Shown: positions 1 to 64,000 of the stretch, in pieces
Position numbering within the stretch: position 1 is the stretch's first letter
How the letters are laid out: each line of letters starts with the position of its first letter
Origin: Planctomycetota bacterium
GTDB taxonomy: Bacteria > Planctomycetota > Brocadiia > SM23-32 > JAKLEA01
Length of the DNA: 64,000 nt
Assembly (NCBI GenBank): GCA_022711755.1
Contig: JAKLEA010000001.1
Location: forward strand, 336,743-400,742
Direction of reading: 5' to 3'
Program-made: the position numbers and the translations under genes
The notes under the pieces: model-generated
Told to the model about the DNA's origin: nothing
Database searches by the model: none
What the model saw: only the letters and a program-made list of their open reading frames with translations

Positions 1-321
1 GAATGCCCACACGCATGGAAGATCGGGAGTAGCCGTCATCGTCGGGTCGGGCGACGCCGGAATAAAATCCGGCGGGAAAACGCCGAAATCGTTCTTGTAG
101 AGACCCATTCCGACGTCAATCTGCTGACACTCCTGCTTGGCGACGGTAATCCGCCCGCTCTTGCGCGCGCCTAGCAATGCCGGCAGCAGCAGGCCGGTCA
201 GCACCGCGATCACGCCAATCACGATGAGCATCTCCGCGAGCGTGAAGCCGTCGCGCCGCTGCGAACGAGGCCGACAAGCGGATTTTCTTCCAGTTCCCAC
301 GGATTTCCTCCGTTCCCGCAT
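1..321 (-). CDS. Prepilin-type pseudopilin/pilin (GspG-like), 5' part only. The gene runs off the window start. The ATG overlaps the gspF stop (TGATG).
   Basis: I translated the reverse complement by hand. It reads MRERRKSVGTGRKSACRPRSQRRDG|FTLAEMLIVIGVIAVLTGLLLPAL..., i.e. a class III signal with the G/FTLxE cleavage-methylation motif and a hydrophobic helix. It is absent from the ORF track because there is no stop inside the window. Confidence 0.6.
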   Translation of the reverse strand, partial: MRERRKSVGTGRKSACRPRSQRRDGFTLAEMLIVIGVIAVLTGLLLPALLGARKSGRITVAKQECQQIDVGMGLYKNDFGVFPPDFIPASPDPTMTATPDLPCVWAF

Positions 322-1556
322 CAACCGCCGCCCAGCGAACCCATCAGTTTGATCAGCGGCATGAACAGCGAAATGACGATGAAACCGCCGATGCCGCCCA
401 GCATGACGATCATCATCGGCTCGATCAGGCTCACCAGACCTTCGACTGCCACGTCCACTTCTTCATCGAAGACGTCTGCGACCTTCAGCAGCATCTTGTC
501 CAGTTCGCCCGTTTCCTCGCCGACCGATACCATGTTGCAAACCATATCATCGGTGACTTTTGCGGCCTTAAGCGGGTCGGCGATTGTCTCGCCCTCGCGG
601 ATGCTGTCATGAATGTTCTGAATTGCTCTGGCAAGAACGGCGTTTCCTGCCGTATCTCTAACGATGCCAAGCGCTTCCAGAATCGGCACACCGGACGCGA
701 TCAGCGTTCCCAGCGTGCGCGCGAAGCGCGAGATTGAGGCTTTATTGACGATGTTGCCGAACAGGGGAATCTTGAATTTAATCCAGTCAAGCACATAACG
801 TCCAGCGCTGGACATGCCGATTACCTTGAAGGCTATGAAGAACGCGAACGGCACAACTGGAATCATATACCAGCGCGTCTTGAATAATTCTCCCGCGTAC
901 ATCAATGCCTGTGTCATTCCGGGCAACTCGACGTTCATCTCCTGGAACATTTTTGAGAATTTTGGGATGATGAACACCATGATGCCTGACACGATCAGCA
1001 AGGCAATGGTCAGCACCGCGATCGGATAAATCATGGCGCCCTTGACGCGCCTTTTCAGTCGGGCGGACTTTTCTCGGAATTCAGCCAGACGTTGAAGAAT
1101 CACGTCCAGCACACCGCCCGCCTCTCCCGCGCGTATCATGTTAACATACAATTTATCGAACACCTTCGGATACTTGCCCATCGCTTCGGACAAACTGTTC
1201 CCGCTTTCAACGTCATCTGCCACATCCTGAAGCACGTTCTTGAGCACGCCTGGCTTCATCTGCTCATAGAGGACTCTCAGAGAGCGGACAATGGGTAGAC
1301 CGGCGTCCTGGAGCGTGGACAGTTGGCGAGTGAATGTGGTCAACTGCGCCTGACTCACACCGCCGAATGTGAACCCACGCTTTTTCTTCCCACCGGGTCC
1401 GGTTGCCGCCTTCTTGCCGGCTTTTTCTTTAACCTTTGTCGGAAACAGGTTCATCGCCCTTATCTTGGCGATGGCCTCATCAGTATTCCGGGCTTCGATC
1501 TCATCCCGGACAGCCTTACCTTGACCATTCATTGCTTCATACTGGAAAACGGGCAT
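321..1556 (-). CDS. Type II secretion / type IV pilus inner-membrane platform protein (GspF/PilC family)
   Basis: ORF 321..1613. The two T2SSF-type repeats are recognisable. The likely start is the internal MPVFQYEAMNGQG, which has AGGAG 8 nt upstream. Confidence 0.85.
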   Translation of the reverse strand: MPVFQYEAMNGQGKAVRDEIEARNTDEAIAKIRAMNLFPTKVKEKAGKKAATGPGGKKKRGFTFGGVSQAQLTTFTRQLSTLQDAGLPIVRSLRVLYEQMKPGVLKNVLQDVADDVESGNSLSEAMGKYPKVFDKLYVNMIRAGEAGGVLDVILQRLAEFREKSARLKRRVKGAMIYPIAVLTIALLIVSGIMVFIIPKFSKMFQEMNVELPGMTQALMYAGELFKTRWYMIPVVPFAFFIAFKVIGMSSAGRYVLDWIKFKIPLFGNIVNKASISRFARTLGTLIASGVPILEALGIVRDTAGNAVLARAIQNIHDSIREGETIADPLKAAKVTDDMVCNMVSVGEETGELDKMLLKVADVFDEEVDVAVEGLVSLIEPMMIVMLGGIGGFIVISLFMPLIKLMGSLGGG

Positions 1557-1785
1557 GGCAGGTACTCCTTGTCTATCACCGCATTGAAGCGGTAGACAGA
1601 TTGATCCTGACAAATGAAATCAGATTTGGAAGTTTGAAGGGGAGCAAGCAATAAAATGACGCGCCACATGCACGAACAATGCCATGCCAACCAATTATGT
1701 TGGCCGTGAGTCGCGAATGAATCATGGATATTTCATTTTTATGCGCGACACTTGGCATTCTAGACATTTCTTTGCCCTCAAATAA

Positions 1786-1815
1786 CCGGCCAAAATGTAA
1801 AGGCCGGCTTTTATT
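1786..1815 (-). terminator. GC hairpin (CCGGCC, 10-nt loop, GGCCGG) flanked by an A-tract and a T-tract. It is a candidate attenuator or bidirectional terminator within the gspF 5' leader.
   Basis: The inverted repeat is at 1786-1808. It is followed by TTTTATT on the plus strand and by TTATTTG on the minus strand. Confidence 0.35.
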
Positions 1816-1897
1816 GCTCTATCTGCAACCGGCGAACGCGCTTGCGCGCACTCAAGCCGGACTATTATATTCTGTCTCTCCTGCCCCTCTCTATCGT

Positions 1898-1925
1898 ATT
1901 ATACATTGTGGCAAGGAACAGTCAA
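1898..1925 (-). promoter_or_regulatory. Near-consensus sigma70-type promoter on the minus strand: TTGACT, 16 nt spacer, TATAAT
   Basis: The reverse complement of 1898-1925 reads TTGACTgttccttgccacaatgTATAAT. It lies in the 370-bp AT-rich gap between gspE and gspF. Confidence 0.4.
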
Positions 1926-1981
1926 GGGGCTGTTTTTCTGCCGTCTGTTTTTTATGCCGTCCGGCTGAATGGAACTGTCTT

Positions 1982-3712
1982 CTATTCTTCAACAAGGGTT
2001 TCGCGCGCCACTTCTTCGATTGTTGTCATACCGTCATAGATCGCCAGCAGTCCAGACTCGCGGAGGCTGCGCGTTCCGTATTTCCTTGAACATTCACGCA
2101 ATTCCTGAGTCGAAGCGTTAGTCAAGATGAGTTGCCGCATTTCATCGTTGAGCATTAGCATCTCAAATATCGCCATTCGCCCGCGATAGCCTGTGTTATT
2201 GCACTGGTCACAACCTCGCCCGAAAAAGAACTTCTTGCCTCGGACCTCTTCCGGGACAAGGCCAAGTTCCATGAGCAATTCTGTCGTAGGTTCAAATTCT
2301 TCCTTGCAGTTATTACAAATGCGCCTTACGAGACGTTGGCCGACAATGCCTTCTACGGTGGCACAGAGAAGGTACGGCTCCAGCCCCAGGTCCAGTAAAC
2401 GCGTCACTGCCGATGGCGTGTCATTCGTGTGCAGCGTTGTAAAAACCAAGTGCCCTGTCAGCGAGGCCTGGATGGCGATCTGGCCAGTCTCAACGTCACG
2501 GACTTCGCCGACAAGGATGATGTCCGGGTCCTGCCGCAGGATAGCGCGAAGGCAGCGCGCAAAAGTTACGCCTATATCCGAATTAATTTGCACCTGCATT
2601 ATGCCTTCCAAGTCATATTCCACAGGGTCCTCAGTGGTTATGATCTTTACATTAATGGCGTTCAATGCGTTCAGGCAGCCGTATAGAGTCGTCGTTTTTC
2701 CGGAGCCGGTAGGTCCGGTTACGAGGACAATCCCGTTTGGCTTTGCCATCAGAGTGCGCATATTTTCCAGTTCATCGGGCCGGAATCCGAGCTTTTCGAT
2801 GTCAAGCGCAACAACGCTGCGGTCAAGAACGCGCAACACGACGCTTTCGCCGAACATGGTCGGCAGGCATGATACACGCAGGTCAACTGGATTTCCTGAG
2901 ACATTCAGCTCGACACGACCGTCCTGTGGGCGGCGCCGCTCGGCGATATCCAGGCGCGACATGACCTTGATACGCGAGGTAAGCGCAAGCGCCAGATGCT
3001 TGGGAGGGGGAACCATTTCATACAGAACGCCGTCAACACGATATCTGATCTTAAATTCATCCTCGAACGGCTCAAAGTGAATGTCGCTGGCCTTATCCTT
3101 GATTGCCTGCAAAAGGATAAGGTTGAGGAGTTTTCTGACCGGGGCGATGTTGGCCATTTCCTCAAGACTGGCAATATCCACTGATTCCGACTGACTGGCG
3201 GAGAACTGGATGCCTTCATACTCCTTGTCAAGCTCGTCAATCAGGCCCTGAACGCTTTCAGTCGAATCCCGGTAGTATTTGTGTAATGCCCTGTTGACTG
3301 CATCTTCATTGCTGACGGAGCCTGTCACCTCGCAATCCAGCAGAAAGCGCAGATCGTCCAGCGTTTTCAAATGCATTGGATTGGCGAGGGCAACAGTAAG
3401 ATTCCCTTCGTGATAGGAAACCGGAATGACGCGATAAACTTGAGCAACGCTTGCGCTCACGCGATCAATAACCTCTGGTGGAATCTCAGTTTTGTCAAGG
3501 TCCACTACTTCCATGCCGGCCTGAACCGCAAGGGCCATGGTCACTTCTTCGTTGGTGACGTAGTTTAATTTCACCAGGATGGAACCGATGGCTCCTCCCC
3601 TCTCCTTCTGAATGGCCAGGGCTTCCTGAATCTGACTCTCGGTGACAAGGTGCATCTCCTTCAGTATCCTACCGAGGAGTTTCTTCGGTTGCTGTTCATC
3701 CATCTCCGGCAT
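1982..3712 (-). CDS. Type II/IV secretion ATPase, GspE/PilB family
   Basis: It has the Walker A motif GPTGSGKTTT, an N-terminal GspII_E_N-like domain, and a C-terminal Cys4 motif (CNNC...CDQC). GAGGAG lies 8 nt upstream of the ATG. Confidence 0.9.
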   Translation of the reverse strand: MPEMDEQQPKKLLGRILKEMHLVTESQIQEALAIQKERGGAIGSILVKLNYVTNEEVTMALAVQAGMEVVDLDKTEIPPEVIDRVSASVAQVYRVIPVSYHEGNLTVALANPMHLKTLDDLRFLLDCEVTGSVSNEDAVNRALHKYYRDSTESVQGLIDELDKEYEGIQFSASQSESVDIASLEEMANIAPVRKLLNLILLQAIKDKASDIHFEPFEDEFKIRYRVDGVLYEMVPPPKHLALALTSRIKVMSRLDIAERRRPQDGRVELNVSGNPVDLRVSCLPTMFGESVVLRVLDRSVVALDIEKLGFRPDELENMRTLMAKPNGIVLVTGPTGSGKTTTLYGCLNALNAINVKIITTEDPVEYDLEGIMQVQINSDIGVTFARCLRAILRQDPDIILVGEVRDVETGQIAIQASLTGHLVFTTLHTNDTPSAVTRLLDLGLEPYLLCATVEGIVGQRLVRRICNNCKEEFEPTTELLMELGLVPEEVRGKKFFFGRGCDQCNNTGYRGRMAIFEMLMLNDEMRQLILTNASTQELRECSRKYGTRSLRESGLLAIYDGMTTIEEVARETLVEE

Positions 3713-3743
3713 TTGGAGTCTCCTCGACTCAATCGCGTGGTTG

Positions 3744-5495
3744 TTATTCCTGATCCATTGCGCCCGCGATGCTGATCACTTCATCAATCGTGGTGACGCC
3801 TTGCAGCGCTTTGCGAACCCCGTCTTCTGTCAGCGTAAGCATGCCATGTGCGCGTGCGCGCGCGCGAAGCTCATGCGTCGGAGCTTTCTTGAAGGCAAGC
3901 TCGCGCAGTTCGGGGTTCATTTCCAGCATTTCTGAAATGGCGCAACGTCCTCTGTATCCCGTATCGTGACAGTAAGAACAACCTGTTCCTTTGAAGAGGG
4001 TTATGTCTCGCAGGTCATCCGGCCGAAGTCCCACAGCCATCAGCATTTTTGCGGGATATTCGTAAGGCTGCTTGCAGTTATCGCAAATCTTACGTACCAG
4101 GCGCTGCGCCATGATGGCCTGAATCGCGCTGGCCACAAGGAAAGGTTTCACGCCTATGTCTATCAGGCGTGCAATTGCGCTCGGAGCGTCATTCGTGTGC
4201 AGCGTGCTGAAAACAAGGTGTCCTGTAAGCGCCGCTGTTATTGCGATTTCCGCTGTTTCCTGGTCACGGATTTCTCCCACCAGGATGATGTTGGGGGCCT
4301 GGCGCAGCATGGCGCGCAGGATGGCGCCGAAAGTCCTTTGAATGTCTTCGCGAACCTCGCACTGGTTGATTCCGCTCAGGTTATACTCAACCGGGTCTTC
4401 GGCGGTGATGATCTTGCGGTCGGGACGGTTAAGTTCATTCAAGGCGGCATACAACGTGGTCGTCTTACCGGAACCGGTAGGCCCCGTCACAAGGAAAATT
4501 CCGTTGGGACGACGGATTATGCTCTGAAACCTTTGATAATCCGTTTCGTGGAATCCGAGGTCGGACAGATTCAAAAGAATGGACTCCTTCAACAGCAGGC
4601 GCATGACGACCGTTTCACCGTTGGTGGCAGGCATCACGCTGACGCGAAGGTCCAATGCCTTGCCGCCGGCTTTGATAGCGATACGTCCGTCCTGGCACTT
4701 GCGTTTTTCGGCTATATCCATCTTCGACATCAGTTTCACGCGAGCCAGCACGGCATTCTGCAATCTTTTCGGCGGGCTTTCGATCTCCTGGCACTCGCCG
4801 TCAATTCGGTACCTGATTCTGACGCGGTTGGCCATTGGTTCGATGTGGATATCGCTCGCCCTGTTGCGAACCGCCTCGCCGATTAACATCGTCACCAGGC
4901 GGATGATCGGCGCCGAATCGGCTTCGTCACCGGCGCCCGGAGCGCCGACGGTCTTCTTGGATTCTTCGTCCATGCCCTCGGAGACCGTCCCCTCATCAAG
5001 GTTAGAAAATGTTGCTTCGCTGCTGGTGAACTCCTGGAGCATGTTGTCAACCGTTGATTCTTCGCCGCCGTAATATTGTTCGATTGCCTCCTCGATCTGT
5101 TCCGGCGGGGCCAGAACCGGTTGCACGTCCGATTCAAGGATGAAGCGAAGACTGTCAACAGCAAAGAGGTCGAGGTCCGGCATGGCAACGCGTATGACGC
5201 CGTTTTCCTTGCTGATCGGCATGATGCGGTGATTCAGGGCTGTCTGCTTGGGCACGGAGTCAATGGCTTCTACGCTGATTTCAACTTCGCCAAGGTCAAC
5301 GACAGGGATATCGAACTGTTCTCCCACGCACTGGAGGACATCCATCTCCCTCGCAAAGCCTAGTTTTACAAGAGCTTCACCCAGTTTGATCTTTTCGGCA
5401 GACTTCTGCTGGAATTCCAGGCCTCTCTTGAGCTGATCCTTGGTTATTGTGCCGCGATCCACCAACATCTGCCCTATCAACTTCCGTTTTGACAT
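3744..5495 (-). CDS. Type II/IV secretion ATPase, GspE/PilB family (tandem paralogue)
   Basis: It has the Walker A motif VTGPTGSGKTTT and a Cys4 motif (CDNC...CSYC). The ORF extends to 5516; the likely start is MSKRKLIG, which has GGGAG upstream. Confidence 0.85.
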   Translation of the reverse strand: MSKRKLIGQMLVDRGTITKDQLKRGLEFQQKSAEKIKLGEALVKLGFAREMDVLQCVGEQFDIPVVDLGEVEISVEAIDSVPKQTALNHRIMPISKENGVIRVAMPDLDLFAVDSLRFILESDVQPVLAPPEQIEEAIEQYYGGEESTVDNMLQEFTSSEATFSNLDEGTVSEGMDEESKKTVGAPGAGDEADSAPIIRLVTMLIGEAVRNRASDIHIEPMANRVRIRYRIDGECQEIESPPKRLQNAVLARVKLMSKMDIAEKRKCQDGRIAIKAGGKALDLRVSVMPATNGETVVMRLLLKESILLNLSDLGFHETDYQRFQSIIRRPNGIFLVTGPTGSGKTTTLYAALNELNRPDRKIITAEDPVEYNLSGINQCEVREDIQRTFGAILRAMLRQAPNIILVGEIRDQETAEIAITAALTGHLVFSTLHTNDAPSAIARLIDIGVKPFLVASAIQAIMAQRLVRKICDNCKQPYEYPAKMLMAVGLRPDDLRDITLFKGTGCSYCHDTGYRGRCAISEMLEMNPELRELAFKKAPTHELRARARAHGMLTLTEDGVRKALQGVTTIDEVISIAGAMDQE

Positions 5496-5553
5496 GAACA
5501 TTACTCCCGGACGCAAACAACACGAATGACTGGTTACGTCCGAATGTTATTCG

Positions 5554-8121
5554 TTATGGCTTACGTGGTTCCTTGCCGGCGTCCTTTGCGCAACGGAAAC
5601 CGGTGCTTTTCTCCACCTGGTGAATGCTGGCTGTGCGCCGCGTAGTAGTCGCAATTCCCTTGATCGGTCCTCCACGCAGCATGGCCGTTGTTGATGAGGA
5701 GGAATACCGTCCTGAGCACCATTCCCAGACATTACCCAGCATATCCATTGCGCCAACTGGGCTTACACCTTGAAGGTATTTGTTGACCGGGGTCGTATGT
5801 CCGGCAATCAAGTTACATTTCTTGATGTCGAAGTCCTCGCCCCAGGGAAATTTTCGTCCGTCCGTTCCGCGGGATGCCCGCTCCCACTCCGCCTCGGAAG
5901 GCAGTCTTTTGCCCATCCATTCGGCATAAGCCTGGGCATCGGTGTAACTGACGTTTGTAACCGGATGCCGCTCCATGTCGGCGGGGAATTGTCCGTTTTG
6001 CCAGTGCGGCGGGGGGCGATGCCCGGTTGAGATTACGAAAGCGGCATAATCTCCATTCGTCACGGGGTATTTATCAATGAAGAAAGCCGGGAGATTGATT
6101 TTCTCTCCCCTGCGAAGTAACCCGCGTTTCTCGTCACCATATATGAACTCACCTTCGGGCACAAGTATCATGCTTTTGATGCCATGCTTGATGCGCACAA
6201 CCCTAAGCAGCTCCTCAACCTGCGGTTCCTGTCCAAACTTCTGCTTAAGCTCATCAAGTTCCAGCGATGCCGCCGTCAAGTCCCCAATTTTAAGAAGATT
6301 AGCGACTTCGGCCAGTCTGGCCTTCAAATGGCCCGCCCTGGTGACGTCGGCTTTCTTTGATGCTGCTTCAGCTATTTGTTTCAATTCGTCGTTATGTCGG
6401 TCAAGGTCAAGACCTTCCTTTGCGAGTTGCAAAGCCTCATCGTAATGGCCTTTTCCCAGAGCCATTTTCGCGGCCATCAGTTTTGCCGCCGCATCGTCTT
6501 TATTCATACTCTTGACGCGCGCGGTGGCATAAGTAAAAGCCTTGCGCATCTCCTCATTCTGAGGATCAAGTTCAACTGCCTTTTTTGCCGCCGCTGCCAC
6601 AGAACGGTAGTCCTGCTCCGCCCACGCTGCCCTGGCGTCACGGATTGCGAAAGCCAGGTCTCTTTCGCGGATTTTGCCCGGCAGAATCTCAAGAACCTTA
6701 ACAAGATTCACATCGGACGGACGCAGTTCCAGCGCTCTTTTTATGAATACTTCCGCTTCCTCATAATTGTATTCATCAAGGCATTTCTGCGCCTTTGAGC
6801 GGAATTCTTCAAACCACTGGGCAATTTCCTGCGCTTGATTGAGAAGTTTTTTTGCGTCGGCATTATCGGGAACCAGTTCCAATGCGCCCTCAAACTCGCT
6901 GACTGCCGCAGAATAATTATGCTTCTCCATTGCTTCCTTGCCCGCGTTCAACTTTGCAAGCATCTTGATATATGAACGAAGGTCTAAACCGCATCCGCCG
7001 CAGAATTTTGATCGTATATGATTTTCAACGGAGCACTTGGGACATTCTTCAACCAGCCTTGTGCCACAAGACTCGCAATACTTCGCCTCCGGCGGATTGC
7101 GGAAATTACATTTGAGACAGGCCACAGGTCCGGCGCTGTCGGTCTGCTTGTCGCCTAGAAGACCATCAATTGCCTCGATGACTTCCCGCGCATTCTGGTA
7201 GCGGTCATCCGGGCTTAATTCCGTCGCTTTGCCAATGATGTTGCGTACATCATCAGGAACTTTATTGAGGTCCTTGCGGATCGGCGGACTGCCGACAACC
7301 AGTTCATAGAACGTGTTGCCAAGCGCATATATATCCGCCCTGTGGTCAATATTCACGGCGTCAAACTTCTGTTCCGGAGCCATGTAAGCCATTGTGCCGA
7401 CCGTGTACCCGCTCTCCGTAACTTCTTCTTTTGCGCCGACTTGCGCAAAGCCGAAATCAACAATCTTCGGCGTGTCGTCGTCTGTCAGCAGGACATTGGC
7501 CGGTTTCAGATCCCGGTGAATTACACCCTTTTCATGGGCATGAGCGAGTCCTTCGCATACTGCGCGGATAATTTTCACGGAACGCATCAGGGGCATCGCT
7601 CCTTCGCGCTTTACAAGGCTGTGCATATCCTCCCCGTCAACGTACTCCATCGAAATGAAGTAACCGGCATCATCGTGATCCACGTTATAAACGCGTATGA
7701 TATTAGGGTGATTCAGCTTTACTATTGCCCTTGCTTCCACGAGAAAACGCTGAAGACTTTTCTCATCCTTGATCACTCGCTTATGCAGGCGTTTTAATGC
7801 GACCGTGGTGTCGAGAATCTTGTCATAAGCCCTGTAGACATTTGCCATTCCGCCACGGCCAAGCTTGTCAAGGACCGTATAGCGGCCCCCAGCGTCATTG
7901 CTTTTGAACTGATCTGTCCTCACCTCAACCGTTGACGCAGCGCCCTGACTGTCCGTGGTGGAACTTCGCCGTGAATCCTGTTGCTCCAATTTCGTGCCGC
8001 AGTGCGGGCAAAACTGCCCTTGGATATCAAGCGTAGCCGAACAGTTCGGACAAACAAGTTTCGCACCCGAATCGCCGGAGCGAAGCTTCTGATTCTGCGC
8101 TTTTGGTTCGGCTCCACTCAC
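5554..8121 (-). CDS. Ser/Thr protein kinase with an N-terminal zinc ribbon, a second zinc ribbon, TPR repeats and a C-terminal FGE-sulfatase (formylglycine-generating-enzyme-like) domain
   Basis: The kinase catalytic loop HRDLKPANVLL and DFG are present. The zinc ribbons are CPNC...CPHC and CLKC...CESC...CPKC...CGGC. TPR-like helical repeats follow. The C-terminus carries FGE-domain hallmarks (YPVTNGDYAAF, GNVWEWC). The start codon is GTG. Confidence 0.8.
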   Translation of the reverse strand: MSGAEPKAQNQKLRSGDSGAKLVCPNCSATLDIQGQFCPHCGTKLEQQDSRRSSTTDSQGAASTVEVRTDQFKSNDAGGRYTVLDKLGRGGMANVYRAYDKILDTTVALKRLHKRVIKDEKSLQRFLVEARAIVKLNHPNIIRVYNVDHDDAGYFISMEYVDGEDMHSLVKREGAMPLMRSVKIIRAVCEGLAHAHEKGVIHRDLKPANVLLTDDDTPKIVDFGFAQVGAKEEVTESGYTVGTMAYMAPEQKFDAVNIDHRADIYALGNTFYELVVGSPPIRKDLNKVPDDVRNIIGKATELSPDDRYQNAREVIEAIDGLLGDKQTDSAGPVACLKCNFRNPPEAKYCESCGTRLVEECPKCSVENHIRSKFCGGCGLDLRSYIKMLAKLNAGKEAMEKHNYSAAVSEFEGALELVPDNADAKKLLNQAQEIAQWFEEFRSKAQKCLDEYNYEEAEVFIKRALELRPSDVNLVKVLEILPGKIRERDLAFAIRDARAAWAEQDYRSVAAAAKKAVELDPQNEEMRKAFTYATARVKSMNKDDAAAKLMAAKMALGKGHYDEALQLAKEGLDLDRHNDELKQIAEAASKKADVTRAGHLKARLAEVANLLKIGDLTAASLELDELKQKFGQEPQVEELLRVVRIKHGIKSMILVPEGEFIYGDEKRGLLRRGEKINLPAFFIDKYPVTNGDYAAFVISTGHRPPPHWQNGQFPADMERHPVTNVSYTDAQAYAEWMGKRLPSEAEWERASRGTDGRKFPWGEDFDIKKCNLIAGHTTPVNKYLQGVSPVGAMDMLGNVWEWCSGRYSSSSTTAMLRGGPIKGIATTTRRTASIHQVEKSTGFRCAKDAGKEPRKP

Positions 8122-8282
8122 GAATCAACCCATGAATCAATTAAAACAAAATCATCCGGGCACAAAACTCCCTTTTCAGGAAACGCCCGCTCGAAGAAAA
8201 GCATCTACTCTTTCGGACATGTCGGAAGAGTATTGTAATTCTGAACACGGACATGGTCAAGCGAGCGCATGACAGGATTATT

Positions 8283-9764
8283 TCAATCAGTATAGCCTGG
8301 AATGATCTGATGTTTGCGTGACCAGCCGGGATCCTGAATCAGCAGGCATTCATCAGGATCATCGGGCAACCGTGGTTGCTGATACTGTTTCCACGAATCG
8401 CCTTCAATGTGCTCCGTTACATCGCGATCACGGAAGAAACCTATTGCGCGCGACCTCATCTCCTTCAAGGCCTCCGCGCAAAAGACAATGCCTGCGCGGT
8501 TGCGGGTTTCCTCCGGGTCCTGCTCCCGATCAATCAGAAATTCTTTCCGATCTGGAGCGGAGTAGAAATATTTCCATCGCCGGTTCAGCGCCATGTATAC
8601 GCCGTGTTCGCGCCGGTGGAACTGGCTGAATATGGTCCTTCCTGAATGTTCTCCGGCGGCGACACGGGCCAGATCAACGCCGTCAGAGCGTCCCGCATCT
8701 TCAGACATTCCGGCCGCGTTCAAGATGGTCGGAAGGATGTCAACCAAGCTTGTTGGTTCGTCACATGTCGCACTGGCGGGCACTCTTCCCCGGAACCGGG
8801 CGATCATGGGAATCCGCGCAGCTGAATCCAACATGCTGCGTTTGCCGAAACAGTCGTAGTCGCCCAGCATTTCGCCGTGGTCGGAAGTGAACAGAATGAG
8901 GGTGTTTTCCGCCATCCCGCGCTGTTCCAGAACGTCAAGCATCCTGCCGACCTGATAATCAATGAAAGATATGCAGGCATAGTAGTACGCCTTGATGCAG
9001 CGCAAGAGATTGTTGTCAATGCCGTTGTCGCGATACTTGTACCTGTTCTGGAACTTGTTGATGTAGGTATGAAGCGATTCAGGCTGATGGGGGCGCTTAG
9101 GCAACGGCATCAATGGAGCGCGGTAGAGCTTGTTCCAGGGCGTGGGGGGCGAAAACGGAGGGTGGGGGTGGATGAAACTGGAAAAGAGAAAGAACGGTTG
9201 AGACAAGCTCGCATTCTTCAGGAATTCGATGCTCCGGTCCCCCACCCAATTTGTCGCGTGAAGACGGGCTGGAAGTTGCGATGGCTGGGGAATGTAATAC
9301 ATCTCACCACGAGGTCCCATCGGATCATAGACGTGTCCGAACCCGTTATCCCGCAGAAAGCAGAGATAGACGTCATCTTCAACGCGCCCGCCGAGTTCCT
9401 CCTGACGCTCGCGGGTCTGGAATCCGCGCAGCGCATTAGTGTCTCGCGTAAAATGCATCTTGCCAATTCCGTGGGTCCGATACCCGGCATCGGTGAGGCT
9501 CTGCATGAAAGTGGGGCGGTCGTCCGGCATCGCGTCACAGTTATCGGCGCAGCCGGTGTTGGCCGGATACTGCCCGAAAATGAGCGAACACCTTGCGGAT
9601 ACGCAGACGGGCGACGGCGTGTAGGCGCTTTTGAAGAGCGTTCCGCCAGCGGCAAGGCGGTCGAGGTTGGGTGTGCGCATCACGGGATTGCCGGCGGCGC
9701 GGATAGTGTCCCATCGCTGCTGATCCGTGAAAATGAGGAGTATGTTGGGGCGCGTTTCCGCCAT
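8283..9764 (-). CDS. Sulfatase (arylsulfatase family)
   Basis: The N-terminus reads PNILLIFTDQQRWDT, and the active-site region reads SPVCVSARCSLIFGQYP. Its C-x-S-x-R is an atypical variant of the C-x-P-x-R motif. Confidence 0.8.
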   Translation of the reverse strand: MAETRPNILLIFTDQQRWDTIRAAGNPVMRTPNLDRLAAGGTLFKSAYTPSPVCVSARCSLIFGQYPANTGCADNCDAMPDDRPTFMQSLTDAGYRTHGIGKMHFTRDTNALRGFQTRERQEELGGRVEDDVYLCFLRDNGFGHVYDPMGPRGEMYYIPQPSQLPARLHATNWVGDRSIEFLKNASLSQPFFLFSSFIHPHPPFSPPTPWNKLYRAPLMPLPKRPHQPESLHTYINKFQNRYKYRDNGIDNNLLRCIKAYYYACISFIDYQVGRMLDVLEQRGMAENTLILFTSDHGEMLGDYDCFGKRSMLDSAARIPMIARFRGRVPASATCDEPTSLVDILPTILNAAGMSEDAGRSDGVDLARVAAGEHSGRTIFSQFHRREHGVYMALNRRWKYFYSAPDRKEFLIDREQDPEETRNRAGIVFCAEALKEMRSRAIGFFRDRDVTEHIEGDSWKQYQQPRLPDDPDECLLIQDPGWSRKHQIIPGYTD

Positions 9765-9790
9765 TGAAGTCCTCCTTGAGTCAGACCTGC

Positions 9791-10501
9791 TCAGTCGCCG
9801 TTTGACACTTCCGCCGGCCAGTTGTCCATTGCTTCCTTGAGGAGAGCTTTGATCCTGGGGGCAGCCTGCTCGACGAAGACGCGCGCAAGCATTGCGCCAT
9901 GTTCCGCGGTCGCTTCCTTGGCGTCCTCCGATATTCCGTCGCGGGAGTGAATAAGCCGCCCCTGCGGCAGGCGCGATAGGTCAACAAGGTCCGGACGATA
10001 GTGCATCATGAGGGACGTCTCATTCTTTCCGCCGTGATCCCCTCCCCTGACGTTCACCCATCCCGCCGGCTCATAGTCTGCCATGGCAAGAACGCGGGGA
10101 TAACGGTGTTTCTCAGTGAATCGCTCAACTGCCGCCTTTACGGTTTCGACATGCTTTGCGCCGTAGTGCCCCATGAGGATCACGATCATCTTGAAGCCTT
10201 CGTCGTACAGGTTCTCAAGGTGTTCGTAGACATACTGATTGACAAGTTCCTTGCTGAACTCAAAGGTATGCCTGAAGCGGGCGCACGGCTTCATTGTCTG
10301 ATATCCGCAGTAGACCGGGGGCAGGACGACTCCGCCCGTCACCGCGCATAATTCAAGAGCCATGCGATGGGCCTTCAACGTGTCAAGGCCGATCGGATTC
10401 TGGGGGCCGTGCCACTCGTGCGAACCCCAGACCAGGTATGCCAGCGGACAAGTCCGTAGAACATGGTTGATCTCGCGCGGCTTCATTTCTTCGTATTTCA
10501 T
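9791..10501 (-). CDS. Creatininase/creatinine amidohydrolase family protein
   Basis: The motif HEWHGPQNPIGLDT is characteristic of the family. The likely start is the internal MKYEEM; the ORF extends to 10561. Confidence 0.5.
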   Translation of the reverse strand: MKYEEMKPREINHVLRTCPLAYLVWGSHEWHGPQNPIGLDTLKAHRMALELCAVTGGVVLPPVYCGYQTMKPCARFRHTFEFSKELVNQYVYEHLENLYDEGFKMIVILMGHYGAKHVETVKAAVERFTEKHRYPRVLAMADYEPAGWVNVRGGDHGGKNETSLMMHYRPDLVDLSRLPQGRLIHSRDGISEDAKEATAEHGAMLARVFVEQAAPRIKALLKEAMDNWPAEVSNGD

Positions 10502-10626
10502 TGAGAGAACCTTTCTGCGCAGCATAATGAAAGCGGCTACCGTCCTGCCTGCTGCGCGCAAAACAGAAAACTCTTCTGATTCTTCACGCTATGCAATTGC
10601 CATGCCGGGAAGTTACCATATCGGAC

Positions 10627-11928
10627 ATGAACATTTCGATGAAGAATTTTGGACAAGCGACTGGGCCGATACTGACGTTAACAGTATTAGCAATTTTATC
10701 CACGGAGCGAATTGTGGCTGAACAAAATGATTGGCGACAAGCCGCCAATAAATCCATCGAGCGCATCAGGAAGGGCGACGTGACCGTTCAAGTAATCGGA
10801 CGCGACGGGAAGGCAATTCCCAACGCCGAGGTTCAACTGGAACAGACGAATCACGACTTCTGGTTCGGGACCTGCTTGAACTGCCGCTTCTTCCAGCCTG
10901 ACGGCGATTCCGATGAGAAAAGCAACTACCTGAGGATTGTGAAGGATTGCTTCAACTCGGCTGTTCCAGAGAACGCGATGAAGTGGTACAGCACGGAATG
11001 GGAGCGGGGCAAGACGACCTATCAGACCATGGACAGGATGCTGGCATGGTGCGAATCGAACAATATCCGGGTCCGGGGTCACTGCATTTTCTGGGACGTT
11101 GATGAATACAACATGAAATGGCTCCACGACCTTCCCGCCGAAGAACTGCGCAAAGAGGTCGAGCGCAGGGCGCGCGAAATCCCGCGAAGGTATCGCGGCA
11201 GGATCGGCGAGTATGACCTGAACAACGAAATGCTCCATGCGAACTTCTTCAGGCGCAAGCTTGGCGAGGATATTATTCTGGACATGTTCAGATGGGCAGC
11301 CGAGGCCGATCCCAAAGCCCTTCTCTATCTCAATGATTACGGGATTCTTTCGGGCGGAATATCCGGAGCCGCCACGCTGTCGCTTTACGAGGCGCAGATA
11401 ACGCAGTTGCAGCAAAAAGGAGTCAAAATCGGCGGAATCGGCTGCCAGGGACATTTTGGAAACAGCATGCCCGACCCTCAATGGATAAGAACCGCGTTTG
11501 ACAGGCTTGGCGCGTTCGGAGTCCCGATAAAGATCACGGAATACGATTACGAAAGCGATGACGATGAGGCCAAAGCACAGGCGCTTGAGACGGTCTATCG
11601 AGTCGCATTCTCACATCCGTCTGTGAACGGCATCCTAATGTGGGGTTTCTGGTCGAAAAGCCACTGGAAGCCCAAAGCAGCGATCTTCCGCGAAGATTTC
11701 GAGCCGAGACCGGCGGCGATTCTCTACCGGAAGCTAGTAAAGGAGGAGTGGCATTCATCGCTGACGGCCAGGACGAATGACCGTGGAGAGGCGTCTGCGC
11801 GTGTATTCTACGGTAGTTATCGCGTTCGCGCGGCAACGCCCGGCGGCCAGACAGTTGAAAAGAGTTTTGTGTTCCCCAAAGGCGCCAAGGAGCCTTTTGC
11901 TGTTCGGATTGAGATGCGCAATCCCTGA
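10627..11928 (+). CDS. Secreted glycoside hydrolase family 10 (endo-beta-1,4-xylanase-like) with an N-terminal beta-sandwich module
   Basis: It has a signal peptide and a GH10-like catalytic region (HCIFWDVDEY...LNDYG...KITEYD). The ORF track start is 10591. Confidence 0.65.
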   Translation: MNISMKNFGQATGPILTLTVLAILSTERIVAEQNDWRQAANKSIERIRKGDVTVQVIGRDGKAIPNAEVQLEQTNHDFWFGTCLNCRFFQPDGDSDEKSNYLRIVKDCFNSAVPENAMKWYSTEWERGKTTYQTMDRMLAWCESNNIRVRGHCIFWDVDEYNMKWLHDLPAEELRKEVERRAREIPRRYRGRIGEYDLNNEMLHANFFRRKLGEDIILDMFRWAAEADPKALLYLNDYGILSGGISGAATLSLYEAQITQLQQKGVKIGGIGCQGHFGNSMPDPQWIRTAFDRLGAFGVPIKITEYDYESDDDEAKAQALETVYRVAFSHPSVNGILMWGFWSKSHWKPKAAIFREDFEPRPAAILYRKLVKEEWHSSLTARTNDRGEASARVFYGSYRVRAATPGGQTVEKSFVFPKGAKEPFAVRIEMRNP

Positions 11929-11971
11929 CAGCATAAGCAATTCAGTGAATGCCGTCGAAGAGGCATGAGCA

Positions 11972-12469
11972 ATGAAGAAGACAGGCAAGGAAATGAATGA
12001 CGAAAACTTGATGAAATTCTCCGTGATTTGCCGCTACCGTGACGATGGAACAGGCGCATTGCGCAGCGAAGGAATGCCGGAACTGGAGGTCGGACCTCCC
12101 ATTGCATTTGGGGGTCGGGCTGGGACATGGTGTCCCGCGCAGTTGCTTCTTGCCGCTTTGGAGAGTTGTTCCATGCTCACGTTCATGCGGATTGCGGGAA
12201 AGAAGAAACTGCCCGTGAAATCCTACAAGGTTTCCGCAAGCTGTTACGCGCGCATTGAGAAAGGGAACGTCGAATTCGAAAGCATTGACCTGCTGATTGA
12301 GACATCGCTCCCCAGCGAGAGTTACAAGGACCTTGCCGGAGAATGTTTCGACGAGGCCGAAGCCGCCTGCCCCGTCAGGAAGGCTTTATCATGTTCTGTG
12401 ACTTCCGCCTTCGTGATGACCTTCGAGGATCGTCCTTCCCGCAAGTGTTGCGACGAGCCAGGGAAATAG
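11972..12469 (+). CDS. OsmC/Ohr family peroxiredoxin-like protein
   Basis: The OsmC core is recognisable (AQLLLAALESCSMLTF...CPV). Confidence 0.7.
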   Translation: MKKTGKEMNDENLMKFSVICRYRDDGTGALRSEGMPELEVGPPIAFGGRAGTWCPAQLLLAALESCSMLTFMRIAGKKKLPVKSYKVSASCYARIEKGNVEFESIDLLIETSLPSESYKDLAGECFDEAEAACPVRKALSCSVTSAFVMTFEDRPSRKCCDEPGK

Positions 12470-12539
12470 CCGCGTTGACACTAGATTCCAGGCGCGACTA
12501 AAATCCCGCTTCCCATCGAAGATACTTTTCCGACCCGAC

Positions 12540-13367
12540 ATGCTTCGCAAATTGACAGCCTTGGCAATCGTCTGTTTCTGGGCGGCAATGATGAGCCTGC
12601 TGCTCAGGCGGGAGGTCTTCCCCGAGAAGCCGAAGATCGCAGACGCAGACTACTCGCACATGCTGGGTCAACGCGATGTCCGGCACGTGGAGATGGGCAT
12701 TTACAGCCAGAGCTATCGGATCGGGAGCCTCGTTGCCGACACGAAGAGGATCGAAGGCGGAGAGTTCGAGTATGAGTGCGAGGTACGTTTCACTGAATTC
12801 AAGTCCGTGATGCCCCGGTTGAAGATGTTATCCAACGCCGAGATTGACGTCTTTGCCCGCGCGTCAGCGATATCCGGGCTGAGTCGGTTCGAAGCCGAAC
12901 TTCGCGCCGCGGACATGGAGCCGTTTAAGATCAGCGCCATGCCCAGGGGCGATGATGAAATCTGGGTGATAATACGTCATGGCGAAGGACAGCCTGAGAC
13001 GGTGAAGGTCCCCATGAGCAGCAAGAGAGTAATTTCCAGCGGGATCGGCCCGCTGTCCCAGATTCCCAAGTTGGGCAGGAATGACGTTGGGCGGCAGTGG
13101 CGGATGAAGATGATCAGCCCGTTCACCGGTCGGGCGGACGACATGGTAGTAAAAGTCGTCCGCCGTTCCCTGGCGATGCTTGGCGATCAGGAGGTTCAGG
13201 CTTATCAACTCGAAATTACAGTCGGAAAGATGCTGCTGAAGGCGTGGGTTGACGCTGACGGCGAGGTGCTTGTGCAGGAAACCCCTTTCCTCGTATCGCT
13301 GAGGCGGGAGAATCCCGCCGTTAGAATCCCGGACGATGAAAATGGTGAAGCTGGAGAACGTGACTAA
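12540..13367 (+). CDS. Hypothetical protein with an N-terminal TM anchor. It overlaps the ABC ATPase gene downstream.
   Basis: The ORF has an N-terminal hydrophobic helix (LTALAIVCFWAAMMSLLL). No family was recognised. Confidence 0.4.
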   Translation: MLRKLTALAIVCFWAAMMSLLLRREVFPEKPKIADADYSHMLGQRDVRHVEMGIYSQSYRIGSLVADTKRIEGGEFEYECEVRFTEFKSVMPRLKMLSNAEIDVFARASAISGLSRFEAELRAADMEPFKISAMPRGDDEIWVIIRHGEGQPETVKVPMSSKRVISSGIGPLSQIPKLGRNDVGRQWRMKMISPFTGRADDMVVKVVRRSLAMLGDQEVQAYQLEITVGKMLLKAWVDADGEVLVQETPFLVSLRRENPAVRIPDDENGEAGERD

Positions 13368-14139
13368 GCAGTTCGCCGCGACGCTGGCTGTGGATAACCT
13401 CAGCCTGGACATTTCCCCGGGGGAGGTATTTGCGTTCCTCGGACCGAACGGCGCGGGCAAGACGACGACCATAAAGATGATGACAGGCCTGTTACGTCCG
13501 ACGAAAGGGCGGATCGAAATTTGTGGATATGACATTCAGGAGGCCCCGATAGAGGCGAAGAGATGCCTCTCTTATGTGCCCGATCAGCCGTTCATATACG
13601 ATAAGCTTACCGGGCGGGAGTTTCTCGAATTCGTGGGGCAGATGTACGGCATTCCGGAGGAGAAGCGGCGGAGCGATATGGCCGCCCTGGTGGAAAGGTT
13701 CGAGATCAGCGATTTTGCTGACACGCTTTCGGAGACTTACAGTCACGGCATGAGGCAGCGTGTTGTAATAGCCGCCGCCCTGCTGCATAATCCGAAGGCT
13801 CTTATTGTGGATGAACCGATGGTCGGACTGGATCCACGCAGCGCGAGAATACTGAAGAATGTTCTGCGGGAAATCGCCGACGCAGGATCGGTTGTGTTCA
13901 TCTCAACTCATACGCTTGCCGTCGCCGAAGAGATTGCGGACCGGATCGGGATCATCCATCATGGAAGGCTGGCGGCATTGGGAACCATTTCGGAGATAAG
14001 GTCCGGACACAATTCCGAAAGCGGGCTGGAGGACCTGTTCCTCCAGTTGACTGATGACGCCGACGGTGAAACGAACTTCCGCAATGGAACAGACAAGCCA
14101 GGCTTGTCAGCCTGGAGCGATGAATACAAGCGTGAATAA
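13336..14139 (+). CDS. ABC transporter ATP-binding protein (ABC-2/CcmA-like)
   Basis: It has Walker A GPNGAGKTTT, the signature YSHGMRQR and Walker B LIVDEP. Confidence 0.85.
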   Translation: MKMVKLENVTKQFAATLAVDNLSLDISPGEVFAFLGPNGAGKTTTIKMMTGLLRPTKGRIEICGYDIQEAPIEAKRCLSYVPDQPFIYDKLTGREFLEFVGQMYGIPEEKRRSDMAALVERFEISDFADTLSETYSHGMRQRVVIAAALLHNPKALIVDEPMVGLDPRSARILKNVLREIADAGSVVFISTHTLAVAEEIADRIGIIHHGRLAALGTISEIRSGHNSESGLEDLFLQLTDDADGETNFRNGTDKPGLSAWSDEYKRE

Positions 14140-14142
14140 AGC

Positions 14143-15585
14143 ATGAATGCAATAATTGGAAGTCCCATGATGTTGTCAGAGCCGCGGACAATGGCAGTCG
14201 CAGTAGGCCTCGTCCTTGCGGCGCTGGCCGCGTTGCTGTTGCTCCTGATCCCGCAGACACGCCCGACCTTTTACCAATTCAAGATCAGTTTCACCTATGC
14301 CCGCCGCAAGCTGACCTCGCTACTGGCAGTCGGCGGCGTGACGGTGGCAGTGATGGTGCTCATAGTCGTTTTATCGGTTATGCGCGGATTCGACAAGGAG
14401 TTGCGCAGCCGGGTGCGCGGCACGCTTTCGCACATTGAGATACAAAAGCGCGGGACGATTCACGGATTTGAAGATTATCAGGAGCGAATGGCCGAGATAC
14501 TTAAGGTCAGGCACGTCGCCGCGGCCGCGCCTTTCATCCGGCACATAGCTCTTGCGCGGATGTCTCCCCCGCCCGGAGCGCCGTATGCCCAGATGTATCC
14601 GGACAGCACGCTGACGGTTTCATTCAAGGCAATTAATCCTGAGCTTGAATCGCAAGTGACGGATCTGAAGGATTACTTTGCGGCTGCGCCTTTCAACAGG
14701 AAGACTCCAGACATCCTCAATACCGAATTCGCATCGCCATCAGGGGGAAAACTTCCCGCCGCTGTCTGCGGCCTTGAACTGGTGCGCGTCTATCGCAAAC
14801 CAAAGGACGAGGATGAGCAGGGGTATAACTTCTGGCCGGAAGGAAGTCTTCTGGTCCTGGTCACCGCAACTGAAGACGTCGAGCGGAGGCTCCAGCGCTT
14901 CTACCTTGCCGGCACGTTTAAAAGCGGGATGTTCGATTTCGACAACAATTTCGTCTACATACCGCTGGACGCTGCGCAGCGGATGCTTGATACAAAAGGG
15001 GTGACCGGAATCGGCGTGAAACTGGACGACTATAGAAACGCCGACCCGGCCAAGATGGAGTTGGAGCGCGTTCTCGGCCCTGACTATTCGGTTAAAACCT
15101 GGGAAGAGCTTCGTTGGACTTTTCTAACGGCGGTCAAACTGGAAAGAATTGTTCAGGCGATCATCCTGTTCTTCCTTCTGCTGGTCGCTGGCTTCTGCAT
15201 AATGGCAATACTGAGCATGACGGTATTCGAGAAACGACGCGACATCGGAATTTTGAAGTCAATCGGCGTGCCGAGCGCCGGGATAAGAAACATTTTCTTA
15301 ATGAACGGCTTGTACATAGGCGTCATCGGATCGGTTCTGGGCGTGGCGTGCGGCATGGCGGTGTGCAGCGGATTGAATCCACTTGAACGTTGGGTTGCGA
15401 AGACGTTTGGGTTCAGCCTGTGGCCGCGGGAGGTTTATTATTTTGACGAGATTCCTGTTGACGCTTCCGCCCTGTATGTCGTTGTGATTGCGGTTACGGC
15501 AATATTGATAAGCCTGCTTTCAAGCCTGCTTCCAGCCTGGAGGGCGTCACGACTCGACCCTATCGAGACGCTTCGTTTTGAATAA
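14143..15585 (+). CDS. ABC transporter permease, FtsX/MacB-LolCE-like
   Basis: It has an N-terminal TM, a large periplasmic domain and the C-terminal FtsX-type 3-TM bundle (GILKSIGV..., LLPAWRASRLDPIETLR). Confidence 0.7.
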   Translation: MNAIIGSPMMLSEPRTMAVAVGLVLAALAALLLLLIPQTRPTFYQFKISFTYARRKLTSLLAVGGVTVAVMVLIVVLSVMRGFDKELRSRVRGTLSHIEIQKRGTIHGFEDYQERMAEILKVRHVAAAAPFIRHIALARMSPPPGAPYAQMYPDSTLTVSFKAINPELESQVTDLKDYFAAAPFNRKTPDILNTEFASPSGGKLPAAVCGLELVRVYRKPKDEDEQGYNFWPEGSLLVLVTATEDVERRLQRFYLAGTFKSGMFDFDNNFVYIPLDAAQRMLDTKGVTGIGVKLDDYRNADPAKMELERVLGPDYSVKTWEELRWTFLTAVKLERIVQAIILFFLLLVAGFCIMAILSMTVFEKRRDIGILKSIGVPSAGIRNIFLMNGLYIGVIGSVLGVACGMAVCSGLNPLERWVAKTFGFSLWPREVYYFDEIPVDASALYVVVIAVTAILISLLSSLLPAWRASRLDPIETLRFE

Positions 15586-15598
15586 GAATATCCGGGCT

Positions 15599-18500
15599 TT
15601 ATTTTACTCCGGAATCGCTCACCCAGGACTTTGAGCTTGTCAGCCTCATTTTGAAGTTCTGAGCCGCGTTGGCGACGCCCTTGTCATCGTTTGCCGCAAG
15701 CAGGATAAACTCAACCGGACGTCCCGTCTTCCCGAACCGTTCCGCCAATGGTCCGGATATTCCATCCCATGAAACCCGACGCACGACGTAACGTTCTCTG
15801 CCGGGGAAAGATTCCGAAAAGGCCGGTCCTTCCGACATGCCCAGCAGCATATCCAGCAGACTGTCACGCGCGCGGTTTCCTATTACAATGACAGTCTGCG
15901 CCGAGGCGGAAGGAGCATATAGCGTTTCATCAATAATTATTCCGGCAAGATCGGACGTTCCTTCAGAAAGAGACGATATGTAGCTCTTTATGCTCTGGGC
16001 CTGCGCCCAGTCAGTTTTTACGTTGTTGCGTGCCACTATCTGAGCCACAAGGTTTCCGTTGTCCACTATCGGAAGATCCTGCCATCGGATGACAGGTTTC
16101 ATGTCGCGGGCGCGTTTCTGGAATTCTGAGAGAGCGTTCAGCAACTTTTCGCGCGCGTTGCAAAGCCTCAGTTGAAGCGGCTCCGTCTTCGGATCATCCG
16201 ATAGCGCAAGAACTTCCGCCAGAACCTCCTGCGCTGTTTCTTCGGGATTTCTGCTCCCGGCGTCACGCAGATCAGGACTTAGATTTTGCAGAAGATTCAG
16301 GTAGCGCGCGTCATTAATGCCGTCCCTGACTGCGTCCCATGCGGGCGAACAAATCAGGATATTGCCTGTCACAGAAGTCTCTGCGGGAGACGCTCCGGAT
16401 GCGCCGCCTGCTGACGCGGCGGAATCAGTCGGCGCGTATTCTCTGACCTTTATGGGCGTCCAGAGTTTTCTGAATTCCTTGCGCCCGGCCAGCGCAAGCC
16501 AGCAATCCCGTCTGGCATCCCATGGAGATGAAACGCCATAATTGTGCCACAGGCCGATGGAATCGCCCGATGCGGGGGCAAGGAGACCTTGCTGAAGCGC
16601 CGTAGAAGGGATCGTTCTCGCATTGAACTCCCATTGCCACACGCTTTGCCTGGCCGACCTGAGCAAGGTGATTCCCGAAGGGTCAGGGACCTTTTCCGTG
16701 AAAGTTGCGAAAGGTTTCCACCCCAGAGCGGAAAGCTCCTTGAGCGCCGGGATATAGGCATTCAGGAAATTGTCCGTGGTCAACTGGCCAGTCAGCCAGA
16801 GCGAAGTTTCCCGGTAACCTTTATCGCGAAGGTATTGCCGCAATTCGCCCCAATACCATCTCATGATGCGGGCAGGATCGTTCATCACTGCCGGAGAAGG
16901 CCCGGCGGCGGAAGCAAATTTGTCATATGGGGCCTCAACGCAGACTTCAAGAAGGCCGGCATAAATTGCGAAATCGGTATAAACGTCAAGCTTGGAGAAA
17001 TCCAGCGGGGGAAGCTGAGGCTTGGTTAAGAAGTCCGGTGTGGCTGCAATAACTTCATCAAGCGTGCGATTTGTGCCGCGAATCATGACAATCTTGTTGC
17101 CGAACAAATCAAATGGAAGGACAATGCCGCCACAACCATGTTGTGCCGCAGTTGTGAAATATCGTTTCAAGCGGACGGGATCCCAGGAAGGCATTTCGCC
17201 ATTGGCCGGCATGCCGAGAACCACCGCGCCGCCCACCGCGCGAACAGAATGAACCCTAATCCTGATCGGTATCTGAGCGAGCACTTCATCCGATGAGACA
17301 ATAGTCAACGCGCTTGTGTATTCGCCCGGCGGCAGGCCTGAACTGTCAAAGGTTAATGCCGCAATCCGATTCTCGCCAGGATTCAAATTGAAGGATTTTC
17401 GCTCAATCAGTATCGGATAAGGTTCCGACGACGCGTTTTGCGATTCGATGTTCTCGACAATTCTGGCTTTTATGGCGTCCACAGCAGGCAAGGAGGCCAA
17501 TGACGGCTTTTCACCAGGATTGTCGCTTGCAGTCTTCAAATCAGAGACAGTCATTCGGATATTCGTTCTCAGCCTGCCGGAGCGGAGAGCAAACCAGAAT
17601 GCGTAATACTCCGCCATGCCGAGGTCCGCGTCAATTTTCACGCAGGGCATTATGGTTTCTCCGCCCGGCGGAATAAATACAGTCAAAGCGCCGTCAGTGG
17701 CAACGGGCGCAACTTTGTCAACAACGGGTTCCGGTTTCCACTCCGGGATGGCGCTGGCGATGAAACCCTTCGGATTCTCACGTTGCGGCCCTGAGGCCAT
17801 GGCTCCATCTTCAGTGATTCGCATGTCAAAGGCAGAGAGCCTGTCACTCTCCGTCCCTGCGCGAAATGCGATTTCATAACTCCCCTTCGGCGGAACCGGC
17901 CAATACCAGACGGTTTGAATGGTGGCTGCCGGATCCCATCCCGCTGGGATTATAAAATCATGCTTTCCAATCGTCTTTTCCCCCGCTCGCGCAATAACTG
18001 AGACGGGAAATTCAGCTCGCGGCTTGAAATTCAACAATCCTGTCCAGGATATCCTGACGGCGTTCTTTCCCTGGAGCAGACGCGCCGAAGCGACCATGTC
18101 CTTCCCCGCAAAGGAAACCGAATCCATGCCACGCAACGGGATTATCCATATTGTTGTTGTTCCAGACTTGCCTGCCGGCAAGCCCGCAGAACGCAATTCA
18201 AGCATCGGAGACTGCCCGGGGGAGGCTCTGCGAAGAACAAATGATTGCAGAGTGTCATAATCCGTCACGAGCGCGCAGCCCGCGCCATCTGTGCCAAGCC
18301 ATGCGGCCCAGCCGGCAAGCGGCGAATCATTGATCGTATCGGTCTGCAGGTCCTTGACGTTGGCAGCCGTAACGCCTGAAGTGGTGGGCCAAAGCACGCG
18401 AAGCTCAGGATCGGCAAGCGGGTATTCCATCTGAATAGCCGGACGCAGTTCAGTGGGCGTTGTGTTGCGCACTGTTATTTCACAACCCAACGCCGCGCAT

Positions 18501-18973
18501 CCTTCCCTGAGAAAATATCGCTTTACTGTGCGCCCGGGATTGGGAGCTTCCTCCTCCAAAGCGACGCTCGCTTCCGGCGGAGTTCTGGAGATATGTCCGA
18601 CCTTGTACCTTCTTCCAGGCTCATCCAATTCCGTATGCCAGCCGCGGGAACCACTCGCCGTCTGAACAAGTTCCCTATGGCTCAGGCGGTCAACAATGGA
18701 TACTATTGACCCTGAGCGGGTCGGAGATATAGCCACCGAGATATAATCATTTGCAAGGATATAAGACTTCGAGGTTCCATCTTCTTGTTCAAGGCATATC
18801 AATTCAGCGCGCGCGGGGGCCGGCAATATGAGCGGCATCAAGAGAATGGCGGCAATCGCCGGGAAACACAGGCGAGATGGTGGCTCTGAACCTTCTGAAG
18901 TGTTTATAAATTGAATCCTATCGCTCATGTCCGCTTCCAGAAGCGAAGAGACTGTGCGACCGCCAAAATTCAA
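15599..18973 (-). CDS. Large secreted hypothetical protein (1124 aa)
   Basis: It is a long ORF with a signal-peptide-like N-terminus. No family was recognised. It is the last gene of the ispG-dxr-rseP-lipoprotein string. Confidence 0.5.
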   Translation of the reverse strand: MNFGGRTVSSLLEADMSDRIQFINTSEGSEPPSRLCFPAIAAILLMPLILPAPARAELICLEQEDGTSKSYILANDYISVAISPTRSGSIVSIVDRLSHRELVQTASGSRGWHTELDEPGRRYKVGHISRTPPEASVALEEEAPNPGRTVKRYFLREGCAALGCEITVRNTTPTELRPAIQMEYPLADPELRVLWPTTSGVTAANVKDLQTDTINDSPLAGWAAWLGTDGAGCALVTDYDTLQSFVLRRASPGQSPMLELRSAGLPAGKSGTTTIWIIPLRGMDSVSFAGKDMVASARLLQGKNAVRISWTGLLNFKPRAEFPVSVIARAGEKTIGKHDFIIPAGWDPAATIQTVWYWPVPPKGSYEIAFRAGTESDRLSAFDMRITEDGAMASGPQRENPKGFIASAIPEWKPEPVVDKVAPVATDGALTVFIPPGGETIMPCVKIDADLGMAEYYAFWFALRSGRLRTNIRMTVSDLKTASDNPGEKPSLASLPAVDAIKARIVENIESQNASSEPYPILIERKSFNLNPGENRIAALTFDSSGLPPGEYTSALTIVSSDEVLAQIPIRIRVHSVRAVGGAVVLGMPANGEMPSWDPVRLKRYFTTAAQHGCGGIVLPFDLFGNKIVMIRGTNRTLDEVIAATPDFLTKPQLPPLDFSKLDVYTDFAIYAGLLEVCVEAPYDKFASAAGPSPAVMNDPARIMRWYWGELRQYLRDKGYRETSLWLTGQLTTDNFLNAYIPALKELSALGWKPFATFTEKVPDPSGITLLRSARQSVWQWEFNARTIPSTALQQGLLAPASGDSIGLWHNYGVSSPWDARRDCWLALAGRKEFRKLWTPIKVREYAPTDSAASAGGASGASPAETSVTGNILICSPAWDAVRDGINDARYLNLLQNLSPDLRDAGSRNPEETAQEVLAEVLALSDDPKTEPLQLRLCNAREKLLNALSEFQKRARDMKPVIRWQDLPIVDNGNLVAQIVARNNVKTDWAQAQSIKSYISSLSEGTSDLAGIIIDETLYAPSASAQTVIVIGNRARDSLLDMLLGMSEGPAFSESFPGRERYVVRRVSWDGISGPLAERFGKTGRPVEFILLAANDDKGVANAAQNFKMRLTSSKSWVSDSGVK

Positions 18974-19001
18974 GATCAGCCGTCACAAACATCTACGCCC
19001 A

Positions 19002-19919
19002 TCAAGGCTGGGCCTTCATGCCTTCTATCATAACCGCCGCCGTTGCAGAACGCTCCCCGCCCAAGGCTATGTATTTCCGCATCAGACTCTCAGCTTCAGC
19101 CTTGCCGTCAGTCTTCCGGGCGATTGTAACTGCGAGGTTGAAAACTGCCGGGGCGTATGTCTCATCAAGCTTGACTGCCTCCCTTAGGGATGCCTCGGCT
19201 TCATCGTGTTTTTCCTTGCGAATCTGCGCCACAGCGATGTTGTTCAGCGTTTTCAAACGCATGGCTAATGCAGCCTTTTCCTGGCCTTTTGCTTCATTGG
19301 CCTTCTTCAAAGCTTTCTCGTAATGCTCGAGCGCCTTGTCATAAAGCCCGCCTGCGGCGTAAGCGCGTCCGATCCTGAACTGAGTTTCCGCGTCGTCCGC
19401 GCCAAGAGACTCAACGGCCAGTAGAAGCTCGCAGACCTGCAGATATTCCTCTCGCTTGTAAGCATTGTCCGCCATTACCATCATGCTGATGGCGACCTTG
19501 TTGATCTGCTCCCGGCTCACGCCGGAGTCCACGGTTGCGGGAGCAGGAGGGGTCTTATCTGAAGACGGTTCAGCCGCAACTGCCTGAGCTTGTTCCGCTT
19601 TCTTGCCGGATTCGCTTAGTTTTGCGGACAGCTCATTTATCTGAGCGTTGAGTTTTTCATTTGCCGAGGCAAGATCGCCGAGTTTTTCAGTCAGTTCGTC
19701 TGTTCTTTTTGAGGCATCGGACAGCTCTTTGAGTTTTACGGCCTGATTGTCAAGAGCAGTCTTTTGCTCATCCAGAAGTTTCTGCTTCACAACAAGATCG
19801 TTGCGGAGGCTTGCGTTCTCCCTCTTCTGCATTTCCAGCGCTTCGTCATTTCTGCGGCAACCGGAAACACCGAAGGTCAACATCATGGCAATAAACGTAA
19901 GTATGATTGAGATTCTCAT
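19002..19919 (-). CDS. Lipoprotein with a coiled-coil segment and TPR repeats
   Basis: The lipobox is FGVSGC. A heptad-rich segment and TPR-like helices (GRAYAAGGLYDKALEHYEKAL) follow. Confidence 0.6.
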   Translation of the reverse strand: MRISIILTFIAMMLTFGVSGCRRNDEALEMQKRENASLRNDLVVKQKLLDEQKTALDNQAVKLKELSDASKRTDELTEKLGDLASANEKLNAQINELSAKLSESGKKAEQAQAVAAEPSSDKTPPAPATVDSGVSREQINKVAISMMVMADNAYKREEYLQVCELLLAVESLGADDAETQFRIGRAYAAGGLYDKALEHYEKALKKANEAKGQEKAALAMRLKTLNNIAVAQIRKEKHDEAEASLREAVKLDETYAPAVFNLAVTIARKTDGKAEAESLMRKYIALGGERSATAAVMIEGMKAQP

Positions 19920-19929
19920 TCCATTCCCT

Positions 19930-21900
19930 CTACCCGCGAATGCTGTCTTTGATCGCGTCTAAAAGGCGCGAAAGATCATTGTACATGACAAGCGCGAAGA
20001 TGGCTATTATGATCGCCCATCCCGTGTAATAAAGGCCCGCTCTTGCTTTTTCATTCAGTGGTTTGCCGCGAATCTTCTCATACGCAAGAAGAACCAGCAT
20101 TCCACCATCAGTAACAGGAATCGGCAACAGGTTGATAAGCACCAGGCCAACGCTGAGAAGGCCCAGCAAGGATGCGTATCCCCCCACTCCCCTGAGAATA
20201 ACGGATCTGTAACTGACGTGAACGATGGCTATCGGACCGCCGAGATTCTTCGCGCTGACGCTCCTGTCGAAGAACCTGCCGACTGTGGCGATTGTCTGCA
20301 TGAATGCGTCATAGGTCTCATAGCATCCTTCTATTATGGCCCTCCCTGGAGTTGTCCGGTAAAGCTCGCTCTCTGTCTTTCCAAAGATGACTCCTATCAT
20401 GCCATCCGCTTCCGGATCAACTGGCGTCGGCTTGACCTCGGTCTGCATGAGCTTTCCCGCGCGCTCCCACTCGAAAAGCATGGGCTTGTCATAACTGCGC
20501 TCACGGGCGAGGACGATATCCATGAAGCGCGCAATCTTTTGACCGTCAACCCGCGTCACAACGTCCCCGCCCTGCAGTCCGGAAACATCCGCCGCGCTGC
20601 CGGGGAGCACGTAGGCGATTCTCAGGCTCGGTTCAGCGAATATACTTTCAAGAAATTCCTTTGCCGCGTTATCGTCCGAAAGATCAATCTGAAATATCTT
20701 CTGTTCGCCATTGCGATCTATTTTTAACTCAACCGATTGGCAGTCGTTCGTTTCAAGCACATCAAGCTGTGTCAGGCTTGTAATCGGTTCCCCGTTTGAT
20801 TCAAGAATGCGGTCATTAGCCCTAAGTCCTGCCCTATACGCAAATCCATCCCTGGCAACCTTATCGAGAATGTTTCCCGCGCTGGATATTCCAAGCCGTG
20901 TCGGAGCGACTTTTGCCGGAATTACCGTCTTGCGGATTATTGAATTATCGCGTTTGATAACAAGTGACAAGGCTTTCTCTGGAGAATCATCTATCCGCTC
21001 AATTACTTCGTTTCCCGTCATTGCGGGACGCCCATTGATTTCAACAATTTTGTCAAAACGCCCCAGTGAAAGCTTCTGCCCGTATCCGGCGGTCATCATG
21101 GTTATATTGTCAAGGTGTTTGATTTTCAGTTCGAAAACCTCCGGCACTTGATTCGGCTCGGCAGGAGCATCCTCAATCAGCAGAATGCTATCGCCGATTT
21201 TAAGTCCTGCCTCCATAGCGGGATTCCGCGCGCCCAATTCAGGCGGGTTGGCAAAATCTGTGATTTCATTGGCGATTGCAGGACTGATACCGAGCTTTCG
21301 CAACCCCAGATCAGGATCATATTCCGGAAGAATATCATACCTGGAAATCTCACTCCCGCGGGCAATTTCCAAATATATGGGTTCTTCAGGACCGCTCAAG
21401 GCGCCAAGCCTGATAAGATAATCGAAGGTGGGGTCTTCTCGGTTCATTGCTTTGACAATGCGGTCTCCCTTTCGGATTCCGGCCTCCCATGCCGGGGAAC
21501 CGGGGATGGTATCGCCTACCAGCGCCAGAGGACGCGGAACACCCCAAGCAAATGCGAATATGAAGATGCCCAGCGCGAAGAGTATGTTGAAAAAAACCCC
21601 CGCGCCAAAGACAATAGCCTTCTGCCCCGGTGTTTTGGCTCCGAACTCGTGTGGTTCCGGAGCCTTACCGGTTTCCTCTTCGCCGGCAAGTTTAACAAAT
21701 CCCCCGAGTGGAATTGCGGAAATACAATAATCGGTTTCGCCGTATTTTCGACCGAAAAGCCTGCGTCCCAGACCAAGGGAAAACGTTTCCACGCGCACCT
21801 TTACCAGCTTTGCAGCCAGAAAATGCCCCAATTCATGAACGATGATAAGCAGGCTGAAGCCGGCCAGGCTGAGGGCGCCGGCTAGTATTTTTTCAAACAT
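19930..21900 (-). CDS. rseP: RIP metalloprotease RseP (site-2 protease) with multiple PDZ domains
   Basis: It has HELGHFLAAK (the HExxH motif) in TM1 and several PDZ-like segments. The probable start MFEKIL has GAGGAA upstream; the ORF extends to 21924. Confidence 0.85.
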   Translation of the reverse strand: MFEKILAGALSLAGFSLLIIVHELGHFLAAKLVKVRVETFSLGLGRRLFGRKYGETDYCISAIPLGGFVKLAGEEETGKAPEPHEFGAKTPGQKAIVFGAGVFFNILFALGIFIFAFAWGVPRPLALVGDTIPGSPAWEAGIRKGDRIVKAMNREDPTFDYLIRLGALSGPEEPIYLEIARGSEISRYDILPEYDPDLGLRKLGISPAIANEITDFANPPELGARNPAMEAGLKIGDSILLIEDAPAEPNQVPEVFELKIKHLDNITMMTAGYGQKLSLGRFDKIVEINGRPAMTGNEVIERIDDSPEKALSLVIKRDNSIIRKTVIPAKVAPTRLGISSAGNILDKVARDGFAYRAGLRANDRILESNGEPITSLTQLDVLETNDCQSVELKIDRNGEQKIFQIDLSDDNAAKEFLESIFAEPSLRIAYVLPGSAADVSGLQGGDVVTRVDGQKIARFMDIVLARERSYDKPMLFEWERAGKLMQTEVKPTPVDPEADGMIGVIFGKTESELYRTTPGRAIIEGCYETYDAFMQTIATVGRFFDRSVSAKNLGGPIAIVHVSYRSVILRGVGGYASLLGLLSVGLVLINLLPIPVTDGGMLVLLAYEKIRGKPLNEKARAGLYYTGWAIIIAIFALVMYNDLSRLLDAIKDSIRG

Positions 21901-23150
21901 CTGGTGGTTTCCTCGCGCGCCCAAACGTCGGCTTCAAGTATTTCGTCAAGGGTTGGCTGGCTGTTGTGAGCATGACGCGACAGAACCTCTACAGCCGTGT
22001 CCACAATTGCTGTGAATGGAATTACCCCTCCCAGGAAGGCGTCAACCGCGCATTCATTGGCAGCGTTCAGTATAACCCCGGTTGTCCCGCCTCTGCGAAT
22101 GGCCTCGAAGCCGAGAGCAATGCCCGGGAATCTGTGAGGATCGGGCTTCTCAAAGGTAAGACTCCCTACCCGGGTCAGATCCAGACGCGGAATGCCAGAC
22201 GCATTACGGGCGGGATAGGTCAACGCGTGCGAGATCGGAAGGCGCATGTCCGGCATGCCCATGTGCGCCATCATTGATCCGTCCTTCATTTCGACAATTC
22301 CATGCACGATGCTCTGGCGATGGACGAGAACTTCAATCTGTTCAGGTTTCAACCCGAATAGCCAGTGAGCTTCAATCACCTCAAAAGCCTTGTTCATCAT
22401 CGTGGCCGAATCAATCGTAATCTTTCGCCCCATTTTCCAGTTCGGGTGTGCCAGCGCTTCTGCCGGAGTTACAGAATGCAATCCATCAAGCGGCATGTTG
22501 TACAAAGAGCCGCCGCTTGCCGTAAGTGTCACCTGCACCACATCGTCAAGGCTGGCTGAAGCAAGAAGTTGGAACAATGCGTTATGTTCGCTGTCAATCG
22601 GTATGATGACCGCGTCATGAACGGCGACGGCATCCTCAATCAGGCGTCCCGCCATGACGAAAGTCTCCTTGTTGGCAAGCGCTATTTTCTTGCCGGTCCG
22701 GATCGCCTCTATTGTAGGCAGAAGACCAGCGGCGCCTACTACGCCGATCACAACTGTATCAACTTCTTCATCGGCTGCGAGTTCGGCCAGGGCATCCGTC
22801 CCGGAAATCACTTCCGGGACGCCATTGCCAAGCTCTCTACGGAGATTTCGAGCGGCTGCTTCATCCGCCAGAGCAACCTTGCCCGGGCGGAACTCCTCGA
22901 TCTGGCTTCTGAGGTCCTGCCAACTTGTGTTTGCGGCGAGAGACCGCACGCGATAATTGCCGTTCGAGCGACGGATAACGTCGAGCGTGTTTTTGCCGAT
23001 GCTGCCGGTGGATCCGAGGATGGAGATTTTACGCGTTGGCGGTATACCGGCATCCCGCCTGAGCGCGGCAAGCGCTTTCCGCGGCGCAGTTATCTTCCTG
23101 TCAGCGTTGCAGTTACGGCAGTTAACGGACATTTCCTCAGATTCCATCAA
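21882..23150 (-). CDS. dxr: 1-deoxy-D-xylulose 5-phosphate reductoisomerase
   Basis: ISILGSTGSIGKNTLDVI and the conserved core are present. It carries a roughly 40-aa N-terminal extension. Confidence 0.9.
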   Translation of the reverse strand: MMESEEMSVNCRNCNADRKITAPRKALAALRRDAGIPPTRKISILGSTGSIGKNTLDVIRRSNGNYRVRSLAANTSWQDLRSQIEEFRPGKVALADEAAARNLRRELGNGVPEVISGTDALAELAADEEVDTVVIGVVGAAGLLPTIEAIRTGKKIALANKETFVMAGRLIEDAVAVHDAVIIPIDSEHNALFQLLASASLDDVVQVTLTASGGSLYNMPLDGLHSVTPAEALAHPNWKMGRKITIDSATMMNKAFEVIEAHWLFGLKPEQIEVLVHRQSIVHGIVEMKDGSMMAHMGMPDMRLPISHALTYPARNASGIPRLDLTRVGSLTFEKPDPHRFPGIALGFEAIRRGGTTGVILNAANECAVDAFLGGVIPFTAIVDTAVEVLSRHAHNSQPTLDEILEADVWAREETTRCLKKY

Positions 23151-24201
23151 TTTCTTTCAACAGTTCTTCGGCAAGTCGTTCCTCGGAAACCCGGCGTAAC
23201 TTCTCCCCCTTTTTGAAAATATAACCGAAATTCCTGCCTCCGGCAATGCCGAAATCGGCCTCCTTCGCTTCTCCCGGGCCATTTACAACACAACCCATTA
23301 TTGCGATTTTCAGCCCTTTACGACCGGGCGGAAGCTTGGATTTTACCTTTTCAACCAGCGCCGGCAGGTCAATCATGCAACGCCCGCACGTCGGGCACGA
23401 AAGAATCTCTGCAGACCGTCTCTCCGCCAGTCCAAGCGCTTCTAGAATCTCGTATCCGGCGCGAACTTCCTCATGCGGGGATCCAGTCATTGAAACGCGA
23501 ATCGTATCTCCAATACCCTCAGATAGAAGGCCGCCGATGCCAATCGCGGACTTTACCAGCGATTCCGATGGGGGGCCTGCGGCGGTAACGCCAAGGTGAA
23601 GCGGATAATCGCAACGCATAGCAGCTTCACGGCAGGCTTCCATTGTTGTCGCGACATCGCTGGCTTTCATGGAAATCACTATGTTGCCGAATCCAAATGT
23701 CTCCAGTTTTTCACAGAACTCGAGCGTCTTGTCCACCATCAAGCGGCACAGCGCAGCCTCTGTGAGCGGCAAGTCGTTCTCTTGAAGACGTGAAGCGACA
23801 GAACCGGAGTTGACTCCCACGCGGATTTTTATTCCTGAGTCGGCGGCTGTCTTTGCCAGTCGTTCAAGCCGTTTCCCCGACGGCATGTTGCCGGGATTGA
23901 TTCTGATGCCGTCAACCCCCTGCCGAATGGACTCCATGGCAGTGTCATAACCGAAATGGATATCAGCAATTACGGGAATCGGAGAACCTTTCCGGATATC
24001 GCCCAGTCGCTTTGCCTCTTTCATTGTTGGGACTGCGCAGCGGATGATATGGCAGCCAAGCCCTGCAAGCTCGGCAATCTGACGGTTCGTCGCTTCCACG
24101 TCGGACGTGAAAGTTTTTGTCATGCTCTGAACACTTATCGGAGCATCGCCGCCGATGAACAGATTGCCCACGGCGACCTTTCTTGTGCTGCGGCGCTGCA
24201 T
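23137..24201 (-). CDS. ispG: 4-hydroxy-3-methylbut-2-en-1-yl diphosphate synthase
   Basis: The GcpE core and the C-terminal 4Fe-4S Cys cluster (CPTCGRC...C) are present. Confidence 0.9.
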   Translation of the reverse strand: MQRRSTRKVAVGNLFIGGDAPISVQSMTKTFTSDVEATNRQIAELAGLGCHIIRCAVPTMKEAKRLGDIRKGSPIPVIADIHFGYDTAMESIRQGVDGIRINPGNMPSGKRLERLAKTAADSGIKIRVGVNSGSVASRLQENDLPLTEAALCRLMVDKTLEFCEKLETFGFGNIVISMKASDVATTMEACREAAMRCDYPLHLGVTAAGPPSESLVKSAIGIGGLLSEGIGDTIRVSMTGSPHEEVRAGYEILEALGLAERRSAEILSCPTCGRCMIDLPALVEKVKSKLPPGRKGLKIAIMGCVVNGPGEAKEADFGIAGGRNFGYIFKKGEKLRRVSEERLAEELLKEIDGI

Positions 24202-24569
24202 GAATTATGATCCTCTCCAGAAAGATCCCGTATCGTAAAACACACGCGTGCGATAGTCGCAAATCCCAATCAGACAATGAGATGCGGCTGGTTCAAATCG
24301 TCGCGTGGTCATGAACTCTAAGGTCGGAGTAGATCGAATCGGCAAGAACATTTACTGATTTAATCGTAGCGTGAATGCAGTTACTCAGTCAAGATTCTTC
24401 GCTCTATCCTGTCATGATGACCGCCCCAGACAGCGCCTTAGCGCGTTTGACGCCGCTCTTTCCTCAATGTAATATAAACGCGTGGTCGCATTGGAATCGC
24501 ATGGGCACAGAGACGCACATGGGTGAACAGTGACGGCGAAGACAGGCCGCGCATTCCGGAGGAGAAATA

Positions 24570-24932
24570 ATGCTGAAACCTTTGAAGAAATCCCTGTTGA
24601 CTGGACTTGGTCTTGTTTCAATGGCCAAGGACAAGGTATCTGAAGCCGTTGATGACCTTGCAAAGAAGGGCGATATCTCCGCCGAGCAAGGGGAAAAACT
24701 TCTGAAACAAGTGCAGGCGAAATTCGACGAAGAGGAGGCCAGAGCTTCGCAGTGGGTTCGCGAACAGGTGGAGAAAGTGGTTTCCAAAATGGACCTGGTC
24801 ACAAACAAGAAGCATGACGAACTGGCCGCGCGGGTGGCCGCCCTTGAAGCAAAATGCGGCTGCCAGCATCCCGATCCAACGGAAGACAAAGCGGAATCGT
24901 CATGCTGCTGCGGAGATGCCGGGGCGGAATAA
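24570..24932 (+). CDS. Phasin-like helical protein with a Cys-rich C-terminal tail
   Basis: The N-terminus (LKKSLLTGLGLVSMAKDKVSEAVDDLAKKGDIS) resembles the phasin family. The tail reads CGCQHPDP...SSCCCGD. Confidence 0.5.
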   Translation: MLKPLKKSLLTGLGLVSMAKDKVSEAVDDLAKKGDISAEQGEKLLKQVQAKFDEEEARASQWVREQVEKVVSKMDLVTNKKHDELAARVAALEAKCGCQHPDPTEDKAESSCCCGDAGAE

Positions 24933-25036
24933 GGACGGCCCTTCCCACGCGGCAATCGTTATCGCAGATCACATTAAATAGCGCTCCGTCCTCCGATTAA
25001 TATGGGGCGGCGCGAGGGGTGGAGCGATTGTGATCT

Positions 25037-25342
25037 TTACGGCTCCATGATGCCGCGTTTGATGTCAAGGCCTGAACACTTGGCCTTTATTATATTCTCG
25101 AATTCGTTGATGGTCCTGTTCAGAACCTCCAGCGCCGCATTGCCGCCCTCGGGCGGAAGTTTGCACGAGTATTCCGCCTTTGCCAGATAGACCATCGAAT
25201 TGCAGAACGCGCTCAGGTTGGTTTCAAGGTGGGCGATATTGCCTTCTATTTTCTTGAGCGTCTGCATCCTCATGGCCTTGTGGTTCTGGCCTCTCAGTTC
25301 GATGATCATGGTGTCGAAGTCGTCGCCGTAATACAACCTCAT
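25037..25342 (-). CDS. Hypothetical protein (101 aa)
   Basis: The call rests on the ORF alone. It sits downstream of pdaD on the same strand. Confidence 0.35.
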   Translation of the reverse strand: MRLYYGDDFDTMIIELRGQNHKAMRMQTLKKIEGNIAHLETNLSAFCNSMVYLAKAEYSCKLPPEGGNAALEVLNRTINEFENIIKAKCSGLDIKRGIMEP

Positions 25343-25467
25343 CGTTGCGCCTCCAATTCAGATGAAAATGGAACCGAATTTCACTTCACCGAGCTTGATC
25401 CAAGCCCGATCAGGCTTCAAGCGGGACGCCGCCCTGCGCGTTCAGATGACAAAGCGCGGACGCGGAA

Positions 25468-26022
25468 TCAGTCAGACACAAAAACGGCTGCGGCAACTGT
25501 GGTAGTCCAGATTCCCTTCTTATCGCCCTTCGCAGTCTGGCAGATGTTCCTGGTTCGAACGATTTTGCCGCTCATCCGGTAGACTTCCTTGCGTTCGTCG
25601 TAGTTCTTGTCGGGATTGAAGTCAATTCCTAACGTTGTGGCCAGCATGGTCGCGGCAAGGTCCTCTGCGTAGTCGCCGGCCTTTTCCTCGTTTTCTCCAA
25701 AGGAATGGTGTTCGCTGAGATAGCCGTACTGCTCGCCTTCCGCCGGCACGGCAAGCCCAATGGCTGAAGCGATCATCCGGTGCGGCTCGTTCGTGGCGTT
25801 ATCGGCCATCACGCAGAAAACAATCTGGCCGGGAGCCATGTTCTTGAGACCGTCCGCCGGTTGCACGATCTTGCAGCCCGGGGGGAAGATACTGGAGACG
25901 CGCACAAGGTTGAACTCGGCGATGCTCGCCTTCCTGAGCGCCAGCTCGAAGGACTGGAGCTTATCCTTGTGCCTCCCAACGCCCTTGGTGAAGAAGATGC
26001 GACGGGGGACAAAGTTCTGCAT
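25468..26022 (-). CDS. pdaD: Pyruvoyl-dependent arginine decarboxylase
   Basis: MQNFVPRRIFFTKGVGRHKD and the PdaD core are present. GGAGGG lies 7 nt upstream of this ATG. Confidence 0.8.
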   Translation of the reverse strand: MQNFVPRRIFFTKGVGRHKDKLQSFELALRKASIAEFNLVRVSSIFPPGCKIVQPADGLKNMAPGQIVFCVMADNATNEPHRMIASAIGLAVPAEGEQYGYLSEHHSFGENEEKAGDYAEDLAATMLATTLGIDFNPDKNYDERKEVYRMSGKIVRTRNICQTAKGDKKGIWTTTVAAAVFVSD

Positions 26023-26304
26023 GTCGTCACCCTCCACGGCGCGCGCCCGACGGAAAGACCAGTCCCGGCCGCAAGCCTTGAAACGAGAAAAGAGAAAAGA
26101 AAACGCCGCTACCCCTAAACCTCACTGGCTGGAAGAGGGTATATTCATTGCGTGTCAGGCAGTCAATCTAAATTTCCGCCCGCCCGATGTTTTTCTTCAG
26201 GAGTTTCCATTCCGGCGGCTCCATGATACAATCGTCGGCAGCGTGGGAAAAGCTCCAATTTCTGAAGGCGAACTGCAATACCGGCCAGAGCGCAGCGTCA
26301 AGGC

Positions 26305-27150
26305 ATGTTCAGTATCATCATCCTGACCCACAACAAAGCTCCCTACACACGCAAGTGTCTGGAATCTATTTTGCAGACACGGGGAGAGGCTGTCGAGGTC
26401 ATCGTCGTTGACAACGCCTCCACAGACGAAACGCATGCCGTGCTTGACGAGATGGAGACACGGATGGGAGCTGTCGGCATTCGGATGCGTTCCATCCGGA
26501 ACCGCGTGAATGGCGGATGCTGCGCCGGACGCAATCAGGGAATGGCGGCAGCCTCCGGAGACATCATGGTCTTTATGGATAATGACGTAATGGCTTCCGG
26601 ACCGGACTGGGCTTCCGGATTCAGGCGATGTTTTGAGGCATCGCCGCTGACAGGCATCATCGGACCGAAGCTGATCTACCCCTTCCCTCCGCACCTGATT
26701 CAGTGCGCGGGCGTCGCCATATCCCGCAGCGGGCGCGTGCAGTTCCGGGGGCGCGGCGAAGCCCGCAACGCATCATCCTTCGCAGTCGCGAAGGAGGTCC
26801 AGTGCCTGATAAGCGCGTGTTTCGCCTTCAAACGCGAGGTCTACGATCGTCTGGGCGGGCTTGATCTAGCGTTCGGCCCGATTGAGTTTGAGGATTTCGA
26901 TTTCTGCTATCGCGCGCGCGCGGCGGGTTACAAGTGTCTTTACACGCCATCTGTGGAGATGTTCCACTGGGAAAGCATAACGTCCGAAGGCACGGAAAGA
27001 CTCCCCAACACGTACCTCATCATCAAACACGGGATGATGTTCAAGCAGAGGTGGCGTCACATGTTCGAGAACGAAGACGGACCGCCGGATTCCGAATGCG
27101 CATGGCGCAGAATCCCTGTGCCGTCCCTTGAAGGCGAAAGAATGCGGTAG
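26305..27150 (+). CDS. Glycosyltransferase family 2
   Basis: FSIIILTHNKAPYTRKCLESIL, DNASTDET and the DxD region are present. Confidence 0.75.
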   Translation: MFSIIILTHNKAPYTRKCLESILQTRGEAVEVIVVDNASTDETHAVLDEMETRMGAVGIRMRSIRNRVNGGCCAGRNQGMAAASGDIMVFMDNDVMASGPDWASGFRRCFEASPLTGIIGPKLIYPFPPHLIQCAGVAISRSGRVQFRGRGEARNASSFAVAKEVQCLISACFAFKREVYDRLGGLDLAFGPIEFEDFDFCYRARAAGYKCLYTPSVEMFHWESITSEGTERLPNTYLIIKHGMMFKQRWRHMFENEDGPPDSECAWRRIPVPSLEGERMR

Positions 27151-27193
27151 GCGAGCCGCATGACTCATCATACACGGAAGGAGCGACCTGAGA

Positions 27194-27463
27194 ATGCCGG
27201 ACCACGCAGACAACATTGAAGCGCAACTCAAGGAAATGCTTGTTGAAAGACTGTTTCTGGACATTTCGCCTGACGCGATAGCCAACGACGCCCCGCTGAT
27301 GGAGACGCTTGGAATTGACTCCACACAGGTGCTTGAGATCATAGTCGGGCTGGAGGAAATATTCGGGATCAGCTTCGAGGATCAGACTGACTTCAACATC
27401 GAGCTTTTCAGAACCGTTTCGTCAATTGCTGATTACGTCAGAACAAAGACCGGACAAGCCTGA
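27194..27463 (+). CDS. Acyl carrier protein-like (phosphopantetheine attachment)
   Basis: It is a four-helix ACP-like ORF with the LGIDSTQVLEI serine motif. Confidence 0.65.
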   Translation: MPDHADNIEAQLKEMLVERLFLDISPDAIANDAPLMETLGIDSTQVLEIIVGLEEIFGISFEDQTDFNIELFRTVSSIADYVRTKTGQA

Positions 27464-27495
27464 GGCTTCCACTTCCGCTCTAACAAGACAGTTTT

Positions 27496-28371
27496 GTGGC
27501 GACCGCACAATCTGAAAACACATTCGCGCTGGAAGCTCCAGGCGCGAGGATGTTCGGTATTCTATACGCGCATGGCGCATCGTCCGCGCGCGGAGGGATA
27601 TTGGTTTGCGATGCATTGGCAGAGGAACGGCGATGCTCAAACCGCGTCATGGTTGATGCCGCGCGGCATTTCGCGTCTGCGGGTTTTCATGTCCTGCGTT
27701 TCGATTACCGTCATTGCGGCGAGAGCGAGGGCGAATTCAAGGATGTCACCGTTGACGGGATGATTGAGGATATTGGAATCGCATCCGAATTTCTGCGCCG
27801 TGAAGTCGGCGATGGAGTCCCGTTGACAATGATGGGTCTTAGATTCGGAGCGGCTCTGGCCGTCCGCGCATCACGGGTAATCCATGGAATTGCGAAAATC
27901 ATTTTATGGGAACCAACCCTTGACGGCGCAAAGTACATCGCCGGGGAAGTTCGCCGCGTAGCAGTCCGCGAAATGATGACCGCAGGCGCCGGGAAGACCA
28001 ATCCGCAGGACATTCTCAGGAAACTTGAAAATCAGGACGCCAGGTTCGACCTCTCGGGTTATGAACTGACAGGGAAACTCTATTCCGGAATCTGCGGCAT
28101 CAACTTGACGAGAGAATTTCCTCCTTCGGGAACCGACATTTTCCTGTGCCAGATTTCCCATCAGAGCGAGATCAACAAGCAGACGACCGAATACGCTCAC
28201 CTTCTTGAAAGCGCGGGATGCAAGGTTGAACAAATCGCTCTCCGGGAGCAACCTTTCTGGAATCCAATCGAAGCCACGTCATGCGGCGTAGTTGTCAGGG
28301 CGACTGCCGCATGGCTGGCAGTGGGACTCCCCTCCCCTGCCCTTGCGGAAGGCAATGACGGACATGGATGA
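27496..28371 (+). CDS. Alpha/beta hydrolase family protein (paralogue 1). The canonical nucleophile is absent (GLRFG).
   Basis: It shares HGxxS...RFDYRHCGESEG with the next gene. The elbow reads GLRFG instead of GxSxG. Confidence 0.6.
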   Translation: MATAQSENTFALEAPGARMFGILYAHGASSARGGILVCDALAEERRCSNRVMVDAARHFASAGFHVLRFDYRHCGESEGEFKDVTVDGMIEDIGIASEFLRREVGDGVPLTMMGLRFGAALAVRASRVIHGIAKIILWEPTLDGAKYIAGEVRRVAVREMMTAGAGKTNPQDILRKLENQDARFDLSGYELTGKLYSGICGINLTREFPPSGTDIFLCQISHQSEINKQTTEYAHLLESAGCKVEQIALREQPFWNPIEATSCGVVVRATAAWLAVGLPSPALAEGNDGHG

Positions 28372-29239
28372 GCCTGTAAGTTTCCAGAACCGGTCGCTAG
28401 CCATCCGTGGGATGATTGGTTCGCCGGACGGTCCTGATTCCGGCGCCGGAGTCGTCCTCCTCCACGGATGGGGAAGTTGCAGGCTAGGCCCGCATCGAAT
28501 ACTTGTGGAAACGGCGCGAGAGCTTAATCGGCGCGGCTTCTGGACCCTCAGGTTCGACCATCTTGGTCGCGGTGAGAGCGAAGGCAACGCGGACGACGCT
28601 ACTCTGGACGGCATGATCTCCGACGCCTGCGCGGCTGCTGAATACCTTTCATCAAAAGGGAATGTCAAACGGTTGGCATTTCTGGGTCTCTGTTCCGGAG
28701 GAAATGTGGCGATAGGTTCCGCGAGCCTGATCCAGGGACGGGGGGATAAACGCGCCGCCTTTGATATTCCAGCCCTCGTTCTCTGGTCAACTCTCCCCTT
28801 CCAGACCCAGCGCAAGCGCGCCGCAGACGTAAAGCGCACGGGATTCTTCCTGACACAGTATGTCCGCAAAGCGCTGATGCCCCAGACCTGGAAGAAACTT
28901 GTTGAGGGGAAGGTGAATTTTGGCGCCATCGGCAAGGTCCTTTTCGGCCATTATCGTCGCGAGGAAGAGAAGGACGGAAAGAAGTCGAACCCGAAGGATT
29001 CATCGCGGGATATAATGGATGAATTCAGTTCTTTCAAAGGGGCCGTCCTCTACGTCTACGGCGGCGGCGATCCTGAAGCCGCAGGGGCGCGACAGGCATA
29101 TGAGCCATTTTGCCGCGAGCGCGGCATCAGGGCCGAATTCCACACTATCGAGGGCGCGAATCACAATTACTATTCGCTGGAGTGGAAAGAAGAGATCATC
29201 GGGCGCTCCGCCACTTTCCTTGAAATCAACATGAAGTGA
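28355..29239 (+). CDS. Alpha/beta hydrolase family protein (paralogue 2). It has a Cys-type elbow (GLCSG).
   Basis: The start ATGACGGACATGGATGA overlaps the previous stop. RFDHLGRGESEG and the GLCSGG elbow are present. Confidence 0.6.
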   Translation: MTDMDEPVSFQNRSLAIRGMIGSPDGPDSGAGVVLLHGWGSCRLGPHRILVETARELNRRGFWTLRFDHLGRGESEGNADDATLDGMISDACAAAEYLSSKGNVKRLAFLGLCSGGNVAIGSASLIQGRGDKRAAFDIPALVLWSTLPFQTQRKRAADVKRTGFFLTQYVRKALMPQTWKKLVEGKVNFGAIGKVLFGHYRREEEKDGKKSNPKDSSRDIMDEFSSFKGAVLYVYGGGDPEAAGARQAYEPFCRERGIRAEFHTIEGANHNYYSLEWKEEIIGRSATFLEINMK

Positions 29240-29314
29240 TGCGCGGTTGTCCGGGTGGGATGTTTCAAGTTATAGTAATGCCGTCGGCGCGGATGTCCGC
29301 GCCGGGGAGCGTCA

Positions 29315-37133: not shown

Positions 37134-39320
37134 TCATTGTCCCCAGACGGCGATGTCTCCTTCATCGTCATCCGCGCTTTCATCCCCGGCGAAGAATGCC
37201 GGTTCATATTTATGCAGGAGCTCCTTGATCTCCTCCCTTGCCGCCGGTTCCTTTGATCCAAGCTTCACGATAAACGCTGCCGGATCGAATCCCTCCGCCG
37301 GTATGTCCGCCCGACCGTCCGGACCGACCGAAGCCAGAATCCATCCCTTACCATCCGCCCCGGGGATGAACCGGATTTCAGCGCCGTCCGCAAACGGGTC
37401 CTTCGGGACGGAATCCAGGTAATAAGGCACAAGGTCATCCAGCTTGCCGGGCAGCTTGATATTCTTTGCGTGGAACATGCGGATCGCCCTGCCGGTTTCA
37501 TTTACACGGCGCAGCGCGAGGTCCGACGGCGAGTCGGTCCATCGTTGTTCCTTCAGATGTGGCGACACCAGAACCATGTTCAGTAACGCAGCCTCGCCCA
37601 ACGGAGAGGTCCAGTCGAGCATCACGCCGCCCTCGTCCCCCGATGCTGTCATAGCCAGCCCCTTGTATCGCGGGAGGGCGCGCTGGAACTCATGGAAGAA
37701 AGGGGCGGCGTTGGCCTCGATTTTCCCCCCGGAGAGAGACATCGAAATCGCGCCGTCGAGAATCTTGCGCGGATCGGCGTAGATGAGCATACCCGCCTCG
37801 GTCGGCAGCCTTCCGCGAAGGTATTGATACGTCTGTCCACCCTCAAGGGTGTTCTTGGCGTCGAACGCCTCCAGCGCGTCCGTCATGCTGTCCAGAGTGA
37901 ACGTCACCAGCAGATGATTTTCGGCAAGCGCCGCAGTGAATTCCACCCCGTTGATAGGCTGTCCGTTGGCGCGAAGGACGTAGGCCGTGTGATCGCCGAT
38001 CTGCTGTTCCTCAAGCTTTATGCCTTGCGCGGCCAGCATCTGAATCCCCGCAAGCTTCTTGAGCGATGCGATGATCTGATCCGGTTCCTTGACCTCAAAG
38101 CCCATGATCGGCGCAAGCGAGAATATTCGTTGGGCTTCGGGCTGGGCCATGAGTTCCGCGAGGTCCGGCATTTTCATTGCGAAGAAGAATTCCCCGCCGA
38201 AGCGTTTCACGAACTCATTGTAAAAGTTCACCTGGAACTGCATGAGCGCGCCGTTGAATTGCCGCGCCGAATCGAGAATGTCCGGGCGGACGGGGGCCAG
38301 GAATTCCTGAACTCCGGCAGTCAGCGCGTCTCCGTCGCCGATGTCCAGCGAGATCAGGTAATCGTAGTCGTCAGGCACGTATGCCACCCCTGCAAGGCTT
38401 CCCGGCGCCGCCCTGCTGATCATGCCGAGCAGCCCGACCGGCGGTTGCTCCATGGCCATGAGGATATGCGAGTTGAACATTCCGTCAGCGATTTCGCACG
38501 AGCCTCCGACCGCCTTCATGCGGTCGAATCCCATGAAACGCTCGCCCTCGACATCCTTCAGTAACCGGGTCCGTCGTTGTGATTTCCAGAGCAGCGATTC
38601 CATGTCAACGTAGATGGAGAATGCGCCGGGTGTCTTTACTGATGTGGATTCGCGGACGGCGCGAAACTGGGAGACTTCGAGTATCGAGGCGCGCTCGCCG
38701 ACCGACGTCCTGACCGCCAGCGAGACAGCCTCCGGCGTTCCGAAAAGGAGCATGTTCCCGCAAACGGCAATAGCGGCGGGAGCCTTACCTTGCGGCGTCA
38801 GAATGTCCACGCGGACCCCGGCAATGTCTTCGCGAGTGAGCGTGGCGTCTTTGGCGACAAGTTTCAGACGCGACAGCATCCGTTCGTCAATCATCTTGCG
38901 GACTTCGTCGGAATTGCCGCCCAGGGAGGCGATGAAAACCACTCTGCCTTGCTGCAGCGGCGATTCGTCCGAGATATCGAGTATGGCGAGAGAGAGACGT
39001 TGGACCTTGTTCTCCAGCAGATCCCATATGTCCACGTCGCATGCGTATGAGGCAAAGAACTCGACTATGCCCATCCCCATTTTCAGCCCGGATGAAAGCA
39101 TCTGGGACTGCCTGACGATATCGTTAGCCTCGGTAGTCTTCAGCGCCTCCATAAAGGCTTGAGGGTTGCCGAGGTCAACGTAGCCGATGGCCTCCGCTGG
39201 AACCGCCCGCGCGGGATCGGCCTCCTGCGCCGCAAGTGTGGCGATAATGCACTGTGCCAGGCAGAGGATGAGCGGAACTATGATCCTTGTCCGATTTCGC
39301 GCTGTCATGGCTTCTCCCAT
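37134..39320 (-). CDS. Secreted hypothetical protein (728 aa)
   Basis: It is a long ORF with a signal peptide (RIIVPLILCLAQCIIATLAAQEA). No family was recognised. Confidence 0.5.
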   Translation of the reverse strand: MGEAMTARNRTRIIVPLILCLAQCIIATLAAQEADPARAVPAEAIGYVDLGNPQAFMEALKTTEANDIVRQSQMLSSGLKMGMGIVEFFASYACDVDIWDLLENKVQRLSLAILDISDESPLQQGRVVFIASLGGNSDEVRKMIDERMLSRLKLVAKDATLTREDIAGVRVDILTPQGKAPAAIAVCGNMLLFGTPEAVSLAVRTSVGERASILEVSQFRAVRESTSVKTPGAFSIYVDMESLLWKSQRRTRLLKDVEGERFMGFDRMKAVGGSCEIADGMFNSHILMAMEQPPVGLLGMISRAAPGSLAGVAYVPDDYDYLISLDIGDGDALTAGVQEFLAPVRPDILDSARQFNGALMQFQVNFYNEFVKRFGGEFFFAMKMPDLAELMAQPEAQRIFSLAPIMGFEVKEPDQIIASLKKLAGIQMLAAQGIKLEEQQIGDHTAYVLRANGQPINGVEFTAALAENHLLVTFTLDSMTDALEAFDAKNTLEGGQTYQYLRGRLPTEAGMLIYADPRKILDGAISMSLSGGKIEANAAPFFHEFQRALPRYKGLAMTASGDEGGVMLDWTSPLGEAALLNMVLVSPHLKEQRWTDSPSDLALRRVNETGRAIRMFHAKNIKLPGKLDDLVPYYLDSVPKDPFADGAEIRFIPGADGKGWILASVGPDGRADIPAEGFDPAAFIVKLGSKEPAAREEIKELLHKYEPAFFAGDESADDDEGDIAVWGQ

Positions 39321-39429
39321 TTGAAAAGTCCGTAAATCTCACCAAAGCGCAACACCCCCTGACAACTGTCAGCATAGGCCTTCCCCAAATGGCTGTCAAC
39401 GCAGACCGCGCTGGAAAACCCTGTCGGGG

Positions 39430-41850
39430 TTATGGAAACCATAGAACCAACTCTCCCCAACGGGAAGGCTGAACTCGGGCTTTCACCGAGCGCGTTGCGG
39501 CATCGTACCACCAGATACCATTCGCGTCGCCATCCGGCGGAGCGTCCGTTCGCATCAATTCGGCGCCGTCGAAGAGAATCATGCGCGGTTCAGAACCGTA
39601 GACGACGAATCCGGAGACGTCTTCAGGCGCATCGGAAAGACGGATTCGCCACGAGTCGGCGCCGGTGATTGAAGTGACCTCGAATGCGCGATCCCGACTC
39701 ATGTTAAATTTGCGATGGTTCCCTTTGCCATTGGCGGATGCGGCTATACAGAGTCGTTTTCCCTTTGACATTGATGCACCCCATTCCATAGTTGCGCTTT
39801 CCAGTTCGGCCAGCAGAATGCCGCTCTCGCGGATGAGAATCGGCTCGCTGCCAAGGGGCGTCGGGCGTTCGATTCTATCTCCGCCTGGAAGCTTTTCCCC
39901 GGTTCTAAGGTCCGTCCATATTCCCTTGCCGGGAAGATAGACTCGCGACGTCGCCATGTCATGCGAAACCGGCGCAAACCACAGGTCCGGTCCGAAGCAG
40001 TAGCCATCCTCAACGTCCCTGCATTTCTCGTCTTCGGGGAATTCCAGATACGGAATCCGCATGATGGGAACGCCGGTCTTGTGCGCCTCGATTGCAAGCG
40101 ACCAGGTCGTCGGCAGCAGATTCATTCGGAGCCAAGCGTAATATTTGTATATCTCGACCGCGCGGTTGCCGAAGCGCCACGGCTCGCGCGGAGAGCATCC
40201 GTGCGAACGCATGATCGGGCTGAAAGCGGCGAAGGCCACCCACCGGAGATACACCGGTTCTGTGAGCGGTTGCAGCGGACGCGCCAACAGGCCGCCGATG
40301 TCGCTGCCCCAGAAGGGGAAACCGCTGGCGGAGAAAGTCAGGCCGCCGCGAATCACGGACTGAAGCCCGTCGAACGCCTCCGGATGATCCCCCGCGAAGA
40401 AACAGACGAATTGCTGACACCCCGGCCCCGCTGAACGGGCGAAGAGGAAGAAATCGTCTCCCCGCGCCTCGCGGAATACATCACTGAATGTTTTATGGTA
40501 AAGGTAATGGAAGCGATTGTGCATCCGCCGTCCCGTTTCGCCGTTGTGGTAAAGCGCGTCAACCGCCGAGTCGTCGCCATCGTCAACCATCGCGCCGGCA
40601 AGCCCGTTCTGAAGCCTCTCACGCCATTCCAGCCGAACGTAGTTGATCGTGTCCGGATGCGTGAAGTCGAAATACGGCTCTCCTTGCAAGAACAGCGTCT
40701 GTGGCACGGCAAAGAGCGATCCGTCCCGCATGTGAAGCAGAACGCGTTCGTAGTCTTTCCTCTCCCCGCCGCCTGCCGCTTTGATCGCCCCGGTGTCGGG
40801 ATTCGGACCGTACCAGCAGAGGGGCTTCACCCCCGCCGCGGATATGGCCTTCAGGAGTTCCATGTTCTTGAATACCGCCGCGCAGGAGAAAATCGCGCTG
40901 TGCGGGATGTCCAGTTCCCGGAAGCGAGCGATGACGCGCAGCATCTCGCTCTTGATGTCGCTCTTGATCTCTCCCTTGCTGATCCAGCGTCCCGCCTCCC
41001 CGCCCATCCACGGCTCGAAGGCCCATCTGGGCGGAAGCAGCGGCTTGCCTGTAATGTCGCTCAGGAATCGAAGCGAATCCTTGGGATTGGTGTGCGTGAG
41101 AAAATAGAGATCGAGGACCGGACCGTCGGCGATGATGGAAACGCAATCCTTCGTTGTTCTCGCCATGTCGCAATCCATGCGATATGACGAGTCCCAGAAG
41201 AAGGCGAAGCGCGAGGAGCTAAGGAAGAATGGCGAATTCTTGTATGCAGTGTCGCGTGTTCCAACGAAACTGCCGAGTCCGGCGTCGGTTCCCCAGAGTT
41301 TCACCATCCGCCCGCGCTGATTCACGGCGTCGAAACGCTCGCCAAATCCGTAATATGCCTCGCCCGCGCGGGATGGGAACTCGACGCGCCAGCCTTCTGG
41401 TTTTCCATTGTCACCGCCGGATACATCACAAGCGATTGACATGTTTTCCAGAATGACGCTCCCGGCGCTCCCAATCAGGTCAAATCTGATGCCATTCTCA
41501 GGGTGCTTCTTCACGATCCTGATAGCAGCGGCAGAACCGTCAGCGATGCTGGGGCGGATTTCGATTTGTCCGCTTTTCTCGCTCACAGCGGATGTAACGC
41601 GCGGTCCGGCGTTCCCGTCGAAATCCCCGACAACCTCGCCACGGATTCTGGCCACGTTTGCCGACGGGAAAGAAATCCAGAGGTCAATCTCATGCCCCCC
41701 TTCAGCATTGCAACGCAGCTTGACCTCTCTGAACACGGTAATTGATATCTCTGCTCGTTCCAGAATTGCCCACTTGCGGTCTCGTTTGGGAGCTTCATCC
41801 GCATTACACAGGAAAGGAAACAGTAGGCAGATAGCCGTCGCGCGAAACAT
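39430..41850 (-). CDS. Glycoside hydrolase family 31 (alpha-glucosidase/alpha-xylosidase-like), secreted
   Basis: The GH31-like catalytic region is present (GAMVDDGDD, FFAGDHPEAFDGL, GFPFWGSDIGG). The ORF track start is a TTG at 41913. The likely start is MFRATAICLLFPFLCNA, a signal peptide. Confidence 0.75.
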   Translation of the reverse strand: MFRATAICLLFPFLCNADEAPKRDRKWAILERAEISITVFREVKLRCNAEGGHEIDLWISFPSANVARIRGEVVGDFDGNAGPRVTSAVSEKSGQIEIRPSIADGSAAAIRIVKKHPENGIRFDLIGSAGSVILENMSIACDVSGGDNGKPEGWRVEFPSRAGEAYYGFGERFDAVNQRGRMVKLWGTDAGLGSFVGTRDTAYKNSPFFLSSSRFAFFWDSSYRMDCDMARTTKDCVSIIADGPVLDLYFLTHTNPKDSLRFLSDITGKPLLPPRWAFEPWMGGEAGRWISKGEIKSDIKSEMLRVIARFRELDIPHSAIFSCAAVFKNMELLKAISAAGVKPLCWYGPNPDTGAIKAAGGGERKDYERVLLHMRDGSLFAVPQTLFLQGEPYFDFTHPDTINYVRLEWRERLQNGLAGAMVDDGDDSAVDALYHNGETGRRMHNRFHYLYHKTFSDVFREARGDDFFLFARSAGPGCQQFVCFFAGDHPEAFDGLQSVIRGGLTFSASGFPFWGSDIGGLLARPLQPLTEPVYLRWVAFAAFSPIMRSHGCSPREPWRFGNRAVEIYKYYAWLRMNLLPTTWSLAIEAHKTGVPIMRIPYLEFPEDEKCRDVEDGYCFGPDLWFAPVSHDMATSRVYLPGKGIWTDLRTGEKLPGGDRIERPTPLGSEPILIRESGILLAELESATMEWGASMSKGKRLCIAASANGKGNHRKFNMSRDRAFEVTSITGADSWRIRLSDAPEDVSGFVVYGSEPRMILFDGAELMRTDAPPDGDANGIWWYDAATRSVKARVQPSRWGELVLWFP

Positions 41851-42136
41851 GTTCAATCTTGAGTCCACATCGCAATCTCCATTGGGGAATGGCCAACCAA
41901 TAGCTAATGGCAATTCGAAAAGCCAAAGTTTGTAACCATCACACCGCCAACCATTCCCAAAGATAAGGATAACGTCATCTGATTTTCATTGCCATTCTGC
42001 TCAAGGCCGCGCCTGGTTATACGAAATGCTTTTGCGCGGGGACGGAAAGTCTGTAAGCGAAATGTGATGATGGGAGACAGCGTCTTGAAGTCTGGAGCGT
42101 TGTCTGTTATTATTACGCAAGCATTGAATTCCGCTG

Positions 42137-42214
42137 CCGGGGCGTAGCTCAGTTTGGCTAGAGCGCTTGGTTTGGGACCAAGAGGTCGCTGGTTCAAATC
42201 CAGTCGCCCCGACC
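42137..42214 (+). tRNA. tRNA-Pro (anticodon TGG)
   Basis: I folded the cloverleaf by hand. It has a 7-bp acceptor stem CGGGGCG/CGCCCCG, an anticodon loop TTTGGGA with G37, the T-loop TTCAAAT and an encoded CCA. Confidence 0.9.
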
Positions 42215-42437
42215 ATTTCCGCCGGGGGCGAAAATGGTAGAGCAGGAGAAAGGAGAGAGGAGAAAGTAGACCGGAATTGCGGCTTGGGCGTAGGAAGCAC
42301 ACGGGCGACAATCAGCGGACGCGCCCTTTCTCCTGCGGTCTCCTTTCTACTCTCTACTCTCCGCCGTCGTTTCCGTTGTCGTTGACGTTCGCGTACCAGG
42401 AGCGCCGCAATCCGCATCTGGCATGAGTAGATGAAGA

Positions 42438-42806
42438 GTGAGCATGGCCTTCGCATTCGAGAAACTGAACGTCTATCAGAAAGCCGTCACCTTCGCCGAC
42501 AACGTTTGCACGCTGACTCGTGACCTGCCTCGCGGATACTTCTTTCTTGCCGATCAACTGAATCGCGCCGCCCTCTCCATCGCTGCCAACATTGCGGAAG
42601 GCAACGGACGTTTCACGAAAGCCGACCGGAGGAACTTCTTCGGCATTGCCCGTGGCTCGGTCCAGGAATGTGTGCCGCTGCTGGAACTGGCGCGGCGTCG
42701 GGGCTTGATCAGCGAACAAGATCACGGCAGACTGAAGGACGACCTCGAAGAGATAGCCCGCATGCTGTCAGGGCTGATCAACGGGTTGGAGAAGCGGAGA
42801 GAATGA
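42438..42806 (+). CDS. Four-helix-bundle protein (23S rRNA intervening-sequence protein / Avd-like family)
   Basis: The family pattern is recognisable (YQKAVTFADNVCTLTRDLPRGYFFLADQLNRAALSIAANIAEGNGRFTKADRRNFFGIARGSVQE). Confidence 0.75.
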   Translation: MSMAFAFEKLNVYQKAVTFADNVCTLTRDLPRGYFFLADQLNRAALSIAANIAEGNGRFTKADRRNFFGIARGSVQECVPLLELARRRGLISEQDHGRLKDDLEEIARMLSGLINGLEKRRE

Positions 42807-42855
42807 GCGGTGTCGGGTTCCTACGCTACTGTAGAGAAGGGGAAGAAGAGAATGT

Positions 42856-43209
42856 ATGGTTACCCAGAGGAACGACGGACATCGCAGTAAGGCCGATGAC
42901 GTCTTCGAGAGAGTTCACAACGCGAACGAGGCGCTCTGTGTCGGTGAAGGAGATGTGAGGAACCGCCTTGTCATTGCAGGCGAAATCCTTTCACCGCTGC
43001 GGCCAGAAGACTTCCCGGAGAGTCTACGAGAGGATTTCTGCTGGATCATGCAAGAACTCACTCGATGGCCCGGCCGACACAAACGAGAGGGGCGTATTGA
43101 GGCAACTATGGCACGGATTCGCCGGAAGACTGGAAGAAGAATCGCTGAGCACATCTGGAAGATGTTCGTCGAAATCCCGGGACTACGGGGAAGGCCAATG
43201 TACTACTGA
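42856..43209 (+). CDS. Hypothetical protein (117 aa)
   Basis: The call rests on the ORF alone. It lies inside the tRNA-linked islet. Confidence 0.35.
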   Translation: MVTQRNDGHRSKADDVFERVHNANEALCVGEGDVRNRLVIAGEILSPLRPEDFPESLREDFCWIMQELTRWPGRHKREGRIEATMARIRRKTGRRIAEHIWKMFVEIPGLRGRPMYY

Positions 43210-43258
43210 AAGGGCTTCCCTGAGCGGGCCCGTTGCAGCCAGGATGAAACGCAGGCAT

Positions 43259-43288
43259 GGTTCAAACGAGCGCCAGTCGCCCCGACCA
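43259..43288 (+). repeat. Degenerate direct repeat of the tRNA-Pro 3' end (T-arm plus acceptor). Putative attR-like boundary.
   Basis: GGTTCAAA-cgagcgc-CAGTCGCCCCGACCA aligns with the tRNA 3' end GGTTCAAA-tc-CAGTCGCCCCGACCA. Confidence 0.6.
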
Positions 43289-43439
43289 GTTCATGATAAT
43301 AAAGATCACTGCCCGCCGCAGACGGGAGAAGTTCAAATTTCAGCCGCCTCATGCGGACTGTTTGTACTTGCTCTGAGACGCGAGTAAGACGCGAAAAAAG
43401 GGAATAGGCAAACCAGGGTTTTCGCGCAACTTGCAACAT

Positions 43440-43874
43440 CTACAATCTCGGCTTCAACTGCATGATCCCCGTATCCGTGTTCTTAACCCGCTGTAGCGGG
43501 CAGCCGCGCAGCTTGTGGACCACGATCTCGGTCAGATAAAGCGTCCGGCATCCCGCGTGCATGTGGCCCGCGTATGTCTTCTCCCCGATACCCATCACGC
43601 AATGCAGGTGCGGCTCGTAATCGGCTATGATCCCCTGAAGGGCGGCCACTTCGATAGGGCCTTCAAGCTCATACATCTCGTTTTCCGCCGGATACCCCGT
43701 CGTCGTGATGTAGTGCATCGCCGCCCTGTCAACCGTCGCCACGCAACTGACTATCACGCCGGTCTGGATGTCCAGCTTGCGGGCGAGCTTGCGGATGGAC
43801 TCAATAATGTCATCCCCCTGATCAAGCCTTATGGCAATGATGTCCTCAATCTGTATGCCTGTGAAGTATTCCAT
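43440..43874 (-). CDS. PPC/DUF296 domain protein
   Basis: The 144-aa sequence fits the DUF296 pattern (IIAIRLDQGDDIIESI...HLHCVMG). Confidence 0.6.
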   Translation of the reverse strand: MEYFTGIQIEDIIAIRLDQGDDIIESIRKLARKLDIQTGVIVSCVATVDRAAMHYITTTGYPAENEMYELEGPIEVAALQGIIADYEPHLHCVMGIGEKTYAGHMHAGCRTLYLTEIVVHKLRGCPLQRVKNTDTGIMQLKPRL

Positions 43875-43930
43875 GATACTCCTGCTATCAGAACGCCATT
43901 AATTGAAAAGCGCCGGGCGCGACCAAGCGG

Positions 43931-44911
43931 CTATTTCCCCTTCAAAACATGCAGGTTGACGCAGTTGGGCGGAGTCCGCCCCTCAAGCGCCGCGATGATG
44001 TTCTCCGCCGTCATGGCGGACATCTTCTGCCGCGTGCCAGTCGAAGCGCTGCCCAGATGCGGAAGCAGAACAACGTTATCAAGCTTCATCAGAACGGGAT
44101 TGACCTTCGGCTCATTCTCGTAGACGTCAAGCCCCGCCCCGGCGATTCGCTTGTTCATCAACGCCTCTGCCAACGCAGCCTCATCAATGACCGGACCGCG
44201 CGAAGTGTTGATCAGATACGCGGTCGGTTTCATCATCTCCAACTGCGCCTTGCCGATGAAATGCCGGGTCTCAGGAATAAGCGGGCAGTGAAGGCTGATG
44301 TAGTCCGATTCCCTCAGCAGTTCTTCGATCCCGACCTTGCGAGCGCCAAGCTCGCTCTCCATCTCCGGGCGGGCGATGGGATCGTGGTACAGGACCTTCA
44401 TGTCCCATCCCCTGCTCCGCCGCGCCACGGCGTAACCGATCCTGCCCGCGCCAACTATTCCGAGCGTTCTTCCGGCGAGGTCCCCTCCCAGCAACTGCAT
44501 CGGCCCCCACCCGGCCCACGTCCCGGAGCGCATCCACCTGTCGCCCTCAACCACGCGTCGAGACGCCGACATCAGCAGCGCCCACGCAAGGTCGGCAGTG
44601 GCGTCGGTGAGAACGCCCGGCGTGTTTGAAACCGCTATGCCCCGCGCAGTCGCCGCCGCGACGTCAATGTTATCGTAACCGACCGCCATCTGACCGATTA
44701 TGCGGAGCTTTGGGGCGCAGTCCATGACGGCGCCGTCGAACTTGTCCGTCAGCAGGCAGAACACGCCTTCGCAATCGCGGATGTTCGCAATGATCTCATC
44801 GCGCGTCAGCACACGGTCCTCATCGCTCACGCGCGCGTCAAATCCCGCATCCAGCAGCATTTTCGGGCCGGAATCCGGTACCGGCCTCGTCACGTAGACC
44901 TTCTTCATCAT
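43931..44911 (-). CDS. D-isomer-specific 2-hydroxyacid dehydrogenase (glyoxylate/hydroxypyruvate reductase-like)
   Basis: The NAD-binding motif GIVGAGRIG is present. The catalytic R/E/H context reads ISLHCPLIPETRH...GAGLDVYENEP. The likely start is MKKVYVTRP; the ORF extends to 45040. Confidence 0.8.
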   Translation of the reverse strand: MMKKVYVTRPVPDSGPKMLLDAGFDARVSDEDRVLTRDEIIANIRDCEGVFCLLTDKFDGAVMDCAPKLRIIGQMAVGYDNIDVAAATARGIAVSNTPGVLTDATADLAWALLMSASRRVVEGDRWMRSGTWAGWGPMQLLGGDLAGRTLGIVGAGRIGYAVARRSRGWDMKVLYHDPIARPEMESELGARKVGIEELLRESDYISLHCPLIPETRHFIGKAQLEMMKPTAYLINTSRGPVIDEAALAEALMNKRIAGAGLDVYENEPKVNPVLMKLDNVVLLPHLGSASTGTRQKMSAMTAENIIAALEGRTPPNCVNLHVLKGK

Positions 44912-45055
44912 CGGCTGAAAACCTTTCCATCTGCTCCAGTCGCAGGTTGTGCGACTTGCCCGGCAAGTTTCGCACACTATAGCAATTGTCCGAAGTCTAC
45001 CACGAAGCCGTCTGCCAGACCAGAGCCGGCGTAATATCATAAAATTGCTTGCATC

Positions 45056-45083
45056 GTATGAATAATAACGATATTATCATATG
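45056..45083. promoter_or_regulatory. AT-rich imperfect palindrome GTATGA-N15-TCATAT. It resembles a NikR-type operator upstream of the Ni/Co uptake genes.
   Basis: The sequence is GTATGAataataacgatattaTCATATGattcatg, with an internal ATAATA...TATTAT dyad. It lies 40-65 nt upstream of the 45121 start. Confidence 0.3.
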
Positions 45084-45120
45084 ATTCATGTGTAATACCA
45101 ATTCTTGAAAAGGAGTTCCA

Positions 45121-46002
45121 ATGAAGACATTCCGCTGCATGGTCTGCCTGCTACATTCGTGTATCATCTTGACACTGGTCTCCCTCGCTTCCGAGACAAT
45201 CCCTCCGCAAGCCGAACAGGAATCTGTGGAAGAAGAACGGTGCGAACACGAACACAGCAAGATCAACACCGAAGACCCCAGCCCGGTTGCGCCCGGCAAC
45301 GTGGAGATCGAGACTGCTTACTCCTTCATGACTGCGAACAAGGCGCTCGATGAGAAGGGGGAAACCATATCGCGGGGATATCGGGCGGAAAACGCCTTCG
45401 ACGTCGGCATCGGAGTTGGGATACTTGAGGACTTCGACGCCGGCGTCGGCATGGGTTACGTGACCATGCGCGACAACGACACCGATCAAGAAACGGGCCG
45501 GGGGTTCGGCGATATCGGCGTCGGCGCAAGATGGCGGTTCTGGCGCGATGATAAGTATCACATTGAATTCGCGTATCTCCAGGGGCTGACCGTCCCCGTA
45601 GGCAACAGCGAGAACGAACGGGAGCTTGCGCCCGGACAGAAGTTCTGGAGCGCGGATCAGCGTTTTGCCTTTTGTAAAGACTGGCCGAAATGGACGCTTG
45701 GTACCGATTTCGGCTTCGAAATTCCTTTCGGAGAAAAACGAGAAGATTGCAGAGGCGTAGCATCCGCCAATGTGGCCGCAGGCTACAAAGTCTTTGATTG
45801 GCTTCAGCCGGAAATCGAACTGAACGGTTCGCGCGAAATCGTCAATCACGATTCCGCCTCCGAAACTCTGGCTGTAACCGTAGGGGTTATCCTCCTATTC
45901 GGCGAGAACTGGAAATTCATGGCCGGAGCGCAGCAGGTTCTCTTAGCGCGAAACGCCGACAAGGAAACATCCCTGATTGCTTCTCTCACCCTCTGCTGGT
46001 AG
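45121..46002 (+). CDS. Putative outer-membrane beta-barrel protein preceding the ECF Ni/Co transporter
   Basis: It has a signal peptide, with AAGGAG 8 nt upstream. Alternating amphipathic beta-strand-like segments are present and the C-terminus is aromatic (LTLCW). No family was recognised. Confidence 0.4.
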   Translation: MKTFRCMVCLLHSCIILTLVSLASETIPPQAEQESVEEERCEHEHSKINTEDPSPVAPGNVEIETAYSFMTANKALDEKGETISRGYRAENAFDVGIGVGILEDFDAGVGMGYVTMRDNDTDQETGRGFGDIGVGARWRFWRDDKYHIEFAYLQGLTVPVGNSENERELAPGQKFWSADQRFAFCKDWPKWTLGTDFGFEIPFGEKREDCRGVASANVAAGYKVFDWLQPEIELNGSREIVNHDSASETLAVTVGVILLFGENWKFMAGAQQVLLARNADKETSLIASLTLCW

Positions 46003-46040
46003 CATACTTTGAAACAGTTGTTCATACCGAGGTGAATCTC

Positions 46041-47069
46041 ATGCACATGGCGGACGCGCTGATTTCTCCGGCCGTCGGTCTCGGTTTCTGGGCTGTTTCA
46101 GGAACGCTGGCGGCAAGAGCTGCCCGGAAACTGGAAACCGACTCGTCTCGCGCTCCCATGATGGGGGTTCTCGGAGCGTTCGTCTTCGCTGCGCAAATGA
46201 TCAATTTCACCATCCCCGGAACCGGTTCCAGCGGGCATCTCGGCGGCGGACTTCTGCTGAGCATTCTCCTCGGCCCTTCAGCCGCGCTCATAACGATAAC
46301 CGGCGTCCTGACCATACAGTGTCTCCTCTTCGCCGACGGAGGGTTGCTGGCCCTCGGCTGCAACATTTTTAATTTGGGCTTTTATCCTTGCTTCATCGGC
46401 CTCCCGATTTACCGGTTTATTGCAGGAAATGGAGATTCCCGCTCCAGATCCGCCTTCGGCATGATCGCGGCAAGCGTTATCGGGCTGGAGCTTGGCGCGT
46501 TGTCCGTTGTCGCGCAGACAGTCCTCTCCGGCATTGGCGATCTCCCATTCGGCAAGTTTATCCTGTTTATGGGCGGCATTCACCTGCCGATCGGGATCGT
46601 TGAGGGATTGGTCACGGTATCAGTCGTCGGCTTCGTCACAAAAATACGCCCGGCGGCATTGCTTGAATCATCAGCGTCGGCACAATCGGCATTCCCCGCT
46701 GCGTCGTCCGGGATTCTTGCCGCGCTGCTTTGCCTTGCTCTGGGCATAGGAGGCGTCCTGGCATGGTATGCCTCCGAGAAACCCGACGGTCTGGAATGGT
46801 CCGTAACACGCGCCACAGGCCGCGAAGAGCTTGAATCGGGCGGCGGACTTGCCGCGCGCGCGGCAGAAGTCCAGGAGAAAGTCGCCATCCTGCCGGACTA
46901 TTCCTTCCGCGAGAGCGATGGAGAATCAGCCCCGTCCGCGCGGGCCGGAACCTCAACATCAGGCGTGGTGGGAAGCATAGTCACACTGCTCTGCGTATCC
47001 CTTGCCGCTGTCGGGATTGCAGCAGTCAGGCGCGGCAGGTCATCCACACCAACCAGCGCTGAACCATGA
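46041..47069 (+). CDS. cbiM: ECF-type cobalt/nickel transporter substrate component CbiM/NikM with a C-terminal PDGLE-domain extension
   Basis: The canonical CbiM N-terminus is present (MHMADALISPAVGLGFW...PGTGSSGHLGGG). The C-terminal part reads EKPDGLEW and is followed by a TM helix. The ORF track start 45798 is spurious. Confidence 0.8.
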   Translation: MHMADALISPAVGLGFWAVSGTLAARAARKLETDSSRAPMMGVLGAFVFAAQMINFTIPGTGSSGHLGGGLLLSILLGPSAALITITGVLTIQCLLFADGGLLALGCNIFNLGFYPCFIGLPIYRFIAGNGDSRSRSAFGMIAASVIGLELGALSVVAQTVLSGIGDLPFGKFILFMGGIHLPIGIVEGLVTVSVVGFVTKIRPAALLESSASAQSAFPAASSGILAALLCLALGIGGVLAWYASEKPDGLEWSVTRATGREELESGGGLAARAAEVQEKVAILPDYSFRESDGESAPSARAGTSTSGVVGSIVTLLCVSLAAVGIAAVRRGRSSTPTSAEP

Positions 47070-47845
47070 GCCACCACGTCGCGACTCTCGACATGCTCGG
47101 CCAGGGCGATTCGCCCATGCACCGGCTCGACCCCCGTGCGAAAATCATCGCTCTTATCGTATTCATCGCCTCCGTCGCGTCCTTCCCGAAATATTCTGTG
47201 GGACGGCTGACGCCATATTTCTTCTACCCGATGCTTCTGATATCCGCCGGCGGCATCCCGCTCAGGCCAATTCTTGGACGTATCATCCCCGCCCTGCCCT
47301 TCGCGATCATGGTAGGTCTGTTCAATCCGCTTCTTGACGCCACTCCGTATCAGGTCGGACCGTTCGTCGCGCGGGCTGGATGGGTCTCATTCGCCTCGAT
47401 TCTGGCGCGCTTTCTGCTGACCGTCGGCGCGGTTCTCTGCACAATCGCCGTCACCGGCTTTCCGTCCATGTGCCGTGGGCTTTCGGAATTGGGCGTTCCG
47501 CGCCCTCTTGTCATGCAGATTCAGCTTACGCATCGCTATCTTTTCACGCTGCTCTCGGAGGGAGAAAGGCTCAGGCGCGCCCGCAACATGCGAAGCTTCG
47601 GCAGGTCCGGGCTGGACTGGCGAACGGCCGGGCGCATGTTCTCGGTTCTGTTCATGCGCACCCTCGACAGGGGAGAGAGAATCCACGCCGCTATGCTTTG
47701 CCGGGGTTACAACGGCAGCCTTCCCGCGTTGACACGCGGACGCTTCAACCGGAGCGACGCTCTTTTCCTCCTGGCGATATGCGTCACCTCGGTCCTTTTC
47801 CGTCTTGTGCCAGTCACTGACATGGTCGGAGGTTTCCTGAATTGA
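47066..47845 (+). CDS. cbiQ: ECF transporter transmembrane (T) component CbiQ
   Basis: RLDPRAKIIALIVFI and the polytopic profile are present. The start overlaps the cbiM stop. Confidence 0.7.
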   Translation: MSHHVATLDMLGQGDSPMHRLDPRAKIIALIVFIASVASFPKYSVGRLTPYFFYPMLLISAGGIPLRPILGRIIPALPFAIMVGLFNPLLDATPYQVGPFVARAGWVSFASILARFLLTVGAVLCTIAVTGFPSMCRGLSELGVPRPLVMQIQLTHRYLFTLLSEGERLRRARNMRSFGRSGLDWRTAGRMFSVLFMRTLDRGERIHAAMLCRGYNGSLPALTRGRFNRSDALFLLAICVTSVLFRLVPVTDMVGGFLN

Positions 47846-48582
47846 GCGATCTCGCCGTCCAGATCACCGACCTCCGCCTGCGCTACGCCGACGGCACACT
47901 GGCGCTGGACGGAGTTTCAATGACTGTCCTTAGCGGCGAAAGAGTTGCCATGATCGGTCCCAACGGCGCGGGGAAATCGTCCCTGACACTGGTCATGGCA
48001 GGAGCGATTGCGCCGACCGGGGGGGAGGTCATAATCGAGAATGTCAGGCTTGAAAAGAAGAATCTCCCTGAAATCCGCCGCAGGCTCGGGCTTGTATTTC
48101 AAAACCCCGACGATCAGCTTTTCATGCCCACGCTCTTCGACGACGTCGCCTTCGGCCCGATCAACATGGGCCTGCCGGAGGACGAGGTCAGGCATCGCGT
48201 CGCGGACACGCTGAACGCTGTCGGCCTTTTGGGAAGGGAAAGCCGTTTCCCGGGTCATCTTTCGTTCGGGCAGAAGCGAGCAGCATCTATCGCCGCAGTC
48301 CTTTCAATGGGACCTTCAGTCCTTGTCCTTGACGAGCCGACCAGCAATCTCGATCCCAGGGGACGGCGCGAACTGCTGGACCTGCTCAAAACGCTCGGCA
48401 AGACGATGGTCCTTGCGACACATGACCTTGAATTCGCCCTTTCGTTATGCGAAAGGGCCGTGATTCTCGACGGCGGACGCAAGGTCGCAGATGGACCGAT
48501 TCGCGGCATCCTTGCGGACAGGGCGCTTATGGAAAATCATCGCCTTGAGGTCCCTGCCTCGCTCCTTTCCCGACCCGGCTGA
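47842..48582 (+). CDS. cbiO: ECF/ABC transporter ATPase CbiO
   Basis: It has Walker [11 protein letters not shown], the signature [10 protein letters not shown] and Walker [12 protein letters not shown]. Confidence 0.85.
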
Positions 48583-48745
48583 TGCTCTTCGCTCAGCGAA
48601 ATCCGGCTTCCGGCTAAAAACACAATGGGATTTCTCCATTCCCGGTATTAGAATTCCGGCGTCAGTTTCCACCGGGCAAGACAGGCGCAGACTAACGCGC
48701 CGGATCAAGTCCAGATCAGGATCGGATGAAAGGACAGTCAGGGAA

Positions 48746-49600
48746 ATGAAACATACAGGCGCAGCAATAATCGCTATTATTCTTCTCCTCGCGTCATCGC
48801 TGATCGCGGAAGAAGCTTCCTCAGGCAAGAACACTCCCGGGGCGGACGCCAAAACCCCCGGCGAACAGGGAAAGGAGCACCCCATGATGCTGATGAAGAC
48901 CAGCATGGGCGACATCACCTTGCAGATGTTGCCCGAGGCCGCCCCGAAAACGGTGAACAACTTCATCGAACTCGCCGAGGGCAGGAAGGAATGGATTGAC
49001 CCGAAGACTAGCAAGCCGGTCAAACGCCCATTCTACGATGGTCTGACATTCCACCGCGTGATTGACAAGTTCATGATACAGGGCGGATGCCCACTCGGGA
49101 CAGGAACAGGCGGTCCGGGATACCAGTTCGAGGACGAGATCAACGCCAAAGGTCTTGGACTGGATAAGGGAACTGCCGAAAGGATGCCCGGCATCAATCC
49201 CCGCCAGATTCAGCAGGGCATCTTCCGCAAGCACAACATACGCTCCCAGAGCGACCTTGACGCTAAAAAGGCGATCGTCGAAAGCGAATACAAGGACCTC
49301 CTGCAAGGCTCCCCAATGAATCTTCTTGAGTTCCTGGGCTATAAATACGACGACAAACTGAAAGCCTTCGGCCCGCGCAAGGGAATGCTCTGCATGGCCA
49401 ACGCGGGGCCGAACACTAACGGTTCCCAGTTCTTCATCAACCTCGTTGACACGCCCTGGCTGGACGGCAGGCACGCCGTATTCGGCAAAGTCGTCGAGGG
49501 CTTTGACGTGGTCGAAAAAATCGGCAAGGTACCTGCTGACGCGCAGAACAACCGTCCTCTGAAACCGGTGACAATCATCAGTCTCAGAGAAGTCAAGTAG
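48746..49600 (+). CDS. Secreted cyclophilin-type peptidyl-prolyl cis-trans isomerase
   Basis: It has a signal peptide. The cyclophilin motifs are [15 protein letters not shown] and [15 protein letters not shown]. The ORF track start is 48491. Confidence 0.85.
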
Positions 49601-49741
49601 CGTAATAATCCTTCAAGCGCAGGCAGAGGCGCTTTGCAACGCGCTCCTGCAGGAAAGTGCATATTGCGTGTTGCGCTGCAGGCGTCTTGCCCGGTGACGC
49701 GCGTTGACAATCCGCCGTCGGGAAACCTAACATTCAGAAAT

Positions 49742-50770
49742 ATGCCCAAAGACGCGGAAAATAATCGCTGGCAGTCTGTAACCGACCTGATCGAGGACGA
49801 ACTCAGGCAAGTTGAGGAGACCGTCAGAATAAGGGCCGAAACGCCGCTCGTGAAAGCGATGCTGGAGCGAATACACGCCATCGGCGGCAAGCGCATGCGC
49901 CCCGTCCTTCTGCTTCTTTCCGGCAAGGCGATCGGTCCGATCGGCCCGAAGCACGTCACAGTCGCCGCCGCCATCGAGCTTTCGCACTGCGCAACGCTGC
50001 TCCATGACGACGTGATTGACGGTGCTGAGATTCGGCGTGGGCAGTCATGCTCCCACGTCCTCTGGGGTTCCCCCTCCGCCGTTCTCATGGGCGACCTCAT
50101 GTTCAGCGAGGCGTTCAAGCTTGTCTGCGATCTCAATGAGCCTGCAGTAACGGCGTCCCTCTGCCGCGCTGTTTCATCCGTGTGCGAGGGCGAAATCCTC
50201 CAGTGGCAACGAAGCTTCGACGCCGGTTTGTCGGAAAGTGATTACCTGGAAATCACCTCCCGAAAGACAGGCGCGCTCTGCGCCGGGGCTTGCCGCGCAG
50301 GAGCGCTGTTATCAGGCGCAACACAGGCCCAGGCCGACGCATGCTTCGAATTCGGCAGCGTCTTCGGAACTGCTTACCAGGTCGCCGACGACTACGCCGA
50401 CCTGTTCTGCTCGAATGAGGACACCGGCAAGACCGCAGGGCGCGATCTTGAGGGCGGACGCTACACCCTCCCCGTCCTTCGGGCGATGGCCGCCGGCAGG
50501 GATGCAGGTGATAATCGTCTGCGCCGCGCCCTTGAGGAAAGGGACGTTGACGCCGCGCGGCGTCTCCTCCTGGATGACTGCATTTTCCGTCCCGCGGCGG
50601 AATCCACGATGGAGGCCGCGCTTAACCTGGCCGAAAAGGCGAAAATCTCATTGAAGATTCTGCCGCGAAGCGAGGCCCTCTCAGGTATGGAGACAATGGC
50701 CGACAGCGTCGGCGAGATTCTGACCGCAATTGGCTCCGGAACGGTTCGGGAGGGCGGAGCCTCCCGTTGA
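49742..50770 (+). CDS. Polyprenyl diphosphate synthase (trans-isoprenyl diphosphate synthase family)
   Basis: The first DDxxD is LLHDDVIDGAEIRRG and the second is VADDYAD. Confidence 0.8.
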   Translation: MPKDAENNRWQSVTDLIEDELRQVEETVRIRAETPLVKAMLERIHAIGGKRMRPVLLLLSGKAIGPIGPKHVTVAAAIELSHCATLLHDDVIDGAEIRRGQSCSHVLWGSPSAVLMGDLMFSEAFKLVCDLNEPAVTASLCRAVSSVCEGEILQWQRSFDAGLSESDYLEITSRKTGALCAGACRAGALLSGATQAQADACFEFGSVFGTAYQVADDYADLFCSNEDTGKTAGRDLEGGRYTLPVLRAMAAGRDAGDNRLRRALEERDVDAARRLLLDDCIFRPAAESTMEAALNLAEKAKISLKILPRSEALSGMETMADSVGEILTAIGSGTVREGGASR

Positions 50771-50800
50771 ATCGCGGCAAAAGCGGCGGCGCGCGCGAAT

Positions 50801-51787
50801 ATGGATTTCGAAGAAGCTCTAAAGAAGTGGCCCGATCTATCCCCCGACAGGTTCAGAACCTTCGGGCGATCTCTGAAGGGGACCTTCGGCGTGAAGGTCT
50901 ACAAGGTAACCCTCCACGCCGGATTCACATGCCCCAATCGCGACGGCAAGGTCGGCAGGGGAGGCTGCACGTATTGCATCAACGAAAGCTTCAGCCCCAA
51001 TGCCCGCGATCCCGAACTGCCCGTCGGCGAGCAGATGCGCCGGGGAATGGATTTCCTCAATAGTCGCTACGGCGCTGAAAAGTTCATCGCCTACTTCCAG
51101 ACCTTCACAAACACCTACGCCCCGATAGACCGGCTGCGCAGGCTCTACGACGAGGCGCTCTGCTTCCCCGACGTCGTCGGGCTGTCAATCGGAACACGCC
51201 CCGACTGCGTCCCCGACGATGTTCTGGACTTTATCCAGAATTACGCGCCACGCGTAAAGGTCTGGATTGAGTATGGCCTGCAATCCGCCCACGACCGCAC
51301 ACTGAAACTCATAAACAGGGGACATGATTACGCGGCTTTCGTGGATGCCATTCACCGCACGCAGGGACGCGGCATTGAGATTGTCGTTCACGTCATCCTC
51401 GGCCTGCCGGGCGAAAACCGCGAAGACATGCGCGAGACAGCGATACGCGTGAACGCAATGCCGATGAACGGATTGAAGATCCACCACCTTTACGTTGCAG
51501 TCAACACGCCGATGGAGGAAATGTATAAAAGGGGCGAAGTCAAAGCATTGACGCTCGATGAGTATGTCAGCCTCGCCGCTGATTTCATCGAGCGCACCCG
51601 TCCCGACGTCACGCTTCAGCGCCTGACCGGGGACACGCACGGGGATTGCCTCGTAGCGCCGAAATGGAACGTCAGCAAGAGTCGCGTTTTATACGCGATA
51701 TCCGCCGAACTCGCCAGGCGCGGGACATTCCAGGGCGCATTATGGGAAGGCTCCGGAGCGATTGCGTCCGGTTCCGCAGCGGGATGA
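50801..51787 (+). CDS. Radical SAM protein, TIGR01212-like family
   Basis: KVYKVTLHAGFTCPNRDGKVGRGGCTYC is the family-typical N-terminal Cys motif. Confidence 0.7.
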   Translation: MDFEEALKKWPDLSPDRFRTFGRSLKGTFGVKVYKVTLHAGFTCPNRDGKVGRGGCTYCINESFSPNARDPELPVGEQMRRGMDFLNSRYGAEKFIAYFQTFTNTYAPIDRLRRLYDEALCFPDVVGLSIGTRPDCVPDDVLDFIQNYAPRVKVWIEYGLQSAHDRTLKLINRGHDYAAFVDAIHRTQGRGIEIVVHVILGLPGENREDMRETAIRVNAMPMNGLKIHHLYVAVNTPMEEMYKRGEVKALTLDEYVSLAADFIERTRPDVTLQRLTGDTHGDCLVAPKWNVSKSRVLYAISAELARRGTFQGALWEGSGAIASGSAAG

Positions 51788-51803
51788 CCGCTCCGATATC
51801 GGA

Positions 51804-53510
51804 TTATTGCCGGACTTTATCGGAAGGTTCCGGCCCAAGCTCAAGCCTGTATTCGCGTATTTCAAACAATCGGAAATCCCGGACCTCCCCCGTCGGAACC
51901 AGGTGCGACCTTCCCATGCTGGTAATGCCCGGCGGCGCGGCCTTGTTGATGAGGATGTATGCCCTGTCCGGAAACTGCATGCCCGGTTTCCAGACCTGCG
52001 CGGCGGGATTGAGAAACCTGATCAGGTGCGGGAGGCCGCCGGTCCAGTTCGCCGCGACAATTGCAGATGCCATGTCGTGATCGGCTGCAACCTGTTCGAT
52101 CAGCGGCGGATAGGAAAAGTCGGCGAGAAGGATCGGGTTTGAAGCCGCGCGTTGACCGAGATACTCCGCCATCTGGAGCTTGTTGGCGTATGAAGGCCCC
52201 GTCGGGCCTGCCGCCCCGCCCAGCCGATTCACAAGCCGGATGTATTCCGAAGACATCATGACTCCCCCACCCGCCAGAATCGCAGTAATAAATAATGCAG
52301 GCCACCGTGCGGCAGGCATTCCTTTTGCCTTTATGCCATCAGTAATACTCTTGAGCGCCATTCCGACGGTGATAAAAATCGCCGGCATGCCGACAAAGAA
52401 ATAGCATCGCTGCAAGGGTTCAGAATAGAACATCAGCGGAGGCGCTAGAAGGAAGACCAGCAGGATTATCTCCGCCGAGTTCCCTGCGGCGCTCAAACTC
52501 TCATGCCCTCCCCCCTGCGCCGGAGCGTGCTCAGGCTCTTCATTGCTGCTGGGCGCTATAGTGCGCAGTTTGGAGATTAACATAATCGTCCCGATAATGA
52601 GTAGCGATCCTCCAAGAACACCCGCCAGTTTAGGAAGCGCCAGGAATTCTTCAGATAGCTCGCTAGTCGTCGGTCCCAGATAGTATTCCGGAATCCCGGC
52701 CATGCCGAGAATCTCGAGCATGAACCGGAAACCTCTGAAAGTCGGCTCTCTCGCCGTCTTGCCACCGACCACGCCGAAGAATTTGGCCACGTCCTCGAAA
52801 CCGGACCCGGACTCGAAAATGATGAACGGCAACGCCGTCAGAAAACATGCCCCCGCTGCGCAGAGCCACCACTTAAGCGGTATTCTGCGCCGCATCAGCA
52901 GCCACATGACAGGCACGGCGGCGCAGAGCGGAACGCCGGAATAATGGACCTGCGCCGTGACGCACAGAACAGTCAGAGCCAGCGCCCAGGTCCATGCCCG
53001 GGGCTTCTCCATGAAAAGCAGGCAGCAGTAAAGGCTCAGCGTCGCAAAGAAACACATCAGATCGGGCGCCCAGAGCTTGCGCGTTTCCAGAACCGCCCAG
53101 GCGTTCGTCGCCATCAGCAATGCCGGAATAATCGCCCACCCGCGCCCGATAATTCTGTGCGCAGCCATTCCGCAAAGCATGACCGCGAGAACCCCGCTCG
53201 CGGCGCTCACGCCGGCCAGCGTAAGCGGACTGTCGCCGAAAATCAGGCCCGGAATCAGCGCGTAATAGAACCACGGCGGAAACATCATGCTTTTGCTGTC
53301 CGGGCTGGAACGATGCCCGCAGAGAGGGATATTCCCTTCCAGCACGCCCAGAAGCGCCTCGTGATGATCGGCCTGGTCCCCCCGAAACTCCATGACCTCC
53401 AGACTGTAGAACCGGAGGCTGGCGGCTGTATACAAAACCAACACCGGCAGGACTAGACGCGTCAAACTACTCCAGTCCTTTTCAATGCTTGTCGTCATGC
53501 CGGTCCTCAT
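51804..53510 (-). CDS. Polytopic membrane glycosyltransferase-like protein (ArnT/PMT, GT39/GT83-like)
   Basis: It is a protein of about 12 TM helices with an N-terminal loop (YSLEVMEFRGDQADHHEAL). The family assignment is tentative. Confidence 0.5.
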   Translation of the reverse strand: MRTGMTTSIEKDWSSLTRLVLPVLVLYTAASLRFYSLEVMEFRGDQADHHEALLGVLEGNIPLCGHRSSPDSKSMMFPPWFYYALIPGLIFGDSPLTLAGVSAASGVLAVMLCGMAAHRIIGRGWAIIPALLMATNAWAVLETRKLWAPDLMCFFATLSLYCCLLFMEKPRAWTWALALTVLCVTAQVHYSGVPLCAAVPVMWLLMRRRIPLKWWLCAAGACFLTALPFIIFESGSGFEDVAKFFGVVGGKTAREPTFRGFRFMLEILGMAGIPEYYLGPTTSELSEEFLALPKLAGVLGGSLLIIGTIMLISKLRTIAPSSNEEPEHAPAQGGGHESLSAAGNSAEIILLVFLLAPPLMFYSEPLQRCYFFVGMPAIFITVGMALKSITDGIKAKGMPAARWPALFITAILAGGGVMMSSEYIRLVNRLGGAAGPTGPSYANKLQMAEYLGQRAASNPILLADFSYPPLIEQVAADHDMASAIVAANWTGGLPHLIRFLNPAAQVWKPGMQFPDRAYILINKAAPPGITSMGRSHLVPTGEVRDFRLFEIREYRLELGPEPSDKVRQ

Positions 53511-54394
53511 CCGCGCGGGTGGAATCGTTTATGAACGCTCTTCAACTGGTCCTTCGAGACGTGCGTGTAGATTTCCGTTGTTGAGATATTAACGTGTCCG
53601 AGCAAAATCTGCACTGTTCTCAGATCCGCCCCCCCTTCAAGCAGGTGTGTGGCAAAGCTATGGCGCAAAGCATGAGGGTAGACATTTGCCCTGATTCCAG
53701 CCTTACGCGCATAACGCTTCACCAGCGACCAGAGCGCCGTTCGCGTCAGACGCTTTCCGCGTATGCTCAGAAAAAGCGCGGTCTCCTCCGCAGCCCCCTT
53801 CCATGCTGGGCGCGCATCCCCAAGATAATGGCGCAGATGATCCCGCGCCAGATCGTTGAGCGGCACAATCCTTTCCTTCATCCGCTTTCCGTAGCATCGC
53901 GCATAACCCACGTCAAGGTCAACGCTGGAGACGTCAAGTCCGGTCACCTCGCTCACCCGCGCCCCCGTGGCGTAGAAAACCTCCAGTATCGCGCGATCTC
54001 GTATTCCAACAGGCTCTGAAACGTCCGGGGCATTCAGCAGATTCTCGACGTCCCTCACAGTTAGAACCTCAGGAAGCCTTTTCCAGAGTCTCGGTGACTC
54101 AACCAGCGAGGTCGGGTCGTTCGGAATGATCCCCTCGGCCGTCAGGAAGCGAAAAAACATCCGGATGGCGACAACCGCGCGCCAGACCGAGTTGACCGCA
54201 AGGCCGCGCTCCTTCTCCGCAACCATGAAGTCAACAAGATGCCCCGCCCGCGCGTCGCCCGGCGCGGCAACGCCCTGCGCCGTGAGAAACTCCGTGAACC
54301 GCGTCAGATCCCGCCCGTAGGCGTCAATGGTATTCGGCGACGCCCCGCATTCGGCGGAAAGGTATTCGAGGAAGGATTTTATGTGCTCCCGCAA
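53507..54394 (-). CDS. Tyrosine site-specific recombinase, XerC/XerD family
   Basis: The R...HxxR...Y catalytic set is present (ALRHSFATHLL...LGHVNISTTEIYTHV). The N-terminal core-binding domain is EYLSAECGASPNTIDAYGRDL. Confidence 0.8.
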   Translation of the reverse strand: MREHIKSFLEYLSAECGASPNTIDAYGRDLTRFTEFLTAQGVAAPGDARAGHLVDFMVAEKERGLAVNSVWRAVVAIRMFFRFLTAEGIIPNDPTSLVESPRLWKRLPEVLTVRDVENLLNAPDVSEPVGIRDRAILEVFYATGARVSEVTGLDVSSVDLDVGYARCYGKRMKERIVPLNDLARDHLRHYLGDARPAWKGAAEETALFLSIRGKRLTRTALWSLVKRYARKAGIRANVYPHALRHSFATHLLEGGADLRTVQILLGHVNISTTEIYTHVSKDQLKSVHKRFHPRG

Positions 54395-54432
54395 GGATCA
54401 TCCTCTTTGATGCGTTGATCTGCTGCCGGAAA

Positions 54433-55410
54433 CTACAGCGTCTGCTTCAGAAACTCAATGACCTCACGCCGCGCATCCGCCGTCTCCTCGTGCCCGACGT
54501 CGTAACGAATGAGCTTCCAATTCTCCGCCGCGCCAAGCTCCGCATACGCGCGCTTCATCTCGGCGTCAATGATATCCAACCCATCAGGAGGTGTCAGATT
54601 GTCCCGGATTCCCGCGATGCCCAGATGCGGCCTCGGCGCGATCAGGACGTTGATGTCCGCCGTCGTGAAACTTTTCAGAAGCCCCGGAACGTAGTAGTAA
54701 ATCCCGTGCCCAGTAAGCGCATTTCGCAGGAGAAATGTGTGAAATTCTGTCAGGCAGCAAAGGTCAACAGTTACTTTGATCCGCTCGTCAAGCGCAGCCG
54801 TCCACCATGCCATTGTGCTGCCCATGGAAATGCCCATTGTTGCTATGCGTTCGGGATCGGTTTCAGAGCGCGCGATCAGGTAATCCAACGCGCGGATGTT
54901 GTCATACACCATCATCCCCCAGAGAACCCGCCCCTGCCAGAGCATGGCCTTGAACATGTCCAGCTCCGAGGTATGCGCCCGCTCTCCGAAAACCCACGTG
55001 TCAATGCATAGCCCGATCCAACCGTGCTCAGTAATAATCTTTGCGTAAGGCGGCTGTTGAAGCGCCTTGCGCCCGGCTATGAACTCCTCTTTGCCGATGT
55101 CGTATGCGCCGCCGTGCGCATGGTTATATAATATCACCGGGGCCGGGGCATTCAGTTTTTCAGGGCGCGCCAGATACGCCGGAACCGCCTCGATTCCATT
55201 CAGGTCAAGTTCGAGCTTTTCGAGAATGTATCCGTCCCGCTTCTCGGTTCGGACGGTTTTCGCCGAGATCGGCCTTTGCCTGTCCGGCAGGTCGCCAAGC
55301 AGTTCGTAAAGCTGACGCCGCCTCGACGCAACGTCGCGGCAATTTAACCCGGTCGGTTTAGGCGCGCCGGGTCCAAGAATGTTCATCGCCGGCATCGTAT
55401 CGCTCATCAC
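54433..55410 (-). CDS. Alpha/beta hydrolase (acetylxylan-esterase / dienelactone-hydrolase-like)
   Basis: The nucleophile elbow GISMGS and a C-terminal His are present. Confidence 0.6.
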
Positions 55411-55454
55411 GTCATCCTTTCATCGCGCAAATGCGGATTTCGATCACGCAGTTC

Positions 55455-64000: not shown

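Follow-up and report, generated by a model that had tools for sequence, protein, structure and literature searches.

The reading that we prefer for the spacer between the tandem gspE genes and gspF, and to which we give a probability of about 0.5, is that it carries an internal promoter for gspF and a leader with an attenuator-like terminator module and a regulator box, acquired in the sub-clade made up of the window (the whole 64-kb stretch of DNA that was analysed) and two related loci, L166 and L167. Judged from its sequence, this is plausibly a new regulatory leader and not a known riboswitch. How type IV pilus and type II secretion-like systems are regulated in the Planctomycetota is, to our knowledge, essentially uncharted, and the lineages are uncultured; no known principle would be overturned by such a leader, and its value is that of a concrete, testable entry point. 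The features on which the argument depends are as follows, listed from upstream to downstream on the coding strand.

3744-5495, minus strand: gspE1, from the ATG used by gene callers; the open frame extends to a TTG at 5516
1982..3712, minus strand: gspE2, a pilB-type ATPase with T2SSE and MshEN domains, the upstream neighbour of the spacer
1933..1961, minus strand: two copies of the direct repeat GACGGCA(T/G)AAAAA, spaced 16 nt apart and stopping 7 nt short of the -35 of P1
1925-1920 (-35) and 1903-1898 (-10), minus strand: predicted promoter P1, TTGACT, 16 nt, TATAAT, an 11/12 sigma70 match
1861..1891, minus strand: 5' tail, purine-rich and unstructured, with AGGA and CAUA common to the window, L166 and L167
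1829..1860, minus strand: predicted hairpin H1, with outer stem CCGGC/GCCGG, an 8-bp inner stem and loop GCAA, dG -19 kcal/mol
1780..1809, minus strand: terminator-like hairpin (1809-1784), AGCCGGCC, a 10-nt loop and GGCCGGUU, followed by UUAUUU, dG -15 kcal/mol
1735..1767, minus strand: conserved box ATGTCTAGAATGCCAAGTGTC (1767-1747) with an A-rich tail to 1735, beginning 12 nt after the U tract
1576..1767, minus strand: 63-codon ORF from the ATG in the box, probably not protein-coding
1565..1597, minus strand: predicted local hairpin GUCUACCGC...GCGGUGAUAGAC (1597-1571), abutting the Shine-Dalgarno sequence AAGGAG (1570-1565)
321..1556, minus strand: gspF/pilC platform gene with a T2SSF domain, its stop overlapping the start codon of the gene that follows

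The window matches a metagenome-assembled genome (GCA_035389845.1, labelled Candidatus Brocadiia bacterium), and the locus has been assembled from several samples. On the minus strand the order is a Ser/Thr kinase-FGE-sulfatase fusion, gspE1, gspE2, the spacer, gspF and a prepilin-type gene. T2SSE and MshEN domains were found in both ATPases, and the gene downstream of gspF carries an N_methyl prepilin motif; its ATG shares one base with the gspF TGA, the overlap of pilin start and gspF stop that the initial annotation had described. The start of gspF was placed at the ATG at 1556, and not at the upstream TTG at 1613, because 30 homologues share this M1 and the N terminus MPxFxxEAMN that follows, and because AAGGAG, the strong ribosome-binding site already noted in that annotation, lies 8 nt upstream. 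The spacer between gspE2 and gspF is therefore 1557-1981, or 425 nt. It had been described as 370 bp long and AT-rich: there is indeed a spacer, but the shorter length fits the TTG at 1613, and the spacer is AT-rich only mildly (42-49% GC, against about 50-57% in its flanks).

GspF homologues are abundant in the Planctomycetota and close relatives are few. The closest to the window are L166 (91% identical), L167 (76%) and L168 (69%), followed by L171, L174, L176 and L178 at 65-67%; searches for further members of the clade with the N-terminal part of GspF and with full-length GspE2 gave one new relative only, 78% identical. Among about 165 loci drawn from genomes and metagenomes, most have fewer than 150 nt between gspE and gspF, and the long spacer is therefore a feature of the clade of the window. 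The RNA module described below was absent from the contigs of a 72% relative, P0243 (L179), and of P0244 (L182), the latter having a gspE-gspF spacer of only 66 nt. What comes after gspE in L179 (4738-5227; GspE 72% identical) is a 490-nt spacer and then, in place of gspF, a gene of the phosphodiesterase family; the linkage of gspE to gspF is therefore not universal in the group.

The internal promoter proposed for gspF in the initial annotation, TTGACT-16 nt-TATAAT on the minus strand, was recovered by promoter prediction at 1925-1898 with 11/12 consensus positions. It outscores every other promoter-like match in the first 9 kb of the window, a match of its quality arises in 3 of 1000 dinucleotide shuffles of the window spacer, and the transcription start that it predicts lies near 1891, about 7 nt after the -10. 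The sigma70 consensus is the working assumption for promoters in cultured Planctomycetota (PMC11958385). Each of the spacers of L166, L167, L171, L174 and L176 contains exactly one 10-11/12 sigma70-like match on the gene strand, at the equivalent place, and for each of these six spacers, the window included, a match as good was seen in 0-5 of 1000 dinucleotide shuffles (p<=0.005), even at 60-65% GC; the six spacers are related by descent, and these shuffle probabilities are not to be multiplied. The match is thus not isolated in random DNA, one of the outcomes that the annotation had named as counting against it. That it has been kept though the surrounding DNA is barely alignable argues for selection. 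Conservation of the spacer was partial, extending to the promoter and, in L166 and L167, to the RNA module, but not to the sequence around them. In L174 and L176 the promoter stands 107-119 nt before gspF with no terminator between, and with nothing separating the two, it must there be the gspF promoter; by homology with the promoters of these relatives, P1 is the predicted gspF promoter of the window. The direct repeat GACGGCA(T/G)AAAAA just upstream of P1 is possibly an UP-like element or a second regulator site, and in L176 a similar sequence, GACGGGCAAATGTGC, adjoins the -35.

Other candidate promoters in the spacer were also considered. A second promoter-like match, TAGAGA-18-TATAAT (10/12; 1864-1893, minus strand), lies inside the 5' tail just downstream of P1, with a -10 that overlaps the conserved CAUA of the tail; it was not taken as the main promoter because its start would fall inside H1. 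A sigma54-type promoter near TTGGCATGGCATTG (1690-1677) was rejected in a reading by eye, the GG-N10-GC spacing being unmet and the motif not conserved. An invertible, phase-variable promoter was likewise discarded, as no convincing inverted repeats flank P1 and the best pair has one arm in the gspF coding sequence.

Downstream of the promoter, the window, L166 and L167 share the same order of elements, namely a purine-rich tail, H1, a linker and a terminator-like hairpin with a U tract, and this architecture was predicted independently in each of the three by single-sequence folding. The tail is 29-36 nt long. H1 begins 38 nt after the -10 in the window; across the three lineages its outer CCGG stem is conserved while its inner stem and loop vary, with dG from -13.5 to -19 kcal/mol, and a linker of 11-19 nt leads to the second hairpin. 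The latter, about 89 nt after the -10, corresponds to the GC hairpin with a U-rich tail that had been pointed out after the promoter, and in the three lineages it has 8-9 bp, dG of -13 to -17 kcal/mol and 4-6 U after it (UUAUUU in the window, where the tract is interrupted, UUUUUU in L166 and UUUU in L167). The equivalent hairpin of L166, with an 8-bp stem and six U, was called terminator-like by a simple terminator scan; the same scan passed over that of the window, whose 10-nt loop exceeds the limit of the scan, and which is nevertheless shaped like an intrinsic terminator. At about 335 nt, the predicted leader agrees in length with the structured leader of about 330 nt suggested initially, and it folds better than shuffled sequences (z = -4.45), its first 113 nt alone doing so only modestly (z = -2.15).

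Since MAFFT misaligned the stems, the alignment was made with a covariance model, for which the window and L167 were the input sequences and the window supplied the structure. The model recovers L166, which was not among its inputs, at the expected site with E = 0.006 in 368 kb. In the resulting alignment 92% of cells are paired, compared to 23-45% in slid registers, and 5 of the 21 pairs are changed on both sides, three of them in H1 and two among the eight of the terminator stem, where 96% of cells are paired; these figures come from three sequences only and an alignment that leans towards the model, and the covariation statistics are weak. The changes are suggestive of both stems having been kept by compensation. 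All four stem arms are built on CCGG and an alternative 2:3 (plus 1:4) pairing is possible. When forced, this 2:3 antiterminator pairing was predicted to be 3.8 kcal/mol less stable than the optimum of the window, and in the three sequences its columns fit both folds. The module is single-copy and locus-specific, the covariance model finding no other significant copy in the 64-kb window or at non-homologous sites of 46 other loci, and with one copy only a REP or MITE-like repeated or mobile palindromic element was rejected.

Two further structural observations concern the remainder of the leader. The linker just 5' of the terminator, AGCAAUAAAA (1809-1818), is perfectly complementary over 10 nt to UUUUAUUGCU (1647-1656), about 150 nt downstream, and the minimum-free-energy fold of the whole leader uses this pairing. 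Sequestration of the Shine-Dalgarno sequence was predicted in 6 of 6 leaders, an uncontrolled prediction to which no weight is given.

The third element of the leader, absent from the initial annotation, is the 21-nt box ATGTCTnnnnnGCCAAGTGTC. Its core is identical in the window, L166 and L167 while its flanks diverge, and in all three it stands 11-13 nt beyond the U tract; a degenerate box follows the promoter in L171. The 64-kb window has a single copy of the box, and no further one turned up there even with three mismatches allowed. About 15 distant loci, whose GspF is about 50% identical and several of which are labelled Phycisphaerae or Sedimentisphaerales, have the same box ahead of gspE/pilB, with the consensus aGTCTnAATAACyAArTGTCyAAT and an A/T-rich stretch after it. 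Over 2.3 Mb of both-strand sequence a box matrix gave 19 matches that scored at least 20; all lay on the gene strand, ahead of gspE or gspF, and 9 of the 19 had not been used as seeds. A clear TTGnCA-17/18-TATAAT promoter follows in the distant loci, its -35 at a fixed 15-16 nt beyond the end of the box, which puts the centre of the box about 61 bp ahead of the predicted start of gspE/pilB transcription. Box and promoter together look like the site of a regulator shared across distant Planctomycetota, and the box itself is most likely the DNA site of a putative regulator. In the clade of the window the box instead falls within the transcribed leader, some 125 nt past the predicted start, and no recognisable -35 or -10 was found downstream of it in the window, L166 or L167; its role here must differ from that in the distant genomes.

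In the distant loci the box and its A/T-rich stretch run directly into a strongly conserved TTGyCAAAAAGGnTTTAATGTnnTATAAT. The box units are at L148:354-389, L157:1525-1560, L076:1566-1601, L085:1607-1642, L139:1569-1604, L150:1285-1320 and L130:730-765 and 880-915, and further loci with the unit are L124, L136, L079, L077, L147, L072, L044 and L135. Within the window, about 40 nt before the gspF start, there is also a TGTC-N10-TGTCT, a pair of TGTC elements 14 nt apart (1594-1612, minus strand), and in L166 and L167 an (A)TGTCT or GTCTGTC is found in much the same position; the pair could be a weak second copy of the half-sites of the box, or chance.

On the preferred reading, P1 would transcribe gspF and the pseudopilin genes downstream, and both its transcripts and any arriving from the upstream gspE genes would have to read through the terminator for gspF to be expressed. 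Because gspF and the pseudopilin genes would depend on read-through, the hairpin is by position an attenuator, most likely one that sets or regulates the expression of gspF, and transcripts ending at it would leave an RNA of about 112 nt. The fixed distance from U tract to box suggests that terminator and box work together; a regulator bound to the box could stop RNA polymerase near the terminator or make it pause there, or could act on initiation nearby. We infer the transcription start, termination and read-through, the binding of a protein to the box and the regulatory signal from the arrangement of these elements. Against an attenuator, the strong-looking terminator of L166 would starve gspF unless termination were relieved, and the U tract of the window is interrupted. 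A more elaborate version is rather improbable as a whole. It holds that one regulator activates pilB-operon promoters from about -61 in Phycisphaerae-like genomes and here, 11-13 bp beyond the terminator, gates termination versus read-through into gspF, the terminated product being a new small RNA; terminator and box would then form a single device for regulator-gated attenuation of a pilus or secretion platform gene.

The layout, with a promoter, a structured leader and a GC-rich hairpin with a U tract before the first gene, is that of intrinsic-terminator attenuators. The present leader differs from them in having no leader peptide, T-box, RAT-like element or known aptamer, and in the roughly 210 nt of poorly conserved leader that follow the terminator. 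A leader-peptide attenuator was rejected, there being no ATG between the predicted start and the terminator; a reading by eye gave TTG-initiated frames before the terminator in the window and in L166, not the same in the two, and none in L167. The box of the distant loci, for its part, sits where class I activator sites do, near -61 relative to the predicted start of a pilB-type promoter. The sites of PilR upstream of Pseudomonas pilA are tandem and contain TGTC, and the box too has two TGTC elements, 16 bp apart. It departs from PilR-type and class I sites in the clade of the window, being there part of the transcribed leader and followed by no recognisable promoter, and the promoters of the distant loci are sigma70-like and not sigma54-like. 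Nothing usable was found in the literature on a PilR/TGTC site or on planctomycete pilus small RNAs.

The main rival, less probable than the attenuated leader, is that the segment from P1 to the terminator is a free-standing gene for a trans-acting small RNA of about 112 nt; gspF would then depend on a promoter near the box that went unrecognised, or on residual read-through from upstream. Bacterial small RNAs classically have a single-stranded seed at the 5' end, then a stem-loop and an intrinsic terminator, and the present RNA resembles the terminator-ended, trans-acting kind in its length of about 110 nt, its single-stranded 5' region, its internal stem-loop and its 3' terminator with U tail; the strength of the L166 terminator would also be in keeping. 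In its sequence the resemblance is poorer, as the seed is weakly conserved, with little in common besides AGGA and CAUA, and is purine-rich, being like a Shine-Dalgarno sequence and not complementary to one. No target was found in the one duplex tested, that of the 5' tail with the gspF leader, the best of which is no better than those of shuffled tails, and there is no second copy of the RNA elsewhere. As regards the expression of gspF, the position of the box directly upstream of a promoter in distant genomes makes a weak activator-dependent promoter after the box conceivable, and TTCATT-16-CATAAT at 1721-1694 scores 8/12 in a reading by eye, but this candidate is not conserved in L166 or L167, a second sigma70 promoter of at least 9/12 was found after the box in none of the three, and in relatives that lack the module the homologous promoter directly drives gspF. 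Both readings could hold at once, as a functional small RNA can be released from an attenuated leader. Least credence of all is given to the view that nothing here is functional, the promoter-like match and the hairpins being chance occurrences in an AT-rich spacer that is drifting. Over 9 kb, it is true, promoter-like matches of at least 9/12 are as frequent as in shuffles (6 found, 5.7 expected), but matches of 10-11/12 occur in no more than 5 of 1000 shuffles per spacer and stand in the same place in six lineages. These shuffle tests, together with the retention of the stems through compensatory changes and the conservation of the box across distantly related Planctomycetota, already contradict it.

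Two other readings would give the leader a different kind of function. The 5' tail and H1 might form the aptamer of a new riboswitch, for c-di-GMP for example, with the terminator as its expression platform. A promoter, a structured region, a terminator and a gene are the usual layout of a riboswitch, and the MshEN family binds c-di-GMP, so that such a signal would be relevant beside ATPases with MshEN domains; GEMM-I and GEMM-II are likewise found in pilus and motility leaders, often with a terminator after them. The reading is highly unlikely all the same, since what precedes the terminator is a single simple hairpin, with none of the GEMM folds, and the loop (GCAA, CAGCGUU and CGUAAGU in the three sequences), linker and 5' tail vary in sequence and length, unlike aptamer cores. 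Nor did the known riboswitch that the initial annotation had in mind come to light. With Rfam 15 the whole window gave only a tRNA, outside the spacer, at the gathering score; at E<=10 nothing in 1400-2150 fell in the spacer, the sole match being a chance psbNH inside gspF; and the spacers of L166, L167 and L172 gave none at E<=5. GEMM-I (RF01051) and GEMM-II (RF01786) were excluded, with no cmscan match at any threshold tried, and tRNA and tmRNA scans found nothing in the spacer. Less likely again is that the ATG in the box opens a small protein or a regulatory upstream ORF translationally coupled to gspF. Frames of 63, 68 and 30 codons do run from the same ATG in the window, L166 and L167, ending 4-20 nt before gspF, and a gene caller predicts the ORF in L166, from a second ATG; it is not called in four assemblies of the species of the window. 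The peptides, however, are alike only in MSxxPSV, and the conserved codons lack synonymous variation, which points to constraint on the nucleotides and not on the peptide. Between the alignable DNA blocks of the window and L166, indels of 10, 3, 2 and 5 nt break the frame, ribosome-binding-site spacing differs between lineages, and in the distant genomes the box precedes promoters, a position that rules out a start codon. On the non-conserved peptide, the frame-breaking indels and the lack of a Pfam match, the ORF was rejected as a protein.

Were the attenuated leader borne out, gspF/pilC would be transcribed apart from its ATPases, from a conserved internal promoter, and the leader would be a candidate for a new family, of leaders or of small RNAs, with no entry in Rfam. 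The 21-bp box shared with distant Planctomycetota would in turn provide a handle for finding the regulator and its regulon.

Some minor observations were made around the locus. Tandem repeats lie just upstream of gspF in two relatives with 66-67% GspF identity, as GTGAACC(TT/G) units in L173 (1-120) and as CTGATTA/CTGATCA units in L178 (1150-1185), and change in their copy number could alter expression. Upstream, the 855-aa Ser/Thr kinase, which has zinc-ribbon, TPR and FGE-sulfatase domains, is encoded 37 nt upstream of the tandem gspE/pilB paralogues (3744-8121, minus strand), and this fusion gene has a promoter-like site of its own, TTGACC-17-TACAAT, at 8260-8232 (minus strand).

Follow-up and report, generated by a model that had tools for sequence, protein, structure and literature searches.

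A Ser/Thr kinase beside a pilus-type gene cluster carries an FGE-like domain predicted to be inactive and is probably unrelated to the sulfatase next to it

In a 64,000-nucleotide stretch of a Planctomycetota genome (hereafter, the window), a Ser/Thr kinase that ends in an FGE-like domain is encoded next to a sulfatase whose motif reads CVSAR, with serine in the usual place of proline. Does the kinase mature or control the sulfatase, or do two unrelated genes merely adjoin? A first-pass annotation proposed either an unusual maturation route for the sulfatase or an FGE-like domain that is a ligand sensor rather than a maturase. Taken as a whole, the locus is probably best read as a chance association of functionally unrelated neighbours, a kinase tied to a pilus cluster and a sulfatase with a polymorphic motif. 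The features are collected in Table 1.

Table 1. Features of the kinase–sulfatase locus (coordinates within the window)
Feature	Coordinates	Strand	Basis and remarks
T2SSF/PilC platform protein	321..1613	(-)	Pfam; 66% identical to L088 counterpart
Second MshEN + T2SSE ATPase of cluster	1982..3712	(-)	Pfam; 70% identical to L088 counterpart
MshEN + T2SSE (PilB/GspE/MshE-like) ATPase	3744..5516	(-)	Pfam; 37 bp downstream of kinase
Hanks-type Ser/Thr kinase, 855 aa	5554..8121	(-)	ORF + Pfam
FGE-like (C-type-lectin-type) domain, residues ~649-848	5578..6177	(-)	Pfam PF03781, E 3.8e-42
TPR-like helical array, residues ~385-640	6202..6969	(-)	Several Pfam TPR models
Double zinc ribbon, residues 335-378, eight Cys	6988..7119	(-)	Pfam DZR, E 1.1e-14
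Protein kinase domain, residues 81-322	7156..7881	(-)	Pfam Pkinase, E 1.5e-49
N-terminal zinc ribbon, residues 22-45	7987..8058	(-)	Pfam Zn_ribbon_3; Cys 24, 27, 38, 41
Sulfatase–kinase spacer	8122..8282	(-)	TTGACC-17-TACAAT + hairpin
S1-family sulfatase, 493 aa, no signal peptide	8283..9764	(-)	Pfam PF00884
Creatininase-family amidohydrolase	9791..10561	(-)	Pfam PF02633; 27 bp upstream of sulfatase

The kinase combines five regions in the order zinc ribbon, kinase domain, double zinc ribbon, TPR array and FGE-like domain. The first-pass annotation had read this order from the translation, and the Pfam domains match it; in the C-terminal half the Pfam hits run from ~397 to 580 (TPRs) and from 649 to 821 (FGE-sulfatase). 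The catalytic loop HRDLKPANVLL, likewise named there, lies at residues 202–212 (DNA 7486–7518), and the kinase motifs are intact (K110, HRD 202–204, DFG 222–224 and an APE-type motif). Twelve cysteines form three CxxC...CxxC ribbons, and all 12 are invariant across four orthologues. The TPR region aligns solely to three full-length orthologues, and the full architecture is found in four sequence clusters among the matches listed; an identical protein (P0121) is present in JGI assemblies. Neither the kinase nor the sulfatase contains a detectable transmembrane segment or signal peptide, and no 19-mer of the kinase exceeds a hydrophobicity of 0.92. The kinase is predicted to be soluble and cytoplasmic.

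Structural modelling indicates that the C-terminal domain keeps the FGE/C-type-lectin fold. In Foldseek searches its AF2 model (pLDDT 83.8) matched the catalytic FGEs of S. coelicolor (2q17/6muj), T. curvata (6s07) and human (SUMF1), as well as human pFGE/SUMF2 (PDB 1y4j, TM about 0.8), with TM scores of 0.78–0.84; CalU17 was also matched (TM about 0.8). The catalytic FGEs share PF03781 and 25–29% identity with the domain, and target-normalised TM scores against them are just ~0.6 because ~70 residues are missing from it. The active-site loop region of the domain is about 25 residues short. The loop that bears the Cu-binding Cys pair of true FGEs (C336/C341 in the human sequence, which we verified against the PDB; C272/C277 in S. 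coelicolor) is deleted at ~5644–5676, so both catalytic cysteines are gone. This region holds no conserved Cys among the four orthologues, and a C-x4-C pair is missing from all 46 of the kinase-fused FGE-like domains that were sampled; it occurs in just 2 of the 316 FGE-like segments from the 150 nearest representatives, 34 of which, the query included, are fused to a kinase domain. Alignment with catalytic FGEs, a check suggested in the first-pass annotation, thus finds the catalytic residues not retained.

Without the copper-binding Cys pair, the FGE-like domain is predicted to be unable to make formylglycine and so not to be a maturase. Its best sequence match in the PDB is the inactive paralogue SUMF2/pFGE (E 4.9e-24), which similarly keeps this fold but lacks both catalytic cysteines. 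SUMF2 is an ER-luminal, stand-alone protein, whereas the present domain is the C-terminal part of a cytoplasmic kinase. With 215 versus ~270 residues it is also shorter, and the active-site loop that is substituted in SUMF2 is deleted here. These observations favour the suggestion that the domain senses rather than matures. The C-terminal CLec/FGE-type domain of other kinases is described as a module that binds ligands, and FGE activity is absent from TvpA (PMC5758913, PMC7517822, PMC10907252). Cyanobacterial and other kinase–CLec/FGE-type proteins (targets of diversity-generating retroelements (DGRs) and their paralogues) and TvpA of Treponema denticola likewise end in a domain regarded as such a module, which in the kinase fusions follows an N-terminal Ser/Thr kinase (PMC7517822, PMC5758913); among homologues of the domain, fusion to a kinase is common. 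The present kinase differs from the kinase–CLec proteins in adding three zinc ribbons and a ~250-residue TPR array, and from the DGR targets in that no DGR was found in the window (no TR/VR repeat, and no RT among the large ORFs). Most likely, the FGE-like domain, TPR array and zinc ribbons together form a ligand- or protein-binding input module.

Turning to the sulfatase, the motif C54-V-S-A-R58-C59 lies at 9588–9605, with CVSAR encoded by TGC GTA TCC GCA AGG (9591–9605). Each of its columns lines up with the FGly motifs of choline sulfatase 6fny (CAPAR) and 7oz8 (STPAR), so its identification as the active-site motif was right. The accompanying statement that FGE and anSME substrates carry CxPxR was incomplete: the published core is CX[P/A]XR, and CXAXR-type sulfatases are matured by anSME (PMC2459300). 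In SulfAtlas this position is Pro in 87% of sequences and Ala in 369 of 4058, with each other residue below 1% (PMC5066984). The closest solved or curated relatives are the Bacteroides S1 sulfatase 7oz8, BetC (6fny, S1 family) and the PRK13759 arylsulfatase, to which the protein aligns over its full length with metal-site and catalytic residues kept (DQ..., GKMH, HPH, SDHG). Unlike these, it has no signal peptide.

Serine at the motif position is rare overall yet common within this sulfatase clade. We sampled 195 cytoplasmic members, which are widespread (Chloroflexota, Poribacteria, Planctomycetota and others). The Cys, Arg and Gly of the motif are invariant, with Cys54 and Arg58 present in all 194 of the residues scored, and the +2 residue is Pro in 83, Ser in 59 and Ala in 52, with at least 24 independent Pro/Ser/Ala switches on a neighbour-joining tree. 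Wherever the locus DNA was read, the Ser codons are all TCN, a single base change away from codons for Pro or Ala. Given this switching and codon usage, the serine is a polymorphism of the clade. Relative to 7oz8, BetC and PRK13759, the clade motif is CV[PSA][AS]RCS, with a near-invariant Cys after the Arg and Thr replaced by L/Y/H/F. The commonest setting of clade members is a sugar-related one, amid genes for intracellular glycoside hydrolases: the neighbours of the 26 closest clade loci outside Poribacteria include GH51, GH38, xylose-isomerase-like and GFO/IDH/MocA genes, and in the window a GH10 gene lies next door.

How, then, would such a sulfatase be matured? We found no anSME or true FGE gene in the 64-kb window. 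Because Pro, Ser and Ala replace one another freely in the clade, serine would be tolerated by whatever maturase serves its sulfatases; that enzyme would most likely be a radical-SAM anSME-type maturase, of the kind already known for CxAxR, encoded elsewhere in the genome. The anSME-matured Cys-type S1 sulfatases with CxAxR (Carlson et al. 2008) share with the present protein a Cys nucleophile, an Arg at +4 and a small non-Pro residue at +2, and differ in having Ala instead of Ser and in lacking the extra near-invariant Cys. As anSME maturation is cytoplasmic and oxygen-independent, it would suit a metagenome-assembled genome assigned to Candidatus Brocadiia. Maturation is therefore probably proline-independent and anSME-like. 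The proposal of a non-standard route gains slight support in this form; its gene-specific element falls away, since the whole clade switches residues and CxAxR proteins are known anSME substrates.

The two genes had been annotated as divergent, which they are not: both lie on the minus strand, the sulfatase upstream of the kinase, with a 161-bp spacer. The spacer carries a sigma-70-like TTGACC-17-TACAAT (8260–8232) followed by a hairpin with an 11-bp stem (8206–8232). Both are consensus matches alone, and promoter-like sites in the region are no commoner than in shuffles. With a promoter of this kind, the sulfatase and kinase may still be co-transcribed. The creatininase-family gene is probably co-transcribed with the sulfatase; no homologue of it was found in 80 sulfatase loci, so that pairing is not conserved elsewhere.

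There is no conserved pairing of the kinase with the sulfatase. No kinase gene was found in the 1.28 Mb that flank 79 sulfatase loci, 71 of which have at least 3 kb of downstream sequence; all 14 of the Ser-variant loci are among the 79. Conversely, no sulfatase neighbours the kinase gene in the three other orthologues retrieved (a search with the TPR region returned no further ones) or in four more distant kinase/FGE-like proteins, against a background in which any sulfatase-like ORF occurs at 3 of 88 FGE-like or kinase loci. The co-conservation that the first-pass annotation suggested testing is thus not seen.

What is conserved lies on the other side of the kinase. The kinase orthologues P0303 and P0318 (39–40% identity) are each followed directly, on the same strand, by a gene for an MshEN-T2SSE ATPase 61–67% identical to that at 3744–5516. 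At the P0318 locus (L088) a second such ATPase, a T2SSF gene and then N_methyl genes follow in the same arrangement as in the window, where the cluster runs past the window start with N_methyl (pilin-like) genes (L081 gene table). Among the orthologues retrieved, the kinase–ATPase adjacency is therefore conserved in three groups, the window's included, all Planctomycetota where named; the fourth, P0122, lacks an adjacent ATPase gene, and the upstream side of the kinase differs at every orthologue locus. The adjacency could be inherited synteny rather than function.

Could the kinase and sulfatase nonetheless work together? The FGE-like domain might dock, as pFGE would, on the unmodified sulfatase motif, with the kinase sensing or controlling how the sulfatase matures or acts; phosphorylation of Ser56 would be one way. 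The adjacency of the genes on one strand across a short spacer, the cytoplasmic location of both proteins, SUMF2/pFGE as the nearest PDB sequence relative and a phosphorylatable Ser in the usual Pro place all suit this idea. We nevertheless judge it very unlikely, given the missing pairing at the sulfatase loci (all Ser-variant ones among them) and at the orthologous and more distant kinases, a motif Ser interchangeable with Pro and Ala, the promoter-like site between the genes and the loss of the active-site loop region. Extremely unlikely, in our estimate, is that the domain is an enzyme with other chemistry, such as an EgtB/PvdO-style oxidative one, that matures the CVSAR sulfatase in a non-standard way. 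NCBI names the protein a 'SUMF1/EgtB/PvdO family nonheme iron enzyme' (Candidatus Brocadiia), NCBIfam gives partial matches to EgtB, SenA and OvoA, and in Foldseek the domain matches EgtB, OvsA and PvdO over their FGE-like parts. The NCBIfam matches, however, are all far below cutoff (EgtB 84 versus 360 bits) and cover the shared fold alone; the Cys pair is absent, the conserved positions outside the fold core include no candidate for a catalytic residue, and the sulfatase pairing is not conserved. Moreover, the iron ligands of EgtB sit in an N-terminal DinB-like domain, which the kinase protein lacks.

Two further readings concern each protein on its own. The 'sulfatase' could share the fold but hydrolyse phosphonate monoesters or phosphodiesters, or it could be an FGly-independent form, which would explain the relaxed motif. 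It matches phosphonate monoester hydrolases (2w8s, 2vqr, 4upk) and NCBIfam PehA, shares their D-Q type metal site, deviates further from the motif at Cys59 and in having Phe for Thr, and scores below the cutoff of every named sulfatase equivalog (PRK13759 295 versus 481 bits, choline sulfatase 231 versus 433). We consider this unlikely: carbohydrate and choline sulfatases match better (7oz8 1.5e-55; PRK13759 arylsulfatase, with the score just given), the invariant Cys54 and Arg58 argue for an FGly nucleophile, phosphonate monoester hydrolases themselves use FGly, and the genomic context is one of glycoside hydrolases. The kinase, in turn, might be an anti-phage or conflict sensor rather than a pilus regulator, either a defence kinase resembling PD-T4-6/Stk2 or a CLec 'antigen sensor' of the sort proposed for DGR-diversified kinases. 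PADLOC PD-T4-6 models match it with up to 258 bits; mad6, Stk2 and PglW models and NCBIfam MAD6 and PglW match it too. CLec/FGE-type domains have been proposed as invasion sensors (PMC10907252), and a related kinase/FGE-like gene (P0186) adjoins bAvd and an RT. This seems quite doubtful, as every defence-model match is confined to the generic kinase domain (residues ~76–330), no TR/VR repeat was found and no RT occurs among the window's large ORFs, the adjacent genes include no other defence genes, and the conserved neighbour is a pilus/secretion cluster.

We thus favour a kinase that senses a ligand and is linked to the pilus cluster. Binding at its sensor domains would prompt such a kinase to regulate, through phosphorylation, a machine of the type IV pilus or type II secretion-like kind. 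Eukaryote-like kinases that modulate T4P-type motility or secretion offer a parallel in concept: the Ser/Thr kinase SpkA of Synechocystis affects pilus-type motility (PMC4390875), as do ArnC and ArnD of Sulfolobus (PMC5300886). They have no accessory-domain architecture in common with the present kinase, whose link to the pilus machinery is genomic adjacency in three Planctomycetota lineages.

The interval 5554–9764 contains two long ORFs, a sulfatase and a multidomain kinase, both encoded on the minus strand. The first-pass annotation of this region was largely right in its observations, except that it had the sulfatase placed divergently; the two genes are in fact arranged in tandem. A GH10 glycoside hydrolase lies on the opposite strand beyond the creatininase-family gene that precedes the sulfatase. 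Public databases already list both the kinase and the sulfatase protein, under a MAG labelled Candidatus Brocadiia. The spacer between the two genes contains, at 8206–8260(-), a sigma-70-like TTGACC-17-TACAAT sequence, followed directly by an inverted repeat with an 11-bp stem (TACTCTTCCGACATGTCCGAAAGAGTA). This repeat could be an operator or a 5′-UTR structure, and the promoter-like site, a match to the consensus only, hints at a separate kinase transcript.

Genes surrounding the kinase and sulfatase (window positions) and domains of the kinase (residues)
Feature	Position	Strand	Details
T2SSF platform gene	321–1613	-	Pfam
Second MshEN+T2SSE ATPase	1982–3712	-	Pfam
MshEN+T2SSE ATPase	3744–5516	-	37 bp downstream of kinase; Pfam
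Kinase	5554–8121	-	855 aa; 161 bp downstream of sulfatase
Sulfatase	8283–9764	-	493 aa
Creatininase-family gene	9791–10561	-	27 bp upstream of sulfatase
Kinase, zinc ribbon	residues 22–45		Pfam
Kinase, Pkinase	residues 81–322		Pfam, E 1.5e-49
Kinase, double zinc ribbon	residues 335–378		Pfam
Kinase, TPR models	residues ∼397 to 580		Pfam
Kinase, FGE-sulfatase (PF03781)	residues 649–821		Pfam, E 3.8e-42

Pfam agrees with the kinase architecture proposed from the first reading, in which a zinc ribbon, a kinase domain, a second zinc ribbon and a TPR array precede a C-terminal domain of the formylglycine-generating enzyme (FGE) type. The catalytic loop HRDLKPANVLL, also recognized then, occupies residues 202–212, and the Hanks-type Ser/Thr kinase motifs are intact (K110, H202-R-D, D222-F-G, and the APE-type P249-E) and invariant in four full-length orthologues. 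These are P0121, which is identical to the window kinase, P0122, P0303, and P0318, the only four sequence clusters with the full architecture; a search for full-length kinase homologues was dominated by generic kinases, with one true orthologue among the matches listed. The 12 Cys residues of the kinase make up three CxxC...CxxC ribbons, and all 12 are invariant in the orthologues. Because the mean Kyte-Doolittle value of its 19-residue windows never exceeds 0.92, the kinase is soluble and cytoplasmic.

Judged by its sequence, the FGE-like domain is not a maturase. In a MAFFT alignment with human FGE, both active-site Cys residues are gone with a deleted loop: the C-x4-C loop after the GGS motif (human C336/C341) is absent, and the kinase reads GGPIKG---------IATTTRR. 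The human FGE C-terminus aligned here agrees exactly with PDB entries save for its first two residues, including GGSYMCHRSYCYRYRC with C336 and C341. In the same alignment, human SUMF2, the inactive FGE paralogue (pFGE), has non-Cys residues at the catalytic loop positions. SUMF2 is also the best PDB sequence match of the domain (E 4.9e-24), and the alignment to T. curvata FGE is broken across exactly the catalytic-loop segment. The four full-length orthologues share no Cys between the WEWC and GFRC motifs, C-x4-C is found in none of the 46 FGE-like domains of kinase homologues, and among the 150 closest representatives it occurs in only 2 of 316 such segments. The missing Cys pair supports the second of the two alternatives raised by the first-pass annotation, that the domain is a sensor and not a maturase. 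The PF03781 fold is common to this domain and to catalytic FGE/SUMF1 (TM ∼0.8), but the domain lacks the Cu-binding Cys pair of catalytic FGEs. A cryptic non-Cys maturase activity is scarcely credible.

An AlphaFold model of the FGE-like domain (pLDDT 83.8) matches solved FGEs, pFGE, CalU17, ToxD, and the FGE-like parts of EgtB, OvsA, and PvdO in Foldseek. Query-normalised TM scores are 0.72–0.84 for most matches (∼0.6 for some EgtB chains), whereas target-normalised scores are only ∼0.6 against stand-alone FGE-like proteins and fall further with the larger EgtB/OvsA chains; because of this asymmetry, the model suggests a trimmed FGE fold. The FGE-fold superfamily is large (116,618 representatives at E ≤ 1e-3) and kinase fusion is common within it: 34 of the 150 closest representatives, the query included, have a kinase domain, and many matches in the full-length kinase homologue search are likewise kinase and FGE-like fusions. 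In the literature the FGE-type C-type-lectin domain is regarded as a binding module, TvpA being without FGE activity (PMC5758913), and such domains have been proposed as sensors in conflict systems (PMC10907252). The public names of these proteins, ‘SUMF1/EgtB/PvdO family nonheme iron enzyme’ for the kinase (NCBI HOX36580.1) and ‘formylglycine-generating enzyme required for sulfatase activity/...’ for its orthologue P0122 (JGI), both reflect the non-catalytic C-terminal domain and mislead. Automatic naming of such kinases invites false inferences on sulfatase maturation.

In an Anaerolineaceae MAG (P0186; L084, 3342–11843), a bAvd-family gene and an 80-aa FGE-sulfatase fragment come after the kinase/FGE-like gene, with a reverse transcriptase at a greater distance. 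The arrangement is DGR-like and speaks for kinase-fused FGE-like domains being variable binding modules. The window kinase was itself considered as a DGR variable protein, with the VR in its CLec domain, and rejected: no direct repeat in the 64-kb window involves 5554–6200. No reverse transcriptase is present among the window ORFs scanned.

By comparison with its orthologues, the kinase opens a conserved pilus or type II secretion-like block. For both P0303 (locus L087, in a cluster from Planctomycetota MAGs) and P0318 (loci L088–L090), the next same-strand gene is an MshEN+T2SSE ATPase, as in the window. These two kinases are only 39–40% identical to the window kinase, and their ATPase is 61–67% identical to that at 3744–5516. 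Next in L088 come a PilT-like ATPase, a second MshEN-T2SSE (70% identical to 1982–3712), T2SSF (66%), N_methyl genes, and a T2SSJ-like gene. Likewise, the type IV pilus/T2SS-like set beside the window kinase comprises T2SSE twice with MshEN and T2SSF (by Pfam), with pilin-like N_methyl genes further downstream in L081, a longer assembly of the same organism. P0122 is an exception, with no ATPase beside the kinase orthologue. Upstream, the three loci differ: the window has the sulfatase, L088 a divergent MoxR-DUF58-transglutaminase set, and L087 a PilZ gene. The sulfatase thus lies at a synteny break. We consider the conserved position of this rare architecture, leading a planctomycetal pilus/secretion cluster, to be modestly new.

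The cluster occupies 321–5516(-) and runs past the window start (L081 12627–22568), in synteny with the clusters after P0303 and P0318. We take the N-terminus of its first ATPase (KLIGQMLVDRGTITKDQLKRGLEFQQ) to resemble the c-di-GMP-binding MshEN motif. A MoxR-type AAA ATPase lies upstream of, and divergent from, two kinase orthologues (L088 2578–9742, with DUF58 and transglutaminase, and the P0122 contig); no MoxR-type gene is beside the window kinase.

The sulfatase has the expected fold (PF00884, E 1.9e-48) and no signal peptide. Its closest solved relatives are the Bacteroides S1 sulfatase 7oz8 (E 1.5e-55), choline sulfatases, and phosphonate monoester hydrolases. It falls under every curated NCBIfam cutoff (230.8 versus 433.45 for choline sulfatase TIGR03417; 294.7 versus 481 for arylsulfatase PRK13759), and the metal-site and catalytic residues TDQ, GKMH, HPH, and SDHG are conserved in its full-length alignments to solved S1 sulfatases. 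It is unlikely that the protein is a non-sulfatase hydrolase of the same fold. The seven Bacteroides structures of bioRxiv 2021.07.23.453482 include 7oz8.

Because C54-V-S-A-R58 aligns exactly with CAPAR of the choline sulfatase 6fny and STPAR of 7oz8, the maturation motif had been placed in the right columns. It departs from the SulfAtlas pattern [CS]-x-[PA]-x-R at +2, which is Ser56 (codon TCC). The published consensus admits Pro or Ala there (C-x-[P/A]-x-R), and maturation of CxAxR-type enzymes is ascribed to the radical-SAM enzyme anSME (PMC2459300). In SulfAtlas, the +2 position is Pro in 87% and Ala in 369 of 4058 sequences, with each other residue at <1% (PMC5066984), so Ser is rare overall at this position.

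Within the clade of this sulfatase, Ser at +2 is ordinary. Its 120 closest homologues (59–70% identity) carry CVPAR (at least 68), CVSAR (44), or, in a few cases, CISAR, CVAAR, and CIAAR, and Poribacteria relatives carry CVASR. A 195-sequence clade alignment has Cys54, Arg58, and Gly64 invariant and position 56 as Pro in 83, Ser in 59, and Ala in 52 sequences; on a neighbor-joining tree, Fitch parsimony requires at least 24 changes. All Ser codons at the genome loci with DNA read are TCN, one step from CCN or GCN. Since Pro, Ser, and Ala interchange at position 56, the motif proline should be dispensable for the whole clade, and Ser56 says nothing specific about the window locus. A near-invariant Cys follows the motif Arg directly (C-V-x-x-R-C-S, 191/195; window 9588–9605(-)), and L, Y, H, or F stands in place of the Thr usual in the L-T-G element. 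This Pro/Ser/Ala lability and the extra Cys are modestly new, and this well-populated cytoplasmic clade is a convenient natural test set for the real requirements of anSME-type or other maturases.

The most likely role of the sulfatase is to remove sulfate, in the cytoplasm, from a sulfated sugar or oligosaccharide that has been imported. Cys54 would be matured by an enzyme that does not depend on the motif proline, and an anSME encoded elsewhere is the most plausible one. The 64-kb window contains no anSME, FGE, or second sulfatase, and phmmer searches of the three domains against all six-frame ORFs returned no further sulfatase, FGE, or kinase. The only radical-SAM ORF of the window, 50801–51787, was considered as an anSME and rejected, being of the Radical_SAM_C type with no other Pfam domain. 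Literature searches on anSME with CXAXR and on Poribacteria sulfatases yielded nothing useful.

The suggested coupling and co-conservation of kinase and sulfatase found no support. We compared 80 genome loci of the sulfatase clade (51–69% identity) from Anaerolineae, Brocadiia, Thermomicrobiales, Clostridia, Armatimonadota, Gemmatimonadales, Paenibacillus, and many Poribacteria, with flanks totalling 1.28 Mb and at least 3 kb downstream of the sulfatase in 71 of 79 loci. A kinase is present in 0/79 sulfatase loci, including all 14 Ser-variant loci, and an FGE-like ORF occurs in only two, ∼9 kb off and in both cases without the Cys pair. The creatininase and GH10 neighbours are not conserved at these loci. 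Neighbour clustering was dominated by within-Poribacteria synteny, and the 26 closest non-Poribacteria loci were therefore analysed apart. Their recurrent neighbours are GH51 arabinofuranosidases, GH38 mannosidases, and xylose-isomerase-like and GFO/IDH/MocA genes; the 25 most frequent Pfam families of these neighbours include no radical-SAM, FGE, or kinase family. From the side of the kinase, no sulfatase lies near any of the three other orthologues (P0122, P0303, and P0318) or near four more distant kinase/FGE-like proteins. A weak sulfatase-like ORF is found in only 3 of 88 further loci, which serve as background for sulfatase co-occurrence only; the metagenome locus scan was driven by the generic patterns GNVWEWC and PKIVDFG, with no true orthologues among the matches listed.

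On these counts, a true functional pair of kinase and sulfatase is very improbable. Such a pair might work if the dead FGE-like domain kept its ancestral grip on the unmodified sulfatase motif, as pFGE is thought to, and recruited the kinase, with phosphorylation of Ser56 gating formylglycine formation or activity. This would be a phospho-switch on sulfatase maturation, and we regard it as barely conceivable. Likelier, and possible if still tentative, is that the Zn-ribbon/TPR/FGE-like kinase senses a ligand and is dedicated to regulating a planctomycetal pilus or secretion machine. The kinase is intact, its FGE-fold domain non-catalytic, its location cytoplasmic, and its adjacency to the ATPase cluster conserved, all of which is directly established; from there, the zinc ribbons, TPR array, and FGE-like domain would bind a ligand or protein in the cytoplasm, after which the kinase would phosphorylate a component or regulator of the machine. 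Ser/Thr kinases acting on pilus-type machines have precedents in SpkA of Synechocystis (PMC4390875) and ArnC/ArnD of Sulfolobus (PMC5300886). A role as a defence or conflict sensor is quite unlikely: PADLOC PD-T4-6 models match the kinase strongly, but these matches are confined to the generic kinase domain (residues 76–330), and no defence genes adjoin it. A kinase that repeatedly heads a pilus/type II secretion-like cluster is a concrete candidate regulator, and such regulation is little studied in Planctomycetota.

Elsewhere in the window, three long ORFs lack a Pfam match at E ≤ 1e-5: 15599–18973(-) (1124 aa), 37134–39320(-) (728 aa), and 51804–53510(-) (568 aa). Three other ORFs encode combinations of domains. 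These are a 946-aa protein joining a carbamoyltransferase (N and C domains) to a SAM methyltransferase (29315–32155(+)), a 1372-aa protein with FG-GAP/beta-propeller repeats and a GH2-type TIM barrel (32943–37061(+)), and a 570-aa protein in which a PLP-dependent (PALP) enzyme domain is fused to an AhpC/TSA peroxiredoxin domain (60439–62151(+)).

Follow-up and report, generated by a model that had tools for sequence, protein, structure and literature searches.

Cis-mobilisable elements (CIMEs) are decayed integrative elements in which attL and attR have been kept, and the genes for integration and transfer lost (PMC5704250). Intervening sequences (IVS) of 23S rRNA, found in Coxiella, Leptospira and others, are described as selfish passengers with an S23p/PF05635 open reading frame (ORF). 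The function of the encoded protein is not known and, in Coxiella, the ORF is reported to be decaying (PMC4990558). Our literature search found no link between the term 'four helix bundle protein' and Planctomycetes, and PF05635 was mentioned in just one paper, on diversity-generating retroelements (DGRs). The PF05635 IVS proteins have, for decades, been known as 23S rRNA passengers and as relatives of the DGR protein Avd. We know of no established function for them. CALINs are clusters of attC sites without an integrase, and the attC sites themselves are imperfect palindromes with RYYYAAC/GTTRRRY cores. IMEX elements use the host XerCD proteins in place of an integrase of their own.

Here, we describe a locus in a 64-kb stretch of planctomycetotal DNA, the whole of which is referred to as the window. 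At this locus a gene of the PF05635 family, called fhb, and a conserved leader lie between a tRNA-Pro gene and a partial copy of the tRNA 3' end. Across the phylum, the leader and fhb are found again downstream of tRNA-Pro tails. This recurrence suggests that units at tRNA genes, with no integrase, form a family not described before. For the window itself, we put at about even the chances that a trans-acting recombinase placed a CIME-like unit at the end of tRNA-Pro.

The 3' end of tRNA-Pro is repeated downstream

The only tRNA gene that ARAGORN detects in the window is tRNA-Pro(TGG), with encoded CCA, at 42138-42215 on the forward strand (Rfam RF00005, 68.8 bits). The preliminary description of this DNA claimed that the end of the tRNA reappears downstream, in the manner of an integrase attachment site. 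This repeat is real: CCAGTCGCCCCGACCATTTC (42200-42219) and CCAGTCGCCCCGACCAGTTC (43273-43292) are identical at 19 of 20 positions, share the same orientation and are spaced by 1073 nt. The final 16 nt of tRNA-Pro recur exactly within the distal copy, and both the length and the position are like those of an att duplication. An exact 15-mer of the repeat occurs at only two sites in 64 kb and, with up to 2 mismatches allowed, 0.15 matches are expected by chance in that length. Similarity extends upstream, where the exact 9-mer TGGTTCAAA is present at 42190-42198 and again, in register, at 43258-43266. Between this 9-mer and the core, the tRNA has T (1 nt) and the distal copy has CGAGCG (6 nt), the same difference that had been described as TC replaced by 7 nt. 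Hence, the 'T loop' of the distal copy is 12 nt in length, compared to 7 nt in the tRNA. In full, the attL-like copy (42190-42219, forward strand) reads TGGTTCAAA, T, core CCAGTCGCCCCGACCA, TTTC. The attR-like partial tRNA-Pro 3' end (43258-43292, forward strand) reads TGGTTCAAA, CGAGCG, core CCAGTCGCCCCGACCA, GTTC.

The preliminary description allowed that the distal copy might belong to a second tRNA, or to a pseudogene that still folds as a cloverleaf. It belongs to neither: ARAGORN detects no tRNA there, and the Rfam tRNA model has no match at E<=5. The fold of the interval 43210-43300 is no more stable than that of shuffled sequences (z=1.1). A possible second remnant of the T-arm and acceptor strand, more decayed (GTTCAAATTTCAGCCGCC), is at 43331-43348 on the forward strand. 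Note that its local score of 11 is equalled by 0.25% of random 85-nt window segments, and is suggestive only.

Upstream of tRNA-Pro, at 42085-42113 on the forward strand, is a sigma-70-like promoter (TTGAAG, 17 nt, TG-TATTAT), assigned by consensus match only. Between 41800 and 43600 neither another promoter-like site nor an intervening terminator is predicted, and Rfam detects no rRNA. A terminator-like hairpin with a T-run is predicted on the reverse strand at 43311-43323. Since this fits the end of the convergent operon for PCC and a 2-hydroxyacid dehydrogenase, tRNA-Pro probably faced that operon in the ancestral layout. Both within the unit and in its flanks GC content is 0.55-0.60, without compositional anomaly.

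A conserved leader and fhb precede a variable gene

The segment between the repeats contains two co-oriented genes, fhb (42444-42806) and p117 (42856-43209), both on the forward strand. Ahead of them is a hairpin, H1 (CCAUUUCCGCC GGG GGCGAAAAUGG; 42213-42237, forward strand). An equivalent of H1 is present in all 10 leader copies that we folded individually with RNAfold. In each, the hairpin is perfect and starts at the first base past the tRNA discriminator; the stem sequences are unrelated and covary. Next is the conserved leader (42238-42362, forward strand), made up of the box TAGAGCAGGAG, a purine-rich 5' arm, a variable loop and a pyrimidine-rich 3' arm, CTCCTGCGGTCTCCTTTCTACTCTCTACTC. 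Folding, together with conservation and pairing over the 10 copies, indicates that the arms pair into an imperfect hairpin of ~125 nt, and several pairs of this long stem are preserved through G-U changes; overall, the stem varies too little among the 10 copies to show covariation. The leader is detected across copies by nhmmer (E=2e-30) and matches no Rfam family. Its fold is no more stable than that of shuffled sequence (z=0.4), and its conservation is well above the level at synonymous sites of fhb.

The fhb gene encodes a 120-aa four-helix-bundle protein, of a very conserved Planctomycetota subfamily, that matches PF05635 (E=3.9e-31) and TIGR02436 (102 bits). As in homologues, the ATG at 42444 is the true start. 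Between loci, the proteins are 75-87% identical; codon identity is ~45% at third positions and 81-90% at positions 1 and 2. Both fhb and the leader are under strong purifying selection. Saturation of the synonymous sites in fhb argues that the module is ancient in each lineage, and there is no sign of recent transfer. We also considered an IVS-like stem enclosing fhb. This was rejected, as the 3' arm of the leader pairs with the spacer that follows fhb only as well as shuffled sequence does (p=0.35).

The p117 gene, which ends 48 nt ahead of the distal repeat, encodes a 117-aa all-helical protein. Its family is real and unannotated, comprising 415 clusters of helical proteins of ~110 aa. Searches of Pfam, NCBIfam, PADLOC, PHROGs and PDB sequences assigned p117 to no known family. 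AlphaFold gives a confident model (pLDDT 92.6), for which Foldseek returned nothing below E=0.4 in the PDB. Relatives are spread over unrelated phyla and, with the family now defined, several prove to be neighbours of mobile-element or toxin-antitoxin genes. One (L003) adjoins a tyrosine integrase fragment and HigBA, another (L016) a serine recombinase at tRNA-Val, and a third (L005) an AbiU2 HEPN gene; some others adjoin transposases. The pairing of fhb with p117 as a conserved toxin-antitoxin-like couple was rejected, with fhb present at 0 of 13 other p117-family loci. We conclude that p117 alone, and not fhb, probably acts as variable cargo.

The leader and fhb recur behind tRNA ends in Planctomycetota

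We compared 8 independent fhb loci, picked for their long contigs: the window, L086, L096, L099, L100, L105, L106 and L107. At every one, the leader and fhb are behind either an intact tRNA or a fragment or remnant that resembles the tRNA-Pro 3' end, and fhb has the orientation of the tRNA. We call this arrangement the tRNA-linked leader-fhb module of Planctomycetota. Note that the definition is our own, and does not correspond to a published family. An intact tRNA-Pro directly precedes the leader in the window, L086, L105, L107 and the first copy of L106. The leader is directly behind tRNA-Ala in L096 and behind a tRNA-Pro-like remnant in L099. In L100, and the second copy of L106, the sequence ahead of it is a pseudo tRNA-Pro 3' end whose T loop has gained 5-6 nt. 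Three tRNA species are thus found ahead of the module (Pro-TGG, Pro-CGG and Ala-GGC). The window has the module in full: H1 after the discriminator, TAGAGCAGGAG, the long hairpin ending ...CTGCGGTCTCC..., and an fhb product at least 75% identical to the subfamily. Comparison of these sequences indicates that fhb is not random cargo and, with the leader, forms the constant portion of a phylum-wide module located directly behind tRNA-Pro 3' ends.

The gene after fhb varies from locus to locus, encoding p117, an HD-domain protein, an FRG protein or unknowns. L100 has a site, leader, fhb, a gene for a 185-aa protein and a further site, in 1174 nt. Two acetyltransferase cassettes follow (829 and 854 nt), then a site, a leader and a DUF1697 gene. 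In L099 the order is leader, fhb, FRG gene, pseudo-site, H1 and partial leader. L106 has an intact tRNA-Pro, a leader, the first 58 nt of fhb, a 3-kb insert, a pseudo-site, a second leader and a full fhb; the duplication is a 230-nt direct repeat with 92% identity. The pseudo-sites of L099, L100 and L106 retain the same T-arm and acceptor-strand parts. These three loci have units or arrays bounded by tRNA-tail copies, analogous to the unit in the window. Neither H1 nor a leader follows the window's distal copy. L086, L096, L105 and L107 have the tRNA, leader and fhb, and no downstream repeat within 5-6 kb. According to the preliminary description, related genomes with the same two genes and no repeat would speak against an inserted element. 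We found no such relative, but the module without a repeat is present at these four loci. Hence, the reading in which the module is a native operon stays alive.

Recombinases, empty sites and mobile-element collections

As claimed earlier, the segment between the repeats encodes two small proteins and no recombinase; profile searches detect no integrase in it or in the 10 kb to either side. The sole tyrosine recombinase of the 64-kb window is XerD (53507-54394), ~10 kb away. This candidate scores 354 bits with the XerD model (cutoff 330) and 118 bits with the integron-integrase model (cutoff 265). Similarly, no recombinase is encoded within ±5 kb of the other fhb loci. Since the unit has no recombinase gene, it would be either decayed or mobilisable in cis or in trans, like a CIME, by a recombinase encoded elsewhere.

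The 8 contigs that we read for this genome are 100% identical at the locus, and among them is no empty site, attP or circular form. In the nearest relative (L018; 75% identity in the PCC protein), the gene order is different (2-Hacid_dh, PCC, Ham1) and no tRNA-Pro is present there. Neither fhb nor p117 has a match in IMG/VR, and the 4 IMG/VR matches to the leader pattern were judged to be chance. The plasmid and phage collections contain neither p117 nor the module; fhb matches among plasmids are distant cyanobacterial paralogues with <43% identity. The 16-nt tRNA-Pro core is present in 63 IMG/VR contigs and, in ~33 of these, belongs to a partial tRNA-Pro 3' fragment, not a full tRNA. Hence, the tRNA-Pro end is commonly used as an attachment site. 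Past the core, the islet has no similarity to any of the 63 contigs.

Discussion

If a CIME-like unit was inserted, the unit would span ~42216 to 43272, and site-specific recombination would have placed it at the 3' end of tRNA-Pro(TGG). The intact tRNA end would be the attL-like junction, and the partial copy of T-arm, acceptor strand and CCA, at 43258-43292, the attR-like junction. Before insertion, tRNA-Pro would have faced the terminator of the PCC operon. The predicted attB junction is tRNA-Pro...GACCA joined to GTTCATGATAAT, that is, ...GGTTCAAATCCAGTCGCCCCGACCA joined to GTTCATGATAATAAAG. The predicted attP junction is ...CGAGCGCCAGTCGCCCCGACCATTTCCGCC..., that is, ...GGTTCAAACGAGCGCCAGTCGCCCCGACCA joined to TTTCCGCCGGGGGCG. 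We propose a grammar for such units in which the tRNA-Pro 3' core is followed by H1, the TAGAGCAGGAG box and long hairpin (together, the leader), fhb, one variable gene and, finally, a tRNA-like T-arm with enlarged loop plus core. The leader and fhb would be the constant, att-proximal, part and the 117-aa gene exchangeable cargo. Reuse of one site may have generated the tandem arrays in other genomes. Transcription of the inserted fhb and p117 most likely starts at the tRNA promoter and reads through, the hairpins being putative processing sites.

This insertion model is supported by a correctly oriented direct repeat that greatly exceeds chance expectation, by the common use of this tRNA end as an attachment site, by the repeat-bounded units in L099, L100 and L106, and by a gene after fhb that differs everywhere. 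It is weakened because a simple att duplication does not explain the enlarged T loop of the distal copies, and because no recombinase is found in the unit, the window (XerD only) or ±5 kb of the other loci. The lack of a downstream repeat in L086, L096, L105 and L107, with fhb third positions ~45% identical, also weakens it. So do the GC content, equal to that of the flanks, the lack of any empty site, attP or circular form among the contigs, and the absence of the module and p117 from the IMG/VR, phage and plasmid collections. The preliminary description had suggested a decayed or miniature element, or one mobilised in trans, and this is still the best reading, with L099, L100 and L106 as analogous cases; the part that did not survive is fhb as anonymous cargo. 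A more ambitious version, which we regard as rather unlikely, is a phylum-wide and integrase-less cassette system at tRNA-Pro, stacked by a host or distant recombinase. Each unit would then consist of a tRNA-3'-like site with enlarged T loop, a leader, fhb and one exchangeable gene, and fhb and/or the leader might help the reaction or transcript processing.

A native operon, beside an unrelated scar, is the main rival and seems to us somewhat unlikely. In this case, tRNA-Pro, leader and fhb would be ancient and vertically inherited, with the PF05635 gene riding a stable-RNA promoter, as IVS proteins do in 23S rRNA. The p117 gene and pseudo tRNA end would be foreign, either left by another, mostly deleted, element or brought in, together with a neighbouring fhb, through homology-facilitated recombination. 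Consistent with this, the module has no flanking repeat at three intact tRNA-Pro loci and the tRNA-Ala locus. Saturated synonymous sites, with amino acids 75-87% identical, indicate long residence under strong purifying selection; leader conservation well beyond the synonymous-site level, unremarkable composition and the missing recombinase point the same way. The 230-nt duplication in L106, moreover, resembles a Campbell-type homologous insertion into a resident module. However, the tRNA-end copies of the window bracket leader, fhb and p117 together, and in a classical insertion next to a native module the displaced copy would be expected ahead of the leader, the order seen in L100 and L106. 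A native operon also fits poorly with a module behind three different tRNA species, with the second L100 leader copy, which precedes a gene other than fhb, and with the unit of fhb plus one gene, then site, that L099 and L100 share with the window.

It is improbable that the partial tRNA 3' ends and H1 are RNA-level punctuation, that is, processing or stability signals that delimit cistrons, and not scars of recombination. Long transcripts would start at the tRNA promoter, in loose analogy to the tRNA punctuation of mitochondrial transcripts. Such a role could account for H1, a perfect hairpin that adjoins the discriminator in all 10 copies and differs completely in stem sequence between them. 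It could also account for the long-stem pairs kept through G-U changes, which matter for RNA and not for DNA, for the shared orientation of all parts with the tRNA, and for the T-arm and acceptor-strand parts kept by pseudo-sites in L099, L100 and L106. Yet the pseudo-sites have no 5' acceptor strand, so that the acceptor/T minihelix, the feature recognised by RNase P and RNase Z, cannot form. Furthermore, the folds of both 43210-43300 and the leader are ordinary compared to shuffles, the window's distal copy is followed by neither H1 nor leader, and direct repeats of 13-16 nt around variable genes are a standard signature of DNA recombination. Membership of a known PF05635 system, as a DGR accessory gene (Avd) or a relocated 23S-type IVS, is very improbable. 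The Avd link made in the preliminary description has a counterpart in the Pfam PF05635 match and a weak match to the PHROG 'Avd protein of DGR' (E=2.8e-10), but fails on the NCBIfam Avd equivalog NF033474 (21.3 bits against a cutoff of 80), compared to 102 bits for TIGR02436. Nor is there an rRNA context, and neither the ±10 kb around the locus nor the further large ORFs that we scanned include a reverse transcriptase. That the distal copy matches the tRNA by chance, or belongs to another, decayed tRNA gene, is scarcely credible. Sequence similarity itself, and nothing more, speaks for this. An exact 16-mer and an exact 9-mer in register, set against the 0.15 matches expected, speak against it, as do the missing cloverleaf and the like truncated copies in L099, L100 and L106.

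Our data give the PF05635 family a second stable-RNA context, behind tRNA-Pro in Planctomycetota, where the fhb subfamily often heads units or arrays that are bounded by tRNA-tail copies, contain variable accessory genes and have no recombinase. If the units are mobile, they would be gene-capture elements of a new type, anchored at tRNA genes and very small in size. In the native case, they would represent a conserved link between the PF05635 family and tRNA/rRNA transcription units. Either way, the function of the family becomes experimentally approachable in cultured planctomycetes. Should the wider cassette system exist, it would be a new gene-capture platform, and would tie the 23S-IVS protein family to stable-RNA genes generally.

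Comparison with known systems gives partial likenesses. As with IMEX, the window unit has no recombinase of its own, and a host XerD gene is 10 kb away; the target is, however, a tRNA 3' end and not dif, and nothing ties XerD to the site. L100 resembles integron arrays and CALINs in its single-gene units (829-1174 nt), each followed by a site-like repeat, with no integrase near. Conversely, the L100 repeats are like the tRNA-Pro 3' end and, by eye, not like attC, the repeat after p117 is likewise tRNA-like, there is no IntI in the window (XerD only), and a tRNA gene serves as the anchor of the array. The locus differs from DGRs, with no TR/VR repeat pair in 41900-43500 and no reverse transcriptase within ±10 kb. 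Like the IVS of 23S rRNA, it has a PF05635 ORF in a predicted stable-RNA transcription unit, beside a long hairpin of the kind cleaved by RNase III. Unlike them, fhb is downstream of a tRNA and not inside a 23S rRNA helix, both arms of the leader hairpin are upstream, so that the ORF is not enclosed, and selection on fhb is strongly purifying whereas the Coxiella ORF is reported to be decaying.

The unit departs from tRNA-targeted integrative elements in having no tyrosine or serine integrase of its own and the GC content of its flanks. Compared to CIMEs, it is only 1.07 kb long, its att-proximal part is a phylum-wide leader and fhb and no remnant of an ICE, IME or prophage, and no parent element with an integrase was found, the module being absent from the IMG/VR, phage and plasmid collections. 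The characteristic enlarged T loop of the distal copy, and the several loci without attR, are further differences. In other respects, the unit resembles tRNA islets and CIMEs. The unit is immediately 3' of a tRNA gene and overlaps its end, 16-20-nt direct repeats of the tRNA end are present, and attL/attR-like ends are kept with no recombinase or transfer genes inside. Similarly, L099, L100 and L106 show tandem accretion at one site.

A direct repeat of the tRNA-Pro 3' end encloses two small genes

ARAGORN finds a single tRNA gene in the 64 kb: tRNA-Pro(TGG), at 42138-42215 on the + strand (Rfam, 68.8 bits). Its 3' end, CCAGTCGCCCCGACCATTTC (42200-42219), recurs in the same orientation as CCAGTCGCCCCGACCAGTTC (43273-43292), with 19 of 20 bases identical and a spacing of 1073 nt. 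The exact 15-mer of this repeat has no other site in the 64 kb, where 0.15 matches with up to two mismatches would be expected by chance. Hence, a chance match is effectively excluded. In addition, TGGTTCAAA lies just 5' of the 16-nt core of the repeat at both sites (42190-42198 and 43258-43266). The distal, attR-like copy has CGAGCG in place of one T-loop base (T), resulting in a 12-nt loop. Note that neither ARAGORN nor the Rfam tRNA model, even at E<=5, detects a tRNA here. A second tRNA gene, raised as a counter-explanation in the preliminary description, is therefore effectively excluded. Between the copies are two co-oriented genes: the PF05635/TIGR02436 four-helix-bundle gene, fhb (42444-42806, + strand), and p117, a 117-aa ORF (42856-43209, + strand) with its stop 48 nt before the distal repeat. 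Since the repeat, the distal copy, and the two genes are all confirmed, the preliminary description was accurate in reporting a same-orientation repeat about 1.06 kb downstream, a short replacement within it, a 15-nt match beyond chance, and two small intervening genes.

Eight metagenome contigs, about 0.4 Mb long, carry this locus with 100% identity. Upstream of the tRNA is a GH31 hydrolase gene (- strand). Downstream of the unit, PCC-domain and 2-hydroxyacid dehydrogenase genes are convergent, and the terminator-like hairpin of their operon (43311-43323, - strand) falls right after the distal repeat. Scanning 41800-43600 predicts one promoter-like site, before the tRNA (42085-42113), and no + strand terminator between the tRNA and fhb. 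GC content does not differ between the unit interior and outside. There is no integrase within 10 kb either side of the unit, and the window encodes just one tyrosine recombinase, XerD (53507-54394; TIGR02225 at 354 bits). Separately, GTTCAAATTTCAGCCGCC (43331-43348), 43 nt past the attR-like copy, may be a second, more decayed T-arm/acceptor-strand remnant (nominal p about 0.0025). If real, this would point to an earlier insertion at the same tRNA. Elsewhere, Pfam gives no match at E<=1e-3 for a 1124-aa ORF (15599-18973, - strand).

The fhb protein is conserved and distinct from Avd

The real start of fhb is the ATG at 42444, in agreement with homologues beginning MAFAFEKL. Over 4000 proteins match at E<=1e-15. 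Among the best 120, identity is 76-87% throughout, and the sources are Pirellulales, Phycisphaerae, and Brocadiia. We compared the window with seven further independent loci, chosen for long contigs (L086, L096, L099, L100, L105, L106, and L107). Pairwise identity is 75-87%, irrespective of class. At codon positions 1 and 2, identity among the eight loci is 81% and 90%, compared to only 45% at position 3. Hence, synonymous sites are saturated, and the protein is under very strong purifying selection. The eight copies are old, with no recent exchange. The closest solved relatives, 2gsc and 2rld, are uncharacterised bundles. Of the Avd/IVS-type assignment made previously, PF05635/TIGR02436 membership stands. 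Conversely, Avd is ruled out; the score with the Avd equivalog is 21 bits, where the cutoff is 80, and no reverse transcriptase was found within 10 kb either side or among the other large ORFs scanned. A DGR/Avd identity for the whole unit is effectively excluded on the same grounds.

A tRNA end and a conserved leader precede fhb

The same non-coding leader precedes fhb in all seven further loci, each time behind a tRNA end. This is an intact tRNA-Pro(TGG) in L086, L107, and L106, tRNA-Pro(CGG) in L105, and tRNA-Ala(GGC) in L096. The L100 leader and a second leader copy in L106 each follow a pseudo tRNA-Pro 3' end whose T loop has 5-6 additional nt (GGTTACTATCAACGCCTGTCGCCCCGA and GGTTCACTGTCAACTCCTGTCGCCCCGA, respectively), and L099 has a remnant (..GCGCCCCG..). 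Distal copies in four independent loci retain GGTT(C) as well as the T-stem/acceptor strand, with 5-6 extra loop bases. Of the thousands of genes in a genome, only some tens encode tRNAs. Hence, six intact tRNAs, and two fragments or remnants, directly 5' of the module are not coincidence.

Leader copies are at 42213-42362 in the window, 3902-3995 in L086, 3840-3985 in L096, 4872-4990 in L099, 4842-4985 and 7699-7850 in L100, 4848-4990 in L105, 1773-1925 and 4843-4995 in L106, and 4889-4990 in L107. From the first base after the discriminator, 10 of 10 copies can form a perfect hairpin, H1, which in the window takes in the encoded CCA. The stem sequences are unrelated, and H1 thus shows clear covariation. 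Next come a near-invariant box, TAGAGCAGGAG, a purine-rich arm (42244-42270 in the window), a variable loop, and a pyrimidine arm, CTCCTGCGGTCTCCTTTCTACT, giving a predicted hairpin of about 125 nt that ends CTGCGGTCTCCTTTCTACT. The long stem is mostly invariant, and so says little about structure; a few pairs are altered on both sides or via G-U. Predicted stability is unexceptional compared to shuffles (z=0.4), there is no Rfam family match, and a profile search found no further copy in the window. The leader is far better conserved than the synonymous sites of the gene next to it. The purine arm has several GGAG/AAGGAG repeats, and the pyrimidine arm, CUCCUUUCU (42339-42357), is presumably similar to the anti-Shine-Dalgarno end of 16S rRNA. 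In most loci, fhb lacks an evident Shine-Dalgarno sequence.

Five independent L086-type assemblies (Logan contigs L088 and L091-L094) begin at the same base in the tRNA-Pro T-stem (position 1, 125 nt before fhb). This would fit an assembly-graph branch, if the T-arm/core/H1 sequence has a second context in the samples.

Units bounded by tRNA ends recur at other loci

Each locus has a different gene after fhb: p117 in the window and, elsewhere, an HD-domain or FRG protein, unknowns, or no gene. In L100 (Phycisphaerae), a 1174-nt unit consists of pseudo-site, H1, leader, fhb, 185-aa gene, and pseudo-site. In L099, the order is leader, fhb, FRG-domain gene, a pseudo tRNA-Pro 3' end (GTTCACTGACCCTCCGGTCGCACCCGA), H1, and partial leader. 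In L106, the fhb copy behind the intact tRNA-Pro, H1, and leader breaks off after its first 58 nt; after a 3-kb insert with an ankyrin/aspartyl-protease gene come pseudo-site, H1, leader, and full fhb. A 230-nt direct repeat, 92% identical (1759-1988 and 4829-5058), brackets this insert and contains the tRNA-Pro tail, H1, leader, and those 58 nt. No second tRNA-end copy occurs within 5-6 kb in L086, L096, L105, or L107. A single grammar accounts for all loci: the 5' part of the tRNA, core, a unit (H1, leader, optional fhb, cargo, enlarged-loop T-arm), core, and next unit. The 1.07-kb unit of the window is one instance, ahead of chromosomal sequence without a leader.

Other arrangements were also observed. 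L100 (MAG GCA_023150615.1) has a cassette-like array at 5960-7700, with three copies of GACCGTTTCTATACCAGGCGAGTCGCCCCGA and one small gene before each: the 185-aa protein, without known family, then two GNAT acetyltransferases beyond the first unit (spacings 829 and 854 nt). Past each of the first two copies lies a promoter-like stretch, similar in the two cases (TTTGCGC ... TACAAT). Behind the third copy are another H1 and leader, ahead of a DUF1697 gene. There is no integrase within 5 kb either side of this array. In L099, no gene lies behind the partial leader that follows the pseudo-site and H1 (6448-6554). L106 has an inverted tRNA-Pro T-arm/acceptor fragment (about 5445-5476), about 80-110 nt past full fhb.

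The core is present in 63 IMG/VR contigs; 14 carry it in full tRNA-Pro genes, and about 33 have just a 3' fragment of tRNA-Pro, about 47-70 nt long. Partial tRNA 3' fragments are the usual form of phage att sites. Hence, the tRNA-Pro tail is shown to be widely used for integration. None of the 63 contigs resembles the islet beyond the core, and units of the kind described here are absent from the viral, phage, and plasmid collections searched.

p117 behaves as accessory cargo

The p117 sequence has no match in Pfam, NCBIfam, PADLOC, PHROGs, or a PDB sequence search. An exhaustive search recovers 415 clusters at E<=1e-3, mostly of about 110 aa, with common motifs GxGDVRxRL, FP..L, and TGxKIA; p117 thus belongs to a real family. 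Its AlphaFold model is confident (pLDDT 92.6), with five helices and no significant structural neighbour in the PDB. Relatives with 40-54% identity are spread over unrelated groups (Prosthecochloris, Methylococcaceae, Lysobacterales, and others), and none of 13 other family loci has fhb alongside. Hence, p117 behaves as patchily distributed accessory cargo, rather than a fixed fhb partner. Transposases are near the relatives in L007 and L010.

In Prosthecochloris (L005, 555-1799), a family member is immediately 3' of an AbiU2-type HEPN gene. In L003 (121-3416), another overlaps the HigA antitoxin stop by 4 nt, with HigB and tyrosine integrase fragments upstream, the integrase fragment 2 kb away. 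These settings hint at a toxin-antitoxin or defence-related role. In L016 (3579-6339) and L015 (105-1649), a family gene and a 256-aa partner adjoin tRNA-Arg/tRNA-Val. A large serine recombinase separates the pair from tRNA-Val in L016; in L015, a short contig with no recombinase, the pair lies directly against tRNA-Val and is oriented the other way. The element may be invertible, or may have integrated differently.

Origin of the unit

Our preferred reading, to which we give roughly even credence, is that site-specific recombination placed the unit at the tRNA-Pro 3' end. The leader and fhb would be the att-proximal constant part, p117 the cargo, and the moving enzyme would be encoded elsewhere or already lost. 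After insertion, the tRNA promoter would probably drive both genes, and the hairpins would serve as processing sites. Alternatively, tRNA-Pro, leader, and fhb could form a native, vertically inherited operon, with the distal repeat a scar of something else. That four loci lack a repeat, that the module is ancient, and that neither recombinase nor compositional signal is present would all suit such an operon. However, the leader and fhb themselves lie between the repeats in the window, the module follows three tRNA species, and a unit of fhb plus one gene, then a site, is common to L099, L100, and the window. We consider a native operon the main rival, but less likely. It seems improbable that the pseudo-sites and H1 serve as RNA punctuation.

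If placed by recombination, the unit, having no recombinase, would therefore be CIME-like in the sense of PMC5704250. PF05635 ORFs are also carried in 23S rRNA intervening sequences, which are excised by RNase III (PMC4990558). An intervening sequence proper is effectively excluded. The unit would be alike in having a PF05635 ORF within a stable-RNA transcript, with hairpins as proposed processing sites.

Follow-up and report, generated by a model that had tools for sequence, protein, structure and literature searches.

Does the β-barrel gene at the head of a Ni/Co ECF transporter operon in a Planctomycetota bacterium encode a dedicated outer-membrane entry point for the metal, and is the operon under the control of NikR? 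The four genes of this operon lie on the plus strand at positions 45121-48582 of the window, the whole 64-kb stretch of DNA that was analysed, and encode in turn the barrel, a CbiM/NikM protein with a fused PDGLE domain, CbiQ and CbiO. The operon and its upstream neighbourhood comprise the following features.

43931-44911, minus strand: divergent 2-hydroxyacid dehydrogenase gene flanking the intergenic region (Pfam)
44912-45120, no strand: AT-rich intergenic region of 209 nt (sequence, ORFs), holding the candidate operator and promoter
45121-46002, plus strand: barrel gene, PF13557 Phenol_MetA_deg (Pfam E = 4.6e-14; 53.5 bits against a gathering cut-off of 22)
46041-47069, plus strand: CbiM/NikM S component with fused PDGLE (Pfam CbiM E = 2.5e-53; PF13190 E = 6.8e-26)
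47066-47845, plus strand: CbiQ/NikQ T component (TIGR02454, 128.1 bits against a cut-off of 111.8; PF02361)
47842-48582, plus strand: CbiO/NikO ATPase (PF00005; ECF/cobalt ATPase models, E = 1e-59 to 1e-64, aligned from residue 1)

The gene identities are directly established. All of the M, Q and O parts were identified with Pfam and NCBIfam models, in agreement with the initial annotation of the locus as a Ni/Co ECF transporter operon; the cbiO subfamily model TIGR01166 gives CbiO 200.5 bits, slightly below its cut-off of 211.8. The overlapping stops and starts described in that annotation are seen in the sequence and ORFs: cbiM and cbiQ share ATGA, and cbiQ and cbiO share TTGA, with TTG as the cbiO start. 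A gap of 38 nt separates the barrel gene from cbiM, and one promoter region is common to both. A terminator scan found nothing convincing 3' of cbiO. The operon is an ordinary Ni/Co ECF uptake operon, the first gene of which encodes a small outer-membrane barrel.

Within the S component, the CbiM domain (PF01891) covers residues 2-205 and PDGLE (PF13190) residues 225-324 (nt 46713-47012), and the profile match thus upholds the earlier reading of the protein's tail. PDGLE is a two-helix domain of the NikN/CbiN/NikL type, and a CbiN model matches residues 229-323 weakly (NCBIfam, E = 1.3e-4). The accompanying claim that PDGLE is normally a separate small protein, which would make the fusion unusual, did not survive: the two domains are fused in all of the 120 best homologues, and natural Nik(MN) fusions have already been described (PMC545781; PMC3945884). 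The fusion is the standard architecture. CbiM aligns to TtNikM2 (PDB 4M58; E = 1.5e-21), and we observe directly that it keeps the equivalents of Met1-His2, His67, Gln94, G101-G102, His190 and Glu198. Like TtNikM2, it therefore has the Met1-His2/His67 ligand set; the N-terminal Met1-His2 loop and the His of the helix 2-3 linker bind the metal, and the Gln, His and Glu residues have stabilizing roles (PMC3945884). Sequence does not tell CbiM from NikM, and both metals are transported by CbiMNQO systems (PMC3945884).

The operon resembles the group-I ECF nickel systems Nik(MN)QO, NikMNQO and NikKMLQO of Geobacter, Rhodobacter capsulatus and Desulfovibrio (Rodionov et al. 2004, PMC545781; Zhang et al. 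2009, PMC2667541) in possessing M, Q and O, in the fusion of a two-helix accessory module to M and in the NikR-box control seen in its relatives. Unlike those systems, it adds an outer-membrane barrel as the first cistron, is without NikK and has no nikR adjacent to it in the window. The inner-membrane transporter with its fused PDGLE is routine, and the barrel is the interesting part.

The barrel protein has 293 residues and belongs to COG4313/PF13557; its N-terminal extension is acidic and contains His, and its last residue is Trp. It had been proposed to be a signal-peptide protein of the outer membrane with a β-barrel fold, and the PF13557 score, the predicted structure and the Foldseek result all agree. 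The AlphaFold2 model (mean pLDDT 92.5) has 12 strands by DSSP, with residues 41-60 confidently modelled before strand 1. A signal peptide was recognized by eye in the sequence (MKTFRCMVCLLHSCIILTLVSLA, followed by SE), and the protein terminates in LTLCW. Searching the PDB by sequence returned nothing meaningful. Foldseek ranked 4RL8 (E = 1e-12, TM-score 0.74-0.80) first among PDB structures; this is the COG4313 channel Pput2725 of Pseudomonas putida F1 (PMC4493636), likewise a PF13557 protein.

An alternative reading takes the barrel for a typical COG4313 protein, passing hydrophobic or aromatic compounds, or for some other, unrelated outer-membrane protein; in either case its gene would only happen to lie 5' of the ECF operon, and the protein would play no part in the passage of metal. 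Members of COG4313 have been linked to the import of hydrophobic molecules. Only one channel of the family, Pput2725, has been studied to date; it is proposed to carry hydrophobic substrates, conducts ions poorly and was judged an unlikely channel for hydrophilic solutes (PMC4493636). However, the window protein is only 16% identical to Pput2725. Unlike Pput2725, its subfamily occurs in operons for metal uptake and has a pronounced acidic character; the mature window barrel has 47 Asp+Glu and 25 Lys+Arg. The short gap to cbiM and the shared promoter region also speak against a chance neighbour.

Further evidence comes from the genomic context of barrel relatives. A word-index protein search gave only 2 matches, and an exhaustive search was used instead; the subfamily is small, with 208 cluster representatives among 1.84 billion proteins. 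Genome collections were scanned for loci with a 7-sequence barrel alignment, a 47-sequence alignment being too diverse. The barrel adjoins cbiM, cbiQ or cbiO in 11 of the 53 loci that contain a barrel relative. This adjacency occurs in several phyla and in varied orders (barrel-cbiM, cbiM-barrel and cbiM-barrel-cbiQ), which counts against a bystander. The order nikR-barrel-cbiM(PDGLE)-cbiQ-cbiO recurs in L018/L068, L022, L026 and L009, the in-operon barrel of L009 being a second, more divergent PF13557 protein; a cluster with [NiFe]-hydrogenase, HycI and HypA is transcribed divergently from the L068 operon. Paralogues adjoin feoB, znuA and cbiK. Six barrel relatives follow feoB (L003, L013, L014, L041, L044 and L056), with fur also present in L041, L044 and L056, and others adjoin genes for ZnuA, DUF1007, periplasmic CbiK or CobW. 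This recurrent synteny is observed directly and strongly backs the proposed tie between the barrel and metal uptake. It is the synteny, rather than the hydrophobic substrates of characterized members, that points to metal cations as the cargo, and the barrel is a candidate route for metal ions across the outer membrane. That it is instead a channel for hydrophobic compounds, or a bystander, seems to us quite improbable.

An outer-membrane nickel entry protein that is co-regulated with an inner-membrane importer by NikR has a conceptual counterpart in Helicobacter pylori FrpB4/FecA3 and other Ni-linked TonB-dependent transporters (cited in PMC11247825). Those proteins are 22-stranded, energy-dependent receptors, whereas the window barrel is 12-stranded and without a TonB box or plug domain. 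Passage through it would therefore presumably be by passive diffusion. Another parallel is MnoP, which is co-regulated with MntH by Mur. This Bradyrhizobium japonicum protein, cited in PMC6011978 as an outer-membrane channel for Mn2+, is likewise a small metal-dedicated channel serving the inner-membrane importer of one metal, although that metal is a different one.

Evidence on the metal that the operon handles and on control by NikR comes in part from the intergenic region, where GC content dips to 0.435-0.45. It contains the following elements.

45049-45077, plus strand: possible promoter TTGCAT, 17-nt spacer, TATTAT (by-eye reading; below the threshold of a consensus scanner)
45056-45082, no strand: site A, GTATGAA-N13-ATCATAT, an enterobacterial-type NikR-like box (12/14 to GTATGAT-N13-ATCATAC)
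45071-45098, no strand: site B, ATATTAT-N14-GTAATAC, overlapping site A; best intergenic match to a weight matrix, with a perfect right half (GTAATACC)
45110-45115, plus strand: ribosome-binding site AAGGAG, 5 nt before the barrel ATG (sequence)

The ribosome-binding site supports the start at 45121, which supplies the signal peptide. The palindrome GTATGA-N15-TCATAT that had been likened to the NikR operator is present at site A and occurs once in the 64-kb window. Written as 7-mers it has a spacer of N13, so its spacing falls within the range of the published enterobacterial signal, GTATGAT-[N13/14]-ATCATAC (PMC545781), and the likeness stands at 12 of 14 positions. That score was attained by 1 of 1000 composition-preserving shuffles of the 209-nt region. 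Allowing up to two mismatches, the enterobacterial consensus has 2 matches in the window against 0.06 expected; the second, at 21314, falls within an ORF of 664 aa and was taken as chance. Scanning the window with a loose, degenerate NikR consensus showed no enrichment, with 2 matches against 1.87 expected.

NikR-type boxes are clearer in the relatives, where 27-bp sequences of the form GT[A/G]T[T/G]AC-N13-GTAA[T/C]AC lie directly 5' of nikR, the barrel gene or cbiM. Strong boxes occur in nine loci (L009, L015, L017, L018, L022, L026, L033, L040 and L062), and the four operons of the order nikR-barrel-cbiM(PDGLE)-cbiQ-cbiO have near-perfect GTRTTAC-N13-GTAAYAC boxes. In L018, L022 and L026 a box stands immediately before the barrel gene, which again argues against a barrel without a metal role. 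We built a weight matrix from 12 boxes of related loci, which themselves score 12.5-26.5 bits. Site A scores -2.4 bits on this matrix and site B 14.1 bits, a value attained by 1 of 300 intergenic shuffles and shared, as the window-wide maximum, with an intragenic site at 11190. Site B also matches GTATTAC-N14-GTAATAC at 12 of 14 positions (1 of 1000 intergenic shuffles), with an N14 spacer against N13 in all of the relatives' boxes. Site B thus fits the relatives' NikR boxes better than site A does, and both candidate boxes in the window are degenerate and weak.

Like the E. coli nikABCDE operator (GTATGA-N16-TCATAC) and the delta-proteobacterial signal GTGTTAC-[N13/14]-GTAACAC (PMC545781), the window sites form a 27-28-bp dyad whose 6-7-bp half-sites are spaced by roughly two turns of the helix, here over the possible promoter of a putative nickel importer. 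Unlike the nikABCDE operator, they have two mismatches each and are two overlapping candidates, and the importer is of the ECF type rather than NikABCDE. Sites A and B would both overlap the -10 element of the by-eye promoter. A sigma-70 consensus scanner does not call that promoter and calls instead CTGCCA-N17-TATCAT (45012-45040, plus strand) and TTGGTA-N17-GATAAT (45101-45073, minus strand), a number of calls no higher than chance. Boxes for other regulators were tried on the same region and rejected: the 19-mer and 7-1-7 Fur consensuses (equalled in 958 and 461 of 1000 intergenic shuffles) and the PerR consensus (579 of 1000) fit it only at chance level, and the Bacillus Zur box fits it weakly (86 of 1000).

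The absence of nikR within 20 kb of the operon, noted in the initial annotation, extends to the whole 64-kb window (tblastn with six NikR queries) and to the Pfam lists, which run from 16.3 kb to 64 kb of the window and on for 6.4 kb past its right end. A profile search gave 7,997 NikR homologues (the best 120 of 7,997 listed), of which P0284 and P0272, both looked up, belong to other organisms and samples.

These observations leave room for a second alternative, in which the same transporter and barrel take up cobalt for making B12, or some other divalent metal, and the palindromes are sites of another regulator or simply part of an AT-rich promoter, with no involvement of NikR. The best NCBIfam models for the S component are named cobalt transporter CbiM, all of them under their cut-offs; the window has no nikR; and the boxes are weak and were picked after looking. 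AT-rich promoters readily yield short palindromes, with 13 inverted-repeat pairs found in 231 nt, and the region upstream of the Tepidibacter homologue has a different repeated motif (TCATGAAG). Against cobalt, however, no cobalamin riboswitch was found in the window, nor in any of 12 related loci scanned that carry the barrel or cbiM, and in Desulfoscipio (L075) the riboswitch is downstream of cbiMQO, before cbiZ, rather than before cbiM. No B12 gene adjoins the operon in the Pfam lists (16.3-64 kb and 6.4 kb past the right end); these lists show no nickel enzyme nearby either, which counts against nickel. Both NikR-type consensuses beat 999 of 1000 shuffles, which those for Fur, PerR and Zur do not. 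Where relatives share the gene order, nikR comes first, and one such operon lies beside a NiFe hydrogenase. We therefore consider the cobalt or other-metal reading unlikely.

The argument that the operator match itself identifies nickel as the substrate holds only in part. Kin of both the barrel and CbiM-PDGLE stand in nikR-led operons with clear boxes, in one case next to a [NiFe]-hydrogenase, and from these relatives we infer nickel in preference to cobalt; the palindrome on which the argument was first built scores below zero on the relatives' matrix. On balance, the operon is likely to encode an importer of nickel, and possibly cobalt, with a dedicated outer-membrane channel, and it is probably repressed by NikR through sites near the promoter.

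Such a system would constitute a complete two-membrane uptake route for Ni2+, and possibly Co2+, in a diderm bacterium of the Planctomycetota type. The small, acidic, 12-stranded COG4313-type barrel would give the cation a TonB-independent passage across the outer membrane. At the inner membrane the metal would be bound at the square-planar site formed by Met1-His2 and His of CbiM/NikM, with the fused N-type PDGLE domain helping, and import would be driven by the CbiQ scaffold and the CbiO ATPase. The start of transcription would fall within the AT-rich stretch around 45049-45085. Under nickel sufficiency, one or both of the overlapping 27-28-bp boxes over the -10 element would be bound by a NikR-type repressor, whose gene would lie in another part of the genome, and the operon would be turned off.

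Passage of Ni2+, Fe2+ and Zn2+ across the outer membrane is mostly ascribed to general porins or TonB-dependent receptors (PMC11247825), and few dedicated passive metal channels are known in this membrane. A barrel that recurs in nik ECF operons behind NikR boxes, with paralogues by feoB and znuA, defines a concrete and testable protein family. We tentatively suggest that the members of one small clade among the 12-stranded COG4313/PF13557 barrels may act as dedicated TonB-independent outer-membrane channels for transition-metal ions, deployed as modules in NikR/Ni-ECF, Fur/Feo and Zur/Znu-type operons of Planctomycetota, PVC bacteria, Desulfobulbaceae and others, with the window protein as the nickel version. 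If this is true, part of a family now annotated 'phenol degradation' would gain a new functional label.

The gene assignments of the initial annotation, which had described a nickel or cobalt transporter operon behind a NikR-like operator, agree with Pfam and family models, and the palindrome that it quoted was found at 45056-45082. Together, the palindrome and the four gene assignments confirm that observation.

Features of the operon and its upstream region (window coordinates)
43931-44911, minus strand: 2-hydroxyacid dehydrogenase gene, divergent from the operon (Pfam)
44912-45120, no strand: AT-rich gap of 209 nt, GC 0.435-0.45 versus 0.56 for the whole window
45110-45115, plus strand: ribosome-binding site AAGGAG upstream of the barrel ATG, rated good (sequence)
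45121-46002, plus strand: barrel, 293 aa (Pfam PF13557 Phenol_MetA_deg, E 4.6e-14)
46041-47069, plus strand: CbiM + PDGLE, 342 aa (Pfam: CbiM E 2.5e-53, PDGLE E 6.8e-26)
47066-47845, plus strand: CbiQ (TIGR02454, 128 bits, above cut-off)
47842-48582, plus strand: ECF/CbiO-type ATPase, TTG start (model matches)

The barrel gene and cbiM are 38 nt apart, and the cbiM/cbiQ and cbiQ/cbiO junctions are 4-nt overlaps. The surroundings also contain a tRNA gene (42138-42212; Rfam, 68.8 bits) followed by a 23S_rRNA_IVP-domain gene (about 42444-42806), a PCC-domain gene (43440-43874, minus strand) and, approximately 5 kb downstream of the operon, a tyrosine recombinase (Phage_int_SAM_1 + Phage_integrase; XerC/D-like or integrase; 53507-54394, minus strand).

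The operon almost certainly encodes an ECF importer for nickel or cobalt. Its CbiM part aligns with the nickel S-component TtNikM2, whose structure has been solved (4M58; E 1.5e-21), and retains equivalents of the TtNikM2 ligands Met1-His2 and His67 and of the stabilising Gln94, Gly-Gly, His190 and Glu198, residues with metal-binding and stabilising roles (PMC3945884). A PDGLE domain in the CbiM tail, as initially proposed, is borne out by the profile match. The tail runs from a transmembrane helix through an extracytoplasmic stretch containing EKPDGLEW to a second helix and weakly matches the CbiN model; it is thus the small N-type accessory module. The fusion had been taken to be unusual. 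However, the two domains are fused in all 120 of the 120 best homologues listed, and natural Nik(MN) fusions have already been described in Geobacter and Rhodobacter (PMC545781; PMC3945884). The nearest CbiM found anywhere, from a metagenomic contig, is 59% identical. The inner-membrane module is ordinary and belongs to the Nik/Cbi(MN)QO family, which is already known.

The first gene of the operon had been read as a beta-barrel, and structure prediction upholds this. An AlphaFold2 model of its product (47-sequence alignment) has 12 strands at a mean pLDDT of 92.5, and a Foldseek search of the PDB returned the COG4313 channel Pput2725 first (4RL8; E 1e-12, TM-score 0.74-0.80) and then FapF. 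This fold match, the signal peptide and the Trp at the C-terminus together identify the predicted structure as a COG4313-type outer-membrane channel of the COG4313/PF13557 family. The mature protein is very acidic (Asp+Glu 47 versus Lys+Arg 25). Ahead of strand 1 lies a segment that includes EEERCEHEHSKINTED, in which the motif H45, K47, N49, T50, D52 is invariant among the seven closest relatives. Of the COG4313 channels only Pput2725 has been characterised, and it was judged to be poorly suited to conducting hydrophilic solutes (PMC4493636).

An exhaustive HMMER search of 1.84 billion proteins returned only 208 cluster representatives related to the barrel (E up to 1e-3), making this a small subfamily. 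We scanned one genome per species for barrel loci and mapped the neighbours by tblastn and Pfam. The scan returned 53 loci; the species of the window is absent from this collection, and the nearest barrel there is 42% identical. In 11 loci (L009, L015, L017, L018, L022, L026, L030, L034, L037, L040 and L042) cbiM/cbiQ/cbiO genes adjoin the barrel in varied gene order, the hosts being Planctomycetota, the PVC group, Victivallales, Brocadiaceae, Desulfobulbus and one alphaproteobacterial genome. Four of these loci (L018, L022, L026 and L009) have nikR (PF08753) directly 5', giving the order nikR-barrel-cbiM(PDGLE)-cbiQ-cbiO; L009 has two PF13557 barrels, of which the more divergent occupies the operon, and the one nearer to the window barrel is divergently placed outside the operon. 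The two L009 barrels lie at 3613-4392 (minus strand) and 6001-6855 (plus strand). In L042 (4564-6636) the barrel gene lies 3' of cbiM(PDGLE) and is interrupted by an insertion of the IS3 type, with ORFs for HTH_Tnp_1 and rve (4788-5935, minus strand). The L037 operon (266-2668) reads barrel-cbiQ-cbiO with no visible cbiM, and a 26/52-nt tandem repeat of 4.8 copies occupies the contig end (1-124). The barrel-cbiMQO operon of L015, a Planctomycetota genome, is preceded at a distance of about 300 nt by an Rfam Acido-Lenti-1 sRNA match (5403-5448, minus strand; 44.7 bits).

Other relatives adjoin further metal-related genes. The barrel is immediately 3' of feoB in L013, L014, L041, L044 and L056 (around 2800-6900), and likewise in the only close metagenomic homologue (L003, 1-2275); L041, L044 and L056 also have a fur-family gene, in the order fur-feoB-barrel. 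These neighbourhoods suggest that the same family also serves Fe2+ uptake. A zinc-type context is formed by ZnuA with a His-rich loop and DUF1007 (L024, 4812-8965; L025 and L035 likewise by clustering), a CobW-type GTPase (L055, 2300-7438) and a Zur-like fur-family gene among the neighbours in this group of four loci. Periplasmic CbiK adjoins the barrel in L016 (L011 and L021 by clustering), as do, less certainly because the ORFs were self-called in high-GC DNA, ModA-like binding proteins in L048. Overall, about half of the 53 loci have a metal-uptake gene or metalloregulator next to the barrel, which makes a strong guilt-by-association case that the subfamily would serve metal passage across the outer membrane. 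The window barrel itself is probably coupled functionally to metal entry.

Known NikR signals are GTATGAT-[N13/14]-ATCATAC in enterobacteria and GTGTTAC-[N13/14]-GTAACAC in delta-proteobacteria (PMC545781). Related operons carry very clear boxes at the expected positions.

NikR-type boxes in related loci
L017: GTGTTAC-N13-GTAACAC twice, both perfect
L018: GTATTAC-N13-GTAATAC, between nikR and barrel
L022, L026: GTATGAC-N13-GTAATA[C/A] over the nikR promoter, and a second box ahead of the barrel
L009: two boxes
L040, L033, L015: one box each
L062 (Planctomycetota nikR-cbiMQO operon without barrel): GTGTGAC-N13-GTAACAC

In the window, the initially reported palindrome (site A, 45056-45082) is GTATGAA-N13-ATCATAT, which occurs once, matches the enterobacterial signal at 12 of 14 positions and has a spacing within the allowed range. 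With up to two mismatches, that signal has two matches in the window against 0.06 expected, the second being intragenic. A weight matrix built from 12 boxes of related loci (window left out; boxes originally chosen by a degenerate-consensus scan) scores site A at -2.4. Its top intergenic match is the overlapping site B (45071-45098), ATATTAT-N14-GTAATAC, with a perfect right half and a spacer of N14 rather than N13. Site B scores 14.1 bits, reached in 1 of 300 shuffles, tied by one intragenic window site and low in the 12.5-26.5 range of the matrix's own boxes. Both sites were examined post hoc. Against local composition, the match to each NikR-type consensus was reached in 1 of 1,000 shuffles. 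Fur and PerR boxes matched the intergenic region at chance level by shuffling, and the Bacillus Zur box match was reached in 86 of 1,000 shuffles.

The most likely reading is thus that the intergenic region contains a degenerate operator of the NikR type, with three or four putative half-sites (45056, 45071/45076 and 45092); sequence alone cannot decide which pair is used. Both sites overlap a candidate promoter read by eye, TTGCAT-N17-TATTAT (45049-45077), which a consensus scanner does not call. A minus-strand promoter-like match, TTGGTA-N17-GATAAT (45073-45101), overlaps the same palindromic region, so the divergent gene for 2-hydroxyacid dehydrogenase could be influenced by the candidate operator as well. 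Elsewhere, the L037 promoter carries ACATGAT-N14-ATCATAT, which resembles site A, and upstream of a Tepidibacter cbiM(PDGLE) (L074, 6820-6960) are four copies of TCATGAAG/CTTCATGA, with a stretch, TATGAATAGATTGATATTATACTTCATGA, resembling window 45057-45089; these repeats may be another regulator's site or merely an AT-rich coincidence. No nikR was found within the 64 kb window or 6.4 kb beyond it, and of 7,997 homologues returned by a NikR profile search (best 120 listed), the two examined belong to other organisms. The candidate window operator resembles known NikR signals, the operon being at most a candidate member of a NikR regulon, and we put NikR-type control of the operon at even chances or marginally better.

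Sequence does not separate CbiM from NikM, and transporters of this kind are able to take up nickel as well as cobalt (PMC3945884). In favour of nickel, relatives carry NikR genes and boxes, and in the L018 organism nikR-barrel-cbiMQO is arranged divergently to a cluster encoding [NiFe]-hydrogenase, HycI and HypA (L068, 2689-7695). The search for cobalamin riboswitches likewise favours nickel: none was found in the window, in any of 12 loci with the barrel or cbiM, or ahead of two homologues from Firmicutes. On the other side, no nickel enzyme was found near the window operon, and no nikR in the window or the 6.4 kb beyond it. In Desulfoscipio geothermicus (L075), a cobalamin riboswitch (9836-10025; 129.9 bits) lies just 3' of cbiM(PDGLE)-cbiQ-cbiO and ahead of cbiZ, not upstream of the transporter. 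Overall, we lean towards nickel over cobalt as the substrate.

For active transport of nickel through the outer membrane, a recent comparison of nickel homeostasis systems gives TonB-dependent transporters alone; it names passive diffusion via porins as a possible route (PMC11247825). In our partial coverage of the literature, we found no report that nik ECF operons include a COG4313 barrel under NikR control, nor that such a barrel has paralogues beside feo and znu genes. The Nik/Cbi(MN)QO module and the NikR signals were already known; what appears to be new is the COG4313 barrel inside nik ECF operons, under candidate NikR control.
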